Notes under the pieces: model-generated
What the model saw: only the letters and a program-made list of their open reading frames with translations
Database searches by the model: none
Told to the model about the DNA's origin: nothing
From: a virus
UHGV virus genome: UHGV-0212259
Reading direction: 5' to 3' (one strand)
Length of the DNA stretch: 44,951 bases
Program-made: the position numbers and the translations under genes
In this document: in pieces, positions 1 through 44,951 of the stretch
How the letters are laid out: each line of letters begins with the position of its first letter
How positions within the stretch are numbered: position 1 is the first letter of the stretch

Positions 1-132
1 GTGCGCTTCTTCGTTGTCCGGTTGAGACGCAACCAGTTCATCCGCTTCTACAACACCGCGAACTGGCATCACCTGGCCGTTAACAACGTCAACGTGTGTG
101 TACTTTTCGCGGATTACGTAATTATCTGCCAT
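1..132 (-). CDS. Partial CDS (N-terminal 44 codons; continues beyond window start); hypothetical late-region protein
   Basis: ATG at 132..130 preceded by AAGGAAAGG Shine-Dalgarno; translation MADNYVIREKYTHVDVVNGQ...; same strand and immediately downstream of capsid/decoration genes. Confidence 0.35.
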   Translation of the reverse strand, partial: MADNYVIREKYTHVDVVNGQVMPVRGVVEADELVASQPDNEEAH

Positions 133-168
133 GACCTTTCCTTATTACGGCCCCGAAGGGCCGTTATA

Positions 169-510
169 TTAAGACACAGTTGCTACAGTGCTGCTGGAGA
201 TAATATTACCATATGCATCGTGAACAACCACTTTATACGTACCAGAATCGGCGGTAGTGGTTGACGCTTTAGCATAGGAAGCAGCGTTTGCCCCGGCGAT
301 AGCGTTGTTGTTCTTGTACCACTGGTAGGAATATGGCTCCAGGCCGCCAGTTACGGTTACGGTCAGTGTCATGGTTTCGCCCGCGGTAACGGAGGTAGTA
401 GCCGCCAGCGCGGATGAGAAAGACGCAGGAGAAATAGTCACCATGTCAATCTTAGCACCCAGGGCGTCAGCGGAGACGCCGGTGATGCGTCGCTTCAATA
501 CGTCTGCCAT
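169..510 (-). CDS. Ig-like domain protein, probable capsid decoration/auxiliary head protein
   Basis: 113 aa; Ig-like signature (LTVTVTGG...YSYQWYKNN...GTYKVVVHDAYGN); directly downstream of the major capsid gene on the same strand. Confidence 0.5.
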   Translation of the reverse strand: MADVLKRRITGVSADALGAKIDMVTISPASFSSALAATTSVTAGETMTLTVTVTGGLEPYSYQWYKNNNAIAGANAASYAKASTTTADSGTYKVVVHDAYGNIISSSTVATVS

Positions 511-529
511 TTAGGAATCCTCTTAGTAA

Positions 530-556
530 ATGAAAAGAGGGACCGAAGTCCCTCTC
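530..556 (-). terminator. Stable hairpin plus U-run immediately after the major capsid gene (terminator/attenuator)
   Basis: AGAGGGAC-cgaa-GTCCCTCT stem-loop at 536..555 followed on the minus strand by TTTTCATTT. Confidence 0.45.
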
Positions 557-571
557 GATTATAGCTTAACC

Positions 572-1621
572 TTAAGACCCGACACCAGTTACCAGGAAGG
601 CAATCGGTACGTGCTTACGCTCAACCACACGGTTCCAGTTGGAGGCGTTCGCCAGGTCCTGCCAGGAAGCGGAGCGCGGGGTGGTCTCGGTGCCGTTACC
701 GGTGATTACTGTGCTGGTGAAGCTGTAGCCCAGTGGGTGCAGCAACCAGGTCTTACGGGTCCACAGGGTTTCTACGCCACCACCGTTACCGCGAGACGCT
801 TCGCGCTCATATTCCAGCGGGTTAGACGGATTGCCTTCGCCATAACCGATAGCGCCGTTGCCGAAGATGATGGAGATGAACTTACGGCTTGGACCAGTGC
901 CGACTACGGTCATGCTGTCGTCAACAATCACACGGTAGCCCTGGTAGGTGGCGAACAGGGTGTCGTTGTCGGCGTCTTTGATGAAGTCGATAAGCTGCTG
1001 CTTACGCGCCTGCGCATAAACGAAGCTGTGCATCGCGATAGCCCCCAGCACTTCGCCGCCGTTGCCCATCAGCGCATCGCCCATAGTCTGGGTAGCGTCG
1101 ATGAATGCGCCAGCGTCGAAGCCCAGAGAAGCAGACACGTCGATAACCATGTCATTCTGCGTATGGTATTCATCGGTAGTGGCTACGTTGTCGTTGTACA
1201 GACCGAGCGCGGTAGCAATCAGACGGCGTTGCGCCTGACGCTGCCAGAAGTTATCCAGACGGGACGCTACTGATTGCAGCGGATTCTGACTGGTCAGTTC
1301 TACAGTCAGGTCTGCCTGGCCGAAGCCTTCGTTCAGATACGCAACGCGCGCCATCATCTCGCCGGTTTGCACGTTACGCGGGGTTGCGATGTCCTGGTAT
1401 ACGTCGTTCGAGTAGTTCGGCTCGATAGAGGTATCAATCGCTTTCCAGAAAGGAATGTTGGCGACGTTGGACGGACCGCGAGCAATCTCGGCGGCGTACG
1501 GAGTCGGGGTCAGAATACCGGACTGGAAGAACGCGGTTTTTTCTACCGGGTCTTCGGTCATGTAAGACGCCAGGACCGGGATGTTGCCAGTTACGATATC
1601 GCCGATAGTGGTAATTGCCAT
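572..1621 (-). CDS. Major capsid protein (HK97-fold type inferred)
   Basis: 349 aa; immediately downstream of the scaffold gene, followed by a strong hairpin; size and position in portal-scaffold-capsid order; no motif-level proof. Confidence 0.72.
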   Translation of the reverse strand: MAITTIGDIVTGNIPVLASYMTEDPVEKTAFFQSGILTPTPYAAEIARGPSNVANIPFWKAIDTSIEPNYSNDVYQDIATPRNVQTGEMMARVAYLNEGFGQADLTVELTSQNPLQSVASRLDNFWQRQAQRRLIATALGLYNDNVATTDEYHTQNDMVIDVSASLGFDAGAFIDATQTMGDALMGNGGEVLGAIAMHSFVYAQARKQQLIDFIKDADNDTLFATYQGYRVIVDDSMTVVGTGPSRKFISIIFGNGAIGYGEGNPSNPLEYEREASRGNGGGVETLWTRKTWLLHPLGYSFTSTVITGNGTETTPRSASWQDLANASNWNRVVERKHVPIAFLVTGVGS

Positions 1622-1623
1622 TA

Positions 1624-2325
1624 TTATTTCCTCAGGGCTTTAAGTTGCCGTTCAAATTCGGCAGGGTTCGATTTATACAGAGCTAAACGCTCCGCTTCAC
1701 TCATGTCTTTAAACGCTGGTGCGGCCCCGCCGCCTTTGCCACCGGAAGCCCCGCCGCCGGAAGCTGCATTTGCTTTAATCAAATGCGAAAACGCTTTGTG
1801 TTCACGCAGGTATTTGCGGAACTGTTCCGGGTCAGTCGTGATTACGTTACCGTCTGCACCAACAAACTTAGTAACCACATCATCACCTTCGAACTCAGTC
1901 TTGACGAACGGTGCAAGGATGTCTACTGCTTCCGGGGTAATAAAGTCACCCGCGAAAGAGCCTAACACCGCTTTACGTTCGCTGCCGAGGATGCGCTCGG
2001 CCATTTTGGAGATGCGACCGTCTTTCTCGGCTAACACCGGGTCATACTGGCTACGAATCGTCTTTTCGAACTCGTCCATCTTACCTGCGGCTTTTAACGC
2101 CTCCTGGTGTGCGCGCTGCCGTTCTTCTTCGGCCTCTTTTGCTTTGCGAGCGGCTTCTTTCTTCTCCGCCAGCAACGCTTCCTGATTAGCCTTAAGCCCG
2201 GCAACCTCTTTCTCGATAAGCGCCTGAACTTCTTCAGCGGTGAACATTTTCGGCGCGTCACCGCCGCCTGTTTTATCTTCTGCCCCAGCTTCTTCCTGGA
2301 ACGGATAACGTAAAAAACGATTCAT
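1624..2325 (-). CDS. Capsid scaffolding protein
   Basis: Ala/Glu/Lys-rich coiled coil (EEVQALIEKEVAGLKANQEALLAEKKEAARKAKEAEEERQ); directly upstream of capsid gene; start placed at ATG 2325 with SD (ORF track extends to TTG 2379). Confidence 0.62.
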   Translation of the reverse strand: MNRFLRYPFQEEAGAEDKTGGGDAPKMFTAEEVQALIEKEVAGLKANQEALLAEKKEAARKAKEAEEERQRAHQEALKAAGKMDEFEKTIRSQYDPVLAEKDGRISKMAERILGSERKAVLGSFAGDFITPEAVDILAPFVKTEFEGDDVVTKFVGADGNVITTDPEQFRKYLREHKAFSHLIKANAASGGGASGGKGGGAAPAFKDMSEAERLALYKSNPAEFERQLKALRK

Positions 2326-2407
2326 AGTCAGTATGTCCCCTGGACGTTGGAACCCGGGCCACCCGGATTTACATGTCAAGAATAAATTATTCCAACATGC
2401 AAGGCAA

Positions 2408-2671
2408 CTATTCCAGAATATTCCTCACGTAATCCTGCAACATGAACACTTTCAGACGCAGTTGCCGCACGCATTCTGCGTTCTGAACGTCGATAGCTAA
2501 ATCCTCGTCCGCGTCGCTACTTGGTGGCGCCAGTTTGCACGGCGGCTGCATCATCGTCGTATCCGGGGATGGAATTGGCGTTGGCGACGGCGCGGGACTT
2601 GAGCTGCACGCGCTCAGGGTCAAAAGTGCACACGCTGCGACCAGGCGTTTTAATGTACTTAACGACTTCAC
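2408..2671 (-). CDS. o-spanin (Rz1-like outer-membrane lipoprotein)
   Basis: GTG start with GAGGTGA SD; signal peptide with lipobox LSAC; Pro-rich mature part; starts inside the i-spanin ORF in another frame and extends past its stop. Confidence 0.6.
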   Translation of the reverse strand: MKSLSTLKRLVAACALLTLSACSSSPAPSPTPIPSPDTTMMQPPCKLAPPSSDADEDLAIDVQNAECVRQLRLKVFMLQDYVRNILE

Positions 2672-2903
2672 GGGTAATCACCTCTGATTTCGTCTTGCCT
2701 TCGTTGTCAGCGGCTGCAGCCTTTGATTCGTCCTGCTGCTGCCGTTGTGTTTTCTTCGCTAACTCAGCCTGTGCCTTCTGCTGCTGCTGCGAAACGAGAT
2801 TCGCCCGGCCTTCGCTCCAGCCGCTGCGATACTGGTAGATGCCGTGTGCGTAAGCCAGGATGATGAAACATGCTCCCGCTACGACAGTTGCTTTAAGATT
2901 CAT
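2517..2903 (-). CDS. i-spanin (Rz-like inner-membrane spanin)
   Basis: N-terminal TM helix (VVAGACFIILAYAHGIY) followed by a Gln/Ala/Lys-rich coiled coil; overlaps the lipoprotein ORF in typical spanin architecture. Confidence 0.6.
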   Translation of the reverse strand: MNLKATVVAGACFIILAYAHGIYQYRSGWSEGRANLVSQQQQKAQAELAKKTQRQQQDESKAAAADNEGKTKSEVITREVVKYIKTPGRSVCTFDPERVQLKSRAVANANSIPGYDDDAAAVQTGATK

Positions 2904-3221
2904 GTTTCTCCTTTCTCGATAAGTAAAGCCCCGCCATAAAGCGGGGCGCTAGTCCTTATCATTTAAACATAGAAACGGCATAATCTCAGTAAACCAGTTA
3001 CTTTTTACACAAGCAATAGACTATGGCCCTTCCGAACGCGTCAGCGTAACTACACTCGGACTTAACGTCCGGCTCCGTTACCTGCCACGCCGCGGTCGCT
3101 TGTTCATACTTCACAAGCTCAGGTGGAGCTTAGCACATTTTTGGTGAAAAGTCAACTATTCGAATAGTTTATTCCAACATTTACAATTGAGTGGAATAAC
3201 CGGAATACATAAACAAATAGT

Positions 3222-3253
3222 TTGCGCACCCCAATATAATAGGGTACTATTCA
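3222..3253 (+). promoter_or_regulatory. Promoter with overlapping palindromic operator (type A: TTGCGC-N7-TATAAT overlapping TAATAGGGTACTATTCA)
   Basis: TATAAT at 3235..3240; 23-nt core CCAATATAATAGGGTACTATTCA identical to sites at 5375..5397 and 38826..38848; first ATG 25 nt downstream. Confidence 0.55.
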
Positions 3254-3277
3254 TTCTATCGAACCGGGGAGGCCGTC

Positions 3278-3379
3278 ATGTTAGTCGTTATTTCAGTAGT
3301 AATTGCAGTTGATGCGGTGATGTTTCTTTGGGCTTGTAGCGGTATTGGTGACATTGACACGGGTAATGGTGAACTATGA
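3278..3379 (+). CDS. Small hydrophobic peptide (33 aa), first gene of a plus-strand insert cassette
   Basis: GGGGAGG SD then ATG; MLVVISVVIAVDAVMFLWACSGIG...; stop overlaps next start (ATGA). Confidence 0.3.
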   Translation: MLVVISVVIAVDAVMFLWACSGIGDIDTGNGEL

Positions 3380-3720
3380 AATATATTAAATTAGCAGTAG
3401 CAGGTGTTGTAGCCGTTTGTTTGAGTGGTTGCGTAAGGTCGTTGCCAGACCCGGCTTTACAGGTTTATCAGGCAGGGGATACAACGGCAACATGTAATCA
3501 GTTACTATCGAGAATCGCCACGACAAAACAAGCTCAAGCCAACGCTACGCACCGTGTTAATAAGCAAATAGGTACTAACGTTGTACTCGGTGTTACAGGC
3601 GCATTCCTGATTGTTCCGCTGTTCTTTATGGACACGGGCGCCGGGCCTTCTATGGACGAGATGACAGCCGGTAATCGTCTGTCGCAGTTACAACAAACAT
3701 ACGACGAGAAATGCAAATGA
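3376..3720 (+). CDS. Lipoprotein with a C-proximal hydrophobic segment; candidate superinfection-exclusion / receptor-masking protein
   Basis: Signal peptide with lipobox LSGC (MKYIKLAVAGVVAVCLSGC); hydrophobic stretch NVVLGVTGAFLIVPLFF; opposite strand to flanking late genes; own promoter and terminator. Confidence 0.55.
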   Translation: MKYIKLAVAGVVAVCLSGCVRSLPDPALQVYQAGDTTATCNQLLSRIATTKQAQANATHRVNKQIGTNVVLGVTGAFLIVPLFFMDTGAGPSMDEMTAGNRLSQLQQTYDEKCK

Positions 3721-3785
3721 CAAATAGTGTGATGTTTTATTTTGTTTTGTGGGTATCGGCTGCGGCTATCACCGCGATGTTCATA

Positions 3786-3816
3786 TAAAAATAAAGCCCC
3801 ATAGCGGGGCTTTTTA
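3786..3816. terminator. Bidirectional rho-independent terminator
   Basis: A-run, hairpin AGCCCC-atagc-GGGGCT (3795..3811), T-run; lies between convergent genes. Confidence 0.6.
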
Positions 3817-4275
3817 TCATTCCGGCTTAGTAACCTTCGCCGCTTTACTGACGGCCTCTACCCCATCGGCATCGGTGACTTTAACGAAGTATTCACCCAC
3901 CGCGTTAACCGTCAGAGACAGAGCCTCTTCCGGGGCGTTTACCACTTCCTTCCCGTCTTTGTACCAGGTCAGCGTATACGGCGCTTTACCTGCCTTAACT
4001 TCGACAGTGATAGTCGCGCTGCCGTCATCCAGTTCAGCGTCTTTCGGTTGCCCAGAGAAATACACATCGCCAGCGTCCGCCAGATACGGAATCTCGTAAA
4101 GCATGCCAGCAGCGGGTAACGCAATACCGGTTTTATCTGCAAACGGCATATCGTCCACTGGCGCACCCAGTACACTTTCGTCTTCAATAAATACCACGTT
4201 CTCGCCAGAGCCAGACACTCGGGCGTACTGGACTACACGACGTGAAGGTACATCAGTTACTTTGAAAAAGCCCAT
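3817..4275 (-). CDS. Ig-like domain protein (second), head-associated auxiliary protein
   Basis: 152 aa; Ig-like signature (APYTLTWYKDGKEV...GEYFVKVTDADG); translationally coupled 2 nt after the head morphogenesis gene stop. Confidence 0.5.
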   Translation of the reverse strand: MGFFKVTDVPSRRVVQYARVSGSGENVVFIEDESVLGAPVDDMPFADKTGIALPAAGMLYEIPYLADAGDVYFSGQPKDAELDDGSATITVEVKAGKAPYTLTWYKDGKEVVNAPEEALSLTVNAVGEYFVKVTDADGVEAVSKAAKVTKPE

Positions 4276-4277
4276 CG

Positions 4278-5321
4278 TTAATCCCCTTTCAGATAATCAG
4301 CAACACGTTTATCGAGTTCCGCCATCTGCTTAAGCGTGAGCGGATTCCCGAAACCATCTACAGATATTACGCGAAACTCTTCCGGCGATATACCGCTGTT
4401 ACGGAAAATCTTACCACGCACCGGGCCGAGCGCCTGGTCCTGAAACCACGCCGGTTGTTGTTTAAGGAACTCGTAGTAAGTGGTGTCTGCGCTTACCTGA
4501 GTGCCGCCGTCCGCGCCCTTAGCCGCACGTTTTGCGCCTTTATCCAGGAAGTCGAACTCGGAACTGATTACCGGGGCCGTGGTACTTCTGCATCCACAAT
4601 GGGCGGGGGGCATCGGCCCTTTACCGATTTCCCACGTCATCCCATCTCTGGCCTTGCAAACGGCTGAGGTCCTAGAATCAAGAGTAGACACCCACTCATA
4701 TTTCTCGATGATGTCGTCGTTCTGACGGTACGTCTCGTTGCGTGCTTCGTTGGACACGTGAGACAGCGCGGTGCGGATTACGGTAGCGGCGTTACGTTCA
4801 GAGATGTCCGCCAGCCCACCAGCGCCTACGACGTTCTTAACAATCTGCCGTGTGGTTTGGCCCTGTACGAAACCCATCTTAACGCCGGTGACCAGGCGCG
4901 CGACTTCGGTTTCGCCCCATCCAGACATCAGTTTAGTGAAATCAACAGGCTTGTCACTTAGCGATAAGGGCTGAAACTCGGCAGCGGCCCACACCTGTTC
5001 CGCGGTAGGTGTAACAAATTCCGCGTTAACGTTGGTGGTCAGTGCCTTTACGTTCCACTCCGCCTCATACGCCGCCAGTTCCTTAAGGTCTTCTGTCAGC
5101 TTTGTTTGCCAGTCACCTGTAAGCCCTGTCAGTGCTTCTTCGAGGTCGCGTAACAGTTTATTCAGTCGCGCAGTGCTTCGCCCGTCGTCGCCGAATAACA
5201 GCACCTGCCGTTTGATTTCGTCCCGCATCTCCTTAATAAACGGTGCGAGGTCTTTCACTTCACCGGATGCGGCGCGTTGTAGCCATATCTGGTGGCTGAT
5301 TAGGGATGTAAGTAAGCTCAT
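4278..5321 (-). CDS. Head morphogenesis / minor head protein
   Basis: About 347 aa directly downstream of portal on the same strand; start placed at ATG 5321 with AGGAGGG SD (track ORF extends to 5378); family assignment by position only. Confidence 0.5.
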   Translation of the reverse strand: MSLLTSLISHQIWLQRAASGEVKDLAPFIKEMRDEIKRQVLLFGDDGRSTARLNKLLRDLEEALTGLTGDWQTKLTEDLKELAAYEAEWNVKALTTNVNAEFVTPTAEQVWAAAEFQPLSLSDKPVDFTKLMSGWGETEVARLVTGVKMGFVQGQTTRQIVKNVVGAGGLADISERNAATVIRTALSHVSNEARNETYRQNDDIIEKYEWVSTLDSRTSAVCKARDGMTWEIGKGPMPPAHCGCRSTTAPVISSEFDFLDKGAKRAAKGADGGTQVSADTTYYEFLKQQPAWFQDQALGPVRGKIFRNSGISPEEFRVISVDGFGNPLTLKQMAELDKRVADYLKGD

Positions 5322-5365
5322 AAGCCCTCCTGTAGTATAGACAGTGTAACGCATAAAAATAATAT

Positions 5366-5397
5366 TTGCAGACACCAATATAATAGGGTACTATTCA
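5366..5397 (+). promoter_or_regulatory. Promoter with overlapping operator (type A), second copy
   Basis: TTGCAG-N7-TATAAT (5379..5384) overlapping TAATAGGGTACTATTCA; identical 23-nt core to 3231..3253. Confidence 0.55.
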
Positions 5398-5429
5398 TTA
5401 CATCAAAACGAGAGATAAGGAATTTAGAA

Positions 5430-5711
5430 ATGGCTAAATATTCAAACAGTAATTTACATATGACATGTGTGCATGTTGATGGTGTTCAAGTAGAGTGCGT
5501 CGCCTGTTGCAGGCCTTCATGCGAAGAAGGCATATTTAAAATAGGGCGCAAGTATTGGCTGCACCACGGGTGGTTGACGCGACCTAATGGGGATGCCGAT
5601 GTAGAACTTTGGTGGGTAGAGTATCATGGTCGCTCATATATCTGTTGGCCCGAAACGAAAAACGGCACCACCCGATACACCTCTTCCAGCAATGGATTCA
5701 TATTTGTATAA
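5430..5711 (+). CDS. Cys/Trp-rich small protein (93 aa), hypothetical; single-gene plus-strand insert
   Basis: ATG with AAGGAA SD; CVHVDGVQVECVACCRPSCEEG motif; flanked by own promoter and bidirectional terminator between head morphogenesis and portal genes. Confidence 0.45.
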   Translation: MAKYSNSNLHMTCVHVDGVQVECVACCRPSCEEGIFKIGRKYWLHHGWLTRPNGDADVELWWVEYHGRSYICWPETKNGTTRYTSSSNGFIFV

Positions 5712-5713
5712 AG

Positions 5714-5746
5714 AAAAGATAAGGCCCCTTAAGGGGCCTTTCTATT
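5714..5746. terminator. Bidirectional rho-independent terminator
   Basis: Hairpin AGGCCCC-tta-GGGGCCT at 5722..5738 with flanking A/T runs; between convergent Cys-rich gene and portal gene. Confidence 0.55.
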
Positions 5747-7215
5747 TACTCCTGTTGTTGCGCCGACTGCGGAATCTCTCCAGCCACCTGAGTAACAGCA
5801 CCCAACGGCAGAGGTGCGTCCTCAATAGCGTTCTGAATGTCCTCGTCCGTCCAGTCAGTTACACCTGCCTTGCGCAACGCAGCATAATAAGCGGTAGCCG
5901 GTAACAGACCCGCGTTAATATCCGCCATCCACTGAGCACGGTCCTGAGCGGTCATCGGTTGCAGGAAGAACTCCATGTTCAGTTTGAACTCAATCTCTGT
6001 GCCTTCGCGCAGCCCAAGCATCGCTGCCACCCAGCGCAACGCATCGGTGTACGCCATGCTTACGTTACGTGCGATTGTAGCCATAACGGACGTATCAGCG
6101 CCGCGTTGTAGACGGGCGGATTCAGCGGTTATTTGCTGCGTCGGCGTGATAAGCTGCGCGCCAATCTGAATGGCCTGATTCTCTTTATCCAGCATGTTTT
6201 GTTTGGCGAGGTTGTTCTCTCCTGCCTGAACCAGAAACGCATTACCGCCGTAACCAATGTTATGGCCTGAACGCGACCCCATGCGAACGCCGTGCGGGTT
6301 AGCCTCTTTCCACTGTTCCATGCTCATATTCTCACCAGGGGCGATGAACAGAGTGGGCTGGCCCACAACGAAACTGGACTCCTCATTGTCTGCGCTGTTG
6401 CGGAAATGCCCGATATTAAGCTCGGCCAACGGCAGCAAAGGCGCATCGTCGATGGTTGCATCGTTGTTGCTTGCACCAATAAACGTGAACGGGATTTTGC
6501 CGCGCAACTGTTCGCCAAGTTCCGGGAATATTTCGATTACGTCACCATGAGCGCCACCTTCTGCATCGAAGCGGTAAATGCGCTGGCGGTAGCGACCATC
6601 AATCAAATCGAGAACGCGGTATTGCTCACCGAATTTTGTTTCGAACTCTGCCCCAGGTTCCGAGTATTCCCATACCTCCCGTAACACGACCATTGTCACA
6701 CGGTTAACCGAACCGACGCGAGTCAATCGCCAGTTGATGATGTTCTCAGCGGTGTAGAATGCGATGACCGGGTTTAATAATCCCGCGTTCTGTTCTGCTG
6801 CCGTTGCCGCAGCTGTCTCCGGGGCGTCCACCAGCAACCCGCCACGGCCAACCGAGTCAATCTCCATTAGCGTATCCTGCGCGTGCTGCCACAGCCCGAC
6901 ACCAGAACCGTCCGCATTGCGTAACAGGTACTCAAGTTCAGGCGGGATAATCTGCTCAGGGTCTTTGCGCATAACACTGCCAACCATCCCCGCCAGTGTA
7001 CGTTTAGTGAAGTTGTAGCAGATAGCGCCGTTCTCGTATTCTTCCTGGCGCTGTGCTGCGTATGTCGGGTCTGGTTCGTTCTTCCCGACGTTGCGAAGAT
7101 AGCGAATAAGGTCGCCTTCCAGCGCGTGGCGTACCTTCTGCCATTTATCGAAGTGATGCAGCCATTCCCGGTGTTTTGTCTTAACACCCTGATTCTGACC
7201 GTTCATAGTTAACAT
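5746..7215 (-). CDS. Portal protein
   Basis: 489 aa immediately downstream of terminase large subunit; canonical position and size; no motif-level proof. Confidence 0.75.
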   Translation of the reverse strand: MLTMNGQNQGVKTKHREWLHHFDKWQKVRHALEGDLIRYLRNVGKNEPDPTYAAQRQEEYENGAICYNFTKRTLAGMVGSVMRKDPEQIIPPELEYLLRNADGSGVGLWQHAQDTLMEIDSVGRGGLLVDAPETAAATAAEQNAGLLNPVIAFYTAENIINWRLTRVGSVNRVTMVVLREVWEYSEPGAEFETKFGEQYRVLDLIDGRYRQRIYRFDAEGGAHGDVIEIFPELGEQLRGKIPFTFIGASNNDATIDDAPLLPLAELNIGHFRNSADNEESSFVVGQPTLFIAPGENMSMEQWKEANPHGVRMGSRSGHNIGYGGNAFLVQAGENNLAKQNMLDKENQAIQIGAQLITPTQQITAESARLQRGADTSVMATIARNVSMAYTDALRWVAAMLGLREGTEIEFKLNMEFFLQPMTAQDRAQWMADINAGLLPATAYYAALRKAGVTDWTDEDIQNAIEDAPLPLGAVTQVAGEIPQSAQQQE

Positions 7216-7227
7216 TTAATAATCCTC

Positions 7228-8478
7228 TTAAAGTGCGAAAGTCACCGGGATGTTGATTACTGGTTTAACCACCGGCATCTCATAAACTACAGGATAGCCG
7301 AGAGCATCTGCCATATGGTCAATGATGCCGTCTTTAGCTGGCTCTCCATTATCGTCGTATGCCTGCTGCTCCAGCGTCTTCGCTATCTCAGGGCATAAGT
7401 GGTCGTTAATCCACAGCTTACCTTTTTCCAGCGCGGTATTCACCGCTAAAACACGGTCTTTAACCGGGGGGTTGGCGGATTTAGCGCGAACATCAAAACC
7501 GGCCTGCTGTAGTAAGGCGATATCAGAGATTGATGCCGAGTTGGTTTTGCGGTTCTTGCCGCTGGCGTCGGGGTAAACGACGATGCGGTGGCCCTGCGAC
7601 TTCCACTTCTCGGTAATTACCCGCACGGTGTCTGGTGTATCGAACAGGCCTTTCAGTTCTGCAACCGCGTGCCAGCCGTCTTTACGCTGCACATACACGG
7701 CGCTGGCGTTCTTCGTAACGTTGAAGTCCTGCCCTATGTACAGCGTGTCCCCCGGTTGAATCGTCTCTTTGCTGCGATGTTTGCGGCGGTCATAGGCGTA
7801 ATACACGCTGCCGGAGGTAAGGTTGACGAACTCACCATTCAGGTACGCGTTAATCAGTTGCGCCGGGTAAGTCTCTGTCAGCGAGCTAATGTAATCCGGC
7901 GGAAGGAATCGCGCATTCTCGTGAGTTGATGCCTGCACCATTGAGTAACTCGGTGTCGGATTCTCTTTGAACTTGGCAAAGACGAACTTGAACCCTTCCG
8001 GCGTCGTGGTAACAGAGATGTGGTTAGTTACGCCAGGAATAACCAGACGCATACGGGCTACAATTTTGTTCCACGCCAGCTCAGCTTTTTCGCGACTCAA
8101 TACGTCCAGCTCATCCACGACCGCAGCCGCGATTTTGAAGCCCACAATCGAACCGGGGTTATCCATCGAACGGCAGATAACAGTACCGAGCACCGTCTTA
8201 CCCCGAGTAACCACAACCTCTTTGTCGCCGGATTTAACCAGCACATCAAGGCCGAGCAGGTTAGCCGCCTCCTCGAATGTTGGGTAGAAGATGTCGCGTA
8301 TGGCCGGGTATGTCGGGCCGAAGTAGCCAAGGCGCGTACCAGGGTGCTTTAGCATAAAAGTAAGCAGGTCAAGGCAGCCGACGAAGGTCTTGCCACTGCC
8401 GAAGCCGCCGACATAGGCCTTGTATTTGTTATCGCAATTCAGAAACAACGCCTGAGGGGCCGATAGCTGGATACTCAT
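7228..8478 (-). CDS. Terminase large subunit
   Basis: 416 aa; N-terminal Walker A-like GGFGSGKTF; start overlaps stop of upstream small-subunit gene; followed by portal. Confidence 0.85.
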   Translation of the reverse strand: MSIQLSAPQALFLNCDNKYKAYVGGFGSGKTFVGCLDLLTFMLKHPGTRLGYFGPTYPAIRDIFYPTFEEAANLLGLDVLVKSGDKEVVVTRGKTVLGTVICRSMDNPGSIVGFKIAAAVVDELDVLSREKAELAWNKIVARMRLVIPGVTNHISVTTTPEGFKFVFAKFKENPTPSYSMVQASTHENARFLPPDYISSLTETYPAQLINAYLNGEFVNLTSGSVYYAYDRRKHRSKETIQPGDTLYIGQDFNVTKNASAVYVQRKDGWHAVAELKGLFDTPDTVRVITEKWKSQGHRIVVYPDASGKNRKTNSASISDIALLQQAGFDVRAKSANPPVKDRVLAVNTALEKGKLWINDHLCPEIAKTLEQQAYDDNGEPAKDGIIDHMADALGYPVVYEMPVVKPVINIPVTFAL

Positions 8479-9020
8479 TCCTCCACCTCGCCCATATTCG
8501 TTGTTACTATTTTACCTACAGGCTCCGCGACACTGAAAATAATCTCGGTCGGTGCCGGTTCTTCGGTGGATTCGACTGGTTTATCTTTGCCAAGACCCAG
8601 CTTAGCCGCGGCAAACGTAGCAGAAATACCGGCGGCCCCTGTCTCGGTAAAGTATGCCTCTTCCAACGCCTGCGCGGTTTCATATGCTTCTGCAAATGCG
8701 GGAATCTCGCGCAACCACAGCTTAATAATCGGGATAGTGACGCCGATGTGCAAGGCAAAACGGGCCAATGACGGTGGTTTATCCTGAATCAGCGGGCGTT
8801 CGTCACCCTTTGACGTAGGCACTAGTTCCCACGACGTGCGGTCGAAGAAACGAATCAATTCGTCGCAATAGTCCGGGTCCCACAACGCGGCGGAATTACG
8901 GGATGATTGATAAAGGCTCTGTTTACCGCGCGGTCGTCTACGGCGACGGTTTGCGCTAACAGCTTCTTCATGTGCCGCTTGCACCACCTCTGGCGATGGC
9001 TGCTTAAGTTTCAGCTTCAT
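8475..9020 (-). CDS. Terminase small subunit (putative)
   Basis: About 181 aa ORF directly upstream of and overlapping the large terminase gene; basic N-terminal region; start placed at ATG 9020 with AAGGGGA SD (track ORF extends to 9059). Confidence 0.5.
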   Translation of the reverse strand: MKLKLKQPSPEVVQAAHEEAVSANRRRRRPRGKQSLYQSSRNSAALWDPDYCDELIRFFDRTSWELVPTSKGDERPLIQDKPPSLARFALHIGVTIPIIKLWLREIPAFAEAYETAQALEEAYFTETGAAGISATFAAAKLGLGKDKPVESTEEPAPTEIIFSVAEPVGKIVTTNMGEVEE

Positions 9021-9112
9021 AGAATCCCCTTGCATATGCGTCTGACCATCAGAGCGCACCAGACGCGCCCTACGCGTCTAAAGGGATTATATAAGGGGAT
9101 TGGGCGGGATGT

Positions 9113-9136
9113 ACAGAAAAGCCCTCCGTAGAGGGC
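9113..9136 (-). terminator. Rho-independent terminator closing the early small-gene block
   Basis: Hairpin GCCCTC-cgta-GAGGGC at 9121..9136 followed on the minus strand by UUUUCUGU. Confidence 0.5.
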
Positions 9137-9293
9137 TTGTGGTGTGGCTATTTTCGGCTTACCACCCATTGCAGTAATTGATTTATGCAATCTGCTTTCG
9201 AAAACCCGTTAAAGGACTTTGAGTAAACACCGTACATCACAGTCAAAAACACCGTTCCGCGGTATTCCTCAAATAAAACATCATCAAACTCAA

Positions 9294-9530
9294 TCATTCC
9301 CCACTCTCCTCTTTAGCAATACGTTGCTCAGTTTTAGTGATGCCCCTGCGCGTGAATAACACCGGGCTTGTCTTAACGTGCGTCATAAGACGGTTGTTAT
9401 AAATTACGTGGCGCTCGCAGTCAACGTCTTTGCTGTACTTCGCAATCGTCATTTCGTTGATGCCGGTTTGTCGGCATGTCTCCGCCATCGTGCCGTATTC
9501 TTTTATCAGGTTCGGAATGCTGGTAATCAT
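9294..9530 (-). CDS. Hypothetical small protein, possible HTH DNA-binding
   Basis: 78 aa; segment GTMAETCRQTGINEMTIAKYSKD resembles a helix-turn-helix. Confidence 0.3.
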   Translation of the reverse strand: MITSIPNLIKEYGTMAETCRQTGINEMTIAKYSKDVDCERHVIYNNRLMTHVKTSPVLFTRRGITKTEQRIAKEESGE

Positions 9531-9745
9531 TCTGCAGCAATCTCCACTATGGATATAATTGCAACCTTCGAGTTGGGTGGCATACGCGAGGCCACATCTG
9601 ATTCAATCGATCGAATATCCTTTACTGTAAGTTTTTCACCTTTTTCTGGTGACGCCGTACAGTTGCCGAAGCCAGTTCCTGCGACGCTTGTCCAGGCATA
9701 ACTGATAAAGAAACGTTTCATCATAAGAAATTCCTCGTTGTCCAC
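9527..9745 (-). CDS. Hypothetical small protein with N-terminal hydrophobic/signal-like segment
   Basis: 72 aa; MMKRFFISYAWTSVAGTGFG hydrophobic N-terminus. Confidence 0.3.
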   Translation of the reverse strand: MDNEEFLMMKRFFISYAWTSVAGTGFGNCTASPEKGEKLTVKDIRSIESDVASRMPPNSKVAIISIVEIAAE

Positions 9746-9888
9746 ATCGCATTCGGATATTTGTTATCGCGGTCCTGCACTACAGCAATCATGTTTCCAC
9801 GTTGCACCAGGCAGACGTGCCGCTGTTGCTCGCCGTTGTAGCGGCGCCAGATTGCTTCTTCGATTGCTGCGTTAATGTCACTGAACAT
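9724..9888 (-). CDS. Hypothetical small protein (about 54 aa)
   Basis: ATG-initiated ORF MFSDINAAIEEAIWRRYNGEQQRH... filling the gap between neighbouring genes; below ORF-track length cutoff. Confidence 0.25.
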
Positions 9889-10138
9889 ACCCAACGCCCC
9901 ACATAACTAACATCCCAACCGCTACACCAATGAGGATTGATACTGTGGTATTAGTCCACGCCCGCTGGCTGCGCAAAGTTTCGGCGTTCTCCAGAATATC
10001 GCGAACACGCATTAAGTGTTCAATCTCCAGTTTCGCGGCGGTCAGTTCCTGAGTTGCTTTTGAATATTTACCGTTAACCCTGTCGAGAGCCTTCTTAAGG
10101 TCTTTGTTGTTCTTCTTGAGTTGCTCGATCTGCTCCAT
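9878..10138 (-). CDS. Coiled-coil protein with C-terminal TM anchor
   Basis: 86 aa; heptad-like coiled coil (EQIEQLKKNNKDLKKALDRV...) then hydrophobic tail VSILIGVAVGMLVMWGVGYV. Confidence 0.4.
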   Translation of the reverse strand: MEQIEQLKKNNKDLKKALDRVNGKYSKATQELTAAKLEIEHLMRVRDILENAETLRSQRAWTNTTVSILIGVAVGMLVMWGVGYVQ

Positions 10139-10140
10139 AA

Positions 10141-10323
10141 CTACCCCACTATCTCGTCACCAAGCCACGCCGTTTCTCGTATATCGTCAACCACACAGGC
10201 GGCGTGCTCACGGCTAATTGCAAAAATGTAGAAGCTGAACTTCTTCCCGTCGGCGTCGATATGGTTAACCGAGTAGGGTTTCCACAAGACGCCATCGATA
10301 ACTACTGGTTTAGGCGACTCCAT
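10141..10323 (-). CDS. Hypothetical protein
   Basis: 60 aa ORF tightly packed in the early gene block. Confidence 0.3.
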   Translation of the reverse strand: MESPKPVVIDGVLWKPYSVNHIDADGKKFSFYIFAISREHAACVVDDIRETAWLGDEIVG

Positions 10324-10600
10324 CTTCTGGTCCGACTACATTGTCATACAGCGGGATTATTACGTCGGCTCCGTTCTTTAAGGCCCCGTTTGCCGTGGTG
10401 TAGTAGGCCAGTGACGAACCACTCTCACCGACGAACAACCCCGCGTACACGTTCGGTTCTTGCATCTTAATAGCCAGTAGCTCTTTAAACGCCTCCAGTT
10501 GAAACTCACCGTTAATTGATAGTTGCCCGCCTAACGTCTGTTTCTCTGACTCAAGCACCAGGATACGGTTCTCGAGTGATGCGATTGTGATTTTAGGCAT
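10310..10600 (-). CDS. Hypothetical protein
   Basis: 96 aa ORF; stop/start overlaps with neighbours. Confidence 0.35.
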   Translation of the reverse strand: MPKITIASLENRILVLESEKQTLGGQLSINGEFQLEAFKELLAIKMQEPNVYAGLFVGESGSSLAYYTTANGALKNGADVIIPLYDNVVGPEDGVA

Positions 10601-10851
10601 TATTCTGCTCCCTCATAAAAATCACCATTTCTGTAATCGCCATCAAAATCGTCGTTAGTAGGAGCAGGTTTGTTCAGGTTGAAGCGGTTAATCAGTTCAC
10701 GACGTGTCTCGTAAAGCGACTCTACCATTTGTTCAGCTACAGCGATTTTAGTATTCAGGACGTGCATCACGTGGCTGATGTCTACGCCGCCGTTAACAGC
10801 CTCTACCATCATCTTTTCGTATTCGCGGTCAGTCATTTCTTCTCTCCCCAC
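10600..10851 (-). CDS. Hypothetical protein
   Basis: 83 aa ORF (alternative ATG at 10833). Confidence 0.35.
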   Translation of the reverse strand: MGREEMTDREYEKMMVEAVNGGVDISHVMHVLNTKIAVAEQMVESLYETRRELINRFNLNKPAPTNDDFDGDYRNGDFYEGAE

Positions 10852-10988
10852 ATGCGATTGAGATACTTGTTCTTGTCCGGCCCAGGGAAACTGTTACGTT
10901 TCATCAGTTCCTCGCGTGTAGGGAACGGGGTGTTACTGACTTTACGGCCTACTCGTAATGGTTGGCTTACTTGACCTTGTTCGCTCAT
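10830..10988 (-). CDS. Hypothetical small protein (about 52 aa)
   Basis: ATG ORF MSEQGQVSQPLRVGRKVSNTPFPTREEL...; overlaps neighbours by a few nt. Confidence 0.25.
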
Positions 10989-11137
10989 TTCTTCTCTCCT
11001 GCGTAAGCTGCTTTCAGTGTTTGCATCGCAGCGAACCAGAACGCGTCAGCGGGGATACTGCTACTAAGGTTACTAACGGCGATACGTGCCATCAGTTGTG
11101 CGTCTTTGAATGCTTCGATATCTGTGATTTTCATCTT
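10985..11137 (-). CDS. Hypothetical small protein (about 50 aa)
   Basis: ATG ORF MKITDIEAFKDAQLMARIAV... about 25 nt downstream of the predicted transcription start of the minus-strand promoter at 11168..11196. Confidence 0.25.
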   Translation of the reverse strand, partial: KMKITDIEAFKDAQLMARIAVSNLSSSIPADAFWFAAMQTLKAAYAGEKK

Positions 11138-11167
11138 CTCTACTCCGTTCTCGTTGTCGATGAAGTA

Positions 11168-11196
11168 AATATAATAGGGTCGAAGGTAATAGTCAA
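11168..11196 (-). promoter_or_regulatory. Sigma70-like promoter (TTGACT-17-TATATT) with operator palindrome overlapping the -35
   Basis: Minus-strand TTGACT (11196..11191), 17-nt spacer, TATATT (11173..11168); operator TGAATAGTTGACTATTA spans the -35. Confidence 0.5.
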
Positions 11197-11218
11197 CTAT
11201 TCATTGCAGAAAATAGAT

Positions 11219-11250
11219 AAAAAAAAATCCCGGCTGGGTCAGGGCCGGGA
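11219..11250 (-). terminator. Rho-independent terminator after the endolysin gene
   Basis: Hairpin TCCCGGC..GCCGGGA at 11228..11250 followed on the minus strand by a 9-nt U-run. Confidence 0.65.
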
Positions 11251-11403
11251 TAAAACTGGAGAGCAGAGGGATGGAGCAGGAGGTGATTTAAGTATCGTCG
11301 GATTAGTCTCAGGTGTCAACCTTTACGGAGAGTGTCAATCACACCCCAAATCACGCCAGTTATCGCACCAGCCCAATAGCCAGGAAAATGAAGTCAAACT
11401 CTG

Positions 11404-11904
11404 TCATTTAACAGCCCTCCCGATAGCCTCAGCCTCTTGCCACGGTTTACCGTCGAACAGGGCCAGACGCCCTGCCGTACGGCGACGCAGGCCTAGTAGC
11501 GGTTTGCCGTTCTGGTTGATGAACAGCGCCAGCTTGGCACGCAGGGCCACAACATCGCCCGAGCGGAGTGCCTTACCCGTGCCGGTGGTAGCTGCAATCA
11601 CACCGGCGCCCGCGTTATACACCAGGTCGCAAACAGCGTCGAACTGCGCCTGTGTCAGTGAATGGTGCGCCACCGAATCCACCGCAGCTACGGCCTTAGC
11701 CATATCGCGATTAAGTAACAGGAGGCCTTGTCCCGGTGTGATAGTCTGCCCGGCCTTAACATGTGGGCCATAGCTTCCGTACCCAATAGTAAGGTACTTC
11801 TCATTTGGCGTAGCACGATATGCAGTTCCACGGAACCCCTCGAACGCAGCGGTAAAATGCAATCCATTATCTGAAATGTTTCGAGACACGCTTATGCCCT
11901 CCAT
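11404..11904 (-). CDS. Endolysin, lysozyme-like glycoside hydrolase (GH24-type)
   Basis: 166 aa; N-terminal FEGFRGTAY...YLTIGYGSYG motif block typical of phage lysozymes; directly downstream of two membrane-protein genes. Confidence 0.75.
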   Translation of the reverse strand: MEGISVSRNISDNGLHFTAAFEGFRGTAYRATPNEKYLTIGYGSYGPHVKAGQTITPGQGLLLLNRDMAKAVAAVDSVAHHSLTQAQFDAVCDLVYNAGAGVIAATTGTGKALRSGDVVALRAKLALFINQNGKPLLGLRRRTAGRLALFDGKPWQEAEAIGRAVK

Positions 11905-12139
11905 ACGACAGCCACGCCTGACGAATCTGGCGCAGCGCGACTAATGTGATTAATGTCTCAGGCAGCGTAGGCGACATGCTGCCCTGTAACAGGTGAATAC
12001 ATCCGGCGGCACAGACGATAGCAGTCAGGATATAGAGAACACGCCCGAACAGCCCGTCGTCCACGCGTTCATTATACACGTTGAACAGGGACGAAGCGCC
12101 CATTGCCAGCATTACGACAAACCAGAATAGCTCAGTCAT
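11867..12139 (-). CDS. Small membrane protein, second holin or antiholin
   Basis: About 90 aa from ATG 12139 (ATGA overlap with upstream holin stop); two predicted TM helices; overlaps endolysin start. Confidence 0.45.
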   Translation of the reverse strand: MTELFWFVVMLAMGASSLFNVYNERVDDGLFGRVLYILTAIVCAAGCIHLLQGSMSPTLPETLITLVALRQIRQAWLSYGGHKRVSKHFR

Positions 12140-12440
12140 GCGGTCCTCCTGGGCGGGCAATATCGCCGCCCGATACGATGCCAGAAAGGCGGGAATAGAT
12201 AGGCATCCAGAGAATGGCAATGATGAATCCGAGGCCAGCTATCTCGCGCTCCCCGGTAATGCCAAACCATTGAGCTGCAAGAGGTGCGCCAAATACGGCG
12301 CAAGTGAAGCCGGTTGCGATAAAGCAGAAGCCGTCGATAGGGCCAGAAATAACGGACTTATGTTGTCGCAGTCCGATAACCCCTCCAGCAAGAGCGGCCG
12401 CCAGAAGCCACCCCGTCACTGTTTCAGTAAATTTATCCAA
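12132..12440 (-). CDS. Holin (multi-TM small membrane protein)
   Basis: 102 aa; TTG start; three hydrophobic segments; first gene of holin / membrane protein / endolysin cassette. Confidence 0.55.
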   Translation of the reverse strand: MDKFTETVTGWLLAAALAGGVIGLRQHKSVISGPIDGFCFIATGFTCAVFGAPLAAQWFGITGEREIAGLGFIIAILWMPIYSRLSGIVSGGDIARPGGPHD

Positions 12441-12499
12441 GATGAATCCTCCAGGTGCGTATTAAGTATGCAGTAACTGGAGGATACCACGGGTAGGAA

Positions 12500-12940
12500 T
12501 TATCCTAATAGTTGTTTGGTAATAATCTTGCCGCCGGTGTTAGTGTCGAACTTCGATGCAACGGCTACGCCGCCATGCGCCGAATATTCGCACTCCATAG
12601 CGGCTAATGCATATGGCGAGCCAGACCCCACGGCGGCGTACACATCAGCAACCGGAATAACTGAACTAAGTGCACAATCCCATGATTTATAGAACGCGAC
12701 TTTGTACACCTTTTCTGTGTCTTTCACGAACACCAGGGCTTCGAAATCGAAGTCATAATGTCTTGCCTGAAGGATATACGGACAATCGATAAGCATAGTT
12801 CCGACTCCGGCATCACCAGCTACCCCGATAACATAGACATCACTCTCATATATCTTTGTGTCTGTGTTGTAACAGTTACTTCCGCACACAACACGGGTGT
12901 CACAGGCCATTGTCTTTCCGTCAAACGCGATTGTAGTCAT
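12500..12940 (-). CDS. HslV/proteasome-beta-like N-terminal-nucleophile hydrolase (putative threonine peptidase)
   Basis: 146 aa; begins MTTIAFDG (Thr directly after Met as in HslV); VIGVAGDAG and AVGSGSPYALAA segments resemble HslV GFAGG and GSGGPYA blocks; similarity judged from memory. Confidence 0.5.
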   Translation of the reverse strand: MTTIAFDGKTMACDTRVVCGSNCYNTDTKIYESDVYVIGVAGDAGVGTMLIDCPYILQARHYDFDFEALVFVKDTEKVYKVAFYKSWDCALSSVIPVADVYAAVGSGSPYALAAMECEYSAHGGVAVASKFDTNTGGKIITKQLLG

Positions 12941-13230
12941 TTATGTCTCCAGATGTATTGTCGTCTCTGCGGTTTCGTCGGAATATCTTCATACCCCAGC
13001 GATTTCCAGTAATTAAATAACCTATTAGCGATAGCTGCGCGTTCCTGTGTTTTGAACTCACCGAGATTCACGGCCTTCCCGTTCTGAAATCCACAGGCGC
13101 GGACCGCTTTGCGTCTGGCCTGAATCTCTGGGTACAGCGAGTTACGGCGGCGCTTATGTATTCTGGTGTTCGCTCTCGGTGACAGCGGCGCAAGGCCGCT
13201 TCGTTTCAGGATGTCAGTTGCAAGAGACAT
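12937..13230 (-). CDS. Small basic protein, possible AP2-like DNA-binding domain
   Basis: About 97 aa from ATG 13230; segment NGKAVNLGEFKTQERAAIANRLFNYWKSLGYE resembles the AP2-like C-terminal region of the two HNH endonucleases in this window. Confidence 0.3.
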   Translation of the reverse strand: MSLATDILKRSGLAPLSPRANTRIHKRRRNSLYPEIQARRKAVRACGFQNGKAVNLGEFKTQERAAIANRLFNYWKSLGYEDIPTKPQRRQYIWRHK

Positions 13231-13517
13231 CACTCCACCCCTTCCACATGTGTAACAGCCCCACAGTTCGCGCACTCGACGTAATCCGGGAACTGGTCTT
13301 TGTATTTCTGTAACTCGGCGTTCACTTCTGCCAGTCTTGACACAAGCCCCTCTATTTCCATATCCGTAGTGGTTATGTAGTCCTGGAAACTGTCGTCCAG
13401 TTCCTTGTAATCTTCGTAACTTATCCAGTCGCCTTCGTCACTCTTAACCAGCTCATGATACGGGTGGCACGAGTTAACACACACAGCTCTAAACTCATAT
13501 CTCTGTACCATAATCAC
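13230..13517 (-). CDS. Hypothetical protein with C-terminal CxxC
   Basis: 95 aa; CVNSCHPYHE and YVECANCGAVTHV motifs. Confidence 0.35.
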   Translation of the reverse strand: MIMVQRYEFRAVCVNSCHPYHELVKSDEGDWISYEDYKELDDSFQDYITTTDMEIEGLVSRLAEVNAELQKYKDQFPDYVECANCGAVTHVEGVE

Positions 13518-13717
13518 TTCTCCTGTTTACCAAGTCGCTTAGGTGAGCATATAGCGCGTACCTCTGAATCGTTGGGCTTGTCGCCCTGAAACAGGAAGTG
13601 CGCGTTCTCTGCGGCGCGTGCTGCAGACTGGCACGCCTCCATCGAATAAAACGTTTCTGCTGCCGCTAGTTGCATCTGGCCCGCAGACAGTACCCAGATA
13701 AAGAGGATGCCGGTCAT
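13514..13717 (-). CDS. Small secreted/periplasmic protein (signal peptide)
   Basis: 67 aa; N-terminal hydrophobic signal-like segment MTGILFIWVLSAGQMQLAAA. Confidence 0.35.
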   Translation of the reverse strand: MTGILFIWVLSAGQMQLAAAETFYSMEACQSAARAAENAHFLFQGDKPNDSEVRAICSPKRLGKQEK

Positions 13718-14412
13718 TCAGGTATAACCCCTCCGCAGTTGTCGCATACTATCGTGTTTCCGTGGTAGGTACCGCAGTGGGCAGGAACGCACTGACATAC
13801 AGGAAGCCCCACGTCTTCCTTACGGCAACCAGATTGCTCGGCTATAACCCCGCATTTGGCACAACGCCTATGCTCTTCGCCGTTAGGGTAATAATATTCC
13901 CACTCATGTTTGCATTTCTGCGTATAGGCTTTCGGCTCATACTCCGGGTCATCCCACTCACGCACACCACATTCGCAGCAAAACCGACTACCAGGCACGT
14001 TGCCCTCGTGGCCTTCGGCAATAAACAATCCTGGAGCGATAATCCAATTGTGGTCGCATTCCTGAGTATCTTCTTTTCGGCAACCGGATTGTTCTGGTGC
14101 ATCCTTACATCCGAGTTCCTCAAGTGCTTTGCTAAGGTATTGGCGACGCATGGTGTCAGTCATTGCACTATTTGCCCGCCGGATGTACCCAATCGCGCCT
14201 TTAGGGTCCAGGTCAACGATTGAACGAAGACACATAACCTCGTTTTCAGCGCAATCCAGCGCACAGGTTAGTTCCTTAATCTGCGCCGAAGCATCACGTA
14301 ACTGATTCTTAAGTGACTGCACTTCATGCGCCAGGTCTTCGCACCGGTTGTTATTTACCTGCTGCCGTAGCTGGTCAATCAGGTACTCGAATACTTCGTT
14401 TTTGTTACTCAT
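13714..14412 (-). CDS. Cys-rich protein with N-terminal coiled coil and internal repeat (probable zinc-binding)
   Basis: 232 aa; multiple CxxC pairs (CCECG, CAKCG, CDNCGG); the nonapeptide EQSGCRKED occurs twice. Confidence 0.45.
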   Translation of the reverse strand: MSNKNEVFEYLIDQLRQQVNNNRCEDLAHEVQSLKNQLRDASAQIKELTCALDCAENEVMCLRSIVDLDPKGAIGYIRRANSAMTDTMRRQYLSKALEELGCKDAPEQSGCRKEDTQECDHNWIIAPGLFIAEGHEGNVPGSRFCCECGVREWDDPEYEPKAYTQKCKHEWEYYYPNGEEHRRCAKCGVIAEQSGCRKEDVGLPVCQCVPAHCGTYHGNTIVCDNCGGVIPE

Positions 14413-14440
14413 ATTCTCTCTCTCCTCTCGTTTGTGTAAA

Positions 14441-14472
14441 TGAATAGTAGTCTATTCTATCTCAGTGTGCAA
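14441..14472 (-). promoter_or_regulatory. Promoter with overlapping operator (type A, minus strand)
   Basis: Minus-strand TTGCAC-N7-TAGAAT followed by AGACTACTATTCA; palindrome TGAATAGTAGTCTATTC at 14441..14457; about 30 nt upstream of ATG 14412. Confidence 0.5.
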
Positions 14473-14479
14473 GTAAATT

Positions 14480-14710
14480 TTATTGGTGTTTTAGTAACTC
14501 GCTTTCACCCGCTCCGGTTATCTGAACCACATCACGAGCAGCATTGAGGTACACGGTTCTTATAAGCCCTTTACTACGGAGGCGTCTGGCGACCATAGTG
14601 CATAACTCATCAGAATCTTGCCACCAGTAACGGTCGAACCTGCCCATGAGCATAGTTCTGCCGTTCGCTATTTCCCGTAGGGTCTCTGCCTGTCGTTTCG
14701 TTAGTTTCAT
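14480..14710 (-). CDS. Hypothetical protein
   Basis: 76 aa ORF with SD. Confidence 0.35.
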   Translation of the reverse strand: MKLTKRQAETLREIANGRTMLMGRFDRYWWQDSDELCTMVARRLRSKGLIRTVYLNAARDVVQITGAGESELLKHQ

Positions 14711-14845
14711 TGTTGCATCTCCTGCAATAATCGCTTCTATTGTTGCGTTCGGTGAAAGTGTCGCTTTTTGACGACACTAATCTAAAGTTGTACGCTGCTG
14801 TGTAGCAGCGTAAGTCACTCAGTCAAATAGTAACCTATTGACCTG

Positions 14846-15046
14846 TTACACCAGTTTCGGCGGTTTAGGCAATTTCCTCCAGTGCGTTATATCCTCGTTG
14901 TCTATGACAGAGTTGAATTCATCCCAACTATCCCACTCATCCGAATCATCATCGAACCATTTAATCTCAACCTCTCCCCCATCAGTCACAAGTACATGAG
15001 AGAAAGGAGCGGGCATCTGCTCACTGCACTTAATCCACTTACCCAT
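14846..15046 (-). CDS. Hypothetical acidic small protein (resembles the phage DUF551 family from memory)
   Basis: 66 aa; MGKWIKCSEQMPAP...WFDDDSDEWDSWDEF. Confidence 0.4.
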   Translation of the reverse strand: MGKWIKCSEQMPAPFSHVLVTDGGEVEIKWFDDDSDEWDSWDEFNSVIDNEDITHWRKLPKPPKLV

Positions 15047-15196
15047 ATCTCACCTCGTATTCATCACAGCTTGCACACCAGCTTTCCACGCCCGCCACGC
15101 TAGACGCGTCTTAACGTTCAGGTACTCTTTCTTTGAACCTTTGTTAACCGGCAGACCCTCGACGACAGCCCACCGTTCGAATGCTTCTCTCACAAC

Positions 15197-15400
15197 TCAG
15201 CCCTCATCGTCATTTTCTCTCCCTAGATATGAAAGAGATGTAATAGCGGCGGCGGTAAATCCATCACAGTCAATCATACGTTTTAGTTTCTCCACATCGT
15301 CCTGCGATTTTATGCGAAACAGTAATTGCGCCACCCCCGCCACCGAGGACCTCCCACCCTCTGACACAGCGTTATAGTGATAAATATATCTATTGCTCAT
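15197..15400 (-). CDS. Hypothetical protein
   Basis: ORF with start at internal ATG (MSNRYIYHYN...). Confidence 0.3.
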   Translation of the reverse strand: MSNRYIYHYNAVSEGGRSSVAGVAQLLFRIKSQDDVEKLKRMIDCDGFTAAAITSLSYLGRENDDEG

Positions 15401-15471
15401 ACCAACCCCCACAACACGTGCACCACACAAACGGCGATGACAATTAAAATAAACTGGTAATTATTCATAAC

Positions 15472-15729
15472 TTAGTCCTTAACCCGTACCCAAAACTCAC
15501 CGTGTGACCAGCACCATAAAAGATTAGGCGTCTCGCGAACCCACCCGTAGTCCTTACGTGCACGAATCGGGATAATACCCTTAGTGAAATAATAACCTGT
15601 TCGCAGAAACTCAGGGTCGCGAGTCGCAGTGCGCCACATGTTATAAAACTGCTCCAGCCCGGAACCCCGGCGCATGACCCGTATTTTATGGTTATATTCC
15701 GCTACTGTTTTCAGTTCAGTGTTATTCAT
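15472..15729 (-). CDS. Hypothetical Trp-rich protein
   Basis: 85 aa ORF MNNTELKTVAEYNHK... Confidence 0.35.
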   Translation of the reverse strand: MNNTELKTVAEYNHKIRVMRRGSGLEQFYNMWRTATRDPEFLRTGYYFTKGIIPIRARKDYGWVRETPNLLWCWSHGEFWVRVKD

Positions 15730-15786
15730 TTACGGCAACCTCCCTCAGAGTCGTCGGCACTGGCGCCATGATTCGGCGCCGTGGGT

Positions 15787-16005
15787 TTATTTAAAGTAGA
15801 TAGCGAATTTCTTGTAACCCGCAGGCTCATTACGAAGCCCCTTACCGATAGCGAAACGTTGTACGTTAATAAAATCATTTTCATCCATTCCGTCGGTGTC
15901 GAACGTAAAGAAGTTGCGCTTGTTCCCGATAATTACGCGCTCTGAAATATCGATGCCGTAAACTTCTCTTATTGCGGAAACCACGCTTGCGGTCGCTTTG
16001 TTCAT
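15787..16005 (-). CDS. Hypothetical protein, first gene of the minus-strand early operon
   Basis: 72 aa ORF about 35 nt downstream of the predicted transcription start of the promoter at 16037..16068. Confidence 0.35.
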   Translation of the reverse strand: MNKATASVVSAIREVYGIDISERVIIGNKRNFFTFDTDGMDENDFINVQRFAIGKGLRNEPAGYKKFAIYFK

Positions 16006-16036
16006 TGCTAAATTCCTTATGTCTCGTTTCGATAAG

Positions 16037-16068
16037 TGAATAGTAACCTATTATGTTGGGGTGTGCAA
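16037..16068 (-). promoter_or_regulatory. Promoter with overlapping operator (type A, minus strand)
   Basis: Minus-strand TTGCAC-ACCCCAA-CATAAT-AGGTTACTATTCA, near-identical to the plus-strand 23-nt core. Confidence 0.5.
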
Positions 16069-16518
16069 GAGATTCATTGAAAATGGTTACGTTGCCGTTG
16101 TGATTCTTCAGGTAGGGTTGTGCCTTTATTCTTATTACTTAGTAACTAAAGGGCAGGCCTTAAGCCTGCCCAATAATCGTTACATTTTTACGGTTGCGAA
16201 TCTACGGCACATTAAGAAAATCAGATACTTAAGAGATATGCCGCCGATGAGAATAGAGCTTGCCCAGGGTAACCGGAGATACTTAGGGAGGAAGTTACGA
16301 TAATTCTTATGTTCAGTAAACTTTCGCTTAACACTTTGCTTGCGCTGCGCGCAGCTGCGTTTTAAGCGGTTTTACAAGGTGAACAGGAATCAAAGTAACT
16401 AAGATACAGAAGCACCTTAAACGAAGATTTTCATAATGTCAATAGGTGCGATTATGTTTGATTTCCCATTATTCGCAATGTATACTTGGTTTCGTTAACT
16501 GATAATGAGGGTTTGAGA

Positions 16519-16689
16519 ATGACACAGAATGAAGTAGCTGAGCGTATCGGGGTTACTCGCCGCACGCTGAATAACTGGTTAAGGAGCGGGAAGTTCCCGG
16601 ATTGTTGTATCCGCATTATGGGTCGCCGCCAGCCTGGTACGTTCGACCCGGAGAAAGTGGAAGCGTGGATTAAGGAGAACGTGAAATGA
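16519..16689 (+). CDS. Small HTH DNA-binding protein
   Basis: 56 aa from ATG 16519 with GAGGG SD; segment VAERIGVTRRTLNNWLRSGKFP is a classic helix-turn-helix. Confidence 0.5.
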   Translation: MTQNEVAERIGVTRRTLNNWLRSGKFPDCCIRIMGRRQPGTFDPEKVEAWIKENVK

Positions 16690-16919
16690 CCGAGTTCCAG
16701 TCACGTGTATTCACGGCGGTCGTTTCATTAACACGTAAAAAAGGGTCGTGCAGCGTTATCGACTTGCGCCGTAGTTATTTTAAGTACTATAGTTCAGCCA
16801 TTATTGAAGGGTCGTTAAAGGCGCTGGTTAAATATGGTGTCGTGAAAAACGTTGGCGGGAAATATAGTGCCGTTGCTGAAGTTCGCGGAATGGCGGCCAC
16901 TTTAGAAGACCTGGAATAA
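16686..16919 (+). CDS. Hypothetical protein (C-terminal ...LEDLE tail)
   Basis: 77 aa ORF translationally coupled to the upstream HTH gene. Confidence 0.4.
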   Translation: MTEFQSRVFTAVVSLTRKKGSCSVIDLRRSYFKYYSSAIIEGSLKALVKYGVVKNVGGKYSAVAEVRGMAATLEDLE

Positions 16920-16977
16920 AAGAAAGCCCCGACGCGGTGAACGCCGAGGCTAAATTACTTGCTGAAGGAAATACAAC

Positions 16978-19218
16978 ATGTCCGATGTAATTTTATCCTA
17001 CTCGTGGTCTCGTCGCAACGCGCGGGCAGAGAAAAAGGATATAAACGTCAGAACTACACACACGGCAACACTGGACGACCTGAAAGAGTTAATCCAGCCG
17101 CTCGATGCTGTTCGTGATGGGATTAACCCGAAGACCGCGCCCGGTTATATCACTGCCGCGTGTGACTCGACGCACAGCACCGTAAAAGACCCGGAAACAG
17201 GAGACTTTAAGCAGGCGCGTAAAGGCTTTTTCTATCGCTGCGACGCGTCTGTAAGCAAATCGTCGCTGGCGTATCTGGACTTCGACAACGCAACGCCGGA
17301 AGAGTATCAGGAAGCGGTGCGCCTGGTTAAGCGCAGCCGCCGGGCTATGTGTCTCTATACCACGGCATCACATACCGATGAGTCCCCGCGCTTTCGCGTC
17401 GTCATGCCGCTGGGCCACCCTGTTGAAGGCGGCGACATCATCCGCGTTCGCCATGGATTGTTGGAACACTTCTTCAAAGGTATGGGCGCCGACCGCAGCG
17501 GTTTTACCCTGTCCCAGCCGATGTACCTGCCGCCAGTTGGCTCTACCGTTATCTGGTCGCGTCGCAACGACCTGATTGACCCGGACGAGTTACTGGAAGG
17601 CATCCCCGCCGTTGACGTTAGCAGCGCATCTGACTACCAGATACCGGAAGAACTACGCACTGCGTTTACCGACGCGTTTGAAGCCCTGGCGTTCGAGTAC
17701 GGTGGCATCATGACGCCGCGCGGACTAAAAATGCCAGCTACACCGGAACACGCAGAGAACTACAGCGACCCGACGCCGCGCTCGGACGACTTCCTGCTGT
17801 GTTTCCCGCGCGAGGGGTATGAAGCGCCGAACGTAACCATGATTCACGACACTGACATCTCGGCGACAGAAGGCATGTCACCGAAAGAGGTGTGGCAGTA
17901 CGCGTGTTACGCTACCGGGCTGCCATTCAGTGAAGTTGCAGAGGCCATCGGCTGGGGCGCCCGTGAGTCCGTTTCATGCAGCCTCGACGACCTGGAAGAC
18001 GATGAGGACTCAGAGGAGGACGAGTTACCGGAACCGGTAACGGCTGATTTCGTCGTCGAAGGGTACATGCCGTCAGATTGCATATGGGGTATCGTCGGGG
18101 AATCTGGAACGTACAAATCGTTTTATACACTGGGGATGATGTACCTTAGCGCCGCGGGATACCGGTTTGCGGGGGCGGATACCCAGCGTTGTCACCATTT
18201 CTATATCGACGGTGAGGGCGGTGCTGCTACACGTACACGTATCGACGCACTCGCGGCTAAATATGGCGTGGAAGGTAAAGATTATGTACATGTTATTGAC
18301 ATGGGCGAAGTCGGCAAACTGAAAAGCCTGATTAAGCTAATGCGCGAAACTGCTGGCGACGAGCCAATTGGGATGGTCGCGTTCGACACCCTCAACCAGA
18401 CGCTGGCCCTGACGATTGATAAGTTTGACGAGAACAGTTCATCAACGGCAATCGGCATGGGTAAAGTTATCGCCATCCTGAAAGAAGTACGCGACGCGAC
18501 TAAAGCCGCGGTAGGTGTTGTCCATCATACGCCGAAGGGGGGAAAGAAAGCCCGTGGCAGCGGGGCACTGTATGCAGGTGTCGACGTGGAACTGACAATC
18601 GAACGTGCAACCGACCGTCAAATAAATGTATACCACTCTAAATTTAAGCACGGGCCTCAACAGAAAACTGTCGGTATGGTTCTGGAGTCCGTACAGTTCC
18701 GTGAAGCCCCGCCGCCGAAAGAATACCGTGCTGTTGAGTTCCTGGGTAGCACCGAGGAATATGGCACAATCGTAAACCTCGACCTGCCTGAGCCTCACAA
18801 GGCGCTTGTGCTGATGCCGTGGGGCTTCGAACCGTTCAAAACTGACGAGGAGAAAGAGCGGGAAGAAGGCATAACAAAGGAAGGTAAAGAAAACGTAAAG
18901 AATGCCGTAAAACGTGGGAAGGATGGAGGACGTAAGGAATCCATACTCGCCGCGCTGGAAGACCTGCAACAGTCTGACGACACCGGACGAGGTTTTACCC
19001 AACGGCAGATAGTAGCGAACTCGGGCGACCACGCCATCACCAACCACCATCTCGAGAAGATGCTGAAAGACGGGGAGTTGATGCTCGGGTGCGATGTTAA
19101 CGGTGAAGTTATGCCAGGCACATACCGGATACCGGAAAAGATGGGTGACAGATTAAGACCGAAGACAATATACGAACCAAATGAAATGCTGGTGGTTACA
19201 GAGGAGGATTTGGAATAG
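16978..19218 (+). CDS. Primase-polymerase (AEP-type) fused to RecA/DnaB-like helicase
   Basis: 746 aa; N-terminal AEP-like motifs (LAYLDFDN, TASHTDESPRFRV); central Walker A GESGTYKSF and VVHHTPKGG; acidic linker; C-terminal TEEDLE. Confidence 0.7.
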   Translation: MSDVILSYSWSRRNARAEKKDINVRTTHTATLDDLKELIQPLDAVRDGINPKTAPGYITAACDSTHSTVKDPETGDFKQARKGFFYRCDASVSKSSLAYLDFDNATPEEYQEAVRLVKRSRRAMCLYTTASHTDESPRFRVVMPLGHPVEGGDIIRVRHGLLEHFFKGMGADRSGFTLSQPMYLPPVGSTVIWSRRNDLIDPDELLEGIPAVDVSSASDYQIPEELRTAFTDAFEALAFEYGGIMTPRGLKMPATPEHAENYSDPTPRSDDFLLCFPREGYEAPNVTMIHDTDISATEGMSPKEVWQYACYATGLPFSEVAEAIGWGARESVSCSLDDLEDDEDSEEDELPEPVTADFVVEGYMPSDCIWGIVGESGTYKSFYTLGMMYLSAAGYRFAGADTQRCHHFYIDGEGGAATRTRIDALAAKYGVEGKDYVHVIDMGEVGKLKSLIKLMRETAGDEPIGMVAFDTLNQTLALTIDKFDENSSSTAIGMGKVIAILKEVRDATKAAVGVVHHTPKGGKKARGSGALYAGVDVELTIERATDRQINVYHSKFKHGPQQKTVGMVLESVQFREAPPPKEYRAVEFLGSTEEYGTIVNLDLPEPHKALVLMPWGFEPFKTDEEKEREEGITKEGKENVKNAVKRGKDGGRKESILAALEDLQQSDDTGRGFTQRQIVANSGDHAITNHHLEKMLKDGELMLGCDVNGEVMPGTYRIPEKMGDRLRPKTIYEPNEMLVVTEEDLE

Positions 19219-19220
19219 GT

Positions 19221-19250
19221 AAAAAGAAAGGGGCGTTAAGCCCCTTCACC
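19221..19250. terminator. Hairpin terminator shared by converging primase-helicase and repressor genes
   Basis: AAGGGGC-gttaa-GCCCCTT at 19228..19246 with A-run upstream (U-run on minus strand). Confidence 0.5.
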
Positions 19251-19451
19251 GAACGCCAGCCACTTGGCGTCTACTTGCAGCACTTCCGCCAGTTTAAACA
19301 GCGTTGCCGGGCGGACGTCCTGAGTTACCCCGAGTGCGAGCTGGTTAATCGCACCCTGGGAAACGCCGGCCAGGACAGCCAGACGGCGCTGTGAGATGCC
19401 GAGTTCTTTACGGCGTTGTTCTACACGAATGCCTAGTTCAGATGGTTGCAT
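19236..19451 (-). CDS. XRE/Cro-type HTH transcriptional regulator
   Basis: 71 aa; LGISQRRLAVLAGVSQGAINQLALG is a canonical XRE helix-turn-helix; encoded divergently from the operator-bearing promoters at 19472..19544. Confidence 0.7.
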   Translation of the reverse strand: MQPSELGIRVEQRRKELGISQRRLAVLAGVSQGAINQLALGVTQDVRPATLFKLAEVLQVDAKWLAFGEGA

Positions 19452-19471
19452 GTCAATTACTCCTTAGTCAG

Positions 19472-19500
19472 TTGATATGTGAATAGTACCATATTAATTA
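19472..19500 (+). promoter_or_regulatory. Promoter/operator, upstream copy of a tandem pair
   Basis: TTGATA-17-TAATTA with palindrome TGAATAGTACCATATTA in the spacer. Confidence 0.4.
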
Positions 19501-19515
19501 TTTTAGAAAAGCCAA

Positions 19516-19544
19516 TTGACATGTGAATAGTTCGCTATTATAGT
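19516..19544 (+). promoter_or_regulatory. Sigma70 consensus-like promoter with operator in the spacer (type B)
   Basis: TTGACA (19516..19521), 17-nt spacer containing GAATAGTTCGCTATT, TATAGT (19539..19544); about 30 nt upstream of first early plus-strand ORF. Confidence 0.6.
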
Positions 19545-19575
19545 TAGCCCATACCAAATGAGAGGAGAGAAACAA

Positions 19576-19725
19576 ATGATTAACAACCGCAAAGCAAAGA
19601 TTCTGTTAGGACTTGATATAGCATTCGGGGTTAAAGAAACTGCGCGCTATCGCGTGAGCAACAATCGTGTTGGCTTCTTCGACAAAGTAACAGGTCAGTT
19701 AGTTAAAACCGTTAAATATAAATAA
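19576..19725 (+). CDS. Hypothetical small protein (49 aa), first early plus-strand gene
   Basis: ATG preceded by GGAGAGAAACAA, the same 12-nt SD context as the next gene. Confidence 0.35.
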   Translation: MINNRKAKILLGLDIAFGVKETARYRVSNNRVGFFDKVTGQLVKTVKYK

Positions 19726-19740
19726 ACAGGAGAGAAACAA

Positions 19741-20202
19741 ATGTTAGAGAAATTCTTAGTATTACTGGAACGTTTCGTAGTTGCACACGAAATTATTGCA
19801 GCGAACAGCGCGAAACAAGTTGTCGTTGCGGAAACTGCAACAATCGAGCCTACTGTTGCACCAAAAGAAATCCCGGTAGAAGGTGAAGACATCGTCGACA
19901 CTCAACCGGCAGAAGAAGAGAAGCCGAAACGCAAGCAGCGTAAAGCTAAAGTAGAGGAACCAACGCCAGAACCGGAAGAAGTGAAAGAAGAAGTCGATTA
20001 CCAGTCTCTTCGTGACCAGATTCAGGCTATCGACGATGCAATTAACGAAGGTCCGAGCGATGCCGCGTGCGATGATTCCGATGAACTGCTGGAAGAGTTT
20101 ACCGGTAAGAAGATGAAGATTGCTGCGATTAAAGACGAAGACCTGGCTGAATACCTGGAGCGCCTGACGGCAATCAAGAACAAGTATTTCGAAGAAGAAT
20201 AA
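19741..20202 (+). CDS. Highly acidic protein with a short basic patch
   Basis: 153 aa; long D/E-rich stretches (EEEKP...EEPTPEPEEVKEEVD...DDSDELLEEF) and KPKRKQRKAK patch. Confidence 0.45.
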   Translation: MLEKFLVLLERFVVAHEIIAANSAKQVVVAETATIEPTVAPKEIPVEGEDIVDTQPAEEEKPKRKQRKAKVEEPTPEPEEVKEEVDYQSLRDQIQAIDDAINEGPSDAACDDSDELLEEFTGKKMKIAAIKDEDLAEYLERLTAIKNKYFEEE

Positions 20203-20245
20203 CTATCTGGCGGCCTTCGGGCCGCTTTAACTGAGGGTCGGAATT

Positions 20246-20518
20246 ATGATTTACCAACTCTATCGCGCCGTAGACAGGCGGGATAACACAGAGGCGCTAT
20301 GGCTATTGCGTGCGCCGTCCGGTGCGCACCAGATGGAAGAGATGGCGTACTTAGGCAAAGTACCGCGGCCTAAAGATATAGGCCGTCACGTGTCGCAGAT
20401 TAAGCGTACGACTTTCGCCAAGCCAGACTTTTATGTCTTCGAGTCGATGTATGGGTGGGCTATGCACTGCGAACATAAGACTCGGCATTTAATTGACCAG
20501 TGGGAGACAAGGGTATGA
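20246..20518 (+). CDS. Hypothetical protein
   Basis: 90 aa ORF with GAGGG SD. Confidence 0.4.
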   Translation: MIYQLYRAVDRRDNTEALWLLRAPSGAHQMEEMAYLGKVPRPKDIGRHVSQIKRTTFAKPDFYVFESMYGWAMHCEHKTRHLIDQWETRV

Positions 20519-21756
20519 TTTTAAAGGAACGCGGCGGCAATAACGATGTACACGCCTTACTGTCACCGTCGGGTGCTAAGAAGTGGCTAAGCTGCGCGGC
20601 ATCACTGGCCTGTGAAAAAGATATTCCTAACACGTCCGGTAAAGCCGCGGTATTAGGAACAGCTATGCACACCATAGCAGAGATGCACCTTAACCAGTAC
20701 ATCAAAGGCACTGCGTTGCCGTTAGAACGCGAGGTCGGTGCTTACGTGCTGGACGAGGGTAAAGGCCAGATTAAGGCGCTAATCAGTCCGATGAAAGGCG
20801 TGGTACTGATTACGGCGGACATGATTGAGCAGGTGCGCAAGTACACCGACTACTGCAAAGCGATTATCGACGTAGCGACTTACGCCAAGCTGGAAATGCG
20901 CGTCAATCTTACTGAAGTATTGCATCCGGGGTATGAAGGCGTTGAGACGTTCGGAACCGCTGACCTTGTTGCCGTTCAGGAACTGGCTAACACCGACGAG
21001 CGCATGCTAATCATCGGCGACCTGAAAACAGGACGGCATCGTGTCGAAGCGAAAGAAAACAAACAGCTTATGCTATACGCTCTCGGTGTTTATCGCCGCC
21101 TCAAGAGACGATATAACATCACAGTTGTTCGTCTGGTAATCTTCCAGCCGTACGCTGGTGGCGCGTCCGAGTGGGACATCTCGGTCGAAGGTCTGGAACT
21201 GTTTGCTAAGTTCGCACAGAAACGCGCGCTGTTAGCCCTTGATGCTTATTTCCGCGGCAAGAAGAACCTGAAAGCGTCGGACTTCAAACCATCGGTCGAT
21301 GGCTGTCAGTGGTGTCGGTTCTCTGAACAATGTGCCGCGCGTACAAAGACGGTTAATTCTGTACTGGCGGAAGAACTGGAGGACGACTTTGCGCTGGAAC
21401 TTACTCCGGAGCAACTCATCGCTGAGTATGAGAAGTTGCCGTTGTTGCGCCAGCACATCGACAAGGTCGAGAAAGCTATGGCCGCCGCGTTGCATTCTGG
21501 CAAGAAAGTACCGGGGTACAAGCTGGTTGAGGGTCGGCCGGGTAATCGCGCGTGGAAAGACGCAGAGAAAGTGGCCGAGAAATACGGCGGCAAGCTGACC
21601 AAAGAAGTGCTCATGACGCCGACCGAAGCGGTTAAAGTAATACCGGAAGAAGAACTGAAAGACTTCATTACCCGTAAACCAGGCGCGCCATGCGTCGCAA
21701 CGGCGGACGACAAACGTCCTGAGTGGAATCAGGTAACAGAGGAGGATTTGGAATGA
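20515..21756 (+). CDS. PD-(D/E)XK nuclease, Cas4/RecB-like (resembles DUF2800-type phage exonuclease)
   Basis: About 413 aa from ATG 20515; GTADLV...IIGDLKTGRH nuclease core; Cys cluster CQWCRFSEQC; C-terminal TEEDLE. Confidence 0.6.
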   Translation: MILKERGGNNDVHALLSPSGAKKWLSCAASLACEKDIPNTSGKAAVLGTAMHTIAEMHLNQYIKGTALPLEREVGAYVLDEGKGQIKALISPMKGVVLITADMIEQVRKYTDYCKAIIDVATYAKLEMRVNLTEVLHPGYEGVETFGTADLVAVQELANTDERMLIIGDLKTGRHRVEAKENKQLMLYALGVYRRLKRRYNITVVRLVIFQPYAGGASEWDISVEGLELFAKFAQKRALLALDAYFRGKKNLKASDFKPSVDGCQWCRFSEQCAARTKTVNSVLAEELEDDFALELTPEQLIAEYEKLPLLRQHIDKVEKAMAAALHSGKKVPGYKLVEGRPGNRAWKDAEKVAEKYGGKLTKEVLMTPTEAVKVIPEEELKDFITRKPGAPCVATADDKRPEWNQVTEEDLE

Positions 21757-22004
21757 TTCGTAAAATGTTCAGAGTAATTGGCGGTTTTGTGGCGTGTATT
21801 ATTTTCTGGGTTCTTATGTCGCCGCTAATGATACCAACATTTATCATAGCGTGCCTTACGATATGCCTAATGCGAACACGCGACATCGAAGCCATCCTGA
21901 ATGACAAATCGTGGAAGACACAGGCGTTACGTTTCATAAACAACATGAAATGGCCAAACAAGTATATTGAGATAGTTGAGAAAATAACTGGCTGGAAGGG
22001 TTGA
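21753..22004 (+). CDS. Small membrane protein (2 TM)
   Basis: 83 aa from ATG 21753 (ATGA overlap with upstream stop; GAGGAGGA SD); hydrophobic segments VIGGFVACIIFWVLM and IPTFIIACLTICLM. Confidence 0.45.
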   Translation: MIRKMFRVIGGFVACIIFWVLMSPLMIPTFIIACLTICLMRTRDIEAILNDKSWKTQALRFINNMKWPNKYIEIVEKITGWKG

Positions 22005-22029
22005 CACCTGAATAGTTAGCTATTATATT
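22001..22029 (+). promoter_or_regulatory. Sigma70-like promoter with operator in spacer (type B) upstream of SSB-like gene
   Basis: TTGACA (22001..22006), 17-nt spacer containing TGAATAGTTAGCTAT, TATATT (22024..22029). Confidence 0.55.
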
Positions 22030-22087
22030 TCTAATCACTGGCCGGGCAGCTCCCGGAGTAAACGAAACTGAAAAGCGAGAAATTAAG

Positions 22088-22714
22088 ATGGGACTGAAAT
22101 TAAATCTGCGTAAAGTAAACACTGCATGGGTTAACGTATTTGAACGCGAAAAAGACCGTGAAAACGATGATGGCTCAATCACCAAAGGCCAGTACAGTGC
22201 AACCATTATCCTGCCGTCGGACCATGCTCAAATCGATGCGCTCTACGATACCGTTTACGCTGTAGTCGAAGAAGCATTAGGCGCAGCCGCCACAGAGAAA
22301 TGGATGAAGTCCAACTACGGCGAAGGTAAGCACATGGATAAATGCGCGATTAAAGATATTGCAGAGCGCGACAATCCGTTTGAAGACTTCCCGGAAGGCT
22401 TCTACTTCAAAGCGAAGGCGCAGAAACAGCCGCTTATTGTAACCTCTAAAAAAGGCGAGACTCAGGTAGAGCAGGACTTCAATGTAGACGGCGAACAGAT
22501 TGAAGGTGAACAGGTTTACAGCGGCTGCGTTGCTAATGTAAGCGTTGAAATCTGGTTCAGCCAGAAATATAAAGTTCTCGGCGTTAACCTGCTGGCGATT
22601 AAATACGTCGGCGAAGGTAAAGCGTTCGGCGGTTCTAAAGTCGCTGCAAGCGTCGATGACCTGGAAGATGATGAAGAAGATGAAGCACCGCGCCGCGAAC
22701 GTCGTCGCCGCTAA
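22088..22714 (+). CDS. ssDNA-binding protein-like (resembles DUF2815-type phage SSB)
   Basis: 208 aa; acidic C-terminal tail DDLEDDEEDEAPRRERRRR; sits between Cas4-like nuclease and DNA polymerase. Confidence 0.5.
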   Translation: MGLKLNLRKVNTAWVNVFEREKDRENDDGSITKGQYSATIILPSDHAQIDALYDTVYAVVEEALGAAATEKWMKSNYGEGKHMDKCAIKDIAERDNPFEDFPEGFYFKAKAQKQPLIVTSKKGETQVEQDFNVDGEQIEGEQVYSGCVANVSVEIWFSQKYKVLGVNLLAIKYVGEGKAFGGSKVAASVDDLEDDEEDEAPRRERRRR

Positions 22715-22732
22715 TATCTGAATCAATTTAAC

Positions 22733-22757
22733 TAAGGCCCTTCATTGGGCCTTTTTA
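22733..22757 (+). terminator. Rho-independent terminator after SSB-like gene
   Basis: Hairpin AAGGCCC-ttcattg-GGCCTT followed by TTTTT. Confidence 0.55.
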
Positions 22758-22768
22758 CCGGAGTCAGA

Positions 22769-23242
22769 ATGGAACATATAAAAGATTTTCTAAGCTACGA
22801 CCGAGAGACAGGGGTATTCACGTGGGTACAGCCTACTTACCGTCGAGGGCGACCGGGAGACATCGCGGGGTGCATCAATAGTAGTGGATACTGGCGAATT
22901 CCGTACATGGGTCGATATTACATGGCGCACAGGCTAGCGTGGTTTTTCGAGTATGGTGAATGGCCCGAAGGCCCTCTTGACCATATAAACCGTGACAGGT
23001 TAGACAATAGGATTTCTAACCTAAGGAAAGCAACAACCGCTGATAATGTGCGAAACGCTAAAAATAAGGGAGCTAGAACAGGAGTTAAGGGAGTAGTTAA
23101 AAACGGCAACCGATTTTACGGGCGTGTGCATTTTAACTACAAAAGCTATAACGCCGGTAGCTACGGAACTCTTGAAGAAGCAGAAAGCGCTGTAAAGAAA
23201 TTAAGAGAAAAACTGCACAAGGAATTTTATTGCCATGACTAG
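22769..23242 (+). CDS. HNH homing endonuclease with AP2-like domain (copy 1)
   Basis: HRLAW...DHINRDRLDNRISNLR HNH core; paralogous to 26331..26828; free-standing, overlaps DNA polymerase start. Confidence 0.65.
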   Translation: MEHIKDFLSYDRETGVFTWVQPTYRRGRPGDIAGCINSSGYWRIPYMGRYYMAHRLAWFFEYGEWPEGPLDHINRDRLDNRISNLRKATTADNVRNAKNKGARTGVKGVVKNGNRFYGRVHFNYKSYNAGSYGTLEEAESAVKKLREKLHKEFYCHD

Positions 23243-25433
23243 TTTATTATACCTGGATACCGAGACGTTCTCTGGAGCGGACTTAAAGAAAGTCGGGTCG
23301 TATGCGTACGCGGAGCACCCAACGACAGAGGTTATAATTTGCACATATGCCGTTGATGATGGTCCTGTAGAAGTATGGGATTGCACTTCCGAACCAGTAA
23401 TGCCAATAAGCCTACGTGTTGCGCTCCGTAATGTTATGCGCGGACGTATGAAAATCGTGGGCCATAACTTTTTAATGTTCGACAGGCTCATCATGAAACA
23501 CTGCTGGGGCTTTGATATTCCGGTTAGCAACACCATCGATACGATGATTTGGGCGTTCCGCCACGCGTTGCCGGGTTCACTTGATGCGTTGTGCGAAGTG
23601 CTGGGCGTGTCTGCAGACAACGCGAAAGACAAACGCGGCAAGGCGCTGATTAAGCGTTTCTCTAAACCTACGCCGAAGAACTATAAAATCCGCCGTTACA
23701 CCGCAGAAACACATCCTGACGAGTGGGCGCTGTTCATCAAGTACGCCGTGAGCGACATCACCGCGATGCGTGAAGTCTTTCATAAGCTGCCGCGTTGGGG
23801 TAACTCCGAGTTCGAGGACCGTGTACTGGAACTTGACCAGTTAATCAATGACCGTGGGTTTAAGGTTGACGTTGCACTGGCGGAAGCCGCGATTGAAGCC
23901 GTGGAGAAGCACAAGGCACAGTTACAGGAAGAAGCCCAACGCAAATACGGCGGCTCGCTTACCGGTAAAGACTTTCTGCCGATTCTGCGTGAACTCGCCC
24001 CCGCGCACCGCATCCACAACGCGCAGAAGTCAACGCTTCATGACCTGCTGGCGGACGATGATTTACCTGACGACGCCCGCACGATTATCGAAATGCGCCT
24101 CGGGGCCGCGTCCACCGCATCAACGAAATATAACCCGCTGCTGTTAGGCCGCTCGTCGGACGACCGCCGTCGCGGTTGTTTACAGTATGGCGGGGCAAAA
24201 CGTACTCTGCGATGGGCGGGTAAAGGCTTCCAGCCGCAGAATCTCGCACGCGGGTACTATCACGATGATGAACTGGATAAAGGCATTTCAGCGTTACTTA
24301 AGGGCCGAGCGCATCGCCGTTTCGATGTGGCAAAACTGACGGCATCTACTGTGCGTAGCTGCATCATACCGGAAGAAGGGCATAAGTTTGTTGTTGCTGA
24401 CTACTCTAACGTTGAAGGTCGCGGGCTTGCGTGGCTGGCTGGGGAGGAAACCGCGCTTGATACGTTCCGCGCCGGGTTGGATATTTACTGTGTAACCGCG
24501 GGTAAGATGTTTGGCATGGACCCAGATGATATTAAGAAAAACTTCAAGGAAATCAGACAGATAGGCAAGGCTTGCGAGCTTGGCCTCGGCTATGAGGGGG
24601 GCGTCGGAGCGTTCGTTACGTTTGCTAAAAACTTAGGTCTTGACCTTATTGAGATGGCAAAAACAATGGACGGTACATTCCCGGACCACATATGGGCCGC
24701 TACCGCACGCGGGTACGAGTGGGCACGTATCCAGGAAGCAAAGCGGCCACCGCATCCAGGTGAAAAGGACGACAGACCATCGTATATCCTTGATAAGAAA
24801 GTGTGGCGTACCTGTGATGCTATCAAGCGCATGTGGCGCGAGTCACACCCGGAAACAGTAGCGTTCTGGCGCGACCTTAAAGACGGAATTTTAGCCGCTG
24901 TGCGCAATCCTGGTCGTGAATTTTGGGCGGGAGCACACTTGCGCAGGAATGGGGAAAGGGCTATCCGCATATGGCGTACTGTAGAATTTGATTCATCCGG
25001 CAGGAAGGTTCCTGGTTGGTGGTTATGCATGGAGTTGCCGTCGGGTCGCATCCTCTCGTATCCGGGAATCGGCGTTAGTGTGACAAAGGAAACAGACGAA
25101 GACGGACGGGTAAACACGAATGTGCGAATCAAGTATCAAGGCGAAAACCAGTTAACCCGCCAATGGACCACCCTGTACACACACGGCGGCAAGGCCTGCG
25201 AAAACATTGTTCAGGCGCTGTGCCGTGATTTACTTGCGTATGCGATGATTAACGTTGAGCTCGGCGGGTATCCTATCGTACTTTCGGTACACGATGAACT
25301 GGTATGTGAAACTCCAGATACGCCGGGTTACACGGTACATGATCTGGAAAAATTAATGTGCGCGTTGCCTGAGTGGGCAGAAGGCTTCCCTCTTGTGGCG
25401 GAAGGTGCGGAGATGAAGCGTTATGCTAAGTAA
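23235..25433 (+). CDS. DNA polymerase, family A, with 3'-5' exonuclease domain
   Basis: 732 aa; Exo I LYLDTETFS, Exo II VGHNFLMFD, Exo III YAVSDI; polymerase motif A VADYSNVEGRGLAW, motif B RQIGKACELGLGYEGG, motif C VHDELV. Confidence 0.9.
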   Translation: MTSLLYLDTETFSGADLKKVGSYAYAEHPTTEVIICTYAVDDGPVEVWDCTSEPVMPISLRVALRNVMRGRMKIVGHNFLMFDRLIMKHCWGFDIPVSNTIDTMIWAFRHALPGSLDALCEVLGVSADNAKDKRGKALIKRFSKPTPKNYKIRRYTAETHPDEWALFIKYAVSDITAMREVFHKLPRWGNSEFEDRVLELDQLINDRGFKVDVALAEAAIEAVEKHKAQLQEEAQRKYGGSLTGKDFLPILRELAPAHRIHNAQKSTLHDLLADDDLPDDARTIIEMRLGAASTASTKYNPLLLGRSSDDRRRGCLQYGGAKRTLRWAGKGFQPQNLARGYYHDDELDKGISALLKGRAHRRFDVAKLTASTVRSCIIPEEGHKFVVADYSNVEGRGLAWLAGEETALDTFRAGLDIYCVTAGKMFGMDPDDIKKNFKEIRQIGKACELGLGYEGGVGAFVTFAKNLGLDLIEMAKTMDGTFPDHIWAATARGYEWARIQEAKRPPHPGEKDDRPSYILDKKVWRTCDAIKRMWRESHPETVAFWRDLKDGILAAVRNPGREFWAGAHLRRNGERAIRIWRTVEFDSSGRKVPGWWLCMELPSGRILSYPGIGVSVTKETDEDGRVNTNVRIKYQGENQLTRQWTTLYTHGGKACENIVQALCRDLLAYAMINVELGGYPIVLSVHDELVCETPDTPGYTVHDLEKLMCALPEWAEGFPLVAEGAEMKRYAK

Positions 25434-25551
25434 ACTGATTATTGCGGTACTGGCGGGATTCGCCGCCGGTGTCTACTGTCACGAGGGGCAATACGGCATG
25501 ATGGTTGCCGTATTATGTATGTTCATCGCAATTTATCTGTGGGTGCTGGAA
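25420..25551 (+). CDS. Small hydrophobic peptide (43 aa)
   Basis: ATG ORF MLSKLIIAVLAGFAAGVYCHEG... overlapping the polymerase stop; below ORF-track cutoff. Confidence 0.25.
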
Positions 25552-25636
25552 TGAAAATTTACTGGTTATACGAAGAAGACTGTCGAATCTGTCCGCGCTG
25601 CGGTATTGAACATACGAAACGTGAGGGGTGCGTATT

Positions 25637-25831
25637 ATGAGTAACAAGCCATTTAGTAAGAAACTAGCTGCGTTAGTGGATATGCCGGAATGGGAATTTA
25701 TCATGGTAATGGGTGATGGGTTCTTTAGTGACGTTTGTGCGGGGTGCACACACAAAGGTGTTTACTATTCGGAACACGACATCTATCAAGCGTACTTCCT
25801 GCGTAACCCGGATGCGGAGCCTTTGCTGTGA
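25637..25831 (+). CDS. Hypothetical protein
   Basis: About 64 aa from ATG 25637 (MSNKPFSKK...). Confidence 0.35.
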   Translation: MSNKPFSKKLAALVDMPEWEFIMVMGDGFFSDVCAGCTHKGVYYSEHDIYQAYFLRNPDAEPLL

Positions 25832-26112
25832 CCCCGGAAGGCAAGATTCAGAAATACGCAAAAGACCGATTCGAGGCCATTGGTGGCCTCGTTCGTAAAC
25901 TTTCCTACGAAGGACGTTCCGGTGCTCCTGACCTGCTGGTGATTCTCCCCGGCGGTATAATCTGGTTTGTCGAGGTGAAGAAAGACGAAAACACGAAGCC
26001 AGACCCGCACCAGTTACGTGAGCACGAGCGGATGCGTAAACGTGGTGCGAATGTTTTTGTCGTTGGTTCGTTTAAACAGGTTGACGACCTAATAGCGAAC
26101 TATTATAGTTAG
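25828..26112 (+). CDS. VRR-NUC domain nuclease
   Basis: 94 aa; PD-(D/E)XK signature GAPDLLVIL...WFVEVKK characteristic of VRR-NUC. Confidence 0.65.
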   Translation: MTPEGKIQKYAKDRFEAIGGLVRKLSYEGRSGAPDLLVILPGGIIWFVEVKKDENTKPDPHQLREHERMRKRGANVFVVGSFKQVDDLIANYYS

Positions 26113-26142
26113 TCATACACCAACAATATAAGGAATTGAGAA

Positions 26143-26334
26143 ATGAAACACGAATATGACCGCAAACCAGCACGTGACATCGTACCTGGCGACATGATTT
26201 TCAACGTTAAGACCCGCCAGCCTGTTGCCGTTGATACGGTGTACGTCGAGTCGAACGGTAAACTGGTTATCGAAGACGTAACCGGTAACGTTACGGCGTT
26301 CGGGCGTAAAGAGTTAGTTCTGGTGGCGAAATGA
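26143..26334 (+). CDS. Hypothetical protein
   Basis: 63 aa ORF with AAGGAA SD. Confidence 0.4.
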   Translation: MKHEYDRKPARDIVPGDMIFNVKTRQPVAVDTVYVESNGKLVIEDVTGNVTAFGRKELVLVAK

Positions 26335-26828
26335 ACAAATTAACAAGAAGGCCTGATATTGAGGAGGCGAAACGTCTTCTTAACTATGACCCCGAAACAG
26401 GTATATTTACACGAAAAGTAAGCATTAAAGGGAGAAATGCGGGGGAGGTAGCCGGAGGGCCAAACGACAAAGGATACATAGTTATTACAGTCTCCGGTGT
26501 AAGAATAAAAGCCCACCATCTGGCATGGGCTTTCGTCTACGGAGAATATCATAACGGTGAGCTTGACCATAAAGACCGTAACAGGGCTAATAACGCCATA
26601 AATAATATAAGGCCAGCAGCCAGGAGCCAGCAGATTCAGAACCGAGACTGCTCATCACATAACACTAGCGGCGCGATAGGGGTTTACCAAATATCCTCTG
26701 GCAGGTGGCGCGCCAGAATAGGCGTCAATAACAAATACATCCACCTTGGCTATTTTGATACTATAGAAGAAGCGTCGCGCGTATACCAAAGAGCCGCGGA
26801 AATATACTTCGGGGAGTTCAAGGCATGA
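26331..26828 (+). CDS. HNH homing endonuclease with AP2-like domain (copy 2)
   Basis: YDPETGIFT...HHLAW...DHKDRNRANNAINNIR; paralog of 22769..23242; inserted between VRR-NUC region and SNF2 helicase. Confidence 0.65.
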   Translation: MNKLTRRPDIEEAKRLLNYDPETGIFTRKVSIKGRNAGEVAGGPNDKGYIVITVSGVRIKAHHLAWAFVYGEYHNGELDHKDRNRANNAINNIRPAARSQQIQNRDCSSHNTSGAIGVYQISSGRWRARIGVNNKYIHLGYFDTIEEASRVYQRAAEIYFGEFKA

Positions 26829-28249
26829 GTAAGTTTAGGCGCAGGGAATATCAGAAAATAATGACGTCGTTTATGCTACAGCACCCACGTTGCAATATCT
26901 GGTGCGGTATGGGCGGCGGCAAGACCTCGTCGACGATGTGGGTTCTCAATCGACTGTTCCGCAATGGCCAACTTAATGACGACGACCGAGTGTTAATCCT
27001 TGCCCCATTGCGAGTTGCATCTGGCACGTGGCCCGCAGAACAAACTAAGTGGGGTTTCCCGTGTCTTCGTGTCGTCGATGCAACTGGTTCGGAGAAGCGC
27101 CGCATCGCGGCGCTGGAGTCAGACGCTAACGTGGTGTGCACGAACTACGAAGTTATCGAGTGGCTCATTGACTACTACGGCAAAGACGACTGGCCTTTTA
27201 CGGTTATCGTCGCCGATGAAAGCACGAAGCTGAAATCGTTCCGCAGCCGTTCTGGCGGGAGCAAGCGGGCAAAGGCGCTCAGTAAAGTGGCGTTCGGCAA
27301 GGTTAAGCGGTTCATTAACCTGACAGGCACACCATCGCCAAATGGCCTCAAGGACTTGTGGGGGCAGAACTGGTTTATCGACGCTGGCGAGCGCCTCGGT
27401 TCTTCGTACACGGCATTCACCGACCGCTGGTTCAACTCGGTACAGAAAGGGAAATCCGCGATGGCGCGTGAGTATCATGCACGCCCCGGCGCAGATAATG
27501 AGATTCACCAGAAGATGAAAGACATCAGCCTTACGATTGACGCCGCTGAGTGGTTCGGATGTGAAGCGCCGATTATTGTACCGGTTGAAATAGACCTGCC
27601 GAAGAAGGCGCGTCAGGCGTACATCGATATGGAGGAGAAATTATTCGCGGAACTGGAGAGCGGAGAAGTCGAAGCGGCTAACGCTGCAGCTAAGACGTCG
27701 AAGTGCCTACAGATTGCATCCGGCGCTGTATATGTATCGGGGCCAGACGGAGAAGCAACGAAAGACTGGGAGAAAGTGCACGACACGAAACTGGATGCGC
27801 TGGAGTCCATCGTTGAGGAGTTACAGGGCGCTCCGTTACTGGTGGCTTATCAGTTCAAGCACGAACTGGAGCGCATCCTTAAGCGATTCCCTCAGGCGCA
27901 GGCGTTTGCCAAAGGTGCTAAGGGTAATAAGCAGATGGAAGCGTGGAACCGAGGTGAAATCGAAATCTTGTGCGTACACCCTGCGTCAGCCGGTCATGGT
28001 TTGAATTTACAGGACGGCGGTCACCATCTGGCGTTTATTTCACAAGGTTGGAACCTTGAGCACTATTTGCAGGTGGTTGAGCGTATAGGCCCTGTCCGCC
28101 AGAAGCAGGCAGGGCACGAGCGCCCGGTGTTCCTCTACCACATCGTTGCTAAAGACACTCTTGACGAGGTTGTCGCCGCTCGTACAGACGAGAAAAGGTC
28201 TGTGCAGGACGAACTACTTAATTATATGAAGAGAAGGAGTAAGAAATGA
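26825..28249 (+). CDS. SNF2/DEAD-like superfamily II helicase
   Basis: 474 aa; motif II VIVADESTKLKS; C-terminal helicase motifs (GHGLNLQ, QVVERIGPVRQ). Confidence 0.75.
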   Translation: MSKFRRREYQKIMTSFMLQHPRCNIWCGMGGGKTSSTMWVLNRLFRNGQLNDDDRVLILAPLRVASGTWPAEQTKWGFPCLRVVDATGSEKRRIAALESDANVVCTNYEVIEWLIDYYGKDDWPFTVIVADESTKLKSFRSRSGGSKRAKALSKVAFGKVKRFINLTGTPSPNGLKDLWGQNWFIDAGERLGSSYTAFTDRWFNSVQKGKSAMAREYHARPGADNEIHQKMKDISLTIDAAEWFGCEAPIIVPVEIDLPKKARQAYIDMEEKLFAELESGEVEAANAAAKTSKCLQIASGAVYVSGPDGEATKDWEKVHDTKLDALESIVEELQGAPLLVAYQFKHELERILKRFPQAQAFAKGAKGNKQMEAWNRGEIEILCVHPASAGHGLNLQDGGHHLAFISQGWNLEHYLQVVERIGPVRQKQAGHERPVFLYHIVAKDTLDEVVAARTDEKRSVQDELLNYMKRRSKK

Positions 28250-28761
28250 TGGATTGCGAGGAGTTACTACTTAAGGCGCATCTGCTGTCACGGGGTTTTG
28301 ACGCGGACTGTTTACGTGTGGTCTTAGGCTCTGGAGTAGCTACGTTTTACCTGTGGGGGTTTGATGGTAGGCTTCGCGGATACCAGCACTACAAACCACA
28401 TGCGGAAAAGAACTGTAAAAACCCTAAAGACGCGAGGTACTTTACCAGAACAACAAGGCCGTGTTTATGGGGGCTTGAGTATTTGCCGGATAGCGGGGTG
28501 GTATTTGTTACCGAAAGCATATTCAAAGCCGTAGCCTTGATGAATTGCGGGTTCAACGCCGTAAGCGCACTGGGGTCGAATATACCAGCCGACTTACGGC
28601 AGCAAATGTCACTTTTGCCGTATGAATGGGTGTGCGCCGGTGACAATGATAAAGCGGGCTTAAAGTTCAGCAAAACATTCACCAGAGGATTTGTATCTAA
28701 CGACCTCGATGAACTTTGTGAGGAAGAAATAACGTATCTTGCGAGGAAATTTACCAGATGA
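28246..28761 (+). CDS. Toprim-like domain protein (putative)
   Basis: 171 aa; acidic motifs VFVTESIFKA and CAGDNDKAG spaced as in Toprim folds; weak. Confidence 0.35.
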   Translation: MMDCEELLLKAHLLSRGFDADCLRVVLGSGVATFYLWGFDGRLRGYQHYKPHAEKNCKNPKDARYFTRTTRPCLWGLEYLPDSGVVFVTESIFKAVALMNCGFNAVSALGSNIPADLRQQMSLLPYEWVCAGDNDKAGLKFSKTFTRGFVSNDLDELCEEEITYLARKFTR

Positions 28762-28895
28762 ACACCATAGCCCCGATTCCTGCATTGCAAAAACGTATCA
28801 AGGAACTTGAGGAGGAGGTTCTACGACTACGGCAGCAAAGAGATGCCGCTAATGCACAACTGGCGTTTGTACTGGAGAAGTTATCAGAAGAGTAG
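28758..28895 (+). CDS. Small coiled-coil protein (45 aa)
   Basis: ATG ORF MNTIAPIPALQKRIKELEEEVLRLRQQRD...; last gene before the bidirectional terminator. Confidence 0.3.
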   Translation: MNTIAPIPALQKRIKELEEEVLRLRQQRDAANAQLAFVLEKLSEE

Positions 28896-28926
28896 AGAAA
28901 AGGCCCCAAACGGGGCCTTAGTTTTA
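28896..28926. terminator. Bidirectional rho-independent terminator between replication block and tail fibre gene
   Basis: A-run, hairpin AGGCCCC-aaac-GGGGCCT (28901..28918), T-rich tail. Confidence 0.6.
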
Positions 28927-30759
28927 AGCTTTTAACCCATATATAATAACTTCAACAGTTATAGCCGACCATGAAGTGTTGCCTTTTGCCGATGACGCAC
29001 ACAAGGAAAAACTAGATAATGTTTTATCTGTAACACTGAACACAGGGCAAATGGATTGCAGCTGACTGAATGTACCTTCAAGCGTAGCTGCAACAGTGTA
29101 ATTGGTGTTCATATTAAAAGGGAGTGTTACAACTGCCGCACCAGCGTCTCCCGAAGTCCTAGATACGGATATAGACCTTCTAATTACAAACTGCCCATTT
29201 CGCAACCCAGATAAAGTGAGATCTGTCCATCCGTCAACGATATCAGATTCTGTAAATCCAATACCAACTTGGTCGTTGCTAGTAATAAATCGCGTACCAT
29301 CATACGTCCTTTTTAAAACTCTTGAATTACTCCCTAAGTAAAACTCTTTAGGCATGGCGCTACGACATGTGACGTTTGTTAAATCAAAATAATTATGGTC
29401 AGCAGCATCCAAAATTAATGTATCTACATTTACTGTTCTAATGTTTTTCAGAACCACTTGTGAGTATGATGTATTCGAAGCCATGCTAAGTAATGCAGCT
29501 GGCGCGGCGGATAAAGAAGGATCGTTGAACGCGTTATGGTCTTCTATGCTTAGCGCAACCAAGCCGTCCACGTAGAATACTGAATCTGCACCTGATTGCT
29601 CTGAGCCGCACCCTTTCATACTGAACGTAGCTAAATCGGTTCCTGCAGGGCCGCCTTTAAAGTAATAACCCCAGCGCGTGGTCTTATCACATACGCAATT
29701 TACTATCGACGAATACCCACCGCCTAAATAATACCCTCGCTCCATCTGGTCCGCATAGCATTCACTGATATTAGTACTCGTCCCAGTCTTCTTGAAAAAA
29801 CCAGTATCTACAATACTGCGCGCGACACATCGCTCTATCCGGCATATCCATGATCCAATGTCGTACCATCCAAATGTGAACCCAGTAAAAAAGCAGTCAT
29901 GGATATAGCTATTCTCGGTTTGCCCAACATAAATAGCGTATTCAGCACCAACTGGTGATTCGAAGCGCAATCCACTAATGCGGCAATACTTACTCTGGTT
30001 AGTGTCATTCAGAACTACCATCGCGGCGTTAACGTTAAAATCATCGCCAAAGGCATCAGGTGCGGTAATTCCAGTTTTTTCCAGAGAATCCATGATAAGT
30101 ACAGCAGCACCTCCGTGCCCTTCAATCTCATAGTTATAAAATCCCTGGTTGCGATATAGCAATGGCTTGGTGATTCGATAGCGCCGGGATGGAATGACTA
30201 GCTTTCTATTGTTAATCTGGCAATAATCCATTGCGGCCTGTATTGCAACTGAGTCATCTGCAACGCCGTCGCCAATAGCGCCAAACATAGCGGGCGTTAC
30301 CACATCTACCCCTTGCGCCACAGTACCACCTTGCGGGAGTCCGATCATATCGGCACCTTGTGCGGACCCTAACTCCGTACGCAAATCCGGGTTTGTCTGC
30401 GGTTTCCAGTTAGCGTTCCCTACCGGGTTAAACGATGCAGGGACAACAACCGGAAGCGTACCTGCGTATGAGTACCATGTTTTACTCACAGGGTCGTAGA
30501 CAACTTTGTCGCGGTCATTAACTGTTAACGTACCGCCAGTGGAGAAATCCCACGATACGGGAGAAAAACCAGCATCACGCAACACGGCGGGTAACGTCTT
30601 CTGGGTCTGTCCCGTAACCTGATTAGTTGCGTAATCGATATCAGCGCCACCAGCAACACCACCGGATTTACCGGTGATAACTTCGGCTTCGAAAATCTGG
30701 TGTTTCTTGGCGGTCTGTAAATCCGCCAGGCTTAAAACGTCACCGCATCCGCTTGACAT
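28924..30759 (-). CDS. Tail fibre / tailspike protein (receptor-binding)
   Basis: 611 aa; last gene of tail block; Gly/Asn/Thr-rich beta-type composition; function by position. Confidence 0.55.
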   Translation of the reverse strand: MSSGCGDVLSLADLQTAKKHQIFEAEVITGKSGGVAGGADIDYATNQVTGQTQKTLPAVLRDAGFSPVSWDFSTGGTLTVNDRDKVVYDPVSKTWYSYAGTLPVVVPASFNPVGNANWKPQTNPDLRTELGSAQGADMIGLPQGGTVAQGVDVVTPAMFGAIGDGVADDSVAIQAAMDYCQINNRKLVIPSRRYRITKPLLYRNQGFYNYEIEGHGGAAVLIMDSLEKTGITAPDAFGDDFNVNAAMVVLNDTNQSKYCRISGLRFESPVGAEYAIYVGQTENSYIHDCFFTGFTFGWYDIGSWICRIERCVARSIVDTGFFKKTGTSTNISECYADQMERGYYLGGGYSSIVNCVCDKTTRWGYYFKGGPAGTDLATFSMKGCGSEQSGADSVFYVDGLVALSIEDHNAFNDPSLSAAPAALLSMASNTSYSQVVLKNIRTVNVDTLILDAADHNYFDLTNVTCRSAMPKEFYLGSNSRVLKRTYDGTRFITSNDQVGIGFTESDIVDGWTDLTLSGLRNGQFVIRRSISVSRTSGDAGAAVVTLPFNMNTNYTVAATLEGTFSQLQSICPVFSVTDKTLSSFSLCASSAKGNTSWSAITVEVIIYGLKA

Positions 30760-30771
30760 ATAGAGTCCTCT

Positions 30772-33327
30772 TTAACTAAAACCGTTGCTGAATCCGCCGG
30801 AGAAACCGCTGCCGTATGGCGCGACGCCGTCGTATTTATAGAATCCGTCGTCATAGTTGTAGCCAGTAATCTTGACCGTGCGGTCGTCGCCCGGGTCGAT
30901 TGAAGAAACAACTATCTTCTGAGCATTATGCCTTGCTTCGTTGCCGAATGAAAACTCAGTTTTTAGTGCGCTATTCCCCGTGTAGATTGCCTCCTCCGGC
31001 GCGGAGAGCATAATCACTTCGCGGTCGTGGCTTCCTTTGATAACAGAAATACTCTGCACGGAGCCATCGCGCTTCTTGAGGATGATGGAGTGGTCGTCAC
31101 CGGGAGTAAACGTAACAGGCTGGGACAGCGTCAGCGTAAGCCCATTAACGGCAACAATGTAACCATCCTGCGGCGCAATGCGTGAGCCTTTAACTACGCT
31201 GATTACCCCTCCGGGCGTAGCGAGCGCACCCTCTTCCGTAGCTTCGAACTCTACGACAACTTTACTTAACGCGTTGCGTTGGTAGCGACGCCACGCCAGC
31301 CAGTATGCCTGTTGGTAGTTACGCACGCCCTTCGATTCGTATTCCTCGGTGTTTGCGCCGAGTTCTTCCGGGATATAAATCGTTTCCTGTACGTTTGTAT
31401 CCGGGTCAATGTACGAGAACGAAAGGCTATCGTATGTCGTGGAATCATTGAACGTGCGCGTCCATTTCTCCGTACCGGTCGTTTTACTGCGGTGGGTGAA
31501 CACCATTTCAGGCCCCGCAACCGGACGGTCGAATCGCAGCATAATAGCGCCTTTACGGTACGCGGTGCAGAACACGGCTTCCGCTATGGTCTGGACGATG
31601 TCCTGCATCGTGGTGTCGTAGTCGTCGAATGTGTAGCAGAATTGCCCGGCCAATTCGCTACCAAAATAGGACTCAATTTCTTCCTGCACAGCAAGTAACT
31701 TGTCCATGTTTGCCGTCGTCAGTTCCAGATTGCCCACTGCAGGGTCGCGCGCCAGTCGAATTAGTGACTGCACAGCCTGGGTATTTGGCGACATTACTGT
31801 ATCGAACACCCCATTGCCTAAGTATTTGTAGCACATCTCGGTCGCAATCATGCGCAGTTCCGGGTTGTCTATGCTGGCGGCACGTGGCGTCTGTTTACGG
31901 GCGCAATGTACGGTAGTTCTGTTGCCGTAGTGTGGGGTGGTGTCGAGTGATTGCCCATAAAGGTTGATGAAGGTTATCTCGTCGCTTACCGTTCCGTCGT
32001 AGTCCTTATCAAAATTCGTTATACGGCGCATACGGGCGCGGAAACGCGATGCGGTAGGCAACTGCCCATAAATGGTCGTACCGACGTAATCCGTGCTATT
32101 ACCGGTAATCGTAGCCTGTACCGTGTAGATATCGCTCAACGGGTTGCGTTGAGAATCAATCATCTGGTACTGGAGTTCTACGGTTACGCTGGTGCGGTTA
32201 TAGCCGCCGTCGTATTTGTAGAGACCGTTTTGCCCTGCAACGTTAACGAGCACCCGGTCAACTTCTCCCCGCACCATGTAGTACCAGTCTGAAAGCGAGG
32301 GTTCATAAGTGTCTTTAGGCCCGATAAACGTGATTGATTGCTCGGTCAGGTTGTAGGTGGTGCTTCCGAGGTTAGGCCATTGGTTAGTACCGCCTGTAGC
32401 TATTCTCACCTCAAAATCGTCCACGTAAAGAACTTCAAACTCCCCGTCTAAAACGGCAACGTCCTTAACCCAAAATTCAGTTAAGACCGCGATGTCTCCG
32501 ACGTTAAGAAACTCGGTGAAGGCGGAATCCCCAGAGCTATCATATATGTAGCCTATTTTAGTTGACGAGTCATAACGAACTTTCCCGTCGGCGCTTGGGT
32601 TAGCCCCAATGTCGTTTGGAGCTTTCAGTACAATACCGTCAACGTCGTCGTTGGAGTATGTCACATAGAGTTTCTGGTCAATGACGTCGCCGATTTGTAG
32701 TTGCGGAGATGTGGTGTTGTTCGGCGACGTATACGGCGCATACACGGCAACAGAGGAACCTGTGATGTCGCTTATCAGGGTGTCACCTTCCGTGACGCCA
32801 TCAGCCTCAATATACAGATGCCCGCGCCCTGCGTCGTAGTATGAATACTCCAGCAAAGCACCGGTGGAGTTGAACGCCTTATACGTCTGCATCAGGTCGT
32901 TAGGGATTGTCTGTACAGTCCCGCAGATGTCATAAGAGCGCTCGTAAGGGCGTGGTTTGTTGGAGCGGTCTGTGAGGCTGTTATTTGGTGATGTTGTCTG
33001 GTTGTTAGTCGCCGTGTAGTTGGCGTTGGTGGCTGTGTTAAGGCCGAACAACTTGGCAATTGGCTTAAGGATAAAACCAAATACCTTACTAACGGCACCA
33101 AGCGCCCCGCTACCCGCTCCCTCAATAATGTGGTACACGGCGTCCTCGTCTTTAAGCGCATCGAAGTCGTCCGTTACGTCTGTATCATCACCAATTTCGC
33201 CGAGGTAGACGCGCACAGGCACGCCGTCAGGAATACGGTTAACGACAAACTCCATCGGCGTCCCGACGTGTTTTGTACGGTCGAAAGCGCCATCAGCGTT
33301 TCGCGTGTAGTGCAGGATTATCGCCAA
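30772..33327 (-). CDS. Tail tip / central fibre protein (host-specificity J-like)
   Basis: 851 aa downstream of NlpC/P60-like tail assembly gene; position in tail module. Confidence 0.55.
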   Translation of the reverse strand: MAIILHYTRNADGAFDRTKHVGTPMEFVVNRIPDGVPVRVYLGEIGDDTDVTDDFDALKDEDAVYHIIEGAGSGALGAVSKVFGFILKPIAKLFGLNTATNANYTATNNQTTSPNNSLTDRSNKPRPYERSYDICGTVQTIPNDLMQTYKAFNSTGALLEYSYYDAGRGHLYIEADGVTEGDTLISDITGSSVAVYAPYTSPNNTTSPQLQIGDVIDQKLYVTYSNDDVDGIVLKAPNDIGANPSADGKVRYDSSTKIGYIYDSSGDSAFTEFLNVGDIAVLTEFWVKDVAVLDGEFEVLYVDDFEVRIATGGTNQWPNLGSTTYNLTEQSITFIGPKDTYEPSLSDWYYMVRGEVDRVLVNVAGQNGLYKYDGGYNRTSVTVELQYQMIDSQRNPLSDIYTVQATITGNSTDYVGTTIYGQLPTASRFRARMRRITNFDKDYDGTVSDEITFINLYGQSLDTTPHYGNRTTVHCARKQTPRAASIDNPELRMIATEMCYKYLGNGVFDTVMSPNTQAVQSLIRLARDPAVGNLELTTANMDKLLAVQEEIESYFGSELAGQFCYTFDDYDTTMQDIVQTIAEAVFCTAYRKGAIMLRFDRPVAGPEMVFTHRSKTTGTEKWTRTFNDSTTYDSLSFSYIDPDTNVQETIYIPEELGANTEEYESKGVRNYQQAYWLAWRRYQRNALSKVVVEFEATEEGALATPGGVISVVKGSRIAPQDGYIVAVNGLTLTLSQPVTFTPGDDHSIILKKRDGSVQSISVIKGSHDREVIMLSAPEEAIYTGNSALKTEFSFGNEARHNAQKIVVSSIDPGDDRTVKITGYNYDDGFYKYDGVAPYGSGFSGGFSNGFS

Positions 33328-33683
33328 AATTCAATCTCCGTGTACGTGTCTCTGAGGTCCGCCAGCCTGTCAAGCCGCACCTGACGTGAAGCAAGCTCGC
33401 AATGACTCACCATCCCGTCGAAGTAAACCCCCGCATGCCACACGATACGACCGCCGCGTCGATACCCCATAAGCACCGCGCAGAAGTTTTCAGGCTTATC
33501 AATCTTCGTAAGCCCCTTCGTGTCACGGTGGCCTTCGTCAAACGCTTCGTTAATTGCCGTTGGGCTTGTAACGTCGAACGCCGGTGTTTCTAACCCGGCA
33601 TCCGCGCGGACAATGCGCACGTGATGCCAGCAATTGCGTTTGCGAAAGTCGTAAGGTATGCCCGTGTAGTCGTTAATATTCAT
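33318..33683 (-). CDS. Tail assembly protein with NlpC/P60-like cysteine peptidase signature (lambda K-like)
   Basis: 121 aa; candidate catalytic Cys in RKRNCWHHV with downstream His residues; position before tail tip gene. Confidence 0.5.
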   Translation of the reverse strand: MNINDYTGIPYDFRKRNCWHHVRIVRADAGLETPAFDVTSPTAINEAFDEGHRDTKGLTKIDKPENFCAVLMGYRRGGRIVWHAGVYFDGMVSHCELASRQVRLDRLADLRDTYTEIEFWR

Positions 33684-34195
33684 GTGGTCAACAGGCCGCG
33701 TAATAACGGTATCTCTTTAGGTGTCATCAGTATACCAGTGCTTCGTTGGTTCAGCATAGGTGTACCGACATCCGCAGAGAACTCACCCTTCTCTTGGTTT
33801 ATAGCCTGCAACTCATACACGACAGGGCCGTCAGCTGGATAAGACAGGTCTGTGCTGACGTAACGGCGAAAAATAAACTTCGGCAACTCGGTGTTACTCA
33901 TCGGGATTTTATCCATCTCATCATCCAGTTGATTGAGAATATCAGGTAGAGTAAACGTCGTCGTCTGGTCCATATCACTATTGTTCGAAGCACCCGACGC
34001 TTCCATCGGGGTTGGTTCGAACGTGATTGTTTCTCCTGTCTCCAGCGTTGCTGTAAGCTCCTGCAACCCGCGCACAAGATAGTACGTCTTTGACAGCAAC
34101 GGGTGGCTGATTTGCAACGTGATGTAGTCCATCTCGCCGTCGGGGTTTGAGGCCAGCTTACGGCGATAGGCTGCTTCTACTGATTCCTGACTCAT
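33680..34195 (-). CDS. Minor tail protein
   Basis: 171 aa between distal tail protein and K-like gene. Confidence 0.45.
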   Translation of the reverse strand: MSQESVEAAYRRKLASNPDGEMDYITLQISHPLLSKTYYLVRGLQELTATLETGETITFEPTPMEASGASNNSDMDQTTTFTLPDILNQLDDEMDKIPMSNTELPKFIFRRYVSTDLSYPADGPVVYELQAINQEKGEFSADVGTPMLNQRSTGILMTPKEIPLLRGLLTT

Positions 34196-34198
34196 AAA

Positions 34199-35596
34199 TT
34201 AACCGCCCACATTAAAGTCGATACGAGTGATGTATTTACTGCCCCACGAAGAATCCGCTTGGGGGATGGCGGCATAACCGTCAACAGCCTGAACGTTTAC
34301 CACAGAGCCGTCGGAATAGGTTATGTCGATGCTTATTGCGCCGTTCATTACTACTTTTGCCGATGCCGCTTGGCGGGTTACAGCAGAAGAATTGGTTATT
34401 ATTGGCGAAGTAGCAAATTCTGATTTTTCTATTTGCATCGCACATACTAATACCCCGCTAACACCGTCACCCGCAAACGACGCAGCCTGGGCATTGTCGT
34501 ACACCCACGATGCTAACAGTAGAGAAGAAGCCCCTCCTTGACGTATCTCCACTTGCTCGGTAAATCTGTACCAACCACCGCCACAGTTAATTATAGTACT
34601 ATTAGCGGCTCCAGAGGATATAGTTCCGTCCTGCAGATTAGCACGACAATCAGAGATAAACCCCACATTATCAGCAGCGCGAAGTCTTGCATAATTATAA
34701 CCATAGGCCTTAGCCACGTAACTGAGGGTGTATATATCTCCTTCCGCAAAAGCGGAAGACACTGATTGCTGTGTGATATGGTTGCCGTTCGTCGTGGTCG
34801 GGGTTAGCGAGAACGTACCGCCGTTTAGAATTACATCTACTGCATCTGACACCGTTGTGTTAGTTTTTGACCACGATGCGTCAGATAATTTCGACGATTT
34901 AATCAGAATATTGCTGGATGCGGATTCCGGCGGCACACGCCCGACAGCAACCCCGTCAACAAACGTAAGAGGCCATTCATTGGCGGCGGACCGCACAAGA
35001 TTACCGTTGCGGTTGATATAGTAAACCTGTGGCCCATCATACACAATGCGGCTATCAAGAGTCGATGCCAGAAGGTTAATCGGCGGGTATCCTGCAGGCC
35101 CTTCATTGCTCCAGATACGCGGGAACGTCGTCTCATAGTTAGCGTATATTTTCAGGAAACTACCCAGGCAGTCACCATAGCAGCCGTACAAATCTGGCAG
35201 ATTGTTAATCAGGCACTGGTTCTCAAGGTCCTGGAACGGTGATTTCTCGGCGGTTGCCGTGAAAGTAATCGTCCAGTTAATGCCGTCTTCGGTGGACTCC
35301 GCGATGGTGGACGTGATTGTTACCTGATAATCCTCGATACCCATGCCGAAGTCGTGCGCCATCCAGAAACTTGACGCACCGCCATCGACTTTCTCAAGGA
35401 ACGACAAAAACGCCTGGCGCCCCATTGCGGATGTAATCAGGGTTACGCTCACCGGAAACACGTCGTAATACGTGTCACGGCCCTGACGTACGCCGCCGGC
35501 CGCTAAATCTACACTCCAGACGTTGTTACGTCTGGTCATCGAGTAACCTTTCGACACAATAGGCTTAAGGCTACGTGGGAAATATAAGTCGGTCAT
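34199..35596 (-). CDS. Distal tail protein (putative)
   Basis: 465 aa immediately downstream of tape measure gene (start/stop overlap). Confidence 0.45.
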   Translation of the reverse strand: MTDLYFPRSLKPIVSKGYSMTRRNNVWSVDLAAGGVRQGRDTYYDVFPVSVTLITSAMGRQAFLSFLEKVDGGASSFWMAHDFGMGIEDYQVTITSTIAESTEDGINWTITFTATAEKSPFQDLENQCLINNLPDLYGCYGDCLGSFLKIYANYETTFPRIWSNEGPAGYPPINLLASTLDSRIVYDGPQVYYINRNGNLVRSAANEWPLTFVDGVAVGRVPPESASSNILIKSSKLSDASWSKTNTTVSDAVDVILNGGTFSLTPTTTNGNHITQQSVSSAFAEGDIYTLSYVAKAYGYNYARLRAADNVGFISDCRANLQDGTISSGAANSTIINCGGGWYRFTEQVEIRQGGASSLLLASWVYDNAQAASFAGDGVSGVLVCAMQIEKSEFATSPIITNSSAVTRQAASAKVVMNGAISIDITYSDGSVVNVQAVDGYAAIPQADSSWGSKYITRIDFNVGG

Positions 35597-37938
35597 TATT
35601 TGAACCCCGGCGCGTTTCTTGTGGCCTTTCTGGCCTTGCTAATCTTACTGTTGCTGTTCAGCAAAGATGCGGCAACTTGCTCCTCGATGATGATACGCAA
35701 ACGGCCTTCATCATCTTGCTCGGTGGATACGTTGCCGATTTGAGAACTCGTGTTGTTTACGATAGTAACATTAGACGGGCCGGAAGAAGACCCGTTTTGC
35801 CCCATAATTTCTTTCATCTGCTGTGCGGTGCGAACACGCGATGCCCCCGCTGGCATGATAACTTCCGGCTTACCGCGTTCGGCGATGGTGGAAGCCTGCC
35901 CAGCGGATAACTGGCCGCCCTGTTCACGCGCGGACCTGATGGCGGAAATCTGCGCCATACCCGCCCCAACAGCAGCAGCAGCGGCTACAGGGGCCAGGAA
36001 CGGGCCAACTACAGGGATAGCCGCCGTGGACTTGTACGCCTCAATAGCCGCGGTGTATGTGGCGATAGTGGCCTGTACGATAGCGAATGCCTTATACGCA
36101 CCAGAAGCCTCACCCAAAGCCGAACCGATGTTTGAAGCCATGTTACCGAAGGCGGTTGCCGTTGCGTCAGCACGCTTGGTTGCGTATTGCTCGTTGATGG
36201 CGTTAAGCGCGGCCTGATACTGCTTCTCACTAATAAGCCCTTGCTCACGGTACTTATCTGCGACCGCCAGTTTCTGCTGCTCCTGGATGTCGAGAAGATC
36301 AAGCTCAGTAGCGTTCTGGCCAATAATCTGAGCCATGAAGTCGTCGCCTTTCTGCTTTTTCTCCTGCCGTTCTTTCTCGCGCTTATCCAATTCTTGCTGC
36401 CGTGCGGTATCCGCCTCCAGCATAATCTGAGTTTTGGCGTTCTCGTATTGTTGGTCGCTAAGAAGCCTATTGCCATAGAACTCCTGTAGCTTGGTTAGCT
36501 GCTGTTCCTGGTTGGCTTCTATTTTCTGGAATACGTCATCATTGAGATGAATCGACTGGTAGTAGAAATCCTCAGCAGCTTTCTTCTGGCGCTCGAACGC
36601 ATCCGCGGCTTTCTTAGCGGCTTTTGCACCAGCGCTATCATCTTCGGATCCGCCACCAGTACCCGTTACCTTAAATTTACTAAGCCCTTCTTCCTTAGCA
36701 GCCTCTTTGTCGATGTCATACGCCGCGCGTTTAAGCGCGACGATATTTTGCTGAGCCTCCACCTGTTCACGGAAACTTTTACGGGTCAGGTCAGCAACAT
36801 CGCGCTGAGTATCCAGTGCCATCCCCAGCTGGAAGTTGATATTTTTTGCTACGTCTACAGATTCACCTGGTGTGAAGGCCGCTTTCACTAGTCGCCCAGC
36901 GTCCTGTGCCCCTTTAACCATATCCTCAAAGAAGCGCTCCATAGCGGTGAATTCTTCTGCGATGAAATCGAGAGCATCGGCGGCGGATTCCGCTATGGTT
37001 GTCGCCGTTTGTTCGCCGCTGTCAGTGATACTTTTACTGCTAAAATCCCAAAGTTCATTCAGTCCGTTTATCGCATCGCCTACGAAGCCGAACGCGGCGT
37101 CAAACGACGTCTCTATGGCGCTGCCTACTTCTGACGCGATGTCGCCCCACATACGCATCTCAGCAGCAAGCTCCCCAGATGCAACCTGTGCATTAAGCTC
37201 CTGGATTAAGTCATCTATGTATCTGATAGGTTCGGCTAGGGCGCCAACATCAAGACTGGTGGCCAGTGTCATTTTTAACTGCGACCATGAGTCGCTGGCA
37301 CTGGCTATAGCGCCGTTGAGTGTGTTGGCCTGGTCCGCCATAGCACCCGCAAAGTTTACGTTACCAATGTTAAGAAGGTACTGCTCGATATCAGCAGCGC
37401 TCTTCTTAACTACCGTAGTGGTGCCCTGGAATGTAAATTCAACATCGTTTTTGTTCTGCTTGGCCTTGATGCCGAACTCTTTAAGGCGCTCAAATTCAAA
37501 TGTACTGGCGTCCGCAACGGCCTCAATCATCTGATTCAGGTCTTTACCCATAGCGGCGGCGGTGTTGCCGTAGGAGCGCAACGCTTCTTCTGATGGGGTG
37601 AGGCCGAGCGCCACAAGTTTACGGAAACCCTCTACTGCCTGCTCGAGCCCGTAAGGAGTGTCGCGCGCGAAGTCTTGCAGGATGCTTAATGCCTGTCTTG
37701 CGCCCTGTGTGCTCCCGGTTAACGTTTTCAGGCTGGCGGACATCTTGTCCAGTTGCCGTTGGGAGTCCACCAGTTCCTGCGCGGCCTTGTAAGCGGTAGC
37801 GGCGACAATTGAAGCAAGGCCCGCTACGGCGGTCCCCGCTACTTTTGCCGACTTGGAGAGATTATCAAGACGGTCCGATGTAGCTTTCGCGCCTTGCTCC
37901 GATACTTTTACAACTAAACTAGCTACATCAGCCATCAT
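35596..37938 (-). CDS. Tail tape measure protein
   Basis: 780 aa; Ala/Gln/Glu-rich coiled-coil; C-terminal Gly/Ala-rich hydrophobic region; follows G/T chaperone pair. Confidence 0.85.
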   Translation of the reverse strand: MMADVASLVVKVSEQGAKATSDRLDNLSKSAKVAGTAVAGLASIVAATAYKAAQELVDSQRQLDKMSASLKTLTGSTQGARQALSILQDFARDTPYGLEQAVEGFRKLVALGLTPSEEALRSYGNTAAAMGKDLNQMIEAVADASTFEFERLKEFGIKAKQNKNDVEFTFQGTTTVVKKSAADIEQYLLNIGNVNFAGAMADQANTLNGAIASASDSWSQLKMTLATSLDVGALAEPIRYIDDLIQELNAQVASGELAAEMRMWGDIASEVGSAIETSFDAAFGFVGDAINGLNELWDFSSKSITDSGEQTATTIAESAADALDFIAEEFTAMERFFEDMVKGAQDAGRLVKAAFTPGESVDVAKNINFQLGMALDTQRDVADLTRKSFREQVEAQQNIVALKRAAYDIDKEAAKEEGLSKFKVTGTGGGSEDDSAGAKAAKKAADAFERQKKAAEDFYYQSIHLNDDVFQKIEANQEQQLTKLQEFYGNRLLSDQQYENAKTQIMLEADTARQQELDKREKERQEKKQKGDDFMAQIIGQNATELDLLDIQEQQKLAVADKYREQGLISEKQYQAALNAINEQYATKRADATATAFGNMASNIGSALGEASGAYKAFAIVQATIATYTAAIEAYKSTAAIPVVGPFLAPVAAAAAVGAGMAQISAIRSAREQGGQLSAGQASTIAERGKPEVIMPAGASRVRTAQQMKEIMGQNGSSSGPSNVTIVNNTSSQIGNVSTEQDDEGRLRIIIEEQVAASLLNSNSKISKARKATRNAPGFK

Positions 37939-38287
37939 TTCTACCCTCGAAAATAGCGTCTAAGCTCATGATGATGTCAGATTCAAACATGCCTATATTC
38001 TGGCCTGAAACGGTGCTGTACGCCACTAAATCCGACCATCTTAACTGTTCACGCGGGTACATCTTGATGCCATCATCGTCCACTCGGCGGGTGAATTTGA
38101 TTTCCCGGTACTTCTCGAAGGTGGTTAGTAGCTCAGGGGGGCATTCTGGCCCGGTGTCCTGCGTTGCTTCCGGCGCGTCTTGCATAACCCCCATAGCAAT
38201 TAGCGCGGCTTTATGCCCGTCGGAGATACTGTCAAACTCCCGCCGTTTGTGGCGAGTTATGAAGTTCCAACGGGCAAACTGGAGCAA
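37928..38287 (-). CDS. Tail assembly chaperone, T-like extension (expressed as G-T fusion by -1 frameshift)
   Basis: ORF in -1 frame relative to G, open from 38320 through the G stop codon. Confidence 0.5.
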   Translation of the reverse strand: MLQFARWNFITRHKRREFDSISDGHKAALIAMGVMQDAPEATQDTGPECPPELLTTFEKYREIKFTRRVDDDGIKMYPREQLRWSDLVAYSTVSGQNIGMFESDIIMSLDAIFEGRNDG

Positions 38288-38292
38288 CGCGT

Positions 38293-38709
38293 CTACTTTT
38301 CCTGCAATTGGTGTAGCTGTTCATTGTGGAAAACAACAACGTGTTCAGCGAGGCGTTTATATTGTGAGAAAAGGGTATTCAGGTTCTCTTTATTAAATTC
38401 ATCGTCGAGACTCCAACCGTTAACTAGTTCAAGTGCTAACTGGCGGTTAAGGTCCGTCGCGGCGTCTTCCATCTTAATATTGTATTCCGAGAAATCTTTC
38501 AGTTCCTCGCATTTATCACGAAGCGGTTTCAATTTACCTAATGCCGCGCGGTACGCAAGTGTAAACGCCCTCATAGCTTTAACAGCAACGTCTGCCTCCG
38601 GTGAAACAACGTTAAGCCACTCCCCTGAATCGGTGCCGTCTTTCAGTGGGATCGGCATACGGGCGCCTTTTTCCGCCTCAGCTTCGTAATAAAAATCGGA
38701 AAGTTTCAT
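38293..38709 (-). CDS. Tail assembly chaperone (G-like)
   Basis: 138 aa acidic protein immediately upstream of tape measure gene; ends QLQEK at the putative slippery site. Confidence 0.55.
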   Translation of the reverse strand: MKLSDFYYEAEAEKGARMPIPLKDGTDSGEWLNVVSPEADVAVKAMRAFTLAYRAALGKLKPLRDKCEELKDFSEYNIKMEDAATDLNRQLALELVNGWSLDDEFNKENLNTLFSQYKRLAEHVVVFHNEQLHQLQEK

Positions 38710-38816
38710 TCTTTAATCCTTTGGTTAAGAGGTTACTGGTTAAGGTGAATGCGCCAGGCGGGAACCACCCGCTTTTCGTGTGCGACACTAGGCGCAAACT
38801 TATTCTAGCACACTAC

Positions 38817-38848
38817 TTGCAGGCCCCAATATAATAGGGTACTATTCA
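38817..38848 (+). promoter_or_regulatory. Promoter with overlapping operator (type A), third identical copy
   Basis: TTGCAG-GCCCCAA-TATAAT (38830..38835) overlapping TAATAGGGTACTATTCA. Confidence 0.55.
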
Positions 38849-38875
38849 CTTACACCAACAACGAAGGGGTTTAAA

Positions 38876-39067
38876 ATGTCAAGTTTACCAGTTTCCTTAA
38901 TTCTGTTTGCACTGCTCGTCTATTTCGCACCTTTCCTGGTTGCGTACTTCCGTAACCATAAAGCGAAGTTAGCGATATTCATGGCTAATCTGTTTCTTGG
39001 CTGGGTTCTTCTACCGTGGGTATTTATTTTAATCTGGGCTTGCAACTCGAACGTTAAAGAGAAGTGA
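38876..39067 (+). CDS. Small membrane protein (2 TM)
   Basis: 63 aa; two hydrophobic helices (LILFALLVYFAPFLVAYF, LFLGWVLLPWVFILIWA). Confidence 0.45.
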   Translation: MSSLPVSLILFALLVYFAPFLVAYFRNHKAKLAIFMANLFLGWVLLPWVFILIWACNSNVKEK

Positions 39068-39105
39068 GCTAGTATAGGACAAATCCTAAACACGAGGAAG
39101 TAAGC

Positions 39106-40236
39106 ATGGCCCGGAAGAAAATAACCGACGAACAGTTACAGGAAGAATTGAACGCCGGTATGAAGAATATCGACATCGCCCGTAAATACGGCATCTCAGA
39201 CCGCGTTATTCGCATCCGTAAAGCGAAGCTGGCTAAGAAAGGCGTAGGCCACGGGCGGGACGTTAGCCACCTTGTGCCAGATGGCTACAAGATTAAAGGA
39301 ACATCGTCACTTGTGGACGAGTTAGGCAACACTAAACTGCAATGGGTTAAGACCGACACCGATGCGGAACGTCAGGTCGAGTTAATGAAGGCCGTAATCG
39401 AGGGCATGAAGTCGGAGATTACCCCCGTTGCTCCTGTTAAAGCCGTTCGCACCAAACGAGACGACAAGCTACTCAACCTTTACACTGTGTCTGATTTCCA
39501 TCTCGGTATGCTGGCCTGGGCCGACGAGAGTGGCGACGACTGGGATATGAAGATTGCAGAAGACCTGTTCTCCCGTTGGTTCGATGCGGCATTCCAGAAA
39601 GCACCGGATGCGGGGACTGGGGTTATTAACCTGCTGGGCGACTTCGCGCACTTCGATAGTCTGGTTGCCGTTACACCTGCAAGCGGTCACGCCCTTGACG
39701 CCGACACCCGTTACCAGAAACTTGTCCGCTACATGATTCGCATGGTCCGCCGTGTTGTCGATATGGCGCGGGTTAAGCATAAAAATGTTCGCTTGCTTAT
39801 CGTGCAAGGGAATCACGACGAAAGTGGCATGATTTGGTTGGCTGAGATGTTCAGTACGCTGTATGACAATGAGCCTCGTGTGCTCGTCGATACGTCACCG
39901 GATGTTTACAAGATGGTGCAACACGGCAAAACGACGCTGTTCTTCCATCACGGGCATAAAGCACGATTCGACGCTATTGAACCGGTTATGATTGCCAAGT
40001 TCCGTAAAGCGTTCGGCGAGAGTGTTTACAGCTACGCCCACGTAGGCCATCTGCACCACCAGAAGATTGTAGAAAGCCGTAACATGATTGTTGAGCAACA
40101 CCGCACCTTAGCGGCTAAAGACGCCTACGCCTCTCGCGGCGGATGGATGTCAGGTCGTAGTGCAAATGTAATTACTTATAGCGCCGAATATGGCGAGGTC
40201 GCACGTTTAACTATTTCACCGGAGATGCTGGGATGA
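39106..40236 (+). CDS. Calcineurin-like metallophosphoesterase with N-terminal HTH-like domain
   Basis: 376 aa; ordered motifs DFH, GDFAHFD, GNHDE, HHGH, GHLHH; N-terminal NIDIARKYGISDRVIRIRKAKL resembles an HTH. Confidence 0.65.
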   Translation: MARKKITDEQLQEELNAGMKNIDIARKYGISDRVIRIRKAKLAKKGVGHGRDVSHLVPDGYKIKGTSSLVDELGNTKLQWVKTDTDAERQVELMKAVIEGMKSEITPVAPVKAVRTKRDDKLLNLYTVSDFHLGMLAWADESGDDWDMKIAEDLFSRWFDAAFQKAPDAGTGVINLLGDFAHFDSLVAVTPASGHALDADTRYQKLVRYMIRMVRRVVDMARVKHKNVRLLIVQGNHDESGMIWLAEMFSTLYDNEPRVLVDTSPDVYKMVQHGKTTLFFHHGHKARFDAIEPVMIAKFRKAFGESVYSYAHVGHLHHQKIVESRNMIVEQHRTLAAKDAYASRGGWMSGRSANVITYSAEYGEVARLTISPEMLG

Positions 40237-40718
40237 AAGATATTGTGATTTTCGATTTAGACGGGACATTGGCGGATGGTACTCATCGTTTACACCTGCT
40301 GCCGAAAGATAACTACAACGAAACATGGGCGTGGAAACCCTTTAACATGGCGTGCAAAGATGATGCGCCGATTAAAGATAACATCGAACTATGTAACGCC
40401 CTTAATCGTCGCTATGCCGTTATCATTTTAACCGGCCGCAGTGATGACGCAGAAAAAGAAACCAGAATGTGGTTGCAGCGCCACCGCGTCGAATTTTACC
40501 AGTTAATCATGCGCAGCAAACACGACAACAGAAAAGACATCGTAATTAAAGAAGAGGTGTTACGTGCTATCGGGCTGGAAAGAATATTGTGCGCATTCGA
40601 CGACTCTCCCGCGGTAATAAAGCATTTCCGCAGCCTCGGCTTAACCACCCACGCGGTTACCGAATACGACTGTAACGGTGGCTCTGCACACTTAAAATCA
40701 CACGGGAGCGATAAGTAA
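40233..40718 (+). CDS. HAD-superfamily phosphatase (polynucleotide 3'-phosphatase / nucleotidase-like)
   Basis: 161 aa; motif I FDLDGTL at residues 7-13, motif II ILTGR, conserved Lys in NRKDIVIKEE, motif IV CAFDD; resembles phosphatase domain of T4 polynucleotide kinase (from memory). Confidence 0.6.
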   Translation: MKDIVIFDLDGTLADGTHRLHLLPKDNYNETWAWKPFNMACKDDAPIKDNIELCNALNRRYAVIILTGRSDDAEKETRMWLQRHRVEFYQLIMRSKHDNRKDIVIKEEVLRAIGLERILCAFDDSPAVIKHFRSLGLTTHAVTEYDCNGGSAHLKSHGSDK

Positions 40719-41272
40719 TGGCTAAGGTAATTATTCTTAATGGTCCGGCGGGTTGCGGGAAAGACACACTTGCTATGGCGCTGGTAGAAATGGGCTTTGC
40801 GAAAGGAACTACCAGTTTCAAGAATCCAATGTTCGATATTGCTTTGGCAGCGTTAGGCCCGGATGCTTACCGCGAATTTCTCGACGGCTACGACGACCGG
40901 GCACGGAAAGAAAAGCCAGAGGGTTTTCTTAATGGGTTGTCCCGTCGTCAGTTCATGATTGCCGTTTCTGAGCAATTCATTAAACCGGTATTCGGTGATG
41001 ATTATTTCGGTAAGTATCTTGCTGAAAACTTGCCAGACGGCAACGAAGTTTTTGTAGTGTCCGACGGTGGATTCGCCAGTGAAGTTGCCCCTATCGTCGC
41101 CGCGGGGCATGACGTGCGAATCGTTCGCCTCCATCGTGACGGCTATACATTTGAGGGGGACAGCCGTGGTTATCTGTATGGCGTTGATGGTGTAAAAGAT
41201 TACGATACCTACATCATACCAGGTGATGTTAAATCGAACGTTATAGACATTGCTTTAAAATTAGGTTTGTAA
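40718..41272 (+). CDS. P-loop nucleotide kinase, dNMP kinase-like
   Basis: 184 aa; Walker A GPAGCGKDT at residues 9-17; overall pattern resembles T4 gene 1 dNMP kinase (from memory). Confidence 0.55.
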   Translation: MAKVIILNGPAGCGKDTLAMALVEMGFAKGTTSFKNPMFDIALAALGPDAYREFLDGYDDRARKEKPEGFLNGLSRRQFMIAVSEQFIKPVFGDDYFGKYLAENLPDGNEVFVVSDGGFASEVAPIVAAGHDVRIVRLHRDGYTFEGDSRGYLYGVDGVKDYDTYIIPGDVKSNVIDIALKLGL

Positions 41273-41302
41273 GAAAAAGGCCCCTAACGGGGCCTTAGTT
41301 TT
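41272..41302. terminator. Bidirectional rho-independent terminator
   Basis: A-run, hairpin AGGCCCC-taac-GGGGCCT (41278..41295), T-rich tail; between kinase cassette and major tail gene. Confidence 0.6.
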
Positions 41303-42482
41303 ATGCGTAACTAATACGTTGAATTACGATAGACGACTGATACTGGTTGCCGGTAGCCTGGCCTTCAATGGACTGAGTGATTGACTCGGGTCCGCCAATC
41401 TCTGGTGTGACCGCCGTAAGCTCTGCGCGTTTTAAACTGAAAGACATAGCCCCGTTTACCCCCGCCAGAATAGAGTTAATCTCTACCTGCTGCTCGTTGA
41501 TAAACTTCTGAATCATCGCCATGTCGTACAGCTTGCCGGAGATGGAGAAGGTGTTAGCTGCGCGACCACGTTCCACGAACGCAACGCTACTGTTGCCGAG
41601 TTCAAACTGAGCAGATGCGCCGTTGTCGTTGGTGATGGTCAGAGTATCGCAACGCAACGGCGTAGAACCGTCGAACACGGACACATCTACAGAAGAGAAC
41701 GGCTCGTCACCAAACGTAACAGAGGAGAAATTAGAACCGGTCGGCGGCGTAGTGAGAATCTCCTGACTGCGACCGATGAATGGGAAGCTGCCAGTTACCA
41801 TCGCGTTAACAGCCTGTTCGATGGTAAAACCAGAAACTTCCACGCCTTTGGTTAACGTGTACGCGTCAGTACCGCCGCACTGGCCTTTGTACCAGGTAAG
41901 GATAGAGAACGTCTTACACGTCTTACACGTGTTACCGGTTTCCAGCGTGTCGCCGGTTTTAGCCTTACTAGTTTTTGTCTCGGTGGTCAGGGTGTGTTGG
42001 ATGCCCGCACCAGTAACAACCTTAGCCTTTACTGCAGTAACAATAAATGGTTTTGCGTTATCGCCTGTTAAATCGGTAAATGCAATCAGGTCGCCTACCC
42101 CAACTCCGTCAGCGATAAAACTGCCGGTAGCGCGTGTGAACGTCTTGCCCGCGGGTGCGACGGTAATCGACAGACTGGACAGGGAAACACCGGATTGCCA
42201 CGTAGAGCCTAAAGCACCAGCTAGCCAGTCATCCTGGCTTTTCGAGCTAAGCTCGATCGCGTATTCACCGCTAACCTGTTTGTTACCGGTGCGGATGGAT
42301 GTAGTTTCACGGCTGCCGTCCAGTTCGTTGGAAGTCAGCGCATCGCGGGTTACGGCAGGAACGCCACCAGTGTTACGCAACGGAGACCAGACCGGGTTAC
42401 TTGGTGTTACGCCCGGGGTCACTTCTGCCACATAGAATTGCGCGGTATTCGCGCCCTTAAAAGGAGTTGTAGCCATATTCAC
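41301..42482 (-). CDS. Major tail (tube) protein
   Basis: 393 aa immediately upstream (in transcription order) of G/T chaperones and tape measure, interrupted only by the plus-strand cassette. Confidence 0.6.
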   Translation of the reverse strand: MNMATTPFKGANTAQFYVAEVTPGVTPSNPVWSPLRNTGGVPAVTRDALTSNELDGSRETTSIRTGNKQVSGEYAIELSSKSQDDWLAGALGSTWQSGVSLSSLSITVAPAGKTFTRATGSFIADGVGVGDLIAFTDLTGDNAKPFIVTAVKAKVVTGAGIQHTLTTETKTSKAKTGDTLETGNTCKTCKTFSILTWYKGQCGGTDAYTLTKGVEVSGFTIEQAVNAMVTGSFPFIGRSQEILTTPPTGSNFSSVTFGDEPFSSVDVSVFDGSTPLRCDTLTITNDNGASAQFELGNSSVAFVERGRAANTFSISGKLYDMAMIQKFINEQQVEINSILAGVNGAMSFSLKRAELTAVTPEIGGPESITQSIEGQATGNQYQSSIVIQRISYA

Positions 42483-42895
42483 AGCCTCTTGGTGAATGCA
42501 ATAAAGTTAATTGACAATGGTCGTTTGGCCCATCCGTTTTCTACAATCAGCGGCCCCAGGCTAACCGATTGAACCTCGGCGCAGATGTCGTTACGTGAAA
42601 ATGACTTACCTGCTTTAAACGCTGTGTTAAGTAAGTCTGCCATTTTATTGATTGGCGCGCTACCTTTCACCGATGCGTAGTTAATGTCTACCTGATAAAC
42701 ACCGGCGCGTTGCTCGGTGAAGAACAAATCGGCCTGTTCCGTATCGGCAAGTAACATGTAACTCGCCAGATAGGGCGTATCGGTTGACGTCGGTGCGTCG
42801 ATGTTTTCAAGCGCGACATTGATGCCGTTGGCAGTTCCGAAGGCTACCAGCGGCACGTCAAACGCTTTTGTTAAGTCCTCAAAGTAGCCCATCAT
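42479..42895 (-). CDS. Head-tail connector / tail terminator-type protein
   Basis: 138 aa, overlapping start/stop with neighbours. Confidence 0.4.
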   Translation of the reverse strand: MMGYFEDLTKAFDVPLVAFGTANGINVALENIDAPTSTDTPYLASYMLLADTEQADLFFTEQRAGVYQVDINYASVKGSAPINKMADLLNTAFKAGKSFSRNDICAEVQSVSLGPLIVENGWAKRPLSINFIAFTKRL

Positions 42896-43287
42896 TTCAC
42901 CTTGTTGGCTTCTTCGTTAATGAGTTGCTGGAAGCGAGACACATTAGTCCTGACAACCCCGGCTGGCGCCTGTTGCGACCAACCATACTCCAGCCGTTGC
43001 GCATACGGCAGATTATTTGTCAGCGTGAATTCGCGCCAGTCTGCGGCTTTCAGCACGAAACTGGTAGCATTTCCGATAGCTATGTTTCCTGATTTATCCG
43101 TAGCGTCTGTAGTTCCGGAGGAAGGAATACCGTCAGACGCCATCCAGTTCATACGGAATCGGCCTGTATCTACCGGACTCGCCTTTATGATAGCGGAAAA
43201 CAGCTTGATAGACACCTGACGCATCACCTTCTCGGGGTTCTTCTTCGCCTTTTCCACGAACTTAGAGACATCGAGCGCGAAACTCAT
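42892..43287 (-). CDS. Head-tail connector / tail completion-type protein
   Basis: 131 aa, position. Confidence 0.4.
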   Translation of the reverse strand: MSFALDVSKFVEKAKKNPEKVMRQVSIKLFSAIIKASPVDTGRFRMNWMASDGIPSSGTTDATDKSGNIAIGNATSFVLKAADWREFTLTNNLPYAQRLEYGWSQQAPAGVVRTNVSRFQQLINEEANKVK

Positions 43288-43730
43288 TTTCTCACCTGAA
43301 TAAAATACGCCACGACATCGTCGTTGACCATCTTCTTCTCAATGGCTTCGATAGACCATTGCTCGCCACCAAATTGTACCTTGTCTTCCATCTTAGGAAC
43401 GACACTGCAATCGGCTTTAACAATCATGTCGCCCGCCTGAATCGTCGTACCGTTTACCAGTCCCGCGTTTACCGGAACCGGAACCGTCTTCAAAGGCAAC
43501 ACTTCGTCGGCGGACCAGACGTATTCACCGAGAACTTCATCCCACACTTTCGAGCCAGCGCGAACCAGAGATACTGTGCTGCCGAATTTGGTTAGCAGGC
43601 GTGTACCCACGCCCTGCATACGTTTGCTGAAAGCGGTGCTCATGTTGACTCCCCGCAAACCGCTAAAAATATAATTAGAGCTGTTGTTGATACCAGCGCA
43701 AACACTGATACCAAAAATTCGTACTTCCAC
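43284..43730 (-). CDS. Head-tail connector / head closure-type protein
   Basis: 148 aa, position. Confidence 0.4.
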   Translation of the reverse strand: MEVRIFGISVCAGINNSSNYIFSGLRGVNMSTAFSKRMQGVGTRLLTKFGSTVSLVRAGSKVWDEVLGEYVWSADEVLPLKTVPVPVNAGLVNGTTIQAGDMIVKADCSVVPKMEDKVQFGGEQWSIEAIEKKMVNDDVVAYFIQVRK

Positions 43731-43770
43731 AAAAAATCAGAGTTAATCCACATATTAATTATTTTACGCA

Positions 43771-44385
43771 TTACGCAGCCTCCAGTCTCGAAATAACCAG
43801 TAGCGCAGATGGTGCTGTGCCCCATGCAGTTACCGTAGCCGCTTGCGGGTATACGCCGCCGAAGTTACTCCCGGCGCTATCCCGCATAATCTGAACGGCA
43901 AACGTCTGGCCTGCGGTCGGGTTAATAACGACGCGAGACTCAATCGGGATTGTGGTATCGGCGCTAACTAGTTTTGTAGCGGCGGGTGAGCCGTACTGAG
44001 CACCGTTCAGAAGAATGCGCGATAGCAAGATAGATGTACCGCTGGCCCCAGTGCGCCCAGCTTGTAACTTGATGCGAACGGTGTAGTTACCTGCGGTGTT
44101 AAACGTAACCAGCCCAGCGGCATTAATCATTACCGGGTCGGATGCACTTCCCTGAGCGGAGCCGAAAGTTAACTGCAATGCCGTATCTACCGCGGTCGGC
44201 GCTTGTGTTACGGTCGATGCAGCACGGAGAACTTCAACCTCTTTAACACCAGGAGTGGCGTAAATAGGTGAGTCTGCCATCTGCGTCATCACTTCGCGTA
44301 GCTTCTCTGGGGTAATAAGTCCGGTGGTGTTATCGGGTAGGTTAGCGCCGATAAGAGTAAACATCTCTGTTTTAGTCTTCGCCAT
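43771..44385 (-). CDS. Structural protein (Thr/Ala/Gly-rich, beta-type), hypothetical
   Basis: 204 aa ORF in connector block. Confidence 0.4.
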   Translation of the reverse strand: MAKTKTEMFTLIGANLPDNTTGLITPEKLREVMTQMADSPIYATPGVKEVEVLRAASTVTQAPTAVDTALQLTFGSAQGSASDPVMINAAGLVTFNTAGNYTVRIKLQAGRTGASGTSILLSRILLNGAQYGSPAATKLVSADTTIPIESRVVINPTAGQTFAVQIMRDSAGSNFGGVYPQAATVTAWGTAPSALLVISRLEAA

Positions 44386-44387
44386 TT

Positions 44388-44900
44388 TTAACCCCGGTAC
44401 ACGTTAAATGAGAAGCCATTGTTAAGACCGCCACACAATAGTGGGCGTAAGGCGTCGTCAGCGGCGGTAATCGCGGTTGTAGCGCCACTGTTGCCGTTGT
44501 TGAAGTAGGTCACTGTCACCGCACCCTCAACACGCTCCGTCTGTACAGCGCGCCCATCTGAGTTAGCACGCACTTCCGTACCAGCGCCATATGTAGCGGC
44601 AGCGATTACCTGCGCAATAATTACCTGCTTCGGGATGGCGTTGTTAGCTACAGGGAAGCCATTCAACGTTACACCAGCACGAGGATACGCCAGAGACTGC
44701 TCGGCGGATACACGACGACCGCACATCTGCGGTTCTGCAAGCCCGACATAAGTAGCGCCGTTGCGCAGGGCAACTTCAGCTGCGGTATCGTCTTCCGGTA
44801 GCTCAAGGCCATAATTAGCCGCTAACGCGCGGGCGTCAGCCAGACTAATGTAACTGTCAGCATTAGGGACGATTTCACCCGTTTCCACGATTAGCGGCAT
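44388..44900 (-). CDS. Structural protein, hypothetical (head-tail joining region)
   Basis: 170 aa ORF with GAGGAA SD. Confidence 0.4.
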   Translation of the reverse strand: MPLIVETGEIVPNADSYISLADARALAANYGLELPEDDTAAEVALRNGATYVGLAEPQMCGRRVSAEQSLAYPRAGVTLNGFPVANNAIPKQVIIAQVIAAATYGAGTEVRANSDGRAVQTERVEGAVTVTYFNNGNSGATTAITAADDALRPLLCGGLNNGFSFNVYRG

Positions 44901-44903
44901 AAA

Positions 44904-44951
44904 TTATTCCTCTGATTTACGGCGACGACGCTTAGCACCACCGCCGTTGTT
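44904..44951 (-). CDS. Partial CDS (C-terminal 15 codons; starts beyond window end)
   Basis: In-frame ...NNGGGAKRRRRKSEE then TAA at 44906..44904. Confidence 0.3.
   Translation of the reverse strand, partial: NNGGGAKRRRRKSEE

Follow-up and report, generated by a model that had tools for sequence, protein, structure and literature searches.

In phage lambda, the holin sets the time of lysis, and the spanins build up in inactive form and act once the cell wall has been degraded. In the lambda PR'-6S RNA-tR' region and in HK022 put, a promoter, a structured transcript of ~200 nt and a terminator-like hairpin precede the lysis and head genes. Overlapped two-component spanins include the "Jersey" family defined by Kongari et al. 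(2018; PMC6139136), which includes the proteins of Jersey, SETP3, K1G, K1H, K1ind1-3, the HK578 group and JL1. The two genes of phage Jersey overlap by 155 bp, the o-spanins of this family share constant cysteines at positions 45 and 67, and in the periplasmic part of the i-spanins two helices are connected by a linker for which two beta strands are predicted (PMC6139136). For phages fBC-Eco01 (PMC9825357) and SeF1 (PMC9409062), the published descriptions place the spanins toward the beginning of the genome and the holins and endolysin toward the opposite end.

We analyzed the virus genome UHGV-0212259, a stretch of 44,951 nucleotides that is referred to as the window in the following. Its first 16 kb match ~490 phage records. 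The best matches are the E. coli siphophages EC3-1, GZMU_E2010 and BUCT825, with ~91% identity over 70-78% of the query, and hundreds of Salmonella phages rank below them. Since the matching records with taxonomy belong to the Guernseyvirinae, genera Kagunavirus and Jerseyvirus, we regard UHGV-0212259 as a Kagunavirus-like phage of this subfamily, as judged from these matches. An Rfam scan of the whole window at gathering thresholds returned int-alpA at 38734..38798 alone.

The initial annotation of this genome had proposed an overlapped spanin pair at 2408..2903. Both genes are present in the list of open reading frames and are located on the minus strand. The i-spanin gene (2517..2903) starts with ATG, preceded by the Shine-Dalgarno (SD) sequence AAGGAG, and encodes 128 amino acids. 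The o-spanin gene (2408..2671) starts with GTG, 5 nt downstream of the SD sequence GAGGTGAT, and encodes 87 amino acids. It begins inside the i-spanin gene in another reading frame and extends 109 nt past its end, and the resulting overlap of 155 nt places the pair in the overlapped architecture class. The i-spanin matches phrog_2536 (E=9e-57) and the o-spanin phrog_5672 (E=5e-30) and phrog_1267 (E=9e-21), all PHROG profiles annotated as "Rz-like spanin".

The domain architecture of both proteins is that of a two-component spanin. A single N-terminal transmembrane segment is found in the i-spanin at about residues 5-23 (ATVVAGACFIILAYAHGIY), with K4 and R26 on either side; the remainder is polar and charged, with one periplasmic cysteine at position 92, and the pattern is identical in all relatives compared. 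The o-spanin begins with a basic start and a hydrophobic core, followed by the lipobox LSAC with Cys22 (MKSLSTLKRLVAACALLTLSA-C22-SSS). Its residue at position +2 is a serine and not an aspartate, as expected for sorting to the outer membrane, and the mature part is proline-rich and contains Cys45 and Cys67. Relatives retain the pair together with lipobox (LSAC, LASC, LSGC or ITGC) and cysteines, so that i-spanin Cys92 and o-spanin Cys45/Cys67 are conserved and available for intermolecular disulfides. The DNA of the spanin genes matches 487 phage records and the i-spanin protein 665, with 93.8% identity to the K1G i-spanin over 128 amino acids. Because of the PHROG matches and the conservation of the pair in relatives, the two reading frames are not chance occurrences, and the proposed pair is borne out by reading frames, profile matches, lipobox, transmembrane segment and conservation alike. 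Judging by these features, it is very probably a canonical two-component member of the published Jersey overlapped family. Many GenBank records carry a truncated o-spanin of 41-48 amino acids that lacks the lipoprotein signal; the right start of the o-spanin gene in UHGV-0212259 is the GTG at 2671.

By analogy to lambda Rz/Rz1, the N-terminal helix would anchor the i-spanin to the inner membrane, and the o-spanin would be an outer-membrane lipoprotein. The two proteins would meet across the periplasm, held by disulfide-linked dimers. They would destroy the outer membrane as the last step, once holin triggering and cell wall degradation by the endolysin are complete.

Holin, second membrane protein and endolysin had been placed at 11404..12440, about 9 kb away from the spanins, and both the assignments and the distance are confirmed. 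The holin gene (12132..12440, minus strand) encodes 102 amino acids with three hydrophobic segments (phrog_2359, E=5e-31). The second holin-like membrane protein (11867..12142, alternative end 12220, minus strand) comprises 91 amino acids from its ATG (phrog_2508, E=2e-34), and relatives annotate a 90-amino-acid holin matching this slot. The endolysin (11404..11904, minus strand) is a soluble GH24 lysozyme (PF00959, E=2e-25, and PHROG endolysin families) without an N-terminal hydrophobic segment or signal-anchor. With 8.5-9.5 kb between the two loci, UHGV-0212259 does not contain a clustered holin-endolysin-spanin cassette. A scan for lipobox-containing reading frames, whose first-match rule missed the o-spanin itself, flagged two candidates, 3376..3720 and 21765..22004 on the plus strand, neither of which is near the endolysin.

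The spanin genes are surrounded by head genes of the same strand. Downstream of them lie the head scaffolding gene (1624..2316, phrog_206, E=5e-56), which is annotated thus in relatives, and the gene for an SPP1 gp13-like major capsid protein (572..1621), which is followed by a terminator-like hairpin (556..535, minus strand). Upstream, a gene for a Hoc-like Ig-domain head decoration protein (3817..4275, phrog_3945, E=1e-85, with a weak Ig_3 match) is followed by a hairpin with A/T-rich flanks on both sides (3793..3813), as expected for a bidirectional element; another hairpin of this type is found after the portal gene (5721..5740). Each of these two hairpins adjoins a reading frame on the opposite strand, and the one after the Hoc-like gene is retained in ST20, a phage without an insert at this position. 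The location between an Ig-like head gene and the scaffold gene had thus been described correctly, with the omission of the plus-strand reading frame 3376..3720 and of ~470 nt of regulatory DNA that separate the Hoc-like gene from the spanins.

The product of this plus-strand gene is an accessory lipoprotein of 114 amino acids with the lipobox LSGC and an internal hydrophobic segment. It occupies a variable slot, which holds different cargo or nothing in relatives, and was found in only 11 phage records. We considered and rejected it as a unimolecular spanin: the hydrophobic segment (residues ~66-84 of 114) is followed by 30 further residues and hence is not C-terminal, only ~46 residues separate it from the lipobox cysteine, and the gene lies on the opposite strand, in the variable slot of few phages and without lysis context. 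It is no part of the spanin system.

We next compared the position of the spanins with that in individual relatives from Kagunavirus, Jerseyvirus and the SE1-type phages. The order head-morphogenesis gene, Hoc-like gene, variable slot, spanins, scaffold and capsid gene is present in EC3-1, Bas71, ST20, RP180, S100, SP8 and KE17, and SE1 and NFG5577 show it with small variations. Among Guernseyvirinae, about 490 records show the split arrangement, and Dhillonvirus shares it. In the Dhillonvirus Teewinot, the homologous i-spanin gene has an 8-nt overlap with the 3′ end of the head-morphogenesis gene, and the scaffold gene is next. Serratia phage ZDD2 is a more distant relative (43% similarity of the capsid protein). 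Here, an overlapped spanin pair directly follows the lysozyme gene and the junction between head-morphogenesis and scaffold gene is empty; a search for homology between these spanins and those of UHGV-0212259 gave no match. From these comparisons, the spanin site in the head module appears to be an old, fixed feature common to Guernseyvirinae and Dhillonvirus, and not a peculiarity of this genome. With ZDD2 as the one outgroup, we hypothesize that the spanin family belongs to the head module and may have replaced a cassette-linked pair in the ancestor of these phages. One spanin family would then have travelled with the head module across two phage groups, a distant relative keeping an unrelated, lysozyme-adjacent pair.

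The split arrangement had been called unusual in the initial annotation. This view is not supported, because family and location have already been published (for the Jersey family, fBC-Eco01 and SeF1), because the layout is invariant in Guernseyvirinae and recurs in Dhillonvirus, and because the spanins of T4 are unlinked as well.

Two units are predicted around the holin/endolysin cassette. The endolysin gene is followed by an intrinsic terminator (11249..11219, minus strand, CCCGGC-N9-GCCGGG-A-T9), which was read from the sequence and had escaped our hairpin scan due to its loop of 9 nt. Behind it lies a predicted promoter (GAATAG-TTGACT-17-TATATT, 11202..11168, hexamers 11196..11168, minus strand) directed toward the small genes, terminase and portal. 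Because of this succession of terminator and promoter, holin and endolysin are plausibly the last genes of a leftward unit, with a new unit continuing into the small genes, terminase and portal. The cassette had been described as lying in an early block behind its own terminator: the terminator is strong and real, but it follows the cassette and does not precede it, and "early" is an assumption. Assigning the spanins to "the late operon" is too simple. Terminator-like hairpins, predicted promoters and opposite-strand reading frames would divide the head region into several units. The 12-mer GAATAGTTGMCT is present in three copies (chance expectation 0.32), all on the minus strand and all at predicted promoters: 11202..11191 behind the endolysin terminator, 3161..3150 upstream of the spanins and 2413..2402 upstream of the scaffold gene.

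The spanins are preceded by a predicted σ70 promoter (3127..3155, minus strand) with the –35 hexamer TTGACT (3155..3150) and the –10 hexamer TAAGCT (3132..3127), separated by a 17-nt spacer with a TGc-type extended –10 element; transcription is predicted to start at ~3120. The –10 hexamer fits the consensus at only three of six bases. We aligned ~320 nt upstream of the i-spanin gene from ten phages and found the hexamers and the TG conserved and the spacer variable, with TTGACT-17-TGc-TAAGCT in Kagunavirus and TAGACT-17-TGt-TACGCT in Jerseyvirus; the pattern held in 48 more loci from IMG/VR. Behind the promoter, the alignment shows a conserved stretch of non-coding appearance that extends to the i-spanin start codon. 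Further upstream is a second promoter-like site (3233..3262, minus strand) of a type occurring genome-wide (TCGATA-18-TATATT with GAATAGTACCCTATTATATT).

Another predicted promoter is located in the spacer between o-spanin and scaffold gene (2379..2407, minus strand): TTGCCT (2407..2402) and TATTCT (2384..2379), 17 nt apart and with GAATAG ahead. The spacer itself (2407..2317) is near-invariant, with 89-100% identity in lineages whose flanking genes show 75-84%. Spacer and leader promoter have in common the 12-mer ATGTTGGAATAA, which includes the palindrome GAATA-N3-TATTC; exact copies at 3162..3174 and 2380..2392 are the only ones in the window. We also considered whether the flanks of this 12-mer are part of a longer duplication, which was dismissed as the similarity is not significant beyond ~25 nt (score 33 versus 24.6 ± 4.4 expected).

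The proposal that spanins and holin-endolysin are transcribed separately is supported as a sequence prediction by the terminator and new promoter behind the cassette and by the spanins' own promoter and leader, which makes a transcriptional separation of the two loci plausible. That it bears on lysis timing is unlikely. In lambda the holin is the clock and spanins need only be present beforehand, so we expect the separation to have little effect on the time of lysis. The only RNA-seq study found for a Kagunavirus, K1B4, places lysozyme, head-morphogenesis and capsid genes all in one broad "middle" class and does not mention the spanins (PMC12645636). It gives no per-gene time data for the spanins and offers no support for different timing of the two lysis loci.

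Between the predicted start at ~3120 and the i-spanin start codon, the transcript would carry a leader of ~215 nt with two structured domains. The 5′ domain (3019..3120, minus strand) consists of a 5′-terminal hairpin P1 and a long stem P2, which has internal loops as well as a GUAA/GUUAA loop; the invariant sequence TTCGGAAGGGCC comes next. The 3′ domain (2904..2976, minus strand) is an irregular stem-loop of 27 bp, identified by minimum free energy folding and covariance model R2. The initial annotation had noted a hairpin at 2927..2947 upstream of the i-spanin SD sequence. This hairpin is real (2947..2928, minus strand; GCCCCGCT-TTAT-GGCGGGGC, then TTTACTTAT; 8 bp with seven G-C pairs) and is retained in relatives by compensatory changes. 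It is not a mere hairpin, however, but the apex of the larger conserved 3′ stem-loop, which extends to the i-spanin start codon. In the basal helix GUUUCU pairs with AGAAAC at positions –6 to –1 relative to the i-spanin AUG, and in the second helix UUU pairs with GAA of the SD region.

Both domains show strong covariation. In covariance model R2, 97.1% of the cells of the 3′ domain are paired, eight pairs show double changes, and none of 500 shuffles reaches the covariation score. Model R1 of the 5′ domain was built from Kagunavirus sequences and detects a single copy in each of 54 loci, Jerseyvirus included. Here, 96.4% of the cells are paired (28-37% in slid controls), 14 of the 28 pairs show double changes, and the score is attained by no shuffle. 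Agreement is inflated in these counts because the underlying alignments had been fitted to the models; in an unfitted MAFFT alignment of the leader, double changes are found in seven of 22 pairs and compensations are visible by eye. Together, the two domains contain ~55 base pairs kept through compensatory changes, and owing to conserved G-U pairs the fold can form only on the spanin-sense strand. At the level of primary sequence, identity of the leader reaches 95-97% in lineages with 75-87% identity of the spanin genes and 82-84% of the scaffold genes, and the leader is present at ≥90% identity in 180 records. The SE1-type phages carry another leader sequence of similar plan.

We then searched for the leader elsewhere. 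With a permissive E-value, the leader (3120..2904) gave best Rfam hits of 13-18 bits (E ≥ 0.98), compared to thresholds of 35-100, and thus matches no Rfam family. Since a search of 5,426 E. coli genomes returned no match, the leader does not derive from a small RNA of the host or from a common prophage. A scan of IMG/VR for an invariant 15-mer, followed by model R1 on 33 new loci, identified two more phages of the Guernseyvirinae group and no leader outside it; a third R1 match lies antisense inside a coding gene and was taken as chance. Models R1 and R2 detected no second copy of either domain in the window, and a weak R2 match at 16124..16205 corresponds to a different terminator hairpin. 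Resemblances to RfaH ops and to the rrn and lambda boxA, noted by eye, are partial and not common to both clades and were dropped. The homologous spanins of Dhillonvirus are preceded by neither promoter nor leader, and the leader is therefore dispensable for spanin function as such and would serve regulation.

Based on these observations, we propose that the spanins of Guernseyvirinae head their own predicted transcription unit, in which the σ70 promoter would produce a structured leader whose last stem-loop, with the hairpin at its tip, would partly occlude the i-spanin ribosome-binding region. After the spanins, the second predicted promoter would serve the scaffold and capsid genes. Most likely, the leader would keep spanin output low and stable beside the highly expressed capsid genes, by partial termination, restricted translation initiation or both. 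Alternative roles are those of an attenuator or antiterminator, of a small RNA released by termination, or of an RNase III processing site. A more far-reaching interpretation, which we consider less likely than not, is that promoter and leader together represent an undescribed class of cis-regulatory RNA confined to Guernseyvirinae that would gate the spanins, and possibly scaffold and capsid, by attenuation/antitermination or by opening and closing of the ribosome-binding site. It might respond to a phage or host factor, and the GAATA palindromes at the leader and scaffold promoters would in that case contribute to a switch of late genes.

The conservation of the leader also bears on a simpler possibility, namely that the spanins are under no dedicated control. 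They would ride on long late transcripts from far upstream, for example from the promoter at 11196..11168, by read-through of weak hairpins, and the upstream DNA would provide a restart promoter and a stabilizing 5′ untranslated region needed by the terminator-flanked insert slot. We consider this doubtful. It would agree with the fusion of the homologous Dhillonvirus spanins into a head operon by the 8-nt overlap, without any leader, and with the common class of lysozyme and capsid genes in the K1B4 RNA-seq data (PMC12645636). Terminator-like sites as a class are likewise not enriched in the region (23 found versus 17.2 ± 4.2 in shuffles). However, a plain restart promoter does not need ~55 compensated pairs or a leader conserved above the surrounding genes, and the bidirectional hairpin behind the Hoc-like gene persists where no insert is present.

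The hairpin at the tip of the 3′ domain raises the question of termination. Its GC-rich stem is directly followed by TTTACTTATC, and a rough terminator score of +17 is as high as any in the genome, although the formula of this score is an old one applied to modern energies; the score rates the obvious T9 terminator too low and was used for ranking only. As the hairpin is a plausible terminator here, much of the transcript may stop before the spanins. The leader could be a separate small RNA, an attenuator or an antiterminator: the majority of transcripts initiated at the promoter 3155..3127 would stop at the hairpin as a ~200-nt RNA, and the spanins would be expressed only by read-through. This read-through could be promoted by a phage factor (lambda PR'-tR'-like) or by an effect of the 5′ domain on RNA polymerase (HK022 put-like); the RNA might also act in trans. 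The succession of promoter, ~200-nt structured RNA, GC-rich hairpin with U-rich tail and lysis/head genes is that of lambda PR'/6S RNA/tR', and the strong conservation and structure of the 5′ domain fit such a role. Nevertheless, we judge it to be unlikely. The tail reads UUUACUUAU here versus UUAGCGUAU in the Jerseyvirus homologues, where the score drops to between –3 and –10 while the structure is kept, and even the U-rich tail is itself paired with the upstream A-rich strand in the conserved lower helices. Because the Jerseyvirus tail is not U-rich, the conserved property of the hairpin is the extended structure and not termination. Moreover, the element is present only once in the genome, and the window contains no excess of matches complementary to the invariant 12-mer TTCGGAAGGGCC that would point to a target in trans.

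A protein of 36-39 amino acids encoded by the conserved upstream region in place of an RNA element is highly improbable and was rejected for frame inconsistency: a short hypothetical coding sequence is annotated there in Bas71, KE17 and RP180 and the peptide core AFGRA(I/E)LYC recurs, but start codon, N-terminal half and C-terminus vary by lineage, the reading frame is interrupted in L025 and L036, the first half lies in a different frame here than in Bas71, indels are not multiples of three, and substitutions are paired across helices.

The leader RNA, if functional, would open a new way to address the control of late genes in these phages, whose transcription program is essentially unstudied. 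Kagunavirus and Jerseyvirus phages have been widely proposed for therapy and food safety, and deleting or swapping "the lysis cassette" in these phages leaves the spanins untouched.

In comparison to known systems, the leader resembles lambda PR'-6S RNA-tR' and HK022 put in layout only. It has no Rfam match, the tail of its hairpin is not U-rich in Jerseyvirus, and its structure extends into the ribosome-binding region, whereas theirs does not. With lambda Rz/Rz1, the spanins share the proposed mechanism and the topology, an inner-membrane subunit and an outer-membrane lipoprotein that act last in lysis; a sequence relationship was not detected here. Rz1 is wholly embedded in Rz within the S-R-Rz/Rz1 cassette, whereas the pair described here is overlapped and lies 8.5-9.5 kb away from the other lysis genes. 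The spanins pseT.3/pseT.2 of T4 are likewise unlinked from holin (t) and endolysin (e) (PMC6139136), but have a separated architecture, belong to another family and are located outside the head module. Dhillonvirus (HK578/Teewinot) carries homologous i- and o-spanins between head-morphogenesis and scaffold genes, but lacks the Hoc-like gene, insert slot, promoter and leader, and its i-spanin gene overlaps the preceding head gene. From the Jersey family there is no substantive difference: identity to K1G, the 155-nt overlap, Cys45/Cys67 of the o-spanin, the single periplasmic cysteine of the i-spanin and the PHROG families all agree, and the published description covers proteins and gene architecture but not the upstream leader (PMC6139136). 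Taken together, the observation of the spanin pair is correct but ordinary and already documented, and the structured leader, possibly the only new element of an otherwise known locus, is the one item worth following up.

Near-identical promoter-like units of the form [-35]-N3-GAATAGTnnnCTATTATATT recur as a family in the window. They lie on the minus strand at 3262..3233, 5406..5377 and about 38860..38828, on the plus strand at about 16025..16055, 19515..19545 and 22000..22030, and at 14430..14460. In four or five of them, the sequence GGnGTGYGCAAG follows next after the unit. The spacer of these units holds a palindrome, GAATAG-N4-CTATT, in an operator-like placement, and a half-site of it adjoins or overlaps the –35 region both at the predicted post-endolysin promoter (11202) and at the predicted promoter of the structured leader RNA preceding the i-spanin gene (3161). 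Because the palindrome or its half-site is shared by the promoter-like units and these two promoters, the sequence suggests that most promoters of the window are under the control of a single phage regulator. Directly downstream of one unit of this type lies a match to int-alpA RNA (38734..38798, minus strand; 36.4 bits versus a gathering score of 35.8), the sole Rfam match at gathering score in the window.

Another layout of promoter, short transcript and terminator is found inside the divergent control region (about 16441..16145, minus strand). Here, a promoter-like site (TTGACA-17-TAAGGT, about 16441..16413) is followed after ∼250 nt by a hairpin terminator (16171..16151), among the strongest in the region, and the unit overlaps a plus-strand ORF (16061..16303). 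Directly upstream of the holin gene, and in one predicted unit with it, is a gene for an HslV/proteasome-like peptidase (12500..12940, minus strand), which matches phrog_1040 and, weakly, the Pfam Proteasome family.

Phages ST20 (2280..2251) and SP8 (2297..2268) share a conserved site that resembles a promoter (TTTACA-18-AATAAT, including a TG); the equivalent position in the window is about 3190..3220 on the plus strand. Since this site faces the variable slot next to the Hoc-like gene and away from the spanin leader, we regard the DNA that separates this gene from the spanins as a predicted divergent promoter region, also in phages with an empty slot. In the window, the slot between Hoc-like gene and leader is occupied by a plus-strand ORF (3376..3720; phrog_13472) encoding a 114-aa lipoprotein with a lipobox (LSGC) and an internal hydrophobic segment, which could be an accessory gene of the superinfection-exclusion type. 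Copies of at least 99% identity occur in only 11 Kagunavirus records; in relatives, the slot is either empty or filled by a methyltransferase gene, a RusA-like gene or other small ORFs. A second opposite-strand ORF (5430..5711, plus strand; 93 aa, rich in Cys, His and Trp), for which no Pfam match was found, separates the portal gene from the head-morphogenesis gene and adjoins a bidirectional hairpin (5721..5740).

The o-spanin is unannotated in the RP180 record. In the GenBank entries of EC3-1, Bas71, ST20, S100 and SP8 it appears as an ORF of 41–48 aa, lacking signal peptide and lipobox because the start was placed at an internal ATG. Comparison with four related loci (L007, from S100, L042, L043 and L045) points to mosaicism: their Kagunavirus-type leader is 95–97% identical to that of the window, their spanin and scaffold genes only 75–87%. 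In L045, this leader is joined to a spanin pair of the “separated” class, whose genes overlap by 14 nt.

Follow-up and report, generated by a model that had tools for sequence, protein, structure and literature searches.

The operators of phage 434 (OR/OL, ACAA-N6-TTGT) are palindromes of 14 bp, and those of P22 c2 and Cro are 18-bp palindromes of the ATTTAAG-N4-CTTAAAT type. Genome-wide sets of repressor sites are known from P1 (C1 operators), mycobacteriophage L5 (gp71 'stoperators') and phiC31 (conserved inverted repeats), temperate phages in which the repressor maintains lysogeny. The C proteins of restriction-modification systems, HTH_3 dimers of about 70-80 aa with paired palindromes (C-boxes) in their own promoter, time expression after entry.

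The window analysed here, a stretch of 44,951 nucleotides (UHGV-0212259), is a near-complete genome of a Kagunavirus (Guernseyvirinae), 93% coding, whose host is E. coli and whose group is regarded as virulent. In fBC-Eco01, the consensus tgAATAGTa-ccTATTat-T has been published as seven PHIRE 'phage promoters' and assigned there to a phage-encoded RNA polymerase (PMC9825357); these belong to the same sequence family as the sites described below and lie at orthologous positions. Seven PHIRE promoters are also given for VB_EcoS-Golestan (PMC7203180), known here by their number alone. The portions of both papers available to us describe neither the palindrome, nor its three sigma70 registers, nor a link to an XRE protein (PMC9825357, PMC7203180). 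Our literature search found no paper treating the motif as an operator, and the BASEL, Raoultella and Serratia eta papers are silent on regulation. The motif itself is previously published; what we add is its reading as an operator.

Neither the gene map nor the annotations of relatives contain a cI-type repressor with an oligomerisation/cleavage domain, an integrase or other lysogeny functions, and Pfam scans of the small unknown proteins likewise revealed no cI-type or lysogeny gene. The cI and lysogeny genes that a lambdoid immunity region (the cI-cro bistable switch) requires are absent from the window. Nor do the annotated products, or those scanned with Pfam, include a phage RNA polymerase or sigma factor: all ORFs longer than 300 aa but one, an unnamed 465-aa ORF within the tail-gene cluster (34199..35596), are assignable to structural or replication proteins, and when the small proteins of unknown function were scanned against Pfam and PHROGs, no polymerase or sigma domain turned up.

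The window does encode, on the minus strand at 19236..19451, a 71-aa XRE protein with a 434-Cro-like helix-turn-helix (Pfam HTH_3, E 1.2e-12), followed by a terminator at 19247-19227. In a phmmer comparison with PDB it matched 434 Cro, its closest solved relative (E 4.9e-07, residues 6-68 aligned, about full length), as well as the 434 repressor and, weakly, the P22 c2 DNA-binding domain (E ~3e-3). It has the same length as 434 Cro, aligns with it end to end and conserves Gln28 of the recognition helix. The protein is also 45% identical to the closest lambdoid Cro, annotated in the Klebsiella phage RCIP0098; the operators seen beside that gene are of the 434 type (ACAA..TTGT) and thus uninformative as a guide to AATAG specificity.

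As in 434, the palindromes of the window measure 14 bp, with a variable centre, they overlap promoter elements, and the regulator gene adjoins two of them in a divergent control region. Unlike 434, the window lacks a cI partner, an integrase and an OR/OL layout with three operators, and some 12 putative operators lie scattered over a virulent genome. Their half-site is AATAG and not ACAA, and the XRE gene stands alone on the opposite strand, in the place of cI, instead of first in a rightward operon. The 5-bp core half-sites ending in AG/CT around a 4-bp uncontacted centre recall P22, from which the system differs in half-site sequence and in that P22 is a temperate immunity system with few operators. 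With P1, L5 and phiC31 it shares a small regulator and a dozen or more near-identical scattered sites, many at early promoters. Those phages, however, are temperate, whereas the present group counts as virulent and its XRE protein has the size of a Cro; moreover, P1 and L5 sites are asymmetric and L5 stoperators act within transcribed regions, unlike the family here. C proteins offer a parallel in size, in the HTH_3 domain and in the paired palindromes of their own promoter. They act at one locus and activate before they repress, whereas here there are many target promoters and no sign of activation.

A palindrome family at predicted promoters

The original prediction described at least nine intergenic copies of an inverted repeat, GAATAG-N4-CTATTC, built into sigma70-like promoters. 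All coordinates and sequences that it quoted check out, and the set has grown to 12 family sites, near-matches included, all of them at intergenic or gene-end promoter positions; the four overlooked sites are 26081..26109, 19481..19496, 14825..14840 and 3146..3161. A motif search of the whole window found ten exact copies of the 14-bp core AATAG-N4-CTATT against 0.04 expected, and the same search in relatives recovered the family in Jerseyvirus. With up to two mismatches allowed, GAATAG-N4-CTATTC gives 14 matches against 1.86 expected, a number reached in none of 100 shuffles. The motif is far from equally frequent inside coding regions, since 11 of these matches are intergenic and one lies inside the final 23 nt of a gene (binomial P ~4e-11); the two intragenic matches, at 30196 and 42435, carry two mismatches each and equal the chance expectation in number. 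The family ranks first both in an unbiased palindrome scan and in a PHIRE-like 16-mer scan, the runner-up repeat families being terminator hairpins with four copies.

Each half-site spans 5 bp, the two centres are separated by 10 bp, the halves are equally conserved, and the N4 varies between classes. The 23-nt core said to be identical at three plus-strand sites, CCAATATAATAGGGTACTATTCA, is indeed exact at 3231, 5375 and 38826, and recurs with two mismatches at 16037 on the minus strand. Two further palindromes had been regarded as related. The one at 3156..3167, CTATTCGAATAG, arises where an extra half-site CTATTC abuts the family site 3146..3161, of which it is the edge. In turn, GAATAAATTATTC at 2380..2392 is a separate element, since its spacing differs from that of the family and it is also kept in the Cornellvirus-like phage St162, which itself lacks the family.

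Promoters were predicted as sigma70-type consensus-hexamer matches, and we infer that these hexamers are real promoters. Relative to them, the palindrome occupies three registers: the -10/start region (class A; palindromes at 3237, 5381, 14442, 16038 and 38832, plus 19481, at the promoter of the XRE gene itself), the -35/-10 spacer (class B; 19525, 22010 and 26090) and the -35 itself (class C; 3146 and 11187). It overlaps a predicted -35, spacer or -10 at 11 of the 12 sites, and covers part of five of the window's seven best sigma70-like matches. Class A sites allow two readings of the -10, either TATAAT without a -35 or TTGCAC-17-TACTAT, and are conserved over about 32 bp, N4 and flanks included, well past the palindrome; they are under some constraint besides the operator. 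This extended, asymmetric conservation is confined to the class A subset, and what the sites share is the palindrome in three registers, not an asymmetric sequence at one fixed register. Such an arrangement fits steric repression and does not fit position-dependent activation; judged from sequence, it would thus suit a repressor and not an activator or a phage-RNA-polymerase promoter.

Three putative class A promoter/operators lie on the plus strand. At 3222..3253, TTGCGC (3222-3227), TATAAT (3235-3240), the palindrome TAATAGGGTACTATTC (3237-3252) and TACTAT (3245-3250) precede a moron-like cassette encoding a 33-aa membrane protein (start 3278) and a 114-aa lipoprotein; the counterpart in fBC-Eco01 is annotated as PHIRE 'phage promoter2'. 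At 5366..5397, TTGCAG, TATAAT, the palindrome (5381-5396) and TACTAT are followed by a 93-aa Cys-rich moron gene (5430-5711) and a bidirectional terminator (5721-5740). The third, at 38817..38848, has TTGCAG, TATAAT, the palindrome (38832-38847) and TACTAT upstream of genes for a Sie-like membrane protein, an HTH+metallophosphatase protein, a HAD phosphatase and a P-loop kinase. Back-to-back with it, on the minus strand, lies the predicted tail-operon leader promoter TTGGGG-16-TAGAAT (38829-38802), the only convincing candidate in a search for a shared late-promoter motif upstream of structural operons. An int-alpA RNA motif was observed in the tail-operon leader.

The two minus-strand sites reported to have the same architecture are likewise of class A. 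At 14441..14472, TTGCAC (14472-14467), TAGAAT (14459-14454) and TACTAT (14449-14444) accompany GAATAGACTACTATTC (14457-14442), the sole perfect 16-bp palindrome of the family, upstream of a gene starting at 14412. At 16037..16068, TTGCAC (16068-16063), CATAAT, the palindrome (16053-16038) and TACTAT (16045-16040) precede a series of small early genes from 16005.

Palindromes had also been placed at TTGACA/TTGACT-17 promoters at 19516, 22001 and 11168, and they do overlap them, in the spacer, the spacer and the -35, respectively. The class B promoter at 19516..19544 on the plus strand, TTGACA-17-TATAGT (11/12 consensus), holds the palindrome GAATAGTTCGCTATTA (O1; 19525-19540) in its spacer and faces h49, hyp51, hyp50 and a DUF2800 exonuclease. 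Also on the plus strand, TTGACA-17-TATATT at 22001..22029 (11/12 consensus; palindrome in the spacer at 22010-22025) leads into genes for a DUF2815 SSB-like protein, an HNH endonuclease and DNA polymerase I, and TTGACG-17-TATAGT at 26081..26109 (10/12 consensus; palindrome TAATAGCGAACTATTA at 26090-26105) into hyp39, HNH/AP2 and helicase genes.

Both class C sites lie on the minus strand. At 11168..11202 the palindrome GAATAGTTGACTATTA (11202-11187) includes the -35 TTGACT (11196-11191), with the -10 TATATT at 11173-11168, upstream of hyp71, DUF2737, further small genes and NinH. At 3146..3161, GAATAGTTGACTTTTC is centred on the -35 TTGACT (3155-3150) of a promoter TTGACT-17-TAAGCT (-10 at 3132-3127) upstream of hyp09; this promoter is 'host promoter1' of fBC-Eco01. 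The two class C promoters lead towards late-gene regions (nin-like/terminase and hyp09/spanin/capsid), which a pure early shut-off leaves unexplained. A further family member, CAATAGGTTACTATTT at 14825..14840 on the minus strand, has a perfect 14-bp core, atypical outer bases and no clear promoter hexamers, and the orthologous stretch in the Jerseyvirus SE2 is degenerate.

Sister-genus conservation and the candidate binder

The 124-bp region upstream of the XRE gene contains two members of the family. Besides O1, which also overlaps the -35 of a leftward TTCACA promoter, a weaker palindrome, TAATATGGTACTATTC (O2; 19481..19496, minus strand), lies 30 nt ahead of the XRE start codon, either inside the candidate promoters of that gene or immediately downstream of them (a class-A-type TACTAT at 19488-19483, or TTCACA-16-TAAAAT at 19527-19500). 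The distance from O1 to O2 is 44 bp in Kagunavirus and 55 bp in Jerseyvirus; the extra 11 bp correspond to about one helical turn.

The family is present in the Jerseyviruses SE2 and Ent1 at orthologous promoters, namely those of the XRE region (twice), SSB, HJR/helicase, the early operons, the Sie cassette and the nin-like operon; SE2 has nine matches against 1.4 expected. The 14-bp core is identical in the two genera, and the outer bases differ. G-type and T-type are about equally frequent in Kagunavirus (35 G vs 29 T, three genomes), where site alignments usually place the T-type half under a -10-like hexamer, whereas Jerseyvirus has T instead of G, with G in 0 of 28 half-sites (Fisher 9e-8 pooled, 1e-3 for one genome each). 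In this regard, the site at 26081..26109 has 'Jersey-flavoured' outer bases and belongs to a module with 92-97% protein identity to SE2.

The XRE proteins of the two genera are 51% identical and carry the recognition helices SQGAINQ (Kagunavirus) and SQSLITH (Jerseyvirus); no change of the helix is seen in variants with as little as 77% identity. The genus-specific outer base thus appears to track the XRE recognition helix, and not the helix of the HTH_17 protein considered below, in a covariation that is effectively a single evolutionary event. The two helices differ at four positions despite the identical 14-bp core, which would be unexpected if those residues read the core. A third XRE/operator lineage was sought and not obtained: fEg-Eco19 is of the standard Kagunavirus type, the metagenomic XRE variants leave the helix unchanged down to that same 77% identity, and the Cornellvirus-like phages offer just A(A/T)TAC-N4-CTAAT, a weak element related to the motif but not palindromic and recognised post hoc. 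In the latter phages, SP-031 and St162 included, the palindrome is absent though an XRE homologue is kept (39-41% identity). EcoPhCCP1, considered as a natural XRE knockout, proved to be an annotation gap, since tblastn finds XRE there at 98.6% identity.

Other candidate binders were rejected: the 77-aa (16686-16919) and 76-aa (14480-14710) proteins are absent from the motif-bearing fBC-Eco01, the HTH+metallophosphatase protein (39106-40236) is present in the motif-less St162, and NinH is present in every clade, motif-less ones included. XRE is most likely the operator-binding repressor, to judge from these comparisons.

With respect to the notion of one phage regulator of an early or accessory regulon, a promoter-embedded operator for one phage regulator is well supported by the 10-bp-spaced palindrome, its three registers, its conservation in Jerseyvirus, the two copies at the XRE promoter and the variant that follows the helix. 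The proposed extent of the regulon, in turn, was too narrow: the regulon would also take in the gene of the regulator itself, operons for replication/recombination and two promoters that head into the nin-like/terminase and hyp09/spanin/capsid regions.

Alternative readings of the palindrome

We regard as the probable explanation, with modest confidence and from sequence comparison, that the palindromes are operators, with dimeric XRE as their most likely binder, and that binding would occlude the sigma70 promoters and repress them. The strongest of the alternatives, which we nevertheless consider unlikely, is that the palindromes are bound by a 56-aa HTH_17 (Xis/AlpA/Cox-like) protein encoded on the plus strand at 16519..16689, acting either as a repressor or as a Q/AlpA-like RNA polymerase-loading factor. 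Its gene opens the primase-helicase operon, and the promoter of that operon contains no palindrome; lacking an operator of its own, the gene may be immediate-early. The protein (78-98% identity) is found only in the palindrome-bearing genera, Kagunavirus and Jerseyvirus, and is absent from the palindrome-less Cornellvirus-like SP-031 and St162. However, this co-occurrence amounts to one module replacement, the whole primase-helicase region being different in Cornellvirus, and the related spacer element persists (post hoc) in Cornellvirus-like phages without the protein. The 89% identity of HTH_17 between the genera, against 51% for XRE, agrees with the identical 14-bp core; its helix variants (TRRTLNNW vs TRQTINNW), in contrast, do not follow the genus-specific outer base, the helix being identical in the window and SE2 yet variable within Kagunavirus. 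Proteins of the HTH_17/Xis/Cox type typically bind direct repeats as monomers or filaments and not palindromes with 10-bp spacing, which counts against this protein. As for polymerase loading, several promoter-to-terminator units exist and the tail-operon leader has its int-alpA RNA motif, but most palindrome promoters run straight into genes, terminators follow only some units, and the protein has no similarity to solved AlpA or Q structures. In RNA-seq of K1B4 an 'HTH domain' gene (008) peaks early (PMC12645636), and by inferred gene order it would correspond to HTH_17. As evidence, these transcriptomic data were set aside, for their time resolution is too coarse and gene identities can be mapped only by that inferred order.

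A phage-specific promoter element, read by host RNA polymerase, possibly phage-modified, and with no dedicated repressor, is a further reading to which we give little credence. Palindromy would then be a side effect of back-to-back promoters whose -10-like hexamers overlap on the two strands. In line with this notion, seven 'phage promoters' are annotated in both fBC-Eco01 and Golestan, class A sites share about 32 bp at a constant 25-33 nt from start codons, and every class A site of the window has TACTAT (one SE2 class A site has TACTAC). Moreover, the half-sites themselves look like -10 hexamers, the conserved CCCCAA upstream of TATAAT at 38832 is the opposite-strand -35 (TTGGGG) of the tail-leader promoter, and Cornellvirus-like promoters retain the non-palindromic version of the element. 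Yet neither the annotation nor the Pfam scans show an RNA polymerase or sigma gene, on which ground promoters of a phage RNA polymerase in particular were rejected, and the same palindrome stands in three registers against near-consensus sigma70 hexamers. Class B promoters at 11/12 consensus need no additional element, and the left half-site of class B and both halves of class C have no sigma70 role, yet are conserved across two genera. Nor would an RNA polymerase common to E. coli and Salmonella explain the genus switch in the outer base.

Binding by a host transcription factor, which would couple early phage transcription to host physiology, seems very improbable. AT-rich palindromes with GAAT/ATTC ends bear a general resemblance, and that alone, to some enterobacterial operator types. 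The ARG box is TGAAT-N4-ATTCA, to which the separate 13-bp palindrome at 2380..2392 is closer than the family, whose spacing is GAAT-N8-ATTC. A host factor would also have to differ in specificity between its E. coli and Salmonella orthologues to account for the genus-specific outer base, and it is simpler to assume a Cro-like protein of the phage, which has two sites at the promoter of its gene. Finally, the remote idea that the repeat acts as an RNA or DNA hairpin (in processing, stability or termination), for which one symmetric double change that keeps pairing can be cited (Ent1 TAATAG..CTATTA vs SE2 TAGTAG..CTACTA), is dismissed as an RNA hairpin by marginal predicted stems (0 to -3.3 kcal/mol) and mostly one-sided deviations, at least eight family sites breaking a pair in a 5-6 bp stem, and the repeats lack a following U-run and any Rfam family match and, in classes B and C, lie upstream of the predicted start site.

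A proposed Cro-like circuit in a virulent phage group

Returning to the operator reading, we propose that a dimeric phage-encoded helix-turn-helix repressor would bind the AATAG-N4-CTATT operators, each of which would cover a core element of a promoter used by host RNA polymerase (sigma70). As XRE builds up after infection, RNA polymerase would be occluded and the promoters turned down; we infer XRE to be the binder and its binding to repress. The units affected would be the moron-like superinfection-exclusion and nucleotide-metabolism cassettes, the small early genes and the replication/recombination operons, together with the XRE gene itself through negative autoregulation via O1 and O2. Overall, this would amount to a Cro-like shut-off or dosing circuit of about 12 sites in a phage without a cI gene or an integrase. 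That a Cro-type dimer occludes sigma70 promoters is a textbook principle, and the switch would be of an ordinary kind, though in an unusual setting.

Since the operators cover nearly every recognisable early or middle promoter, XRE and its approximately 12 operators might form a genome-wide silencing circuit through which these phages enter a carrier or pseudolysogenic state, repressed and non-integrated, with immunity to superinfection, a possibility that we hold to be doubtful. Such a state has been claimed phenotypically for the Jerseyvirus SGP-C, on the grounds of turbid plaques and immune episomal 'lysogens' (PMC8790156). In a variant of this idea, likened to lambda OR2/PRM or phi29 p4, single operators in back-to-back modules (38802-38848) might switch the early cassette off and permit or activate the divergent late tail operon.

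If correct, the operator reading would provide a first mechanistic handle on temporal gene control in Guernseyvirinae, a large group (over 400 Kagunavirus and Jerseyvirus genomes have been sequenced) that has been widely put forward for use in therapy, in food biocontrol and as synthetic-biology chassis. It would amend the published attribution of the sites to a phage RNA polymerase that is absent from the genomes, and would supply a compact, portable promoter-operator cassette, along with a natural pair of G-type and T-type operators that could be orthogonal. XRE pre-expressed in the host might then block infection, and loss of XRE might deregulate early genes. The question also bears on whether these therapy-candidate phages are truly obligately lytic.

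Genome organization and a recurrent palindrome

The window corresponds to an essentially complete, circularly permuted Kagunavirus (Guernseyvirinae) genome, with 91-95% identity to the E. coli phages M01, EM1 and P AB-2017. In the gene map, for which the annotation of the Kagunavirus fBC-Eco01 was transferred by tblastn and further ORFs were added, the coding share is 93%. Structural and late genes lie on the minus strand, broken by three small moron-like plus-strand cassettes placed antisense within the structural block (3278-3720, 5430-5711 and 38876-41272). Small early genes and lysis genes occupy 9294-16005 (minus strand) and replication genes 16519-28761 (plus strand); alone on the minus strand among the latter stands XRE (19236-19451), the gene of a 71-aa 434-Cro-like helix-turn-helix (HTH) protein.

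The palindrome GAATAG-N4-CTATTC, allowing two mismatches, is found 14 times in the window against 1.86 expected, and its 14-bp core AATAG-N4-CTATT occurs in 10 exact copies against 0.04. The family ranks first in both motif-blind scans, one covering all 5-mer/gap/reverse-complement palindromes and the other being a PHIRE-like tally of 16-mers with up to three mismatches. Its 12 sites start at 3146, 3237, 5381, 11187, 14442, 14825, 16038, 19481, 19525, 22010, 26090 and 38832; all are intergenic except one, which falls within the final 23 nt of a gene (P ~4e-11). Matches inside genes (30196 and 42435, two mismatches each) are as many as chance predicts, so the motif is not equally frequent in coding regions, the outcome that the original prediction had set against itself. 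The sequences and coordinates quoted there are all correct; the list lacked 26081-26109, 19481-19496 and 14825-14840, and the related palindrome placed at 3156-3167 is the edge of a site at 3146-3161.

The same family is present in the Jerseyviruses SE2 (9 matches against 1.4 expected) and Ent1, at the orthologous promoters of the XRE control region (two sites), SSB, HJR/helicase, the early leftward operons, the nin-like operon and the Sie cassette. These sites are kept between genera whose proteins are 50-90% identical, amid otherwise diverged intergenic DNA, which argues for function. The outer base of the half-site is G or T about equally often in Kagunavirus, T-type halves tending to overlap a -10-like hexamer, and is G in none of 28 Jerseyvirus half-sites. 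Taken together, the family of promoter-embedded palindromes is real, statistically overwhelming and conserved in two phage genera.

The only window site that is T-type on both sides, 26090, probably arrived together with its module. In this regard, the proteins of HJR, hyp39, HNH/AP2 and helicase (25828-28249, SE2 100-2468) share 92-97% identity with those of SE2, against 50-85% for the neighbours; the segment looks like a recent inter-genus exchange, with 26090 and its Jerseyvirus-type outer bases at its edge.

The palindrome is absent from the two Cornellvirus-like phages searched, SP-031 and St162. Within the spacer/-10 region of their TTGACA-17-TAATAT promoters lies A(A/T)TAC-N4-CTAAT, an element that is not a palindrome (St162 9671, 9734, 13665, 26799, 13004, 25360 and 3862, with orthologues in SP-031); two copies of it adjoin the Cornellvirus-like XRE gene. 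St162 holds 9 matches against 2.2 expected, for a pattern derived post hoc from St162 itself; possibly this element and the Kagunavirus/Jerseyvirus candidate operator are diverged relatives.

Registers of the palindrome in predicted promoters

Relative to predicted core promoter elements, the sites fall into three classes. In class B (19525, 22010, 26090) the palindrome fills the -35/-10 spacer: TTGACA/G is followed by 3 nt and then by the palindrome, whose final two bases open a TATAGT or TATATT -10. Scored against the sigma70 consensus, these promoters match at 10-11 of 12 positions, which puts all three among the window's top four; they head operons for recombination, SSB/polymerase and helicase, respectively. 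In class C (11187, 3146) the -35 lies at the middle of the palindrome, its hexamer TTGACT forming the N4 centre along with some of the right half. The site at the nin-like operon of the Jerseyviruses is of class C too.

Class A (3237, 5381, 38832, 16038, 14442, 19481 at the XRE promoter, and the degenerate copy 14825) shares the block cTTGCACaCCCCAAyATAATAGGnTACTATTCA, 25-33 nt from the start codon. One reading is TTGCAC-17-TACTAT, with TACTAT invariant among the class A sites of the window; the other is TATAAT without a -35, and under both the palindrome covers the -10/start region. The left half is mostly T-type where it overlaps TATAAT, and half-sites off any -10-like hexamer are mostly G-type, which suggests that TATAAT matters too.

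Overlap with core promoter elements in differing registers fits a steric repressor; an activator that depends on its position, or a promoter specific to one polymerase, would not tolerate it. No RNA polymerase or sigma gene turned up when the small unknown proteins were scanned with Pfam and PHROGs, and the large ORFs encode structural or replication proteins, bar a single 465-aa ORF without a name among the tail genes. Two points sit less neatly with a repressor: class A conservation reaches well past the operator, and the class C promoters are predicted to point at late-gene regions. The motif is in print as the consensus tgAATAGTa-ccTATTat-T of seven PHIRE 'phage promoters' of fBC-Eco01 (PMC9825357), assigned there to an RNA polymerase of the phage itself. 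We found no paper that reads the palindrome as an operator; the Golestan paper also gives seven PHIRE promoters, considered here by number.

Cassettes and neighbouring control elements

Each moron-like cassette starts with a class A promoter/candidate operator and ends with a bidirectional terminator. At 5430 the window encodes a 93-aa Cys-rich protein, fBC-Eco01 a 173-aa gene annotated as sliding clamp, and EcoPhCCP1, SE2 and Ent1 an amidase; such differing contents suggest that exchange takes place at boundaries set by the promoter-operator and the terminator. In the third cassette, one class A promoter precedes a 376-aa 'DNA repair exonuclease' (39106-40236, plus strand; PHROG 704, calcineurin-like phosphoesterase), whose N-terminal segment ARKKITDEQLQEELNAGMKNIDIARKYGISDRVIRIRKAKL appears HTH-like by eye, then a HAD/PNK-like phosphatase and a dNMP-kinase-like P-loop protein.

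At 38802-38848 this promoter and a conserved minus-strand TTGGGG-16-TAGAAT promoter (38829-38802) are arranged back to back; the predicted transcript of the latter would start at the 5' end of an int-alpA RNA motif (RF02996; 38734-38798, minus strand; 36.4 bits, gathering score 35.8). The motif, with conserved core GCGCCUAG...CGAAAAGCGGG...CCCGCCUGGCGC, is part of the tail-assembly-chaperone/tail operon leader and is kept at the same place in SE2 and Ent1. Since the 38832 palindrome is immediately upstream of the TTGGGG -35 (centre near -44.5), a dual early-off/late-on role is conceivable; Jerseyvirus sequence does not keep the two hexamers.

The 13-bp palindrome GAATAAATTATTC upstream of the scaffold gene (2380-2392, minus strand; context 2326-2407), originally counted as related, is a different element. 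It directly abuts a TTGACA hexamer and the GC hairpin CCGGGTGGCCCGG, and the whole block recurs in St162, which lacks the AATAG-N4-CTATT family, pointing to a separate, older element. Centred near -42 of its TTGACA, it might serve to control late genes; it resembles an ARG box that is one base too long.

Two minus-strand promoter-to-terminator units contain no ORF: 16150-16478 (TTGCGA-16-CATAAT / TTGACA, terminator 16171-16151, ~300 nt), conserved in SE2 (~11850-12140), and 11225-11319 (TTGACA-17-GATACT, terminator near 11230, ~80 nt). Neither matches an Rfam family; each could be a non-coding RNA or an attenuated leader. The HTH_17/primase operon is preceded by a divergent control region of 513 bp, in which direct repeats (T)TAAGTATCT occur at 16214-16412 (copies at 16223 and 16277, a variant at ~16400, read on the minus strand), with similar copies in SE2; they could be binding sites of the Cox/Xis-like HTH_17 protein.

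Candidate binders and a proposed repressor system

XRE has an HTH_3 domain, and its best solved relative, matching along the full length, is 434 Cro. With the Cro of a lambdoid Klebsiella phage it shares 45% identity, and the control region of that phage shows ACAA..TTGT operators of the 434 type. The 434 operator equals the 14-bp core in length (5-bp halves, 4-bp centre), and P22 operators share its 5-N4-5 layout. Two candidate operators (19525-19540 and 19481-19496) flank XRE's own promoter; their spacing differs by 11 bp between genera, about one helical turn, so that the same helix face would be kept, which hints at cooperative binding. Metagenomic variants as distant as 77% identity all keep the recognition helix GVSQGAINQLALGVTQDVR of XRE, and the Jerseyvirus helix, SQSLITH, differs in parallel with the outer-base switch. 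Less easily accommodated are the identity of the 14-bp core in both genera despite four differing helix residues, and the presence of a Cornellvirus XRE without an evident palindrome. In EcoPhCCP1 (PQ384582.1) XRE is omitted from the GenBank annotation, which places a short plus-strand ORF over it; tblastn recovers it at 10117-10329 (minus strand) with 98.6% identity.

The 56-aa HTH_17 protein (16519-16689, plus strand) is the alternative candidate. It is confined to the two palindrome-carrying genera and 89% conserved between them. Its helix variants do not follow the operator variant, and direct repeats are the usual targets of its fold class. The A(A/T)TAC-N4-CTAAT element is also kept in Cornellvirus-like phages devoid of this protein, an argument of little weight because the element was found post hoc. 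Two other small proteins are ruled out by their absence from fBC-Eco01.

The only Kagunavirus time course, that of K1B4 (PMC12645636), is coarse, with time points extending past one infection cycle. Only four genes are early, among them an 'HTH domain' gene which, from gene order, we infer to be that of the HTH_17 protein; by the same reasoning the middle gene 'specific DNA binding' would be XRE.

If the sites are indeed operators, XRE is a reasonably probable binder, and the whole statement, a set of operators for a Cro-like XRE repressor, has in our judgement slightly better than an even chance of being right. Such an operator set best explains the palindrome family: the palindromes would serve a repressor of the Cro kind, here in a group of phages considered virulent. 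Systems of this type are textbook knowledge, and the motif had been printed earlier under a wrong label; what is new is the dispersed candidate regulon of 12 sites, the three registers in which they lie and an operator variant specific to the genus.

Follow-up and report, generated by a model that had tools for sequence, protein, structure and literature searches.

A moron of a lytic Kagunavirus encodes a conserved lipoprotein that is a candidate exclusion factor

Introduction

Does a small lipoprotein gene in a lytic Kagunavirus, a phage of E. coli and Shigella, encode a factor that stops further DNA from entering the infected cell? To our knowledge, small accessory lipoproteins with such a role are represented by a few unrelated examples (Llp, Cor, TraT, TrbK, and Sfx), the mechanisms of which are mostly poorly understood. 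The gene lies in UHGV virus genome UHGV-0212259, of which we analyzed a stretch of 44,951 nucleotides (the window). Positions 3222-3816 hold a plus-strand cassette made up of a palindrome-bearing promoter, the lipoprotein gene, and a bidirectional terminator. An earlier note on this DNA had read the cassette as a candidate for superinfection exclusion, acting either by masking the phage's own receptor in the manner of Llp and Cor or by blocking DNA entry.

The cassette is a moron in a hypervariable slot

As the earlier note described, the cassette is embedded between minus-strand spanin and head genes. The i/o-spanin genes (2408-2903) lie head-to-head with it and a Hoc-like head-decoration gene (3817-4275) is convergent with it. 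The lipoprotein is encoded in only 11 of 181 related phage records. The remaining relatives carry unrelated genes in the same slot behind the same promoter, and the spanins there are conserved. The cassette is therefore a moron. Consistent with this, it has its own promoter (3222-3250) and terminator (3793-3813), both predicted, lies on the strand opposite to both neighbors, and is patchily distributed in relatives. This lytic Kagunavirus has a hypervariable slot for cargo, filled here by a self-contained accessory transcription unit. Neither Rfam nor tRNA scanning gave a match in the region.

The two ORFs from which the earlier note built a two-gene unit were both found where it placed them, one of 33 aa (3278-3379) and one of 114 aa (3376-3720), with an ATGA overlap at their junction. 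The count of two did not hold up. There are three ORFs, a 23-aa ORF having been overlooked, and the 33-aa ORF is dispensable. In the unit, the lipoprotein gene and its 23-aa partner are conserved, and the 33-aa leader ORF is optional.

Promoter, palindrome, and terminator

The predicted plus-strand promoter (3222-3250) has a -35 element TTGCGC (3222-3227), a 17-nt spacer, and a -10 element TACTAT (3245-3250). It is the core of a repeat, D1, with three plus-strand copies in the window (3208-3266, 5352-5410, and 38803-38861). A palindromic, operator-like site, AATAG-GGTA-CTATT (3238-3251), overlaps the -10 element. The conserved operator-bearing promoter of the earlier note is thus present and recurrent, though its match to the sigma-70 consensus is weak. 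The putative promoter TTGCGC-N17-TACTAT agrees with the consensus at 7 of 12 positions and was missed by a simple scan, and the minus strand of the same core can also be read as a promoter. At all 38 IMG/VR loci with the exact 23-mer core, and also in related phages, a Shine-Dalgarno sequence and an ORF follow 22-41 nt later. PHIRE had flagged the same element as a phage promoter in fBC-Eco01.

The palindrome AATAGN4CTATT occurs 14 times where 1.08 occurrences are expected, a count reached in none of 100 shuffles. It is also found within the spacer of TTGACA-N17-TATAGT promoters at 16039, 19482, 19526, 22011, and 26091, in the replication-gene region. Regulation of the cassette promoter is probably shared with the early and replication promoters. 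A sister D1 copy precedes the gene for a 63-aa T4-Imm-type protein with a PF14373 Imm_superinfect domain (38876-39067, E=3.9e-13).

At the other end, the intrinsic terminator (AAAGCCCC-ATAG-CGGGGCTTT, 3793-3813) is shared by the cassette and the Hoc-like gene, which converge on it. It was detected on both strands, in agreement with the earlier description of it as bidirectional, and is annotated on both strands in fBC-Eco01. Relatives with different cargo conserve it as well.

Small ORFs on either side of the lipoprotein gene

The plus-strand 33-aa ORF (MLVVISVVIAVDAVMFLWACSGIGDIDTGNGEL, 3278-3379) encodes one hydrophobic helix followed by an acidic tail. It has a strong Shine-Dalgarno sequence on the same strand, read from the sequence as GGGGAGG (3266-3272), 5 nt before its ATG, and the ATGA overlap joins it to the lipoprotein gene. 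Of the phage records, only the 11 with the lipoprotein gene had a full-length copy. In a divergent copy of the cassette, L021, the ORF is missing and the promoter directly precedes the lipoprotein gene. PHROG and Pfam scans gave no family match. The 33-aa ORF is lineage-specific and dispensable and is probably a leader coupling translation into the lipoprotein gene.

The 23-aa ORF (MTNSVMFYFVLWVSAAAITAMFI, 3717-3788, plus strand) encodes a single hydrophobic helix and is ATGA-coupled to the stop codon of the lipoprotein gene. Although annotated in no public record, it is present in 11 of the 11 lipoprotein-carrying phage records. L021 keeps its frame and length at 68% nucleotide identity. The differences are distributed 4/4/14 over the three codon positions, with a pN of 0.15 and a pS of 0.93. 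Judged by this substitution pattern, the 23-aa ORF is under purifying selection.

A lipoprotein family with a nearly invariant hydrophobic core

The 114-aa prolipoprotein (3376-3720, plus strand) begins with a signal peptide of residues 1-18 (MKYIKLAVAGVVAVCLSG), followed by the predicted lipid-modified Cys19 (encoded by 3430-3432). We looked for the features of a Sec/SPII substrate, namely a positive n-region, a hydrophobic h-region, and [LVI][ASTVI][GAS]C at about residues 15-25. The protein has two Lys in its n-region, a hydrophobic core, and the lipobox L-S-G-C ending at Cys19, which confirms the LSGC lipobox of the earlier note. Among the 123 aligned family members the lipobox Cys is invariant (123/123), position -1 is G, A, or S in 122/123, and position -3 is L, V, or I in 108/123. 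Position +2 is Val in the window protein, A, G, or V across the family, and Asp in none. By the sorting rule for enterobacteria, applied to the sequence alone, this predicts sorting to the outer membrane.

Two further cysteines, Cys40 and Cys113, form an invariant pair in the family. The hydrophobic segment that the earlier note had pointed out is also there, at about residues 69-85 with Kyte-Doolittle values above 1.7. It is the most conserved part of the mature protein, with a mean entropy of 0.42 bits versus 1.4-1.9 in the rest. It falls within the family signature K-N-x-x-L-G-V-T-G-x-F-L-I-V-P-L-F-F-M-D (residues 67-86, encoded on the plus strand by 3574-3633), a hydrophobic tip between helices. 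N68, G72, G75, and D86 are invariant even among the homologs from Aeromonas phages. Compared with the divergent copy (76% nucleotide identity) the gene has a dN/dS of 0.107, by which measure it is under purifying selection.

The protein matches phrog_13472, a family of unknown function, over its full length (E=1.2e-44, residues 3-114 against profile positions 1-113 of 113). The family is large, with hundreds of homologs and about 1,460 clusters at 50% identity. Scans of the lipoprotein, its homologs, and ten long family members against Pfam, NCBIfam, and PADLOC gave no usable family. At E<=1 the only Pfam match to the lipoprotein was a chance one to T2SSF. A profile search of PDB sequences returned no relative. 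Foldseek searches of PDB and BFVD returned no structural analog, the best matches having E>1; generic alpha-hairpin matches such as AcrA were in that range and were not treated as evidence. The label "putative structural protein" on HSE2 gp35 is a BLAST annotation with no proteomics behind it, and we set it aside. We found no paper on a lipoprotein of this kind in the literature and no family member with a reported phenotype.

An AF2 model built from 123 sequences (pLDDT 68.7) has confident helices and predicts a helical hairpin of residues 40-72 and 93-112. The hydrophobic tip in this monomer model has a pLDDT below 50. Relative to an earlier run with 21 sequences (pLDDT 59.7), the larger alignment improved the helices but not the tip.

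Genomic positions of the homologs

We surveyed the loci of family members outside the Kagunaviruses. At least six P22-like prophages encode a homolog between gp16 and mnt/arc/ant/tailspike, as a terminator-promoter-gene-terminator unit. The sieA slot of P22-like prophages is between genes 16 and 9 (PMC10883804), and this slot is occupied by homologs P0007, P0173, and P0004 and at loci L065, L066, and L068. No sieA could be identified in the P22-like prophages that have a homolog in the slot. In Yersinia prophages a homolog is flanked by the tailspike gene and the gene for a large structural protein of the virion. In Alcaligenes prophages it is in the lambdoid immunity region, in one case near an Acb2/Tad1-like anti-defense gene. 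The homolog in a Seleniivibrio ICE directly follows TraH-TraG_N, with RM/BREX systems adjoining. Lytic Aeromonas Autographiviridae, which are T7-like podophages, code for theirs in the early region, upstream of primase. The family is also spread over plasmids and small integrative elements, and some homologs adjoin integrases.

Many homologs among GTDB species representatives have ordinary chromosomal neighbors, and there are chromosomal copies with housekeeping genes beside them. In a Legionellales clade the gene is fixed between pilin genes and pepA-lptFG. All-against-all clustering of the neighbors at 80 GTDB loci revealed no conserved partner outside Legionellales. Because some members are plainly chromosomal, the family as a whole cannot have exclusion as its function. 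The ordinary surroundings of so many chromosomal copies and the fixed Legionellales position suggest that the ancestral function was probably a cellular envelope role.

A possible block to DNA delivery

The exclusion part of the earlier proposal is supported by context, namely the variable moron, the Imm gene behind a sister promoter, and the positions of the homologs; the Llp/Cor-like receptor masking is not. Judged by its genomic position, the cassette lipoprotein makes a good candidate for a new exclusion factor, though an unproven one. A DNA-entry block is a better guess than receptor masking. Our best explanation as a whole, which we favor tentatively, is that the cassette is a moron whose lipoprotein blocks the delivery of a second phage's DNA after adsorption.

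The sigma-70-type promoter with its recurrent palindromic operator would fire, giving a transcript with the optional 33-aa leader ORF, the 114-aa prolipoprotein, and the 23-aa membrane peptide, linked by translational coupling. Sec would export the prolipoprotein, Cys19 would be lipidated, and the signal peptide would then be cut off. A Cys40-Cys113 disulfide would form in the periplasm, shutting the open end of a mature helical hairpin of roughly 95 residues. Its nearly invariant hydrophobic tip (N-x3-G-x2-G-...-P-...-D) might insert into a membrane or pack into an oligomer. The resulting change in the envelope would keep the DNA of a second phage from crossing the periplasm. For ICEs and similar elements, a conjugative donor would be the source of the DNA kept out. 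Exclusion would be post-adsorption, like that of SieA, Imm, or TraT, and not by masking of a protein receptor. Since the phage already has an Imm-type gene, any further exclusion gene would have to act on a different target.

A broader version of the proposal, which we regard as rather unlikely, is that the family is a general "envelope lock", co-opted separately by different mobile elements, that blocks both phage ejection and conjugative type IV secretion. In Kagunaviruses the conserved 23-aa membrane peptide would then be a partner.

Alternative functions

The alternative that fares best, though we still consider it unlikely, is that the protein is a general envelope-fitness or stabilizing lipoprotein with no specific exclusion role, comparable to SlyB, Bor, or TraT in stress and serum resistance. 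Mobile elements would carry its gene for lysogenic conversion; during infection by the lytic phage, the protein would preserve the envelope up to the point of lysis or modulate membrane permeability. The very wide taxonomy, the chromosomal copies with housekeeping neighbors, and the stable Legionellales position are all consistent with this. The hydrophobic core, moreover, is nearly invariant across phyla, suggesting a conserved cellular partner or a membrane and not a fast-evolving phage target. However, serum or stress resistance would bring a strictly lytic phage little gain over a single infection cycle, and a general envelope role leaves unexplained why homologs repeatedly occupy exclusion or immunity slots and, in lytic phages, the early region. 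There is also no homology to Bor, and the Pfam and NCBIfam matches included no family with a TraT or SlyB annotation.

Receptor masking is much less probable. The lipoprotein would inactivate the phage's own outer-membrane protein receptor from the periplasmic face, so that superinfection is prevented and progeny are not lost to cell debris. The outline fits, as this is a small, probably early-expressed lipoprotein, predicted to be in the outer membrane, of a lytic siphophage, and Llp has the same outline (PMC9586334). PHROG also gave a weak match to Cor (phrog_1119, E=0.29), but it is confined to residues 1-37, mostly signal peptide. The PHROG and Pfam matches at E<=1 included no family with an Llp annotation, and the predicted fold is a helical hairpin. 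According to the literature on relatives, Kagunavirus isolates depend on O-antigen or capsule glycans via their tailspikes, with no protein receptor known (PMC11990801). The lack of homology to Llp or Cor and the glycan receptors together make masking unlikely. Nor can P22-like podophages, Alcaligenes lambdoid prophages, an ICE, and Aeromonas T7-like phages have one protein receptor in common. The most conserved part of the protein, furthermore, is a hydrophobic motif and not a variable binding surface.

Similarly improbable is counter-defense, in which the lipoprotein would neutralize an envelope-associated anti-phage system of the host, or a host process that depends on a lipoprotein, without excluding other elements. 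The early or accessory position would suit such a role, as would the Alcaligenes prophage copy near the Acb2/Tad1-like gene and the ICE copies that adjoin RM/BREX cargo. The prophage copies, however, are autonomous promoter-gene-terminator units apparently suited to expression in the lysogen, which fits protection of the host better than counter-defense. PADLOC and the other scans gave no defense-related match, and no candidate target is known.

Least probable of all is a lysis accessory acting with or on the spanins, in which the lipoprotein and the hydrophobic peptides would be an anti-spanin or a lysis timer, holding back or adjusting the disruption of the outer membrane: the cassette is head-to-head with the i/o-spanin genes, the o-spanin is likewise an outer-membrane lipoprotein, and lysis cassettes typically hold small hydrophobic peptides, but the cargo is unrelated in most relatives despite their conserved spanins, homologs elsewhere have no adjoining lysis genes, PHROG gave no lysis-family match for any of the three cassette ORFs, and the promoter is of the same operator class as those of the replication genes.

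Implications

The family is far larger than the known examples of Llp, Cor, TraT, TrbK, and Sfx, yet it is without annotation. It recurs where P22-like prophages have sieA and F-like transfer regions their exclusion genes, and strictly lytic phages encode members in their early regions. If a block to DNA delivery is its function in these elements, a large family of "hypothetical lipoproteins" would gain a name and the content of the sieA slot in P22-like prophages lacking sieA would be accounted for. The protein would also be a compact, 95-residue tool to study how phage and plasmid DNA crosses the periplasm. Kagunaviruses are therapy candidates and a synthetic-biology chassis, and an exclusion gene would bear on the design of phage cocktails. 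If the protein is instead a general envelope factor, it would represent an uncharacterized conserved component of the Gram-negative envelope.

Relation to known exclusion systems

Lambda Bor/Iss and the cassette protein are phage-borne lipoproteins alike in their small size, their two additional Cys, and a hydrophobic stretch that contains Gly, and the two genes both adjoin spanin genes on the opposite strand. Bor is tied to serum resistance in lysogens, a trait from which a lytic phage would not obviously benefit. Kinship was considered on account of an N..G..G..P pattern, a C-terminal Cys, and the spanin neighbors, and was rejected. The hhalign comparison gave a probability of 13.4% over 20 columns, all in the signal peptide, and the lipoprotein had no Pfam match to Bor/Iss (PF06291). 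As context, Sfx of IncC plasmids is a 286-aa exclusion lipoprotein described as unrelated to known exclusion factors.

T5 Llp and the Cor proteins of phi80, N15, and T1 resemble the cassette protein in being small phage-encoded lipoproteins with a proposed role against further phage. Llp is made soon after infection by a lytic siphophage (PMC9586334; bioRxiv 10.64898/2026.03.26.714494). The target of Llp and Cor is a protein receptor, FhuA; the receptors of Kagunaviruses are glycans (PMC11990801). Unlike them, the cassette protein is predicted to be a helical hairpin with a hydrophobic tip, PHROG and Pfam revealed no sequence relationship, and its family spans many phyla and types of mobile element. 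The T4 Imm-like PF14373 protein encoded by the same lytic phage would resemble the lipoprotein in being small, located in the envelope, and probably made early. Imm lacks a lipobox, is integral to the inner membrane, and is unrelated in sequence to the cassette lipoprotein.

With P22 SieA, the prophage homologs, though not the window phage, share the gene16-gene9 slot, and the proposed block to DNA delivery after adsorption is alike. SieA is an inner-membrane protein (PMC10883804), whereas the cassette protein has a predicted cleavable lipoprotein signal. Apart from the weak Cor match, no superinfection-exclusion family was among the PHROG and Pfam matches at E<=1. The resemblance of the cassette family to SieA is one of genomic position only.

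In the F plasmid, traS and traT follow traG, and one ICE homolog of the cassette protein likewise directly follows traG. The lipoprotein had no profile match to TraT (PF05818) in Pfam at E<=1. The TraT protomer has a beta-sandwich domain (PMC11733297), whereas the cassette protein is about 95 residues when mature and predicted to be all-helical. TraT is an oligomeric outer-membrane lipoprotein anchored by its lipid and hydrophobic or amphipathic alpha-helices, and its chromosomal homologs, found in many phyla, have repeatedly been co-opted by mobile elements and plasmids for exclusion (PMC11733297).

Organization of the cassette

The 931 bases around the cassette (3222-3816, plus strand) share 99.8% identity with Shigella phage phiSD1 and 96-99% with ten further Escherichia phage records of the genus Kagunavirus (Guernseyvirinae). 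An earlier note had read here a 33-aa ORF (3278-3379, plus strand) and a gene for a 114-aa lipoprotein (3376-3720, plus strand), flanked by minus-strand spanin and head genes and closed by a bidirectional terminator. Both ORFs are present as placed, joined by an ATGA overlap. PHROG matches identify the neighbors as an overlapped i/o-spanin pair (2408-2903; phrog_2536, E=8.9e-57, and phrog_5672/1267) and a Hoc-like head-decoration gene (3817-4275; phrog_3945, E=1.2e-85). The terminator (3793-3813) is a stem-loop that has both an A-tract and a T-tract, and it scores in each direction.

The unit had been described as having two genes; a third, plus-strand ORF of 23 aa (MTNSVMFYFVLWVSAAAITAMFI, 3717-3788) was overlooked. 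It begins in a second ATGA overlap, with the lipoprotein stop. The metagenomic Kagunavirus-like contig L021 has a lipoprotein in the same slot with 82% amino acid and 76% nucleotide identity, and its 23-aa ORF (MTNSLGFYAVLWVTAAVITGMFI) retains frame and length at 68% nucleotide identity. Differences between the two copies fall 4/4/14 by codon position (pN 0.15 versus pS 0.93). The ORF is present in 11 of 11 phage records and annotated in none. Judged by these sequence comparisons, it is a real gene. The dN/dS of the lipoprotein gene is 0.107.

The 33-aa ORF is found at full length only in 11 close relatives. It is absent from L021, where the lipoprotein gene (GTG start, strong Shine-Dalgarno) lies directly behind the promoter. 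Given this absence, and as the 33-aa ORF has a strong Shine-Dalgarno (GGGGAGG, 3266-3272) whereas the lipoprotein's own is poor, the 33-aa ORF is most likely a translated leader for coupling.

The adjoining o-spanin ORF (2408-2671, minus strand, 87 aa, lipobox LTLSAC) overlaps the i-spanin gene by 155 nt. Its annotation in phage fBC-Eco01 is only a 48-aa fragment, which would be without a signal peptide, and in several records it is not annotated at all. Between the spanins and the cassette, a non-coding stretch of about 370 nt (2904-3270) is 93-98% identical in 181 Escherichia, Salmonella and Raoultella phages, and is conserved more widely than the adjoining cargo. Within it are a 38-aa ORF (2998-3114, minus strand) and, just 5' of the spanin start, a minus-strand terminator (2947-2928). 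The fold of its minus strand is better than that of shuffled controls (z=-2.84), and an Rfam scan of the stretch returned no match. The stretch may be a regulated leader of the spanin-scaffold-capsid genes, or else a small RNA.

A recurrent promoter with a candidate operator

The plus strand of the window carries the element at 3208-3266 three times, with further copies at 5352-5410 and 38803-38861. Read from the sequence, the plus-strand promoter has a -35 TTGCGC (3222-3227), a 17-nt spacer and a -10 TACTAT (3245-3250). It matches the consensus weakly and was not reported by a simple promoter scan. The exact 23-mer of its core, CCAATATAATAGGGTACTATTCA, is found in 38 IMG/VR stretches. Each of the 38, like the related phages in GenBank, has a Shine-Dalgarno with an ORF on the plus strand 22-41 nt 3' of it, which argues for function on the plus strand. 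The same core is also readable as a minus-strand promoter (TCGATA-18-TATATT), and the element may therefore fire in both directions.

The core holds the palindrome AATAG-GGTA-CTATT (3238-3251). AATAG-N4-CTATT occurs 14 times in the window, with 1.08 occurrences expected. It lies within the spacer of strong TTGACA-N17-TATAGT-type promoters at 16039, 19482, 19526, 22011 and 26091 (plus strand), in the plus-strand region of large replication-type ORFs. The palindrome is a candidate common operator for some phage regulator, and its recurrence makes the earlier wording, a conserved operator-bearing promoter, a fair one. It is reasonable to suppose that the cassette may be co-regulated with early or replication genes. 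The palindrome also occurs at 11188, 14443 and 14826, and upstream of the promoter (3160-3175) an inverted palindrome, AACTATT-CG-AATAGTT, has the same half-sites in opposite order.

The cassette is a moron in a variable slot

Among 181 phage records matching the query, the match continues beyond about position 370, past the promoter, in only 11. This cargo slot, bounded by the promoter and a terminator that the phages share, is hypervariable: the others have different plus-strand genes in it, and in other contigs the cargo proteins are 67, 57, 83, 70 and 173 aa long. The cassette is thus a moron, a self-contained accessory transcription unit. The slot of Raoultella phage RP180 has an 81-aa plus-strand ORF with a Shine-Dalgarno (3370-3615), which follows the promoter directly and runs up to the shared terminator. 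In the RP180 record the slot is spanned by an annotated minus-strand ORF6; as the plus-strand ORF fits between promoter and terminator, the strand of ORF6 is probably mis-annotated.

Behind the second promoter copy is another slot, between head-morphogenesis and portal genes, whose cargo varies just as much. In the window this second cassette (5352-5750, plus strand) comprises the promoter, a gene for a 93-aa Cys-rich protein without family match (5430-5711) and a terminator-like hairpin (5719-5750). The corresponding cargo of fBC-Eco01 is a 173-aa protein labelled 'sliding clamp', with a weak Pfam match (E=0.0068).

Under the third copy lies a gene for a 63-aa membrane protein (38876-39067, plus strand) that matches Pfam PF14373 (Imm_superinfect; E=3.9e-13, 49.5 bits versus a cut-off of 27.9). 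By this match, the gene driven by a sister promoter of the cassette belongs to a known exclusion family. Other Kagunaviruses encode a 108-aa signal-peptide protein there instead.

The lipoprotein family

The N-terminus of the precursor is a classic type II signal, with two Lys, a hydrophobic core and L-S-G-C. It bears out the predicted lipobox, and the product is very likely an envelope lipoprotein. Among PHROGs the protein matches phrog_13472 (function not assigned; E=1.2e-44); scans of Pfam, NCBIfam and PADLOC gave no hit. Word-seeded searching brought up 20 relatives, and searching with a profile 1,047 at E<=1e-5. When 1.84 billion representatives were searched exhaustively by HMM, 1,464 clusters scored E<=1e-3, of which 713 reached E<=1e-10.

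Invariant in an alignment of 123 sequences are C19, D35, C40, N68, L71, G72, G75, P81, F84, D86, R101, L105 and C113. Conservation is highest by a wide margin in segment 67-86 (K-N-V-A-L-G-V-T-G-A-F-L-I-V-P-L-F-F-M-D), which has a mean entropy of 0.42 bits versus 1.4-1.9 bits in the rest of the mature protein. By the established Lol rule, a lipoprotein whose +2 residue is not Asp is sorted to the outer membrane in enterobacteria. Family members have A, G or V at position +2 and never Asp, so that outer-membrane sorting is predicted.

From the same alignment, AlphaFold2 modelled two confident helices (40-72 and 93-112, in blocks at pLDDT 73-88), with the conserved hydrophobic segment between them below 50. 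If the helices form an antiparallel hairpin, Cys40 and Cys113 would sit at its open end; this location and their invariance suggest a periplasmic disulfide closing the hairpin. That the monomer model could not place the conserved hydrophobic tip suggests that it inserts into a membrane or packs into an oligomer. A search of solved and predicted structures gave no match to the lipoprotein.

Homologues on mobile elements and chromosomes

In P22-like prophages of Citrobacter, Kluyvera and related enterobacteria, the homologue directly follows ejection-protein gene 16 (PF26808) and is followed by mnt/arc/ant and the tailspike gene, a placement seen for three protein variants at at least six loci. 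The unit consists of a hairpin after gene 16, CTTACA-N17-TATAAA, the gene and a terminator. A plasmid contig with Tn3, Rep3 and ParE (L007) has a Citrobacter-type unit at 7840-8450 that retains the hairpin, the promoter and the last ~70 bases of gene 16. On this sequence evidence, the whole moron moved from a P22-like prophage to a plasmid. The prophage homologues occupy the gene 16-gene 9 interval, where P22 has sieA, a gene present in only 22 of 66 P22-like phages (PMC10883804).

In Yersinia prophages the homologue is flanked by genes for a large virion structural protein and the tailspike. Alcaligenes prophages have it either in the immunity region, between an N-like antiterminator and a CI-like repressor, or in the vicinity of an Acb2/Tad1-like gene; the two placements have one and the same portable promoter-gene-terminator block. 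In a Seleniivibrio ICE, TraH and TraG_N precede the homologue, and restriction-modification and BREX genes follow. The exclusion genes of F and SXT adjoin traG. A marine integrative element has the homologue beside its integrase. Lytic Aeromonas Autographiviridae (phiAS7, LAh1-5, CF7, yong1) encode a divergent homologue, with every invariant polar and Cys position kept, among small early genes upstream of primase. Directly after it in CF7 (3837-4037) lies a gene whose 66-aa product has two extended hydrophobic stretches (phrog_34552, function not assigned), an echo of the small hydrophobic ORF after the window lipoprotein.

The family is not restricted to mobile elements. Scanning one genome per GTDB species yielded 130 relatives, from Alpha-, Beta- and Gammaproteobacteria, Legionellales and Rickettsiella, Wolbachia, Nitrospinota, Omnitrophota, Planctomycetota, Deferribacterota and others. 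Clustering of their neighbors revealed no conserved partner outside a Legionellales clade (L093, L111, L119, L120, L123, L125-L127 and L139: Rickettsiella, Aquirickettsiella, related MAGs and one contig from a Wolbachia-labelled MAG). There the gene has a fixed chromosomal place between type IV (minor) pilin genes and pepA-lptF-lptG, the only conserved synteny found for the family. Two genome-context look-ups placed the homologue amid plain housekeeping genes. The family probably originated as a cellular envelope protein captured repeatedly by mobile elements.

Possible functions and comparison with known systems

The cassette's gene layout, the selection on it and its moron status are shown; from position alone, we infer that the lipoprotein may exclude incoming DNA. 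A block of DNA delivery after adsorption is plausible, if short of probable; it fits the sieA slot, the traG neighborhood and the early position in lytic phages. A general role in envelope fitness, to which the chromosomal members and the invariant core lend support, seems unlikely. The earlier note had offered, beside a DNA-entry block, Llp/Cor-like masking of the phage's own receptor. This is the weaker of its two mechanisms and highly improbable: PHROG and Pfam scans gave no homology to Llp/Cor, Kagunaviruses use glycan receptors (PMC11990801), and the elements carrying the family cannot share one protein receptor. Counter-defence is equally improbable, and a lysis accessory is slightly less credible still.

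Literature searches turned up no description of a lipoprotein of this kind. Its proposed history resembles that recently inferred for TraT, also one of repeated capture of a cellular protein (PMC11733297). The superinfection immunity domain under the sister promoter is of the T4 Imm type. Small exclusion lipoproteins of mobile elements are a known kind, and the window lipoprotein, with its putative exclusion role, would be a new variant among them, from an unrelated family.

Follow-up and report, generated by a model that had tools for sequence, protein, structure and literature searches.

Several described systems resemble parts of the control region examined here. The extended -10 class of promoters (TGnTATAAT) is recognised by the sigma70 holoenzyme without a -35 element or an activator, and other sigma70 promoters are dominated by a perfect -10 hexamer. 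Among transcript leaders, the 5' untranslated region of E. coli ompA carries a hairpin at its 5' end (hp1) and a second hairpin (hp2), followed by an unstructured Shine-Dalgarno sequence. Such 5'-terminal stem-loops stabilise E. coli mRNAs, as Emory, Bouvet and Belasco reportedly found for the ompA leader in 1992, and RppH and RNase E require unpaired 5' nucleotides. The put RNAs of HK022, with relatives in HK75, HK639, phiEt88 and others, are promoter-proximal and consist of two stem-loops at most a few bases apart; they act in the early operons of temperate lambdoid phages, where the nascent RNA binds RNA polymerase and makes it resistant to downstream terminators, with no added factor and by way of the beta' zinc-binding domain. 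Lastly, junctions in which a hairpin and T-tract are followed by a promoter partition phage genomes into separate units.

Here we analysed the region upstream of the small terminase gene in the virus genome UHGV-0212259, the window being the whole 44,951-nt stretch of DNA. An earlier note had proposed a late promoter at this position, consisting of an extended -10-like box with no recognisable -35, and had taken this design to fit dependence on an activator or phage factor. The explanation that we favour, with a probability of roughly 0.6, is a sigma70 promoter serving an insulated terS-terL-portal unit whose transcript begins with a stabilising or regulatory leader at its very 5' end. The TATAAT box flagged in the note is very probably genuine, a promoter of the host type that serves the packaging genes. 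The locus is like the -10-dominated sigma70 promoters in its perfect TATAAT, poor -35, fixed 17–18-nt spacing and non-coding gap before an operon; it differs from them in that its -35 is fused to the T-tract of an upstream terminator, and in that the promoter here is a prediction from sequence.

The region 8400..9700 was 96% identical to Escherichia phage CR01, a Kagunavirus, and matched 169 phage records; most of these are Escherichia and Salmonella phages from the Kagunavirus/Jerseyvirus group in the subfamily Guernseyvirinae. Judged by this similarity, the window is a Kagunavirus (Guernseyvirinae) genome. The genes and the distal hairpin that frame the element are as follows.

9148..9297, minus strand: last small ORF of the upstream transcription unit, 49 aa, stop TAG 9150..9148, phrog_16162 (unknown function)
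8475..9020, minus strand: terS, small terminase, 181 aa, ATG at 9020, phrog_3064 terminase (E 5e-73, the profile match starting at residue 1)
8478..7228, minus strand: terL, PHROG match to terminase large subunit
7215..5746, minus strand: portal gene, PHROG match to portal protein
5711..5740, minus strand: terminator-like hairpin AAGGCCCCTTAAGGGGCCTT + ATCTTTTCTT directly after portal, from the terminator scan

The minus-strand block of small genes stops at 9148 and is followed by a 127-nt gap and then terS. The three genes terS, terL and portal, confirmed by PHROG matches, probably form one transcription unit (5746..9020, minus strand), in which the terS stop and the terL start overlap (ATGA); the terminator-like hairpin at 5740..5721 is likely to be its end. 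Past this hairpin lies a separate promoter at 5406..5377, which belongs to a family defined by an 18-bp motif, and a second terminator-promoter junction occurs at 11255..11168. This succession of post-portal terminator and own promoter, together with the junction at 11255..11168, suggests that the genome is built of terminator-bounded units, terS-terL-portal among them. The terS junction shares with the one at 11255..11168 the order of hairpin, T-tract and promoter, and differs from junctions of this kind in that junction and leader are conserved across genera as one cassette while the flanking genes are exchanged: across 50 IMG/VR loci, the gene in the position of 9148..9297 was replaced by at least five unrelated sequences and the downstream cassette stayed.

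On the minus strand the gap reads AAGCCCTC-TACG-GAGGGCTT-TTCTGTACATCCCGCCCAATCCCCTTATATAATCCCTTTAGACGCG..., within which the following elements were assigned.

9115..9138, minus strand: intrinsic terminator, hairpin AAGCCCTC-TACG-GAGGGCTT (9138..9119) and T-tract TTTTCT (9120..9115)
9110..9115, minus strand: -35-like hexamer TGTACA, 4/6 to TTGACA, overlapping the end of the terminator T-tract
9092..9109, minus strand: promoter spacer TCCCGCCCAATCCCCTTA, 18 nt, containing AATCCCCTT (9101..9093)
9086..9091, minus strand: -10 hexamer TATAAT, 6/6 to consensus
9079..9085, minus strand: discriminator CCCTTT (9085..9080) and predicted start A9079, at the usual 7-nt distance after the -10
9060..9080, minus strand: leader hairpin HP1, UAGACGCGU-AGG-GCGCGUCUG, from the minimum-energy fold, at the predicted mRNA 5' end
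9036..9059, minus strand: leader hairpin HP2, GUGCG-C-UCUGA-UGG-UCAGA-CGCAU, with an apical GAUGGUC that is invariant across lineages
9025..9031, minus strand: Shine-Dalgarno sequence AAGGGGA of terS, read from the sequence

The terminator at 9138..9115 combines a G+C-rich 8-bp hairpin (-15.2 kcal/mol, z -3.05 by RNA folding) with the tract UUUUCU, as expected of an intrinsic terminator; a simple, strict terminator scan did not pick it up. In Jerseyviruses its stem carries a compensatory change from CCCTC/GAGGG to CCCGC/GCGGG, and the loops are variable. The earlier note had correctly placed its box between this hairpin (9138..9119) and the small terminase gene, in a gap that is non-coding. 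It had also read the minus strand correctly (...CCCAATCCCCTTATATAATCCC at 9104..9083) and set the box 1 nt off, TATATAAT occupying 9093..9086 and not 9094..9087. The two qualifiers attached to the box did not survive. TATAAT is preceded by TTA, not TGn, so the window promoter falls outside the technical extended -10 class, and a -35-like hexamer is present, weak as it is: TGTACA at 9115..9110, which matches the sigma70 hexamer at 4/6 positions without the TTG core and stands 18 nt from the -10.

A consensus promoter scan returned this TGTACA-18-TATAAT arrangement (10/12) as its sole match in 7500..11000. Motif counts alone carried no signal: TATATAAT occurred twice in the window against 1.19 expected, TATAAT 19 times against 20 expected, and promoter-like matches were no commoner in the window than in shuffled sequence. 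The promoter reading is lifted above chance by position and by conservation in relatives and not by motif frequency. Position, a perfect -10 and a clean phylogenetic footprint give good support to the proposal of a promoter ahead of the terminase operon. From the usual 7-nt distance past the -10, transcription is predicted to start at A9079, which would give the promoter-initiated transcript a 59-nt untranslated leader up to the terS ATG at 9020. Our literature search returned no experimental promoter or transcription-start data for Guernseyvirinae or Dhillonvirus; the single RNA-seq study is coarse and at gene level.

The footprint was drawn from several phage groups. The stretch from terminator to ATG matched 387 phage records and was kept in the 50 IMG/VR loci despite the mosaic upstream gene. 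Between Kaguna- and Jerseyviruses, TTTTCTGTACA was identical at 11/11 positions, the spacer at 6/18 and the -10 at 5/6, and the spacer was 18 nt long in both; an invariant TTTTCTGTACA and a constant length around a scrambled spacer suggest that TGTACA is a weak -35. In all lineages compared, Dhillonvirus and Eiauvirus among them, the -10 reads TATAAT or TACAAT. Phages of the phiEap-2 type have a differing upstream sequence, with TTGCCT (4/6) 17 nt before TATAAT. The Dhillonvirus homologues carry TGtTATAAT or TGaTATAAT, a true extended -10, and the Dhillon-type cassette was present in 157 further records; Edwardsiella phage eiAU keeps TATATAAT within GCTATATAAT. The arrangement of the cassette is the same in these groups even though TerS identity between Guernseyvirinae and Dhillonvirus or eiAU is only 28–31%. 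Exact-pattern scans of IMG/VR with a leader 16-mer and a terminator/-35 15-mer placed the element only before terS and in the same phage group, the remaining matches being unrelated chance hits. Citrobacter phage K1M has a TerS homologue and lacks the cassette, and a high-GC metagenomic relative (L294) has a single, doubtful hairpin; the record of Salmonella phage MB78 begins within terS and is therefore uninformative on the promoter.

These comparisons also bear on the proposal that the box is a late promoter, poor for sigma70 alone, that the phage would turn on with an activator or sigma-like factor of its own. Its attraction lies in the weak -35 (TGTACA, 4/6, 18-nt spacer), in the invariant palindrome TGTACA, which could in principle be a protein site, and in the contrast of this promoter with the eight promoters of the 18-bp-motif family, which would allow it another temporal class. 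A different 18-bp sequence, TGAATAGTACCCTATTAT, is present in the window in eight copies (0.02 expected). Each copy covers the spacer and -10 of a sigma70-like promoter built as TTGAYR-N2-3-TGAATAGTACCCTATTATATTGGGGTGTGCAA, and several of these promoters have a TTGACA-type -35. These promoters precede the replication genes and also the head (5406..5377) and tail (near 38848) modules, and their motif corresponds to the "phage promoters" of PHIRE-based papers (PMC9825357). The earlier note had suggested looking for the terS motif upstream of other late operons; the terS promoter sequence had no second copy in the window, no part of it recurred ahead of other structural operons, and those operons carry TGAATAGTACCCTATTAT instead. 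The terminase promoter is thus the odd one out, with no shared late class, and the common late motif that marks factor-dependent classes such as those of T4, P2 and Mu was not found. The T4 late promoter consensus is TATAAATA, from which TATATAAT differs. The replacement of TGTACA by TTGCCT at 17 nt in phiEap-2-type phages fits a generic -35 and not a specific factor site, the Dhillonvirus homologues are true extended -10 promoters, and a scan of 10 neighbouring proteins yielded no activator or sigma candidate.

We consider this factor-dependent class unlikely. A missing -35 no longer serves as a ground for it, given a weak -35-like hexamer kept at 17–18 nt and a true extended -10 in the Dhillonvirus homologue. 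A perfect -10 with a weak -35 is the design that recurs in these phages, and the earlier note had partly seen it, but it would not imply the need for an activator. That sigma70 uses the promoter without a helper is nevertheless something we infer: with a -35 of only 4/6, no TTG core and a suboptimal 18-nt spacing, a helper factor may still contribute.

Downstream of the predicted start, HP1 and HP2 are directly adjacent (fold energy -24.2 kcal/mol) and are followed by unpaired AAGGGGA and then the ATG, with HP2 ending 4 nt ahead of the Shine-Dalgarno sequence. HP1 begins at or within 1–2 nt of the predicted start in every lineage, and the two-hairpin fold was the minimum-energy structure in 7/8 lineages, with energies modestly better than those of shuffles (z -0.5 to -2.3), in a statistic that takes no account of relatedness. 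In a set of 21 distinct leaders from Guernseyvirinae, 98.5% of pair cells held standard pairs, compared with 19–56% when the 3' partners were slid. Relatedness inflates these covariation statistics, since many sequences are near-identical and only about seven lineages are independent. Two pairs in these leaders, one per helix, changed on both sides (G-C/U-G/C-G and C-G/A-U), the HP2 change from C-G to A-U occurring in Jersey and phiEap-2, and seven pairs varied solely by G·U-compatible changes. Counted by hand, the share of paired cells is 97.9% for the sense strand and falls to 85.3% once G·U is left out, a drop that favours RNA from the sense strand over both a DNA palindrome and antisense RNA. 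A covariance model likewise scored 60–77 bits on the sense strand, whereas the antisense strand of the same stretch scored 7–9 bits.

The hairpins recur in the other groups with new stems. HP1 is AGAUGGC-AGG-GCCGUCU in Dhillonvirus A, AGGUGGU-UGG-GCCACCU in Dhillonvirus B and GGCGGGCC-AGG-GGUCCGCC in eiAU; the upper stem of HP2 is GCCGA/UCGGC in Dhillonvirus and UGGA/UCCA in eiAU, around an unchanged apical GAUGGUC. A covariance model built from Guernseyvirinae only recovered the Dhillon (E 0.006–0.015) and eiAU (E 0.025) copies at full length and in the right position, and the Dhillon B copy at E 0.11 with filters off; the leader model found a single copy in the window. With E values up to 10 allowed, Rfam models matched nothing credibly in 8800..9400, and a scan of the whole window gave no hit at the leader. 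Two further candidates were tried and dropped. For an upstream ORF from the AUG inside GAUGGUC, frame and stop vary between lineages. The lambda-type boxA is CGCUCUUA; a likeness to it (CGCUCUGA) was not conserved in Jersey or Dhillon sequences.

Several GenBank records imply that HP2 is conserved because it is coding, with terS starting at GTG 9059 and encoding 194 aa. The frame from GTG/ATG 9059 to ATG 9020 is open in Kaguna, Jersey, phiEap-2 and L234 (39, 42 or 45 nt), EC3-1 and others have a 585-nt terS annotated, and several records begin at the GTG/ATG base at the foot of HP2, although record starts near the region track an annotation convention (start of the longest ORF) and not physical ends. 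The GTG 9059 start predicts the peptide VRSDGQTHMQGDS as an N-terminal extension. Substitutions relative to Jerseyvirus were distributed differently on the two sides of ATG 9020. Over the 13 "codons" from GTG 9059 to ATG 9020 they fell 3/4/3 by codon position, showing no bias to the third, with 0 synonymous and 7 non-synonymous changes, whereas the next 150 codons, terS proper, showed 17/10/71 by position, with 65 synonymous and 14 non-synonymous changes. HP2 itself contains two of the changes, which together make up the compensatory pair. Moreover, L231-type phages and Dhillonviruses have the upstream start in another frame, STP-1 has an in-frame stop, and alignments with the PHROG profile and with distant TerS homologues begin at the downstream Met. 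On the codon-position and frame tests we rejected the coding reading of HP2, which retains hardly any credibility: the leader is non-coding, and coding starts at ATG 9020.

The conserved sequence could alternatively be a DNA site, either pac or a TerS binding site, in P1-like headful packaging. It adjoins terS, and for Jerseyviruses headful packaging of the P1 type has been reported, with a pac site yet to be mapped (PMC10783031). The pattern of conservation speaks against this: the compensatory and G·U-type changes preserve the hairpins, and do so for the sense strand alone. Dhillonvirus B and eiAU, moreover, have stems of wholly different sequence, which would not be expected of a double-stranded recognition site. 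Record ends near the region follow the longest-ORF-start convention. We regard a DNA site as highly improbable.

A sigma70 promoter feeding an insulated unit with a structured leader would work as follows. Host sigma70 RNA polymerase would read TATAAT at 9091..9086 together with the weak, conserved TGTACA at 9115..9110; the upstream terminator, its T-tract running into the -35, would shield the unit from transcription of the preceding genes, and the second terminator after portal (5740..5721) would end it. The transcript would start at A9079, at the 5' end of the stable HP1, which HP2 abuts, and continue through an unstructured Shine-Dalgarno sequence to the terS ATG at 9020. HP1 and HP2 would act as RNA in the sense transcript, where a base-paired 5' end could protect the packaging mRNA from 5'-end-dependent decay by RppH and RNase E, and the invariant loops (AGG/UGG and GAUGGUC) may also form a recognition site that tunes terS expression. 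Protection by a 5'-terminal hairpin is the best-supported function and the most likely role. Like the ompA 5' untranslated region, the leader has a hairpin at its predicted 5' end, a second hairpin and then an unstructured Shine-Dalgarno sequence, and its stems covary; the differences are that the two share no sequence similarity and that the phage loops are invariant across genera, which is not required of a stabiliser. A generic 5' stabiliser would leave this loop invariance unexplained; such constancy hints that the loops have a specific partner.

One such partner is envisaged if the leader is an mRNA operator whose AGG/UGG and GAUGGUC loops are read by a protein, be it TerS, some other product of the phage or an RNA-binding protein of the host, which would thereby control how well the packaging mRNA is translated or how stable it is. 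This would compete with the stabilising role for the function of the leader only and is compatible with the promoter reading. Loops that stay invariant while stems covary over three phage groups, a leader far better conserved than TerS itself, and the position of HP2 just 4 nt upstream of the Shine-Dalgarno sequence would all suit an operator. CsrA sites carry a GGA motif, which the leader loops lack; the N-terminal region of TerS, in such proteins the usual nucleic-acid-binding part, shows no conservation from group to group; and no candidate partner was found. An operator is therefore, in our estimate, a doubtful reading.

A broader idea, which we hold tentatively as a possibility of some substance, is that the leader is a dedicated and undescribed cis-regulatory RNA of the packaging operon with a specific partner, be it RNA polymerase, the ribosome or a phage protein. 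It would span more than 500 sequenced virulent siphoviruses from at least three taxa (Guernseyvirinae, Dhillonvirus and Eiauvirus). In one variant, only transcripts from the unit's own promoter would be translated, because those that read through carry an anti-Shine-Dalgarno sequence upstream.

We observed that AATCCCCTT (9101..9093), in the promoter spacer, matches the reverse complement of the Shine-Dalgarno region AAGGGGATT (9031..9023) exactly. Folding of a transcript that reads through from upstream pairs the two stretches (z -3.7), and the probability that the Shine-Dalgarno sequence is unpaired was 0.20 in read-through RNA versus 0.74 in promoter-initiated RNA, a drop in the same direction in 10/10 lineage variants tested. 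The anti-Shine-Dalgarno duplex had no consistent advantage over shuffles, and relatives vary in their spacer sequence. Because the duplex statistics are inconsistent across lineages, the thought that only own-promoter transcripts are well translated is kept as a weak idea only.

The resemblance of the leader to HK022 put was weighed in the same way, on the supposition that the nascent leader binds RNA polymerase and confers resistance to the terminators of the late region. Two adjacent hairpins immediately past a start site are also the arrangement of putL (PMC9378689), both occur in enterobacterial phages with same-strand terminators downstream, and the minus-strand late region of the window has terminator-like hairpins at 5740, 3813, 2947, 556 and 41296. 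HK022 putL moreover begins UAGACG...GGCGCGUCU, much like HP1, but this stem varies within the put family and is GUCG/CGAC in the others. The likeness is one of architecture only. The leader is 45 nt long and made of plain hairpins, whereas put is about 72 nt long with bulges and a triplex (PMC9378689), and the terS leader has none of the invariant put sequences CGAACGG, GUCGG, GGCGGGYUCAGGA and CGGCAAU. We collected eight put RNAs (putL, putR and six relatives) and ran covariance models in both directions, with negative results: the put model detected putL (4e-22) and putR (1e-11) and nothing at any terS leader, and the leader model detected nothing in HK022 or the six other put loci. Membership of the put family was therefore rejected. 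Since the first downstream terminator is followed by a promoter of its own, put-like read-through would also be unneeded, and we think a put-like action very unlikely. In all, the leader is shared by more than 500 genomes from three phage groups, has no counterpart in Rfam and is not a put RNA.

A sigma70 promoter before a terminase gene is an ordinary, routine element; the covarying two-hairpin leader behind it is less so. For annotation, the analysis corrects a recurrent misplacement of the terS start at the GTG/ATG at the foot of HP2 in GenBank records, and the cassette, at about 120 bp, could serve as a compact insulated expression part. For the phages themselves, the packaging genes of widely used therapy candidates in Kagunavirus, Jerseyvirus and Dhillonvirus appear to form an insulated unit, with a control region distinct from the main family of phage promoters. 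Its leader is conserved far beyond the protein encoded downstream, which usually signals a specific function.

An 18-bp motif, TGAATAGTACCCTATTAT, is present in 8 copies in the window, compared with 0.02 expected, and is enclosed by sigma70-like promoters of the form TTGAYR-N2-3-motif-ATTGGGGTGTGCAA. Its copies precede replication as well as structural modules, and these promoters look like the main promoter family of the phage. The core of the motif is partly palindromic (AATAG-N5-CTATT) and could possibly serve as an operator for a phage regulator.

Copies of the 18-bp motif
3236-3253, minus strand
5380-5397, minus strand
38831-38848, minus strand
14441-14458, plus strand
16037-16054, plus strand
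19480-19497, plus strand
19524-19541, plus strand
22009-22026, plus strand

The sole Rfam match in the window, to int-alpA RNA (RF02996; 38734-38798, minus strand), lies immediately 3' of the promoter of this type at 38848..38831 (minus strand), its score of 36.4 bits barely exceeding the gathering score of 35.8. On the same strand, a stretch of ~300 nt without an obvious ORF (about 3232..2928) is bounded by another such promoter at 3262..3233 and a strong terminator at 2947..2928, and is followed by a gene for 128 aa (2903..2517); it may encode a non-coding RNA or form a long leader ahead of that gene. A further RNA match, obtained with the covariance model of put, the HK022 antiterminator RNA family, was found in a Dhillonvirus contig (L216 2297-2359, plus strand; 22.9 bits, rough E 6e-4) within the terL coding region, and is probably due to chance.

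The arrangement of terminator followed by promoter that characterizes the terS cassette has a second instance, which shows that the genome is divided into terminator-bounded units.

11168-11265, minus strand, second terminator-promoter junction: CCCGGC...GCCGGG and T9, then ATGAATAGTTGACTATTACCTTCGACCCTATTATATT

At the terS cassette itself, several GenBank records (e.g. EC3-1; L051 6658-7242) begin terS at a GTG or ATG at the foot of HP2, the second leader hairpin, giving 194 aa.

9057-9059, minus strand, annotated upstream terS start codon at the HP2 foot

The codon-position and frame tests point to the ATG 39 nt further downstream as the real start, giving 181 aa. At its other end, terS overlaps terL, stop codon on start codon, in the sequence ATGA (8475-8478, minus strand), which suggests translational coupling of both terminase subunits. 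The terS Shine-Dalgarno region at 9023-9031 has its exact reverse complement in the promoter spacer, at 9093-9101 (both minus strand); the ribosome-binding site is predicted to be sequestered in read-through transcripts, and statistics for this pairing were inconsistent from lineage to lineage.

Recombinant cassettes were found in two relatives, Salmonella phage L223 (L160 400-535) and SE129_1TP2 (L161), each combining a Kaguna-type promoter spacer with a Jersey-type terminator and leader; exchange points therefore fall inside the ~120-bp control region.

Follow-up and report, generated by a model that had tools for sequence, protein, structure and literature searches.

A predicted tail-anchored coiled-coil protein encoded between the lysis and terminase genes of a Kagunavirus genome

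The minus-strand reading frame at positions 9878..10138 of the window (the whole 44,951-nucleotide stretch of viral DNA analysed here, UHGV virus genome UHGV-0212259) is a real gene under purifying selection, more than a chance open reading frame. Its 86-amino acid product, p86 (MEQIEQLKKNNKDLKKALDRVNGKYSKATQELTAAKLEIEHLMRVRDILENAETLRSQRAWTNTTVSILIGVAVGMLVMWGVGYVQ), is predicted to consist of a coiled-coil rod ending in a C-terminal membrane anchor. The p86 family is an orphan one, accessory and dispensable across the genus. We tentatively propose, with somewhat less than even confidence, that p86 would act as a dispensable, parallel-dimeric, tail-anchored tether, the head of which may bind a cytoplasmic or membrane-proximal partner for the purposes of host modulation or anti-defence.

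Gene order, transcription signals and neighbouring small proteins

The window is the complete genome of a K1G-like E. coli siphophage of the genus Kagunavirus (Guernseyvirinae), and its gene order maps onto that of the fully annotated fEg-Eco06. The DNA of positions 9000-12500 matches 390 phage records, nearly all of them Guernseyvirinae, the best matches being the E. coli Kagunaviruses CR01, UTEC10, SZH-1, K1G and fEg-Eco06 (88-95% identity). On the minus strand, from about 16.9 kb downwards, small genes are followed by an HslV-family peptidase, two holins and an endolysin; 3' of the endolysin, a gap of 270 bp precedes some ten small genes (11134..9148), after which come terS, terL, the portal and the head genes. 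The features concerned are the following.

38876..39067: Imm_superinfect protein (PF14373, E=3.9e-13)
13514..13717, minus strand: p67 (phrog_3766), a small protein of the Guernseyvirinae core, with an N-terminus resembling a signal peptide and two conserved cysteines
12500..12940, minus strand: HslV-family peptidase
11404..12440, minus strand: lysis cassette, comprising both holins and the endolysin (phrog_2359, 5e-31; phrog_2508, 1e-34; phrog_33703, 6e-47)
12132..12440, minus strand: holin (PHROG)
11867..12139, minus strand: holin (PHROG)
11404..11904, minus strand: endolysin (PHROG)
11219..11249, minus strand: intrinsic terminator after the endolysin, CCCGGC-N9-GCCGGG then T9 (RNAfold, -13.8 kcal/mol)
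11168..11196, minus strand: sigma70-like promoter sequence, TTGACT-17-TATATT, located about 34 nt before the ATG (11134) that opens the nin-like unit
9148..11134, minus strand: mosaic nin-like unit of about ten small genes, p86 included (PHROG/Pfam matches for DUF2737 and NinH)
10141..10323, minus strand: p60 (phrog_10509), upstream neighbour of p86, with an AlphaFold2 model of pLDDT 83.8
9878..10138, minus strand: p86, predicted tail-anchored coiled-coil protein of an orphan family (ATG reading frame, dN/dS, 86 homologous clusters, AlphaFold2)
9527..9724, minus strand: p65, small protein, the ATG-corrected form of 9527..9745, with its start at 9724
8475..9059, minus strand: terS
7228..8478, minus strand: terL
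2517..2903: i-spanin (phrog_2536, 9e-57)
2408..2671: o-spanin, overlapping the i-spanin (lipobox LSAC; phrog_5672, phrog_1267)

The first-pass annotation had assigned p86 and two other small genes, 13514..13717 and 9527..9745, to an early minus-strand block. This description is not supported: the stretch includes two holins and an endolysin and runs straight into terS and terL. The three genes flank the holin-endolysin cassette, p86 lying between the lysis and the terminase genes, and the spanin genes sit in the head module, away from the other lysis genes. The nin-like unit to which p86 belongs is made up of p49, DUF2737, p83, p96, p60, p86, p55, p65, NinH and p49b, and its gene content differs among relatives.

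The stem of the terminator at 11219..11249 is identical in seven of seven relatives, and in the same seven the promoter-like site at 11168..11196 keeps invariant hexamers around a variable spacer. A similar site is found upstream of terS. Across the genome, seven promoter-like sites (at least 10 of 12 positions) were counted against 6.8 expected from Markov shuffles; promoter counts were rejected as evidence of timing, not being above chance, and therefore only conservation and position back the site at 11168..11196. Because of the conserved terminator and this promoter-like site, p86 and the other nin-like genes appear to form a unit of their own that would be transcribed by the host RNA polymerase. 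Early or middle expression of p86 would be compatible with the unit having its own terminator and sigma70-like promoter, and is possible. The only Kagunavirus time course found in the literature, a coarse one from K1B4 (PMC12645636), names just four genes as early and assigns NinH and the lysozyme to the middle class. The CiPGr gene-essentiality data (PMC9825161) concern phage seszw, a Skatevirus, and were set aside as irrelevant to p86.

The gene order bears directly on the idea that p86 is an antiholin-like regulator of lysis timing, the rod or transmembrane domain (TMD) of which would bind a holin and delay or sharpen its triggering. The p86 gene shares its strand with the holin-endolysin cassette and lies 1.3 kb downstream of it, and the single TMD carries a GxxxG-type helix-packing motif. 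A cytoplasmic antiholin has a precedent in RIII of phage T4. However, p86 lies outside the cassette, from which it is separated by the conserved terminator, the promoter and five unrelated small genes; it matches no PHROG lysis family, and it is missing from about 94% of the sequenced Kagunaviruses with the same holins. We regard an antiholin role as unlikely.

As for the two other small proteins, p67 (13514..13717) had been read as a signal-peptide protein. Of 475 matching phage records, Jerseyvirus included, 474 have it at full length, and its gene starts in an ATGA overlap with the upstream gene. What stands of that reading is a hydrophobic and conserved N-terminus, MT(S/G)ILFIWVLSAGQMQLAA followed by (S/T/A)ETFY, with a Kyte-Doolittle value of 1.39 against 1.46 for the signal peptide of the o-spanin, a conserved h-region ILFIWVL and a conserved AxA-like site (LAA/AAA). 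What does not fit is the n-region, 'MT', which has neither lysine nor arginine. Two cysteines, C29 and C57, are kept in 90% or more of the sequences, and it is plausible but unproven that p67 would be an exported small disulfide protein with an atypical signal peptide. In a few singleton metagenomic variants, the C-terminal domain of p67 is carried on unrelated N-termini.

The reading frame at 9527..9745 had been credited with a hydrophobic N-terminus and a membrane or secreted location, neither of which we retain. Its GTG start is probably wrong, since in relatives the gene begins with the ATG at 9724, which shares an ATGA with the stop codon of the gene upstream. The corrected protein, p65, has a maximum Kyte-Doolittle value of 0.79, within the range of soluble proteins, and is probably soluble. 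Its homologues begin with MKxFFISYxW followed by polar residues. The motif FGNC, with an Asn at -1, is not a lipobox, and its Cys is replaced by Ile in homologues from Salmonella phages; neither a lipoprotein signal nor a signal peptide was recognised in 9527..9745. When the DNA is compared with that of ST20 and fEg-Eco06, the p65 gene shows up as an insertion of 197 bp.

The p86 gene and the predicted anatomy of its product

We take p86 to be a gene and not a chance reading frame because its dN/dS is low, because it is tightly packed with its neighbours and because its indels are in frame and respect the predicted structure. Pairwise dN/dS among six close phage homologues is 0.05-0.17, at dS of 0.25-0.49. 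The ATG of p86 lies 2 nt past the stop of the upstream gene, and its 3' end shares 11 nt with the next gene. The homologue P0057 has an in-frame insertion of seven residues, that is one heptad, which keeps the register, and the homologues P0070 and P0076 have in-frame duplications of eight residues inside the hydrophobic tail, which make the transmembrane segment longer and do not destroy it. Natural variants with a disrupted tail also occur (P0086, frameshifted, and P0068, truncated), as does a natural p96::p86 fusion (P0067). Three modules can be distinguished in the protein, based on conservation and predicted structure.

10013..10138, minus strand: head, residues 1-42, strongly conserved predicted coiled coil in heptad register (pN/pS 0.08; column entropy about 0.3 bit)
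9947..10012, minus strand: spacer, residues 43-64, variable predicted helix with two alleles (pN/pS 0.55; column entropy about 1 bit)
9890..9946, minus strand: predicted transmembrane segment, residues 65-83, TVSILIGVAVGMLVMWGVG, with G71xxxG75 (19-residue Kyte-Doolittle value 2.06; pN/pS 0.26 over residues 65-84; column entropy 0.72 bit over residues 65-86)

The earlier description of p86 as a coiled coil with a C-terminal transmembrane anchor was borne out by its heptad pattern, its modelled helix and its hydrophobic tail. AlphaFold2, run with a 28-sequence alignment, gave one unbroken helix from residue 2 to residue 85, with a mean pLDDT of 80.6. Over residues 1-56 the heptad a/d contrast is 0.475 versus 0.19 +/- 0.08 in shuffled sequences (p=0.004), and residues 4-49 follow an unbroken register (I4-L7-N11-L14-L18-V21-Y25-A28-L32-A35-I39-L42-L49). 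Nine residues of the head, N11, K12, D13, K15, K16, N22, G23, K24 and Y25, are invariant in the 28-sequence sample alignment A1, and N11 occupies a heptad 'a' position. The heptad pattern, this invariant Asn and the register kept through the 7-residue insertion of P0057 would suit a putative parallel dimeric coiled coil.

Conservation is distributed unevenly along p86. In the head, conservation at the solvent-exposed heptad positions matches that of the core (0.30 versus 0.27 bits), and the spacer occurs as two alleles, RVRDILENAETLRSQRAWTNTT and CEYKLLKAELCIVRNQARANFA. A constrained rod surface, a spacer free to vary and a membrane segment would together have the look of a tethered binding module. 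Conservation of the head could partly stem from the shallow divergence of the family, the members of which are 64-96% identical.

The most hydrophobic 19-residue window of p86 coincides with residues 65-83, and its Kyte-Doolittle value of 2.06 equals that of the PHROG-confirmed holin of this phage (2.06), the i-spanin TMD being at 1.72. The TMD contains four glycines (G71, G75, G81 and G83), of which G71 never varies and G75 is kept in 90% or more of the sequences, and only three residues, YVQ, follow it. A crude sum of insertion free energies of the Hessa type is slightly positive (+0.5 to +0.7 kcal/mol), and insertion of this segment into the membrane is likely, not certain. The positive sum, together with the tail-disrupted variants P0086 and P0068, could speak for p86 being no membrane protein at all, either a soluble coiled coil with its C-terminus buried or bound to a protein, or the product of a gene with little function. 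Yet the hydrophobicity of the tail equals that of a verified holin TMD, its pN/pS is 0.26, and the duplications in P0070 and P0076 lengthen the hydrophobic segment, while strong purifying selection opposes a functionless gene. Such a reading is in our view very improbable.

With one TMD near the C-terminus and no N-terminal signal, p86 has the predicted architecture of a tail-anchored protein. Its N-terminus, MEQIEQLKKNNK, has no signal sequence, and the p86 of the window has no cysteine. Within the 64-residue N-tail there are 13 Lys/Arg, with R56 and R59 placed just before the TMD and no charge after it. The positive-inside rule is established knowledge. Since the basic residues are N-terminal of the TMD, in a strongly charged N-tail that has no signal sequence, an N-in/C-out orientation with a cytoplasmic rod is strongly favoured by this rule. 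The TMD would still be in the ribosome tunnel when translation terminates, so that insertion would have to be post-translational, as for tail-anchored proteins.

Distribution of p86 and the slot downstream of p60

A search of a 5.8-billion-protein index yielded 86 p86 clusters, all found by close similarity (64-96% identity), and most of the longer contigs that bear them are of about 44 kb. An exhaustive HMMER scan of 1.84 billion representatives returned only two 50%-identity clusters of p86 and nothing beyond. Among 50,697 phage records, p86 is present in seven (EM1, ULINTec2, phiSD1, LM02P1, two records of SZH-1, and ST20) versus the 390 matched by the surrounding DNA, and it is missing from close relatives such as CR01 and fEg-Eco06. 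It was not found in 5,426 complete E. coli genomes, nor in 72,556 plasmids. Searches against Pfam, PHROG, NCBIfam, PADLOC and PDB gave no match other than insignificant coiled-coil noise, as which we also took a hit to phrog_276 (E=0.0043) confined to the coiled-coil part. One homologue from NR, P0066, is labelled 'G-rich domain on putative tyrosine kinase' (GNVR), a label we rejected, no Pfam GNVR match being obtained at E<=0.1. BLASTP of p86 against p96 (10310..10600) found no similarity.

Host takeover or exclusion had been suggested for p86 in the first-pass annotation. Our analysis neither supports nor refutes this guess, with which the accessory distribution fits. As a factor of superinfection exclusion or competition between phages, p86 would sit at the inner membrane and stop a competing or sibling phage at DNA entry or in its early steps. 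Small inner-membrane proteins that occur sporadically in a hypervariable region, as p86 is predicted to be, are typical of exclusion genes, and p86 may be driven by a host-type promoter. Known exclusion proteins, though, mostly act from the periplasmic side, whereas nearly all of p86 is predicted to be cytoplasmic, with only three residues outside. Moreover, an Imm_superinfect protein is already present in the genome of this phage (38876..39067), which counts against the guess, and p86 matches neither PF14373 nor any other exclusion or defence profile in Pfam and PADLOC. We consider an exclusion function improbable.

The neighbour p60 is annotated right upstream of p86 in four of six relatives carrying p86; in phiSD1 its position is an unannotated gap, and the LM02P1 record has no annotation. 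In fEg-Eco06 and ULINTec2, p60 bears a 2LMC-like label that would make it a T7 Gp2-like inhibitor of RNA polymerase. This reading was rejected: phmmer against PDB returned nothing, and Foldseek of the confident p60 model against PDB had no match under E 0.9; Gp2 was not among its top 50, and RB69 Dmd reached the highest TM-score (0.55). As the 'RNA polymerase inhibitor' label is unsupported, it is not used here as evidence for a host-takeover block.

In 64 relatives, the slot downstream of p60, where p86 lies in the window, holds a bare transmembrane peptide of 22-30 amino acids. The sequence evidence indicates that this 27-aa mini-ORF is a real gene, its pN/pS of 0.18 pointing to purifying selection, and it is unannotated in almost every record listed. 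Homology of the p86 tail with the mini-peptide was considered and rejected, leaving a positional analogy only. A Smith-Waterman comparison against shuffles gave p=0.035, and an HMM built on 68 p86 tails failed to pick up the mini-ORF in the six-frame set of fEg-Eco06 (E=34). The 'VQ*' ending is common to both because both overlap the same downstream gene start, and the charge distributions of the two predict opposite orientations.

The presence of a bare transmembrane peptide in the same slot suggests that a membrane element could be the point of the locus. This, like the glycine-rich TMD of p86 (G71, G75, G81, G83), would suit a small membrane-active toxin, in which the TMD oligomerises and depolarises or permeabilises the inner membrane, the coiled coil serving only to bring the copies together. 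In p86, however, it is the soluble head and not the TMD that is most constrained, and the link with the mini-peptide is weakened by the unsupported homology and the opposite predicted orientations. A toxin is very unlikely.

Beyond p86 itself, the present check corrects the context of the region (lysis cassette, spanins and the mis-started reading frame) and flags an unannotated, conserved mini-gene in relatives.

Proposed role of p86 and comparison with known systems

In the tether model that we tentatively favour, p86 would be inserted after translation, as a tail-anchored protein of the inner membrane, and its rod of about 64 residues would stay in the cytoplasm. A parallel homodimer would probably form, a possibility made probable by the invariant Asn at 'a', the lack of repulsive g-e' pairs and the GxxxG in the TMD. 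Since the surface of the head is conserved like its core and the spacer is free to vary, we propose that the head (residues 1-42) may bind a specific cytoplasmic or membrane-proximal partner and keep it at the membrane. Partner capture would modulate a host or competitor function, for example in host takeover or anti-defence, and the role of p86 would be neither structural, nor in replication, nor in core lysis. In favour of a tether, core lysis functions (holins, endolysin and i/o-spanins) and an Imm-type exclusion protein are encoded elsewhere in the genome, and p86 is accessory and belongs to a mosaic unit that has a conserved terminator and promoter-like site of its own. Against it, p86 has no homology to characterised proteins, so that its function has to be read from its anatomy.

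A bolder version of the tether model would make p86 the founder of a class of phage tail-anchored tethers. The parallel dimer would be inserted post-translationally, for example via the host YidC, and the 42-residue head would sequester at the membrane some cytoplasmic factor of the host, for instance part of the divisome or an effector of defence. In that case a swappable 'membrane-element' locus would lie directly downstream of p60, occupied by p86, by the 27-aa transmembrane peptide or by both in tandem. Taken jointly, these propositions are quite improbable.

If the predicted anatomy is right, p86 is a compact and tractable tail-anchored protein of a virulent phage, with only 86 amino acids, a non-essential gene and natural allelic spacers. 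Tail-anchored proteins must use a post-translational insertion route of the host and, to our knowledge, few of those from phages have been studied. Were a partner of the head to be defined, a mechanism of host takeover or anti-defence would be added; as matters stand, p86 joins the other uncharacterised small accessory proteins of a mosaic region.

Among known systems, the tail-anchored proteins ElaB, YqjD and YgaM of E. coli (DUF883) are of about 100 amino acids, with a helical cytoplasmic N-terminal domain and a Gly-rich C-terminal TMD. p86 resembles them in the position of its TMD near the C-terminus, the few residues beyond it and the predicted post-translational insertion. The two differ in that there is no sequence relation, DUF883 (PF05957) not being among the Pfam matches of p86 even at E<=0.1; p86 is phage-encoded and restricted to Kagunavirus, and nothing suggests ribosome binding.

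With the i-spanins (Rz-like), p86 has in common one inner-membrane TMD, a coiled-coil rod and a location near lysis genes. In i-spanins, however, the TMD is N-terminal and the rod periplasmic; p86 would be their mirror image, without a partner o-spanin. Its N-terminus is charged, its sole hydrophobic segment is at residues 65-83, and it has no PHROG spanin match. A u-spanin of the T1 gp11 type needs an N-terminal lipoprotein signal with a lipobox, in addition to a C-terminal TMD. p86 has the latter, but it lacks an N-terminal hydrophobic region, a Cys and hence any lipoprotein signal. Both the i-spanin and the u-spanin identities were rejected on topology, the genuine spanins being encoded at 2408..2903.

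T4 Imm-type proteins (PF14373) are, like p86, small phage-encoded inner-membrane accessory proteins, but they have another architecture and no similarity to p86. Protein p16.7 of the Bacillus phage phi29 is a small dimeric coiled coil with one TMD, and its cytoplasmic part binds DNA and the terminal protein. It is like p86 in being a membrane-tethered coiled coil with a partner-binding cytoplasmic part, which in p86 is a proposal. In contrast to p86, which is dispensable, p16.7 has an N-terminal TMD and acts early, organising replication in a phage that uses protein priming; there is no homology between the two. Overall, p86 is an uncharacterised orphan within a broad and well-known kind, the small accessory membrane proteins of phages.

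A single-TM mini-ORF in related phages

Examination of the relatives revealed a mini-ORF of 22-30 codons coding for a single-TM peptide, M(S/G)LEVVI(S/G)LVGLSYFIGLLVGFLWG(R/K)Y, which is not present in the window. The ORF is present in 64 phage records, and nearly all of the records listed leave it unannotated. Its positions in sequences of relatives (L handles) are as follows:

L003, 3751-3834: single-TM mini-ORF
L007, 2751-2834: single-TM mini-ORF
L009, 401-484: single-TM mini-ORF
L010, 401-484: single-TM mini-ORF
L001, 4286-4369 on the reverse complement, minus strand: single-TM mini-ORF

The mini-ORF lies immediately 3' of the ortholog of p60, the upstream neighbour of the predicted tail-anchored coiled-coil protein p86, and in EM1, SZH-1 and phiSD1 it is located instead 3' of p86. 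Because its pN/pS is 0.18 at a pS of 0.38, this reading frame is probably a real gene missed by annotation.

In relatives, p60 itself (10141..10323, minus strand in the window) is labelled as an RNA polymerase inhibitor, T7 Gp2-like (2LMC). Its confident AF2 model (pLDDT 83.8) adopts a beta-beta-beta-alpha-beta fold, for which RB69 Dmd gave the top TM-score (0.55); a comparison with the PDB yielded no significant match in either fold or sequence.

Natural chimeras and the p65 insertion

Metagenomic proteins P0067 and P0124 are both natural in-frame chimeras. P0067 combines the N-terminal coiled coil of p96 (10310..10600) with p86 through the junction 'INGK', common to both proteins, with deletion of p60. 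P0124 carries the N-terminus of the 232-amino acid protein (13714..14412) and the C-terminal domain of p67, the phrog_3766 protein. The N-terminal 42-48 amino acids of p96 are also found with different C-termini in many phages.

Compared with ST20 and fEg-Eco06, the p65 gene (9527..9724, minus strand) constitutes a 197-bp insertion, flanked by the phrog_5407 gene and NinH. Residues 1-53 of p65 are 100% identical in UTEC10, M01 and AMO_3701M, and identity with Salmonella Jerseyviruses is about 45%.

Lysis, peptidase and Imm_superinfect genes

2408..2903, minus strand: i-spanin/o-spanin pair, overlapped architecture, lipobox LSAC
12500..12940, minus strand: HslV/proteasome-beta-like peptidase, 146 amino acids, phrog_1040 at 2.8e-33
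38876..39067, plus strand: Imm_superinfect (PF14373) protein, 63 amino acids, E=3.9e-13

The spanin pair is part of the head-morphogenesis module, about 8.5 kb away from the holin-endolysin cassette. The peptidase, with the N-terminal sequence MTTIAFDG, adjoins the holins on their upstream side; its match to Pfam Proteasome is weak and sub-threshold (2.6e-4). The Imm_superinfect gene lies on the opposite strand, with dNMP-kinase, PNK and exonuclease genes as neighbours.

Candidate RNA elements

11319..11291, minus strand: second promoter-like site, TTGACA-17-GATACT, 5' of the terminator
38734..38798, minus strand: int-alpA RNA (RF02996) match, Rfam, gathering level

The promoter-like site is followed on its 3' side by a CU-rich stretch with the anti-Shine-Dalgarno-like CACCTCCT and then by the terminator, an arrangement (11219..11319, minus strand) which could give rise to an sRNA of about 65 nt. 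Its Rfam match to Betaproteobacteria toxic sRNA (RF02278) is sub-threshold, at 25 bits (E=0.0044) against a gathering score of 50. The int-alpA RNA match scored 36.4 bits, where the gathering score is 35.8.

Follow-up and report, generated by a model that had tools for sequence, protein, structure and literature searches.

The gene at positions 13714..14412 (minus strand) raises the question of how a small phage protein came to contain the same nonapeptide, EQSGCRKED, twice, and what a protein built in this way might do. The window analysed, a stretch of 44,951 nucleotides, represents approximately the whole ~45-kb genome of a siphophage, near-complete and belonging to the subfamily Guernseyvirinae. 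It is Kagunavirus-like, and its nearest relatives are the Kagunavirus-like E. coli phages CR01, M01 and UTEC10.

Gene, genomic setting and family

The 232-aa protein is the product of a minus-strand ORF with an ATG start, 9 nt 5' of which lies the Shine-Dalgarno sequence AGGAG (14422..14426, minus strand). An hmmscan search matched it to PHROG 6094 (159 bits, E=9.7e-47; aa 1-188 aligned to positions 1-135 of the 142-position profile), a family that carries no assigned function. The ORF, its ATG, the AGGAG sequence and the PHROG 6094 membership bear out the original prediction of a real, expressed-looking gene, which is a genuine accessory gene of a Kagunavirus-like E. coli phage. The ORF, the profile match and the homologues define a coding sequence made of a coiled coil, two EQSGCRKED segments (hereafter joints) and three putative mini zinc ribbons. 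The protein contains 19 cysteines, has a pI of 5.0 and lacks a signal peptide; being acidic and without a signal peptide, it is expected to reside in the cytoplasm.

The gene sits within a minus-strand series of small genes, which starts at a divergent control region beside the helicase-primase gene and runs on into the holin/endolysin, terminase and head genes. The PHROG 6094 gene has the replication module on one side and the lysis cassette on the other. A gene for a DUF551 protein lies upstream, and a gene for an HslV-family peptidase (12500..12940), found at an equal relative position in phage ZCSE9, lies three genes downstream. The next gene (13514..13717, minus strand) encodes a 67-aa protein with a hydrophobic N-terminus (PHROG 3766). 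This gene belongs to the core of the subfamily, occurs in 475 phage records, nearly always at full length, and forms the right-hand conserved flank of the variable region described below. The two genes share an ATGA stop/start overlap (13714..13717, minus strand), which is present in 34 of the 43 related loci; in most of the others, the downstream start lies no more than 2 nt from the stop. In most loci the overlap is kept whatever the C-terminus of the variable gene. The same two-gene pair was found in a more distant phage (P0146), whose homologue has a different N-terminus.

Searches of a large protein database returned 1010 homologues of 140-291 aa, all of Guernseyvirinae type. When 1.84 billion cluster representatives (50% identity) were scanned exhaustively with phmmer, 66 clusters were identified, all recognisably of the PHROG 6094 family, and no relatives outside it were detected. 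Among GenBank phages the protein was present in 229 records, all of them Salmonella, Escherichia and related enterobacterial Guernseyvirinae. Based on these searches, the family is confined to this subfamily. Sequence searches against Pfam, NCBIfam, PADLOC and the PDB returned nothing beyond sub-threshold coiled-coil noise; the PADLOC defence and counter-defence models gave no significant match, with JetC (E=0.045, 9.9 bits) representing coiled-coil noise only. The BFVD returned uncharacterised relatives only, from phages K1ind1, SE-W109 and vB_StyS-sam. Members are named 'hypothetical protein' in the databases and occasionally, and spuriously, 'tolA-binding protein', 'lactocepin' or 'cell division protein'; named examples include K1ind1 D2XJK8, ZCSE9 gp51 and the 'putative tolA-binding protein' of 5sent1. 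The family plan consists of a constant N-terminus, optional helical inserts or alternative middle segments, a joint of the form (P)EQSGCRKED and a string of mini ribbons. A typical member has 140-180 aa with one or two ribbons, as compared to 232 aa, three ribbons and two joints in the present copy, which shares with the other members its genomic position and the coupled downstream gene.

A promoter had been predicted upstream of the gene. A promoter-like element, TTGCAC-17-TACTAT, is present at 14444..14472 (minus strand), with its -10 within the palindrome AATAGACTACTATT (14443..14456). It matches the sigma-70 consensus TTGACA-17-TATAAT at 7 of 12 positions, where at least 9 were asked of a sigma-70 promoter, and was not listed by our sigma-70 scan; promoter-like sites were not in excess in the region (10 found, 8.0 expected). 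The palindrome AATAG-N4-CTATT occurs 10 times in the window, against an expectation of 0.04. Five copies (3238+, 5382+, 38833+, 14443- and 16039-) share a TTGCAN-17-TACTAT context, each located 5' of a ribosome-binding site and a start codon, and three others (19526+, 22011+ and 26091+) lie in the spacer between the elements of consensus TTGACA/TTGACG sites. In Kagunavirus fBC-Eco01, PHIRE predicted the same motif, tgAATAGTa-ccTATTat-T, to be a recurring 'phage promoter' (PMC9825357). Because the palindrome is repeated ten times and the same motif was reported in fBC-Eco01, the upstream element is very probably regulatory. The predicted promoter therefore stands as a plausible member of a family of repeated motifs, and falls short as a sigma-70 site. 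The element is found 5' of the gene in only 7 of 45 related loci; elsewhere, a different ORF abuts the start codon. Regarding the timing of expression, a time-course RNA-seq study of Kagunavirus K1B4 classed only four genes as early, and the Glimmer annotation of that phage shows no gene at 8399-8797, directly upstream of a 204-nt gene (PMC12645636). By size and position, this 204-nt gene corresponds to the 67-aa gene described above.

A helical N-terminus, mini ribbons and joints

The only part of the protein found in essentially all relatives is the constant N-terminal region, aa 1-48 (14269..14412, minus strand), in which MSNKNEVFEYLIDQLRQQV and then CEDLAHEVQSLKNQLRDAS stand out as invariant or near-invariant alignment columns. 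It overlaps a heptad coiled coil, aa 24-66 (14215..14343, minus strand), identified by register analysis and by the AlphaFold2 helix. Twelve consecutive a/d positions are hydrophobic, with C24 before them, and the register (L27, V31, L34, L38, A41, I45, L48, L52, A55, V59, L62 and V66) is unbroken. AlphaFold2 predicted one helix over aa 2-68 (pLDDT 80-93), then two short helices. The N-terminal region therefore combines continuous hydrophobic a/d heptads with a long helix, as a coiled coil does, in agreement with the coiled coil originally proposed. The following segment, aa 49-105 (14098..14268, minus strand; TCALDCAENEVMCLRS...GAIGYIRRANSAMTD...LEELGCKDA), is an optional helical 'middle' module present in some relatives only; its DNA was matched by only 4 of 45 loci, with 97-98% identity.

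The C-terminal half contains three CxxC pairs, C145/C148, C184/C187 and C223/C226, preceded by the knuckles C119/H121, C167/H169 and C206/C208, respectively. The common unit is a CxH or CxC knuckle, 12-26 residues and a CxxCG motif. Ribbon 1 is of a long type (aa 119-149, CDHNWIIAPGLFIAEGHEGNVPGSRFCCECG; 13966..14058, minus strand) with C119, H121, C145 and C148 as putative ligands. Ribbon 2 (aa 167-188, CKHEWEYYYPNGEEHRRCAKCG; 13849..13914, minus strand) has C167, H169, C184 and C187 at the corresponding positions. Ribbon 3 is of the CxC type (aa 206-227, CQCVPAHCGTYHGNTIVCDNCG; 13732..13797, minus strand), with C206, C208, C223 and C226 as putative ligands; H212 and C213 are spare. Cys/His knuckles that cluster in a cytoplasmic protein are as a rule zinc sites, not disulfides. 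All three units contain the two knuckles and the four putative Cys/His ligands of a zinc ribbon, so that the CxxC-rich half, previously described as zinc-ribbon-like, is accounted for by three modules. No other credible ORF within the window contains the motif.

Structure prediction gave beta strands at 123-125 and 143-145 in ribbon 1, at 171-174 and 181-184 in ribbon 2 (pLDDT 82-84), and at 214-217, 220-223 and 229-231 in ribbon 3. In both AlphaFold2 runs the ribbons were modelled as small beta units (pLDDT 49-84), ribbon 2 being the best and the joints having the lowest values; confidence was no better when the C-terminal half was modelled alone in the second run (mean pLDDT 63). The models suggest a rigid helical N-terminus, behind which the ribbons are arranged like beads on a flexible string. 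None of the Pfam zinc-ribbon families scored above its gathering threshold, the best being PF14803 (E=0.14, 12.6 bits, cutoff 25.6), and Foldseek found nothing better than E=1.1 in the PDB. The few local matches, over 28 residues and non-significant, were to ZifS (8yoz), an archaeal ribosomal protein and a Nudix N-terminal ribbon.

Conservation of the Cys pattern among relatives, which had been put forward as a check, was found: among 261 ribbons from 182 relatives, the four-ligand pattern is kept in 250, the CxH...CxxCG form accounts for 234, a CxC first knuckle is present in 16 and a Trp occupies position +4 in 210. The number of ribbons varies between proteins; in a set of 120 homologues, 71 had two, 35 had one, 10 had three, 3 had none and 1 had four. 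Some relatives have an unrelated beta domain of ~55 aa in place of any ribbon; elsewhere, this domain is a supplement to ribbons. Since some relatives have no ribbons, these modules are not essential to the role of the constant part and are dispensable for whatever it does.

The nonapeptide is present twice, as the original prediction stated, at aa 107-115 (joint 1; 14068..14094, minus strand) and aa 192-200 (joint 2; 13813..13839, minus strand). Both copies are predicted to be disordered, with pLDDT below 50 over aa 106-118 and 194-211, respectively. By our own rough estimate, an exact 9-aa repeat would be expected by chance about 5e-8 times in 232 aa. The joint is not a peculiarity of this protein: 100 of 120 close homologues have one copy, 7 have two and 13 have none. 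In 35 copies from 34 genomes, hardly any change is seen at the first and second codon positions, whereas the codons for E, S, R, K, E and D differ freely at the third, indicating selection on the peptide rather than a recent DNA duplication. Selection at the amino-acid level makes a role of the joint beyond that of a spacer probable. Degenerate joints lacking the Cys (SPGRQKEDAQEC) likewise sit between ribbons in relatives, suggesting an ancestral repeating unit made of a joint and a ribbon. A lipobox reading of the 'SGC' in the joint was dropped, as there is no signal peptide at that position.

Origin of the repeat in a hypervariable gene

The locus was compared in 41 phage genomes from IMG/VR, GenBank and ENA. 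These encode 40 distinct protein sequences of 106-232 aa, the present copy being the longest. Mean pairwise identity was 0.93 both in the second constant block, compared across 38 genomes, and in the downstream 67-aa protein; over everything after the block it was 0.35. Using a coarse classification, 52 C-terminal architectures were distinguished among 182 proteins; the order joint, long ribbon, short ribbon, joint, CxC ribbon was seen only in the present phage and in a near-identical database twin (P0001). Truncated, frameshifted or fused variants also occur in assemblies (P0136, P0138, P0145, P0159, P0168 and L022). Small phage genes are commonly mosaic, and selection for diversity need not be behind this. 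A diversity-generating retroelement was considered as the source of the diversity and dropped, because no reverse transcriptase was noticed among the neighbouring genes scanned.

Segment-wise BLAST of the gene against 45 loci returned a different best match for each of three segments. Gene nt 1-318, encoding the N-terminus and the middle module, best matched L002/L005 (96-98%). The two-ribbon cassette, nt 346-573, best matched ZCSE9 (L003), L004 and L007 (89-93%, and 92-93% for the DNA of ribbon 1), and nt 574-699, encoding joint 2 and the CxC ribbon, best matched L026 (96.8%). The terminal CxC ribbon of L002 is only 75% identical to the present one. As judged from these matches, the present copy of the gene is a three-source mosaic.

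The original prediction had attributed the repeat to an internal duplication. According to this explanation, a recent tandem event within the gene made the second EQSGCRKED together with the extra ribbons, leaving two 26-27-nt copies 255 nt apart and ribbons 1 and 2 with a common TQxCxHxW start. The DNA of the two joints matches at 22 of 26 nt; the mismatches are synonymous third positions, and 4-5 such differences are not what a recent copy would show. The flanks of the two copies are unrelated; downstream of them the resemblance is limited to the knuckle, where 5 of 8 residues agree. The 85-aa stretch between the joints is an acquired two-ribbon cassette and not a copy of adjacent sequence. 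Each copy also has its own best-matching lineage: joint 1 and its flank match L005/L006/L010, and joint 2 with ribbon 3 matches L026 at 96.8%. The junction from ribbon 2 to a joint is found in another relative (P0017), no relative above 98% nucleotide identity with a single joint and identical flanks was seen, and the best donor differs for each segment. Given in addition that the motif is a joint found throughout the family, a recent duplication is essentially excluded. EQSGCRKED is a family-wide repeated joint, doubled here through the gain of an extra ribbon block: it occurs twice in the 232-aa protein because one joint precedes each of two ribbon blocks.

Possible functions and known systems compared

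On balance, we favour a model in which the protein is an oligomeric scaffold that shows variable zinc-stabilised binding modules and is diversified by cassette exchange. We are highly confident of its architectural and evolutionary part, but have low confidence in its binding function. In this model, the coiled coil would oligomerise the protein, and the flexible joints would present several zinc-stabilised mini-domains as multivalent binding modules, the target of which would differ between hosts or competitors. The fact that the modules present differ between phages points to a variable partner, which could be a factor of the host or of a competing element. Diversity would arise by recombination between co-infecting relatives, with the gene's constant 5' portion and the downstream gene, which is ultra-conserved and translationally coupled, acting as homology arms, and with joints and short microhomologies providing internal crossover points. 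The BASEL collection's Kagunavirus phages have been described as highly sensitive to restriction-modification and as showing variable sensitivity to the Old defence system (PMC11990801), which gives no sign of a strong anti-defence activity.

Other functions were weighed against the same evidence. The coiled coil could pair sets of ribbons into a dimeric regulator that binds RNA or DNA, for example at the AATAG-N4-CTATT palindromes. Nucleic acid binding is frequent among zinc ribbons, the weak local hits of Foldseek fall on zinc ribbons of the ribosome and of RNA polymerase and on ZifS, and the genome offers 10 palindromes suited to a dimer. However, the palindrome is conserved across genera, whereas the ribbons are the least conserved part of the protein and are sometimes missing; the protein is acidic, its pI being 5.0 overall and 4.8-5.3 for ribbons 1 and 3, and the HTH proteins of the divergent control region are more obvious palindrome binders. 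We therefore regard a regulator of this kind as unlikely. Quite unlikely is a two-protein unit in which the constant N-terminus docks to the 67-aa protein at the membrane and the ribbons serve as sensors or effectors in superinfection exclusion or lysis timing. The ATGA coupling is kept in most loci, including that of the distant P0146-type phage, the pair lies directly upstream of the lysis cassette, and a constant N-terminus with a variable C-terminus resembles anchor-plus-specificity designs. Nevertheless, the downstream gene is found in 475 records and the N-terminus of the variable gene in 229, so the proposed partner is often alone, and an AxA-like site after its hydrophobic stretch suggests that the 67-aa protein may be exported, and hence be in another compartment.

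The variability itself could have a trivial cause, only the N-terminal ~48 aa (or nothing) being functional and the C-terminal part being neutral recombination debris. The many truncated, frameshifted and fused variants in assemblies and the absence of ribbons in some relatives would agree with this, yet nearly all genomes keep the frame open as far as the coupled stop, 90% of ribbons retain the ligand residues and the joint is under purifying selection, making this explanation very unlikely. A reading of the protein as a polyprotein-like precursor, in which EQSGCRKED would be a processing or recognition site (for instance for the HslV-family peptidase of the phage) that frees ribbon blocks, is barely credible. 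The joint is disordered and nonetheless conserved in its amino acids, as cleavage or docking motifs are, and the peptidase gene at 12500..12940 has its equivalent in ZCSE9; on the other hand, no Pfam peptidase-family gene was flagged in the matching region of L002, and successive ribbons without a joint between them are common. We know of no precedent for such a precursor.

The scaffold model can be extended, tentatively, to the subfamily as a whole. Guernseyvirinae might keep a dedicated hypervariable locus whose cassettes set which host or competitor factor, such as a defence sensor, is bound or evaded. The 5' 150 nt and the coupled downstream gene would then be constant arms around a pool of exchangeable cassettes, mini zinc ribbons and others, linked by EQSGCRKED as a functional short linear motif; the locus would be an intracellular counterpart of receptor-binding-protein swapping. 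What is already known is the gene as a 'hypothetical protein' in databases and the palindromic motif. We found no description in the literature of the modular plan, of the conserved joint or of the contrast between hypervariable cassettes and constant flanks.

If correct, the scaffold model would provide a compact natural case of an intracellular phage protein that evolves by domain shuffling. The disordered, conserved EQSGCRKED would add a candidate to the short linear motifs of bacteria-phage biology, few of which are, to our knowledge, known. Kagunavirus and Jerseyvirus have genomes of 41-45 kb and the group is already used in therapy and synthetic biology; CM001 and the BASEL phages Bas70-76 are available. 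If the ribbons are target-recognition cassettes, this phage group would contain an easily engineered specificity module. If the gene is merely another mosaic ORFan, the value of the analysis lies in a better annotation of about 1000 'hypothetical proteins'.

Among known systems, the zinc-ribbon fold group (PF14803, the ribosomal and RNA-polymerase ribbons and ZifS, 8yoz) has two knuckles around a beta hairpin; the present units likewise have two knuckles, 12-26 residues apart, with short strands predicted by AlphaFold2 beside each. The present units, of 18-31 aa with the form CxH(x)W...CxxCG or CxC...CxxCG, are zinc-ribbon-like by sequence; the first knuckle is CPxCG in that group and CxHxW here, and, in contrast to its members, the units occur as strings of varying number on a conserved linker that follows a coiled coil. 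Proteins of the DksA/TraR type combine a coiled coil with a C4 zinc finger, and their phage members bind the secondary channel of RNA polymerase. The present protein resembles them as a small coiled-coil and Cys-rich product among phage accessory genes. Their coiled coil is a hairpin with an acidic tip, whereas the present one is a single long N-terminal helix followed by several hypervariable ribbons of another type. A DksA/TraR-like function was discarded, since zf-dskA_traR was not among the Pfam hits at E<=10 and AlphaFold2 predicted the single helix at 2-68. Phage receptor-binding proteins, polymorphic toxins and 'polyvalent proteins' have, like this gene, a conserved 5' part, exchanged 3' modules and a conserved downstream flank. 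The proteins of those systems are large, have known activities and are structural, secreted or injected, in contrast to the small cytoplasmic protein described here, which has modules of 20-30 aa and no assigned activity; the likeness is one of evolutionary mode only.

Deletions, fusions and an alternative domain in the hypervariable gene

The block of the hypervariable gene (13714..14412, minus strand) and its following ORFs is prone as a whole to deletions between short homologies. In natural deletion/fusion variants (phage loci L022 and L006; related proteins P0136, P0159, P0168 and P0181), the constant N-terminus was fused straight to the downstream 67-aa ORF. Alternatively, it was fused to the C-terminal end of the ORF after that, which reads ..CANCG..THVEGVE. 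Ribbon 1 of the related protein P0026 is a long ribbon whose two Pro-Gly dipeptides bound a deletion (CEHSWIIMPG|SELCSKCG). The deletion reduced a 31-aa ribbon to 18 aa, which suggests a possible route of interconversion between the long and short ribbon types.

An unrelated domain of about 55 aa was seen to stand in for the ribbons, or to join them, in some relatives (loci L020, L021, L027, L028, L029, L034, L037 and L044; proteins P0101, P0120 and P0170). It follows the pattern W..W.GG.CPVP.DT.V.I..R.G...W...DIV.Y and gave no significant match in Pfam, a weak match to Phage_lipoprotein (E=7.6e-4) lying below the cutoff.

The downstream core gene and its neighbours

The next gene (13514..13717, minus strand; PHROG 3766) encodes a 67-aa protein whose N-terminus is hydrophobic and which has two Cys and an AAA/E site. 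Its start nearly always overlaps the hypervariable gene, at an ATGA. This is a core gene; among Kagunavirus and Jerseyvirus phages the protein shows about 93% identity, and it is contained in 475 phage records. In phage vB_Eco_K1B4, its counterpart by size and position is a 204-nt gene, directly upstream of which the annotation leaves a gap of about 400 nt, 8399..8797 (PMC12645636, supplementary Table S2). The same annotation was used for the sole Kagunavirus time-course transcriptome that we found, in which the homologue of the hypervariable gene was probably neither annotated nor quantified (PMC12645636).

Two genes downstream of the hypervariable gene, a 95-aa ORF (13230..13517, minus strand) combines an acidic helical segment with an ECANCG half-ribbon at its end, and its last 35 aa match PHROG 29624. 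CxH...CxxCG or CDHCG motifs were also observed in genes that neighbour the hypervariable gene on its upstream side in other phages (L020, L011, L025). The small-gene cluster and the lysis genes have between them a gene for an HslV/proteasome-family peptidase homologue (12500..12940, minus strand; PHROG 1040, E=2.8e-33), which phage ZCSE9 likewise has.

A repeated palindrome and promoter-like sites

A sigma-70 scan returned a second promoter-like site, TTTACA-16-GAGAAT (9/12), at 14413..14440 on the minus strand. Its -10 ends on the base adjoining the start codon and overlaps the RBS; the site is probably fortuitous.

The palindrome AATAG-N4-CTATT occurs 10 times in the window (14-nt sites at 3238, 5382, 11188, 14443, 14826, 16039, 19526, 22011, 26091 and 38833), against 0.04 copies expected. 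Half of the copies (5/10) overlap a -10 that belongs to one of a set of near-identical elements, TTGCAN-17-TACTAT. Three of the ten lie within a promoter spacer, downstream of a consensus TTGACA/TTGACG. The outer positions of the palindrome covary in Jerseyvirus relatives (G..C to T..A). The palindrome looks like a common operator or promoter signature. In phage fBC-Eco01, the motif was described as a 'phage promoter' by PHIRE (PMC9825357).
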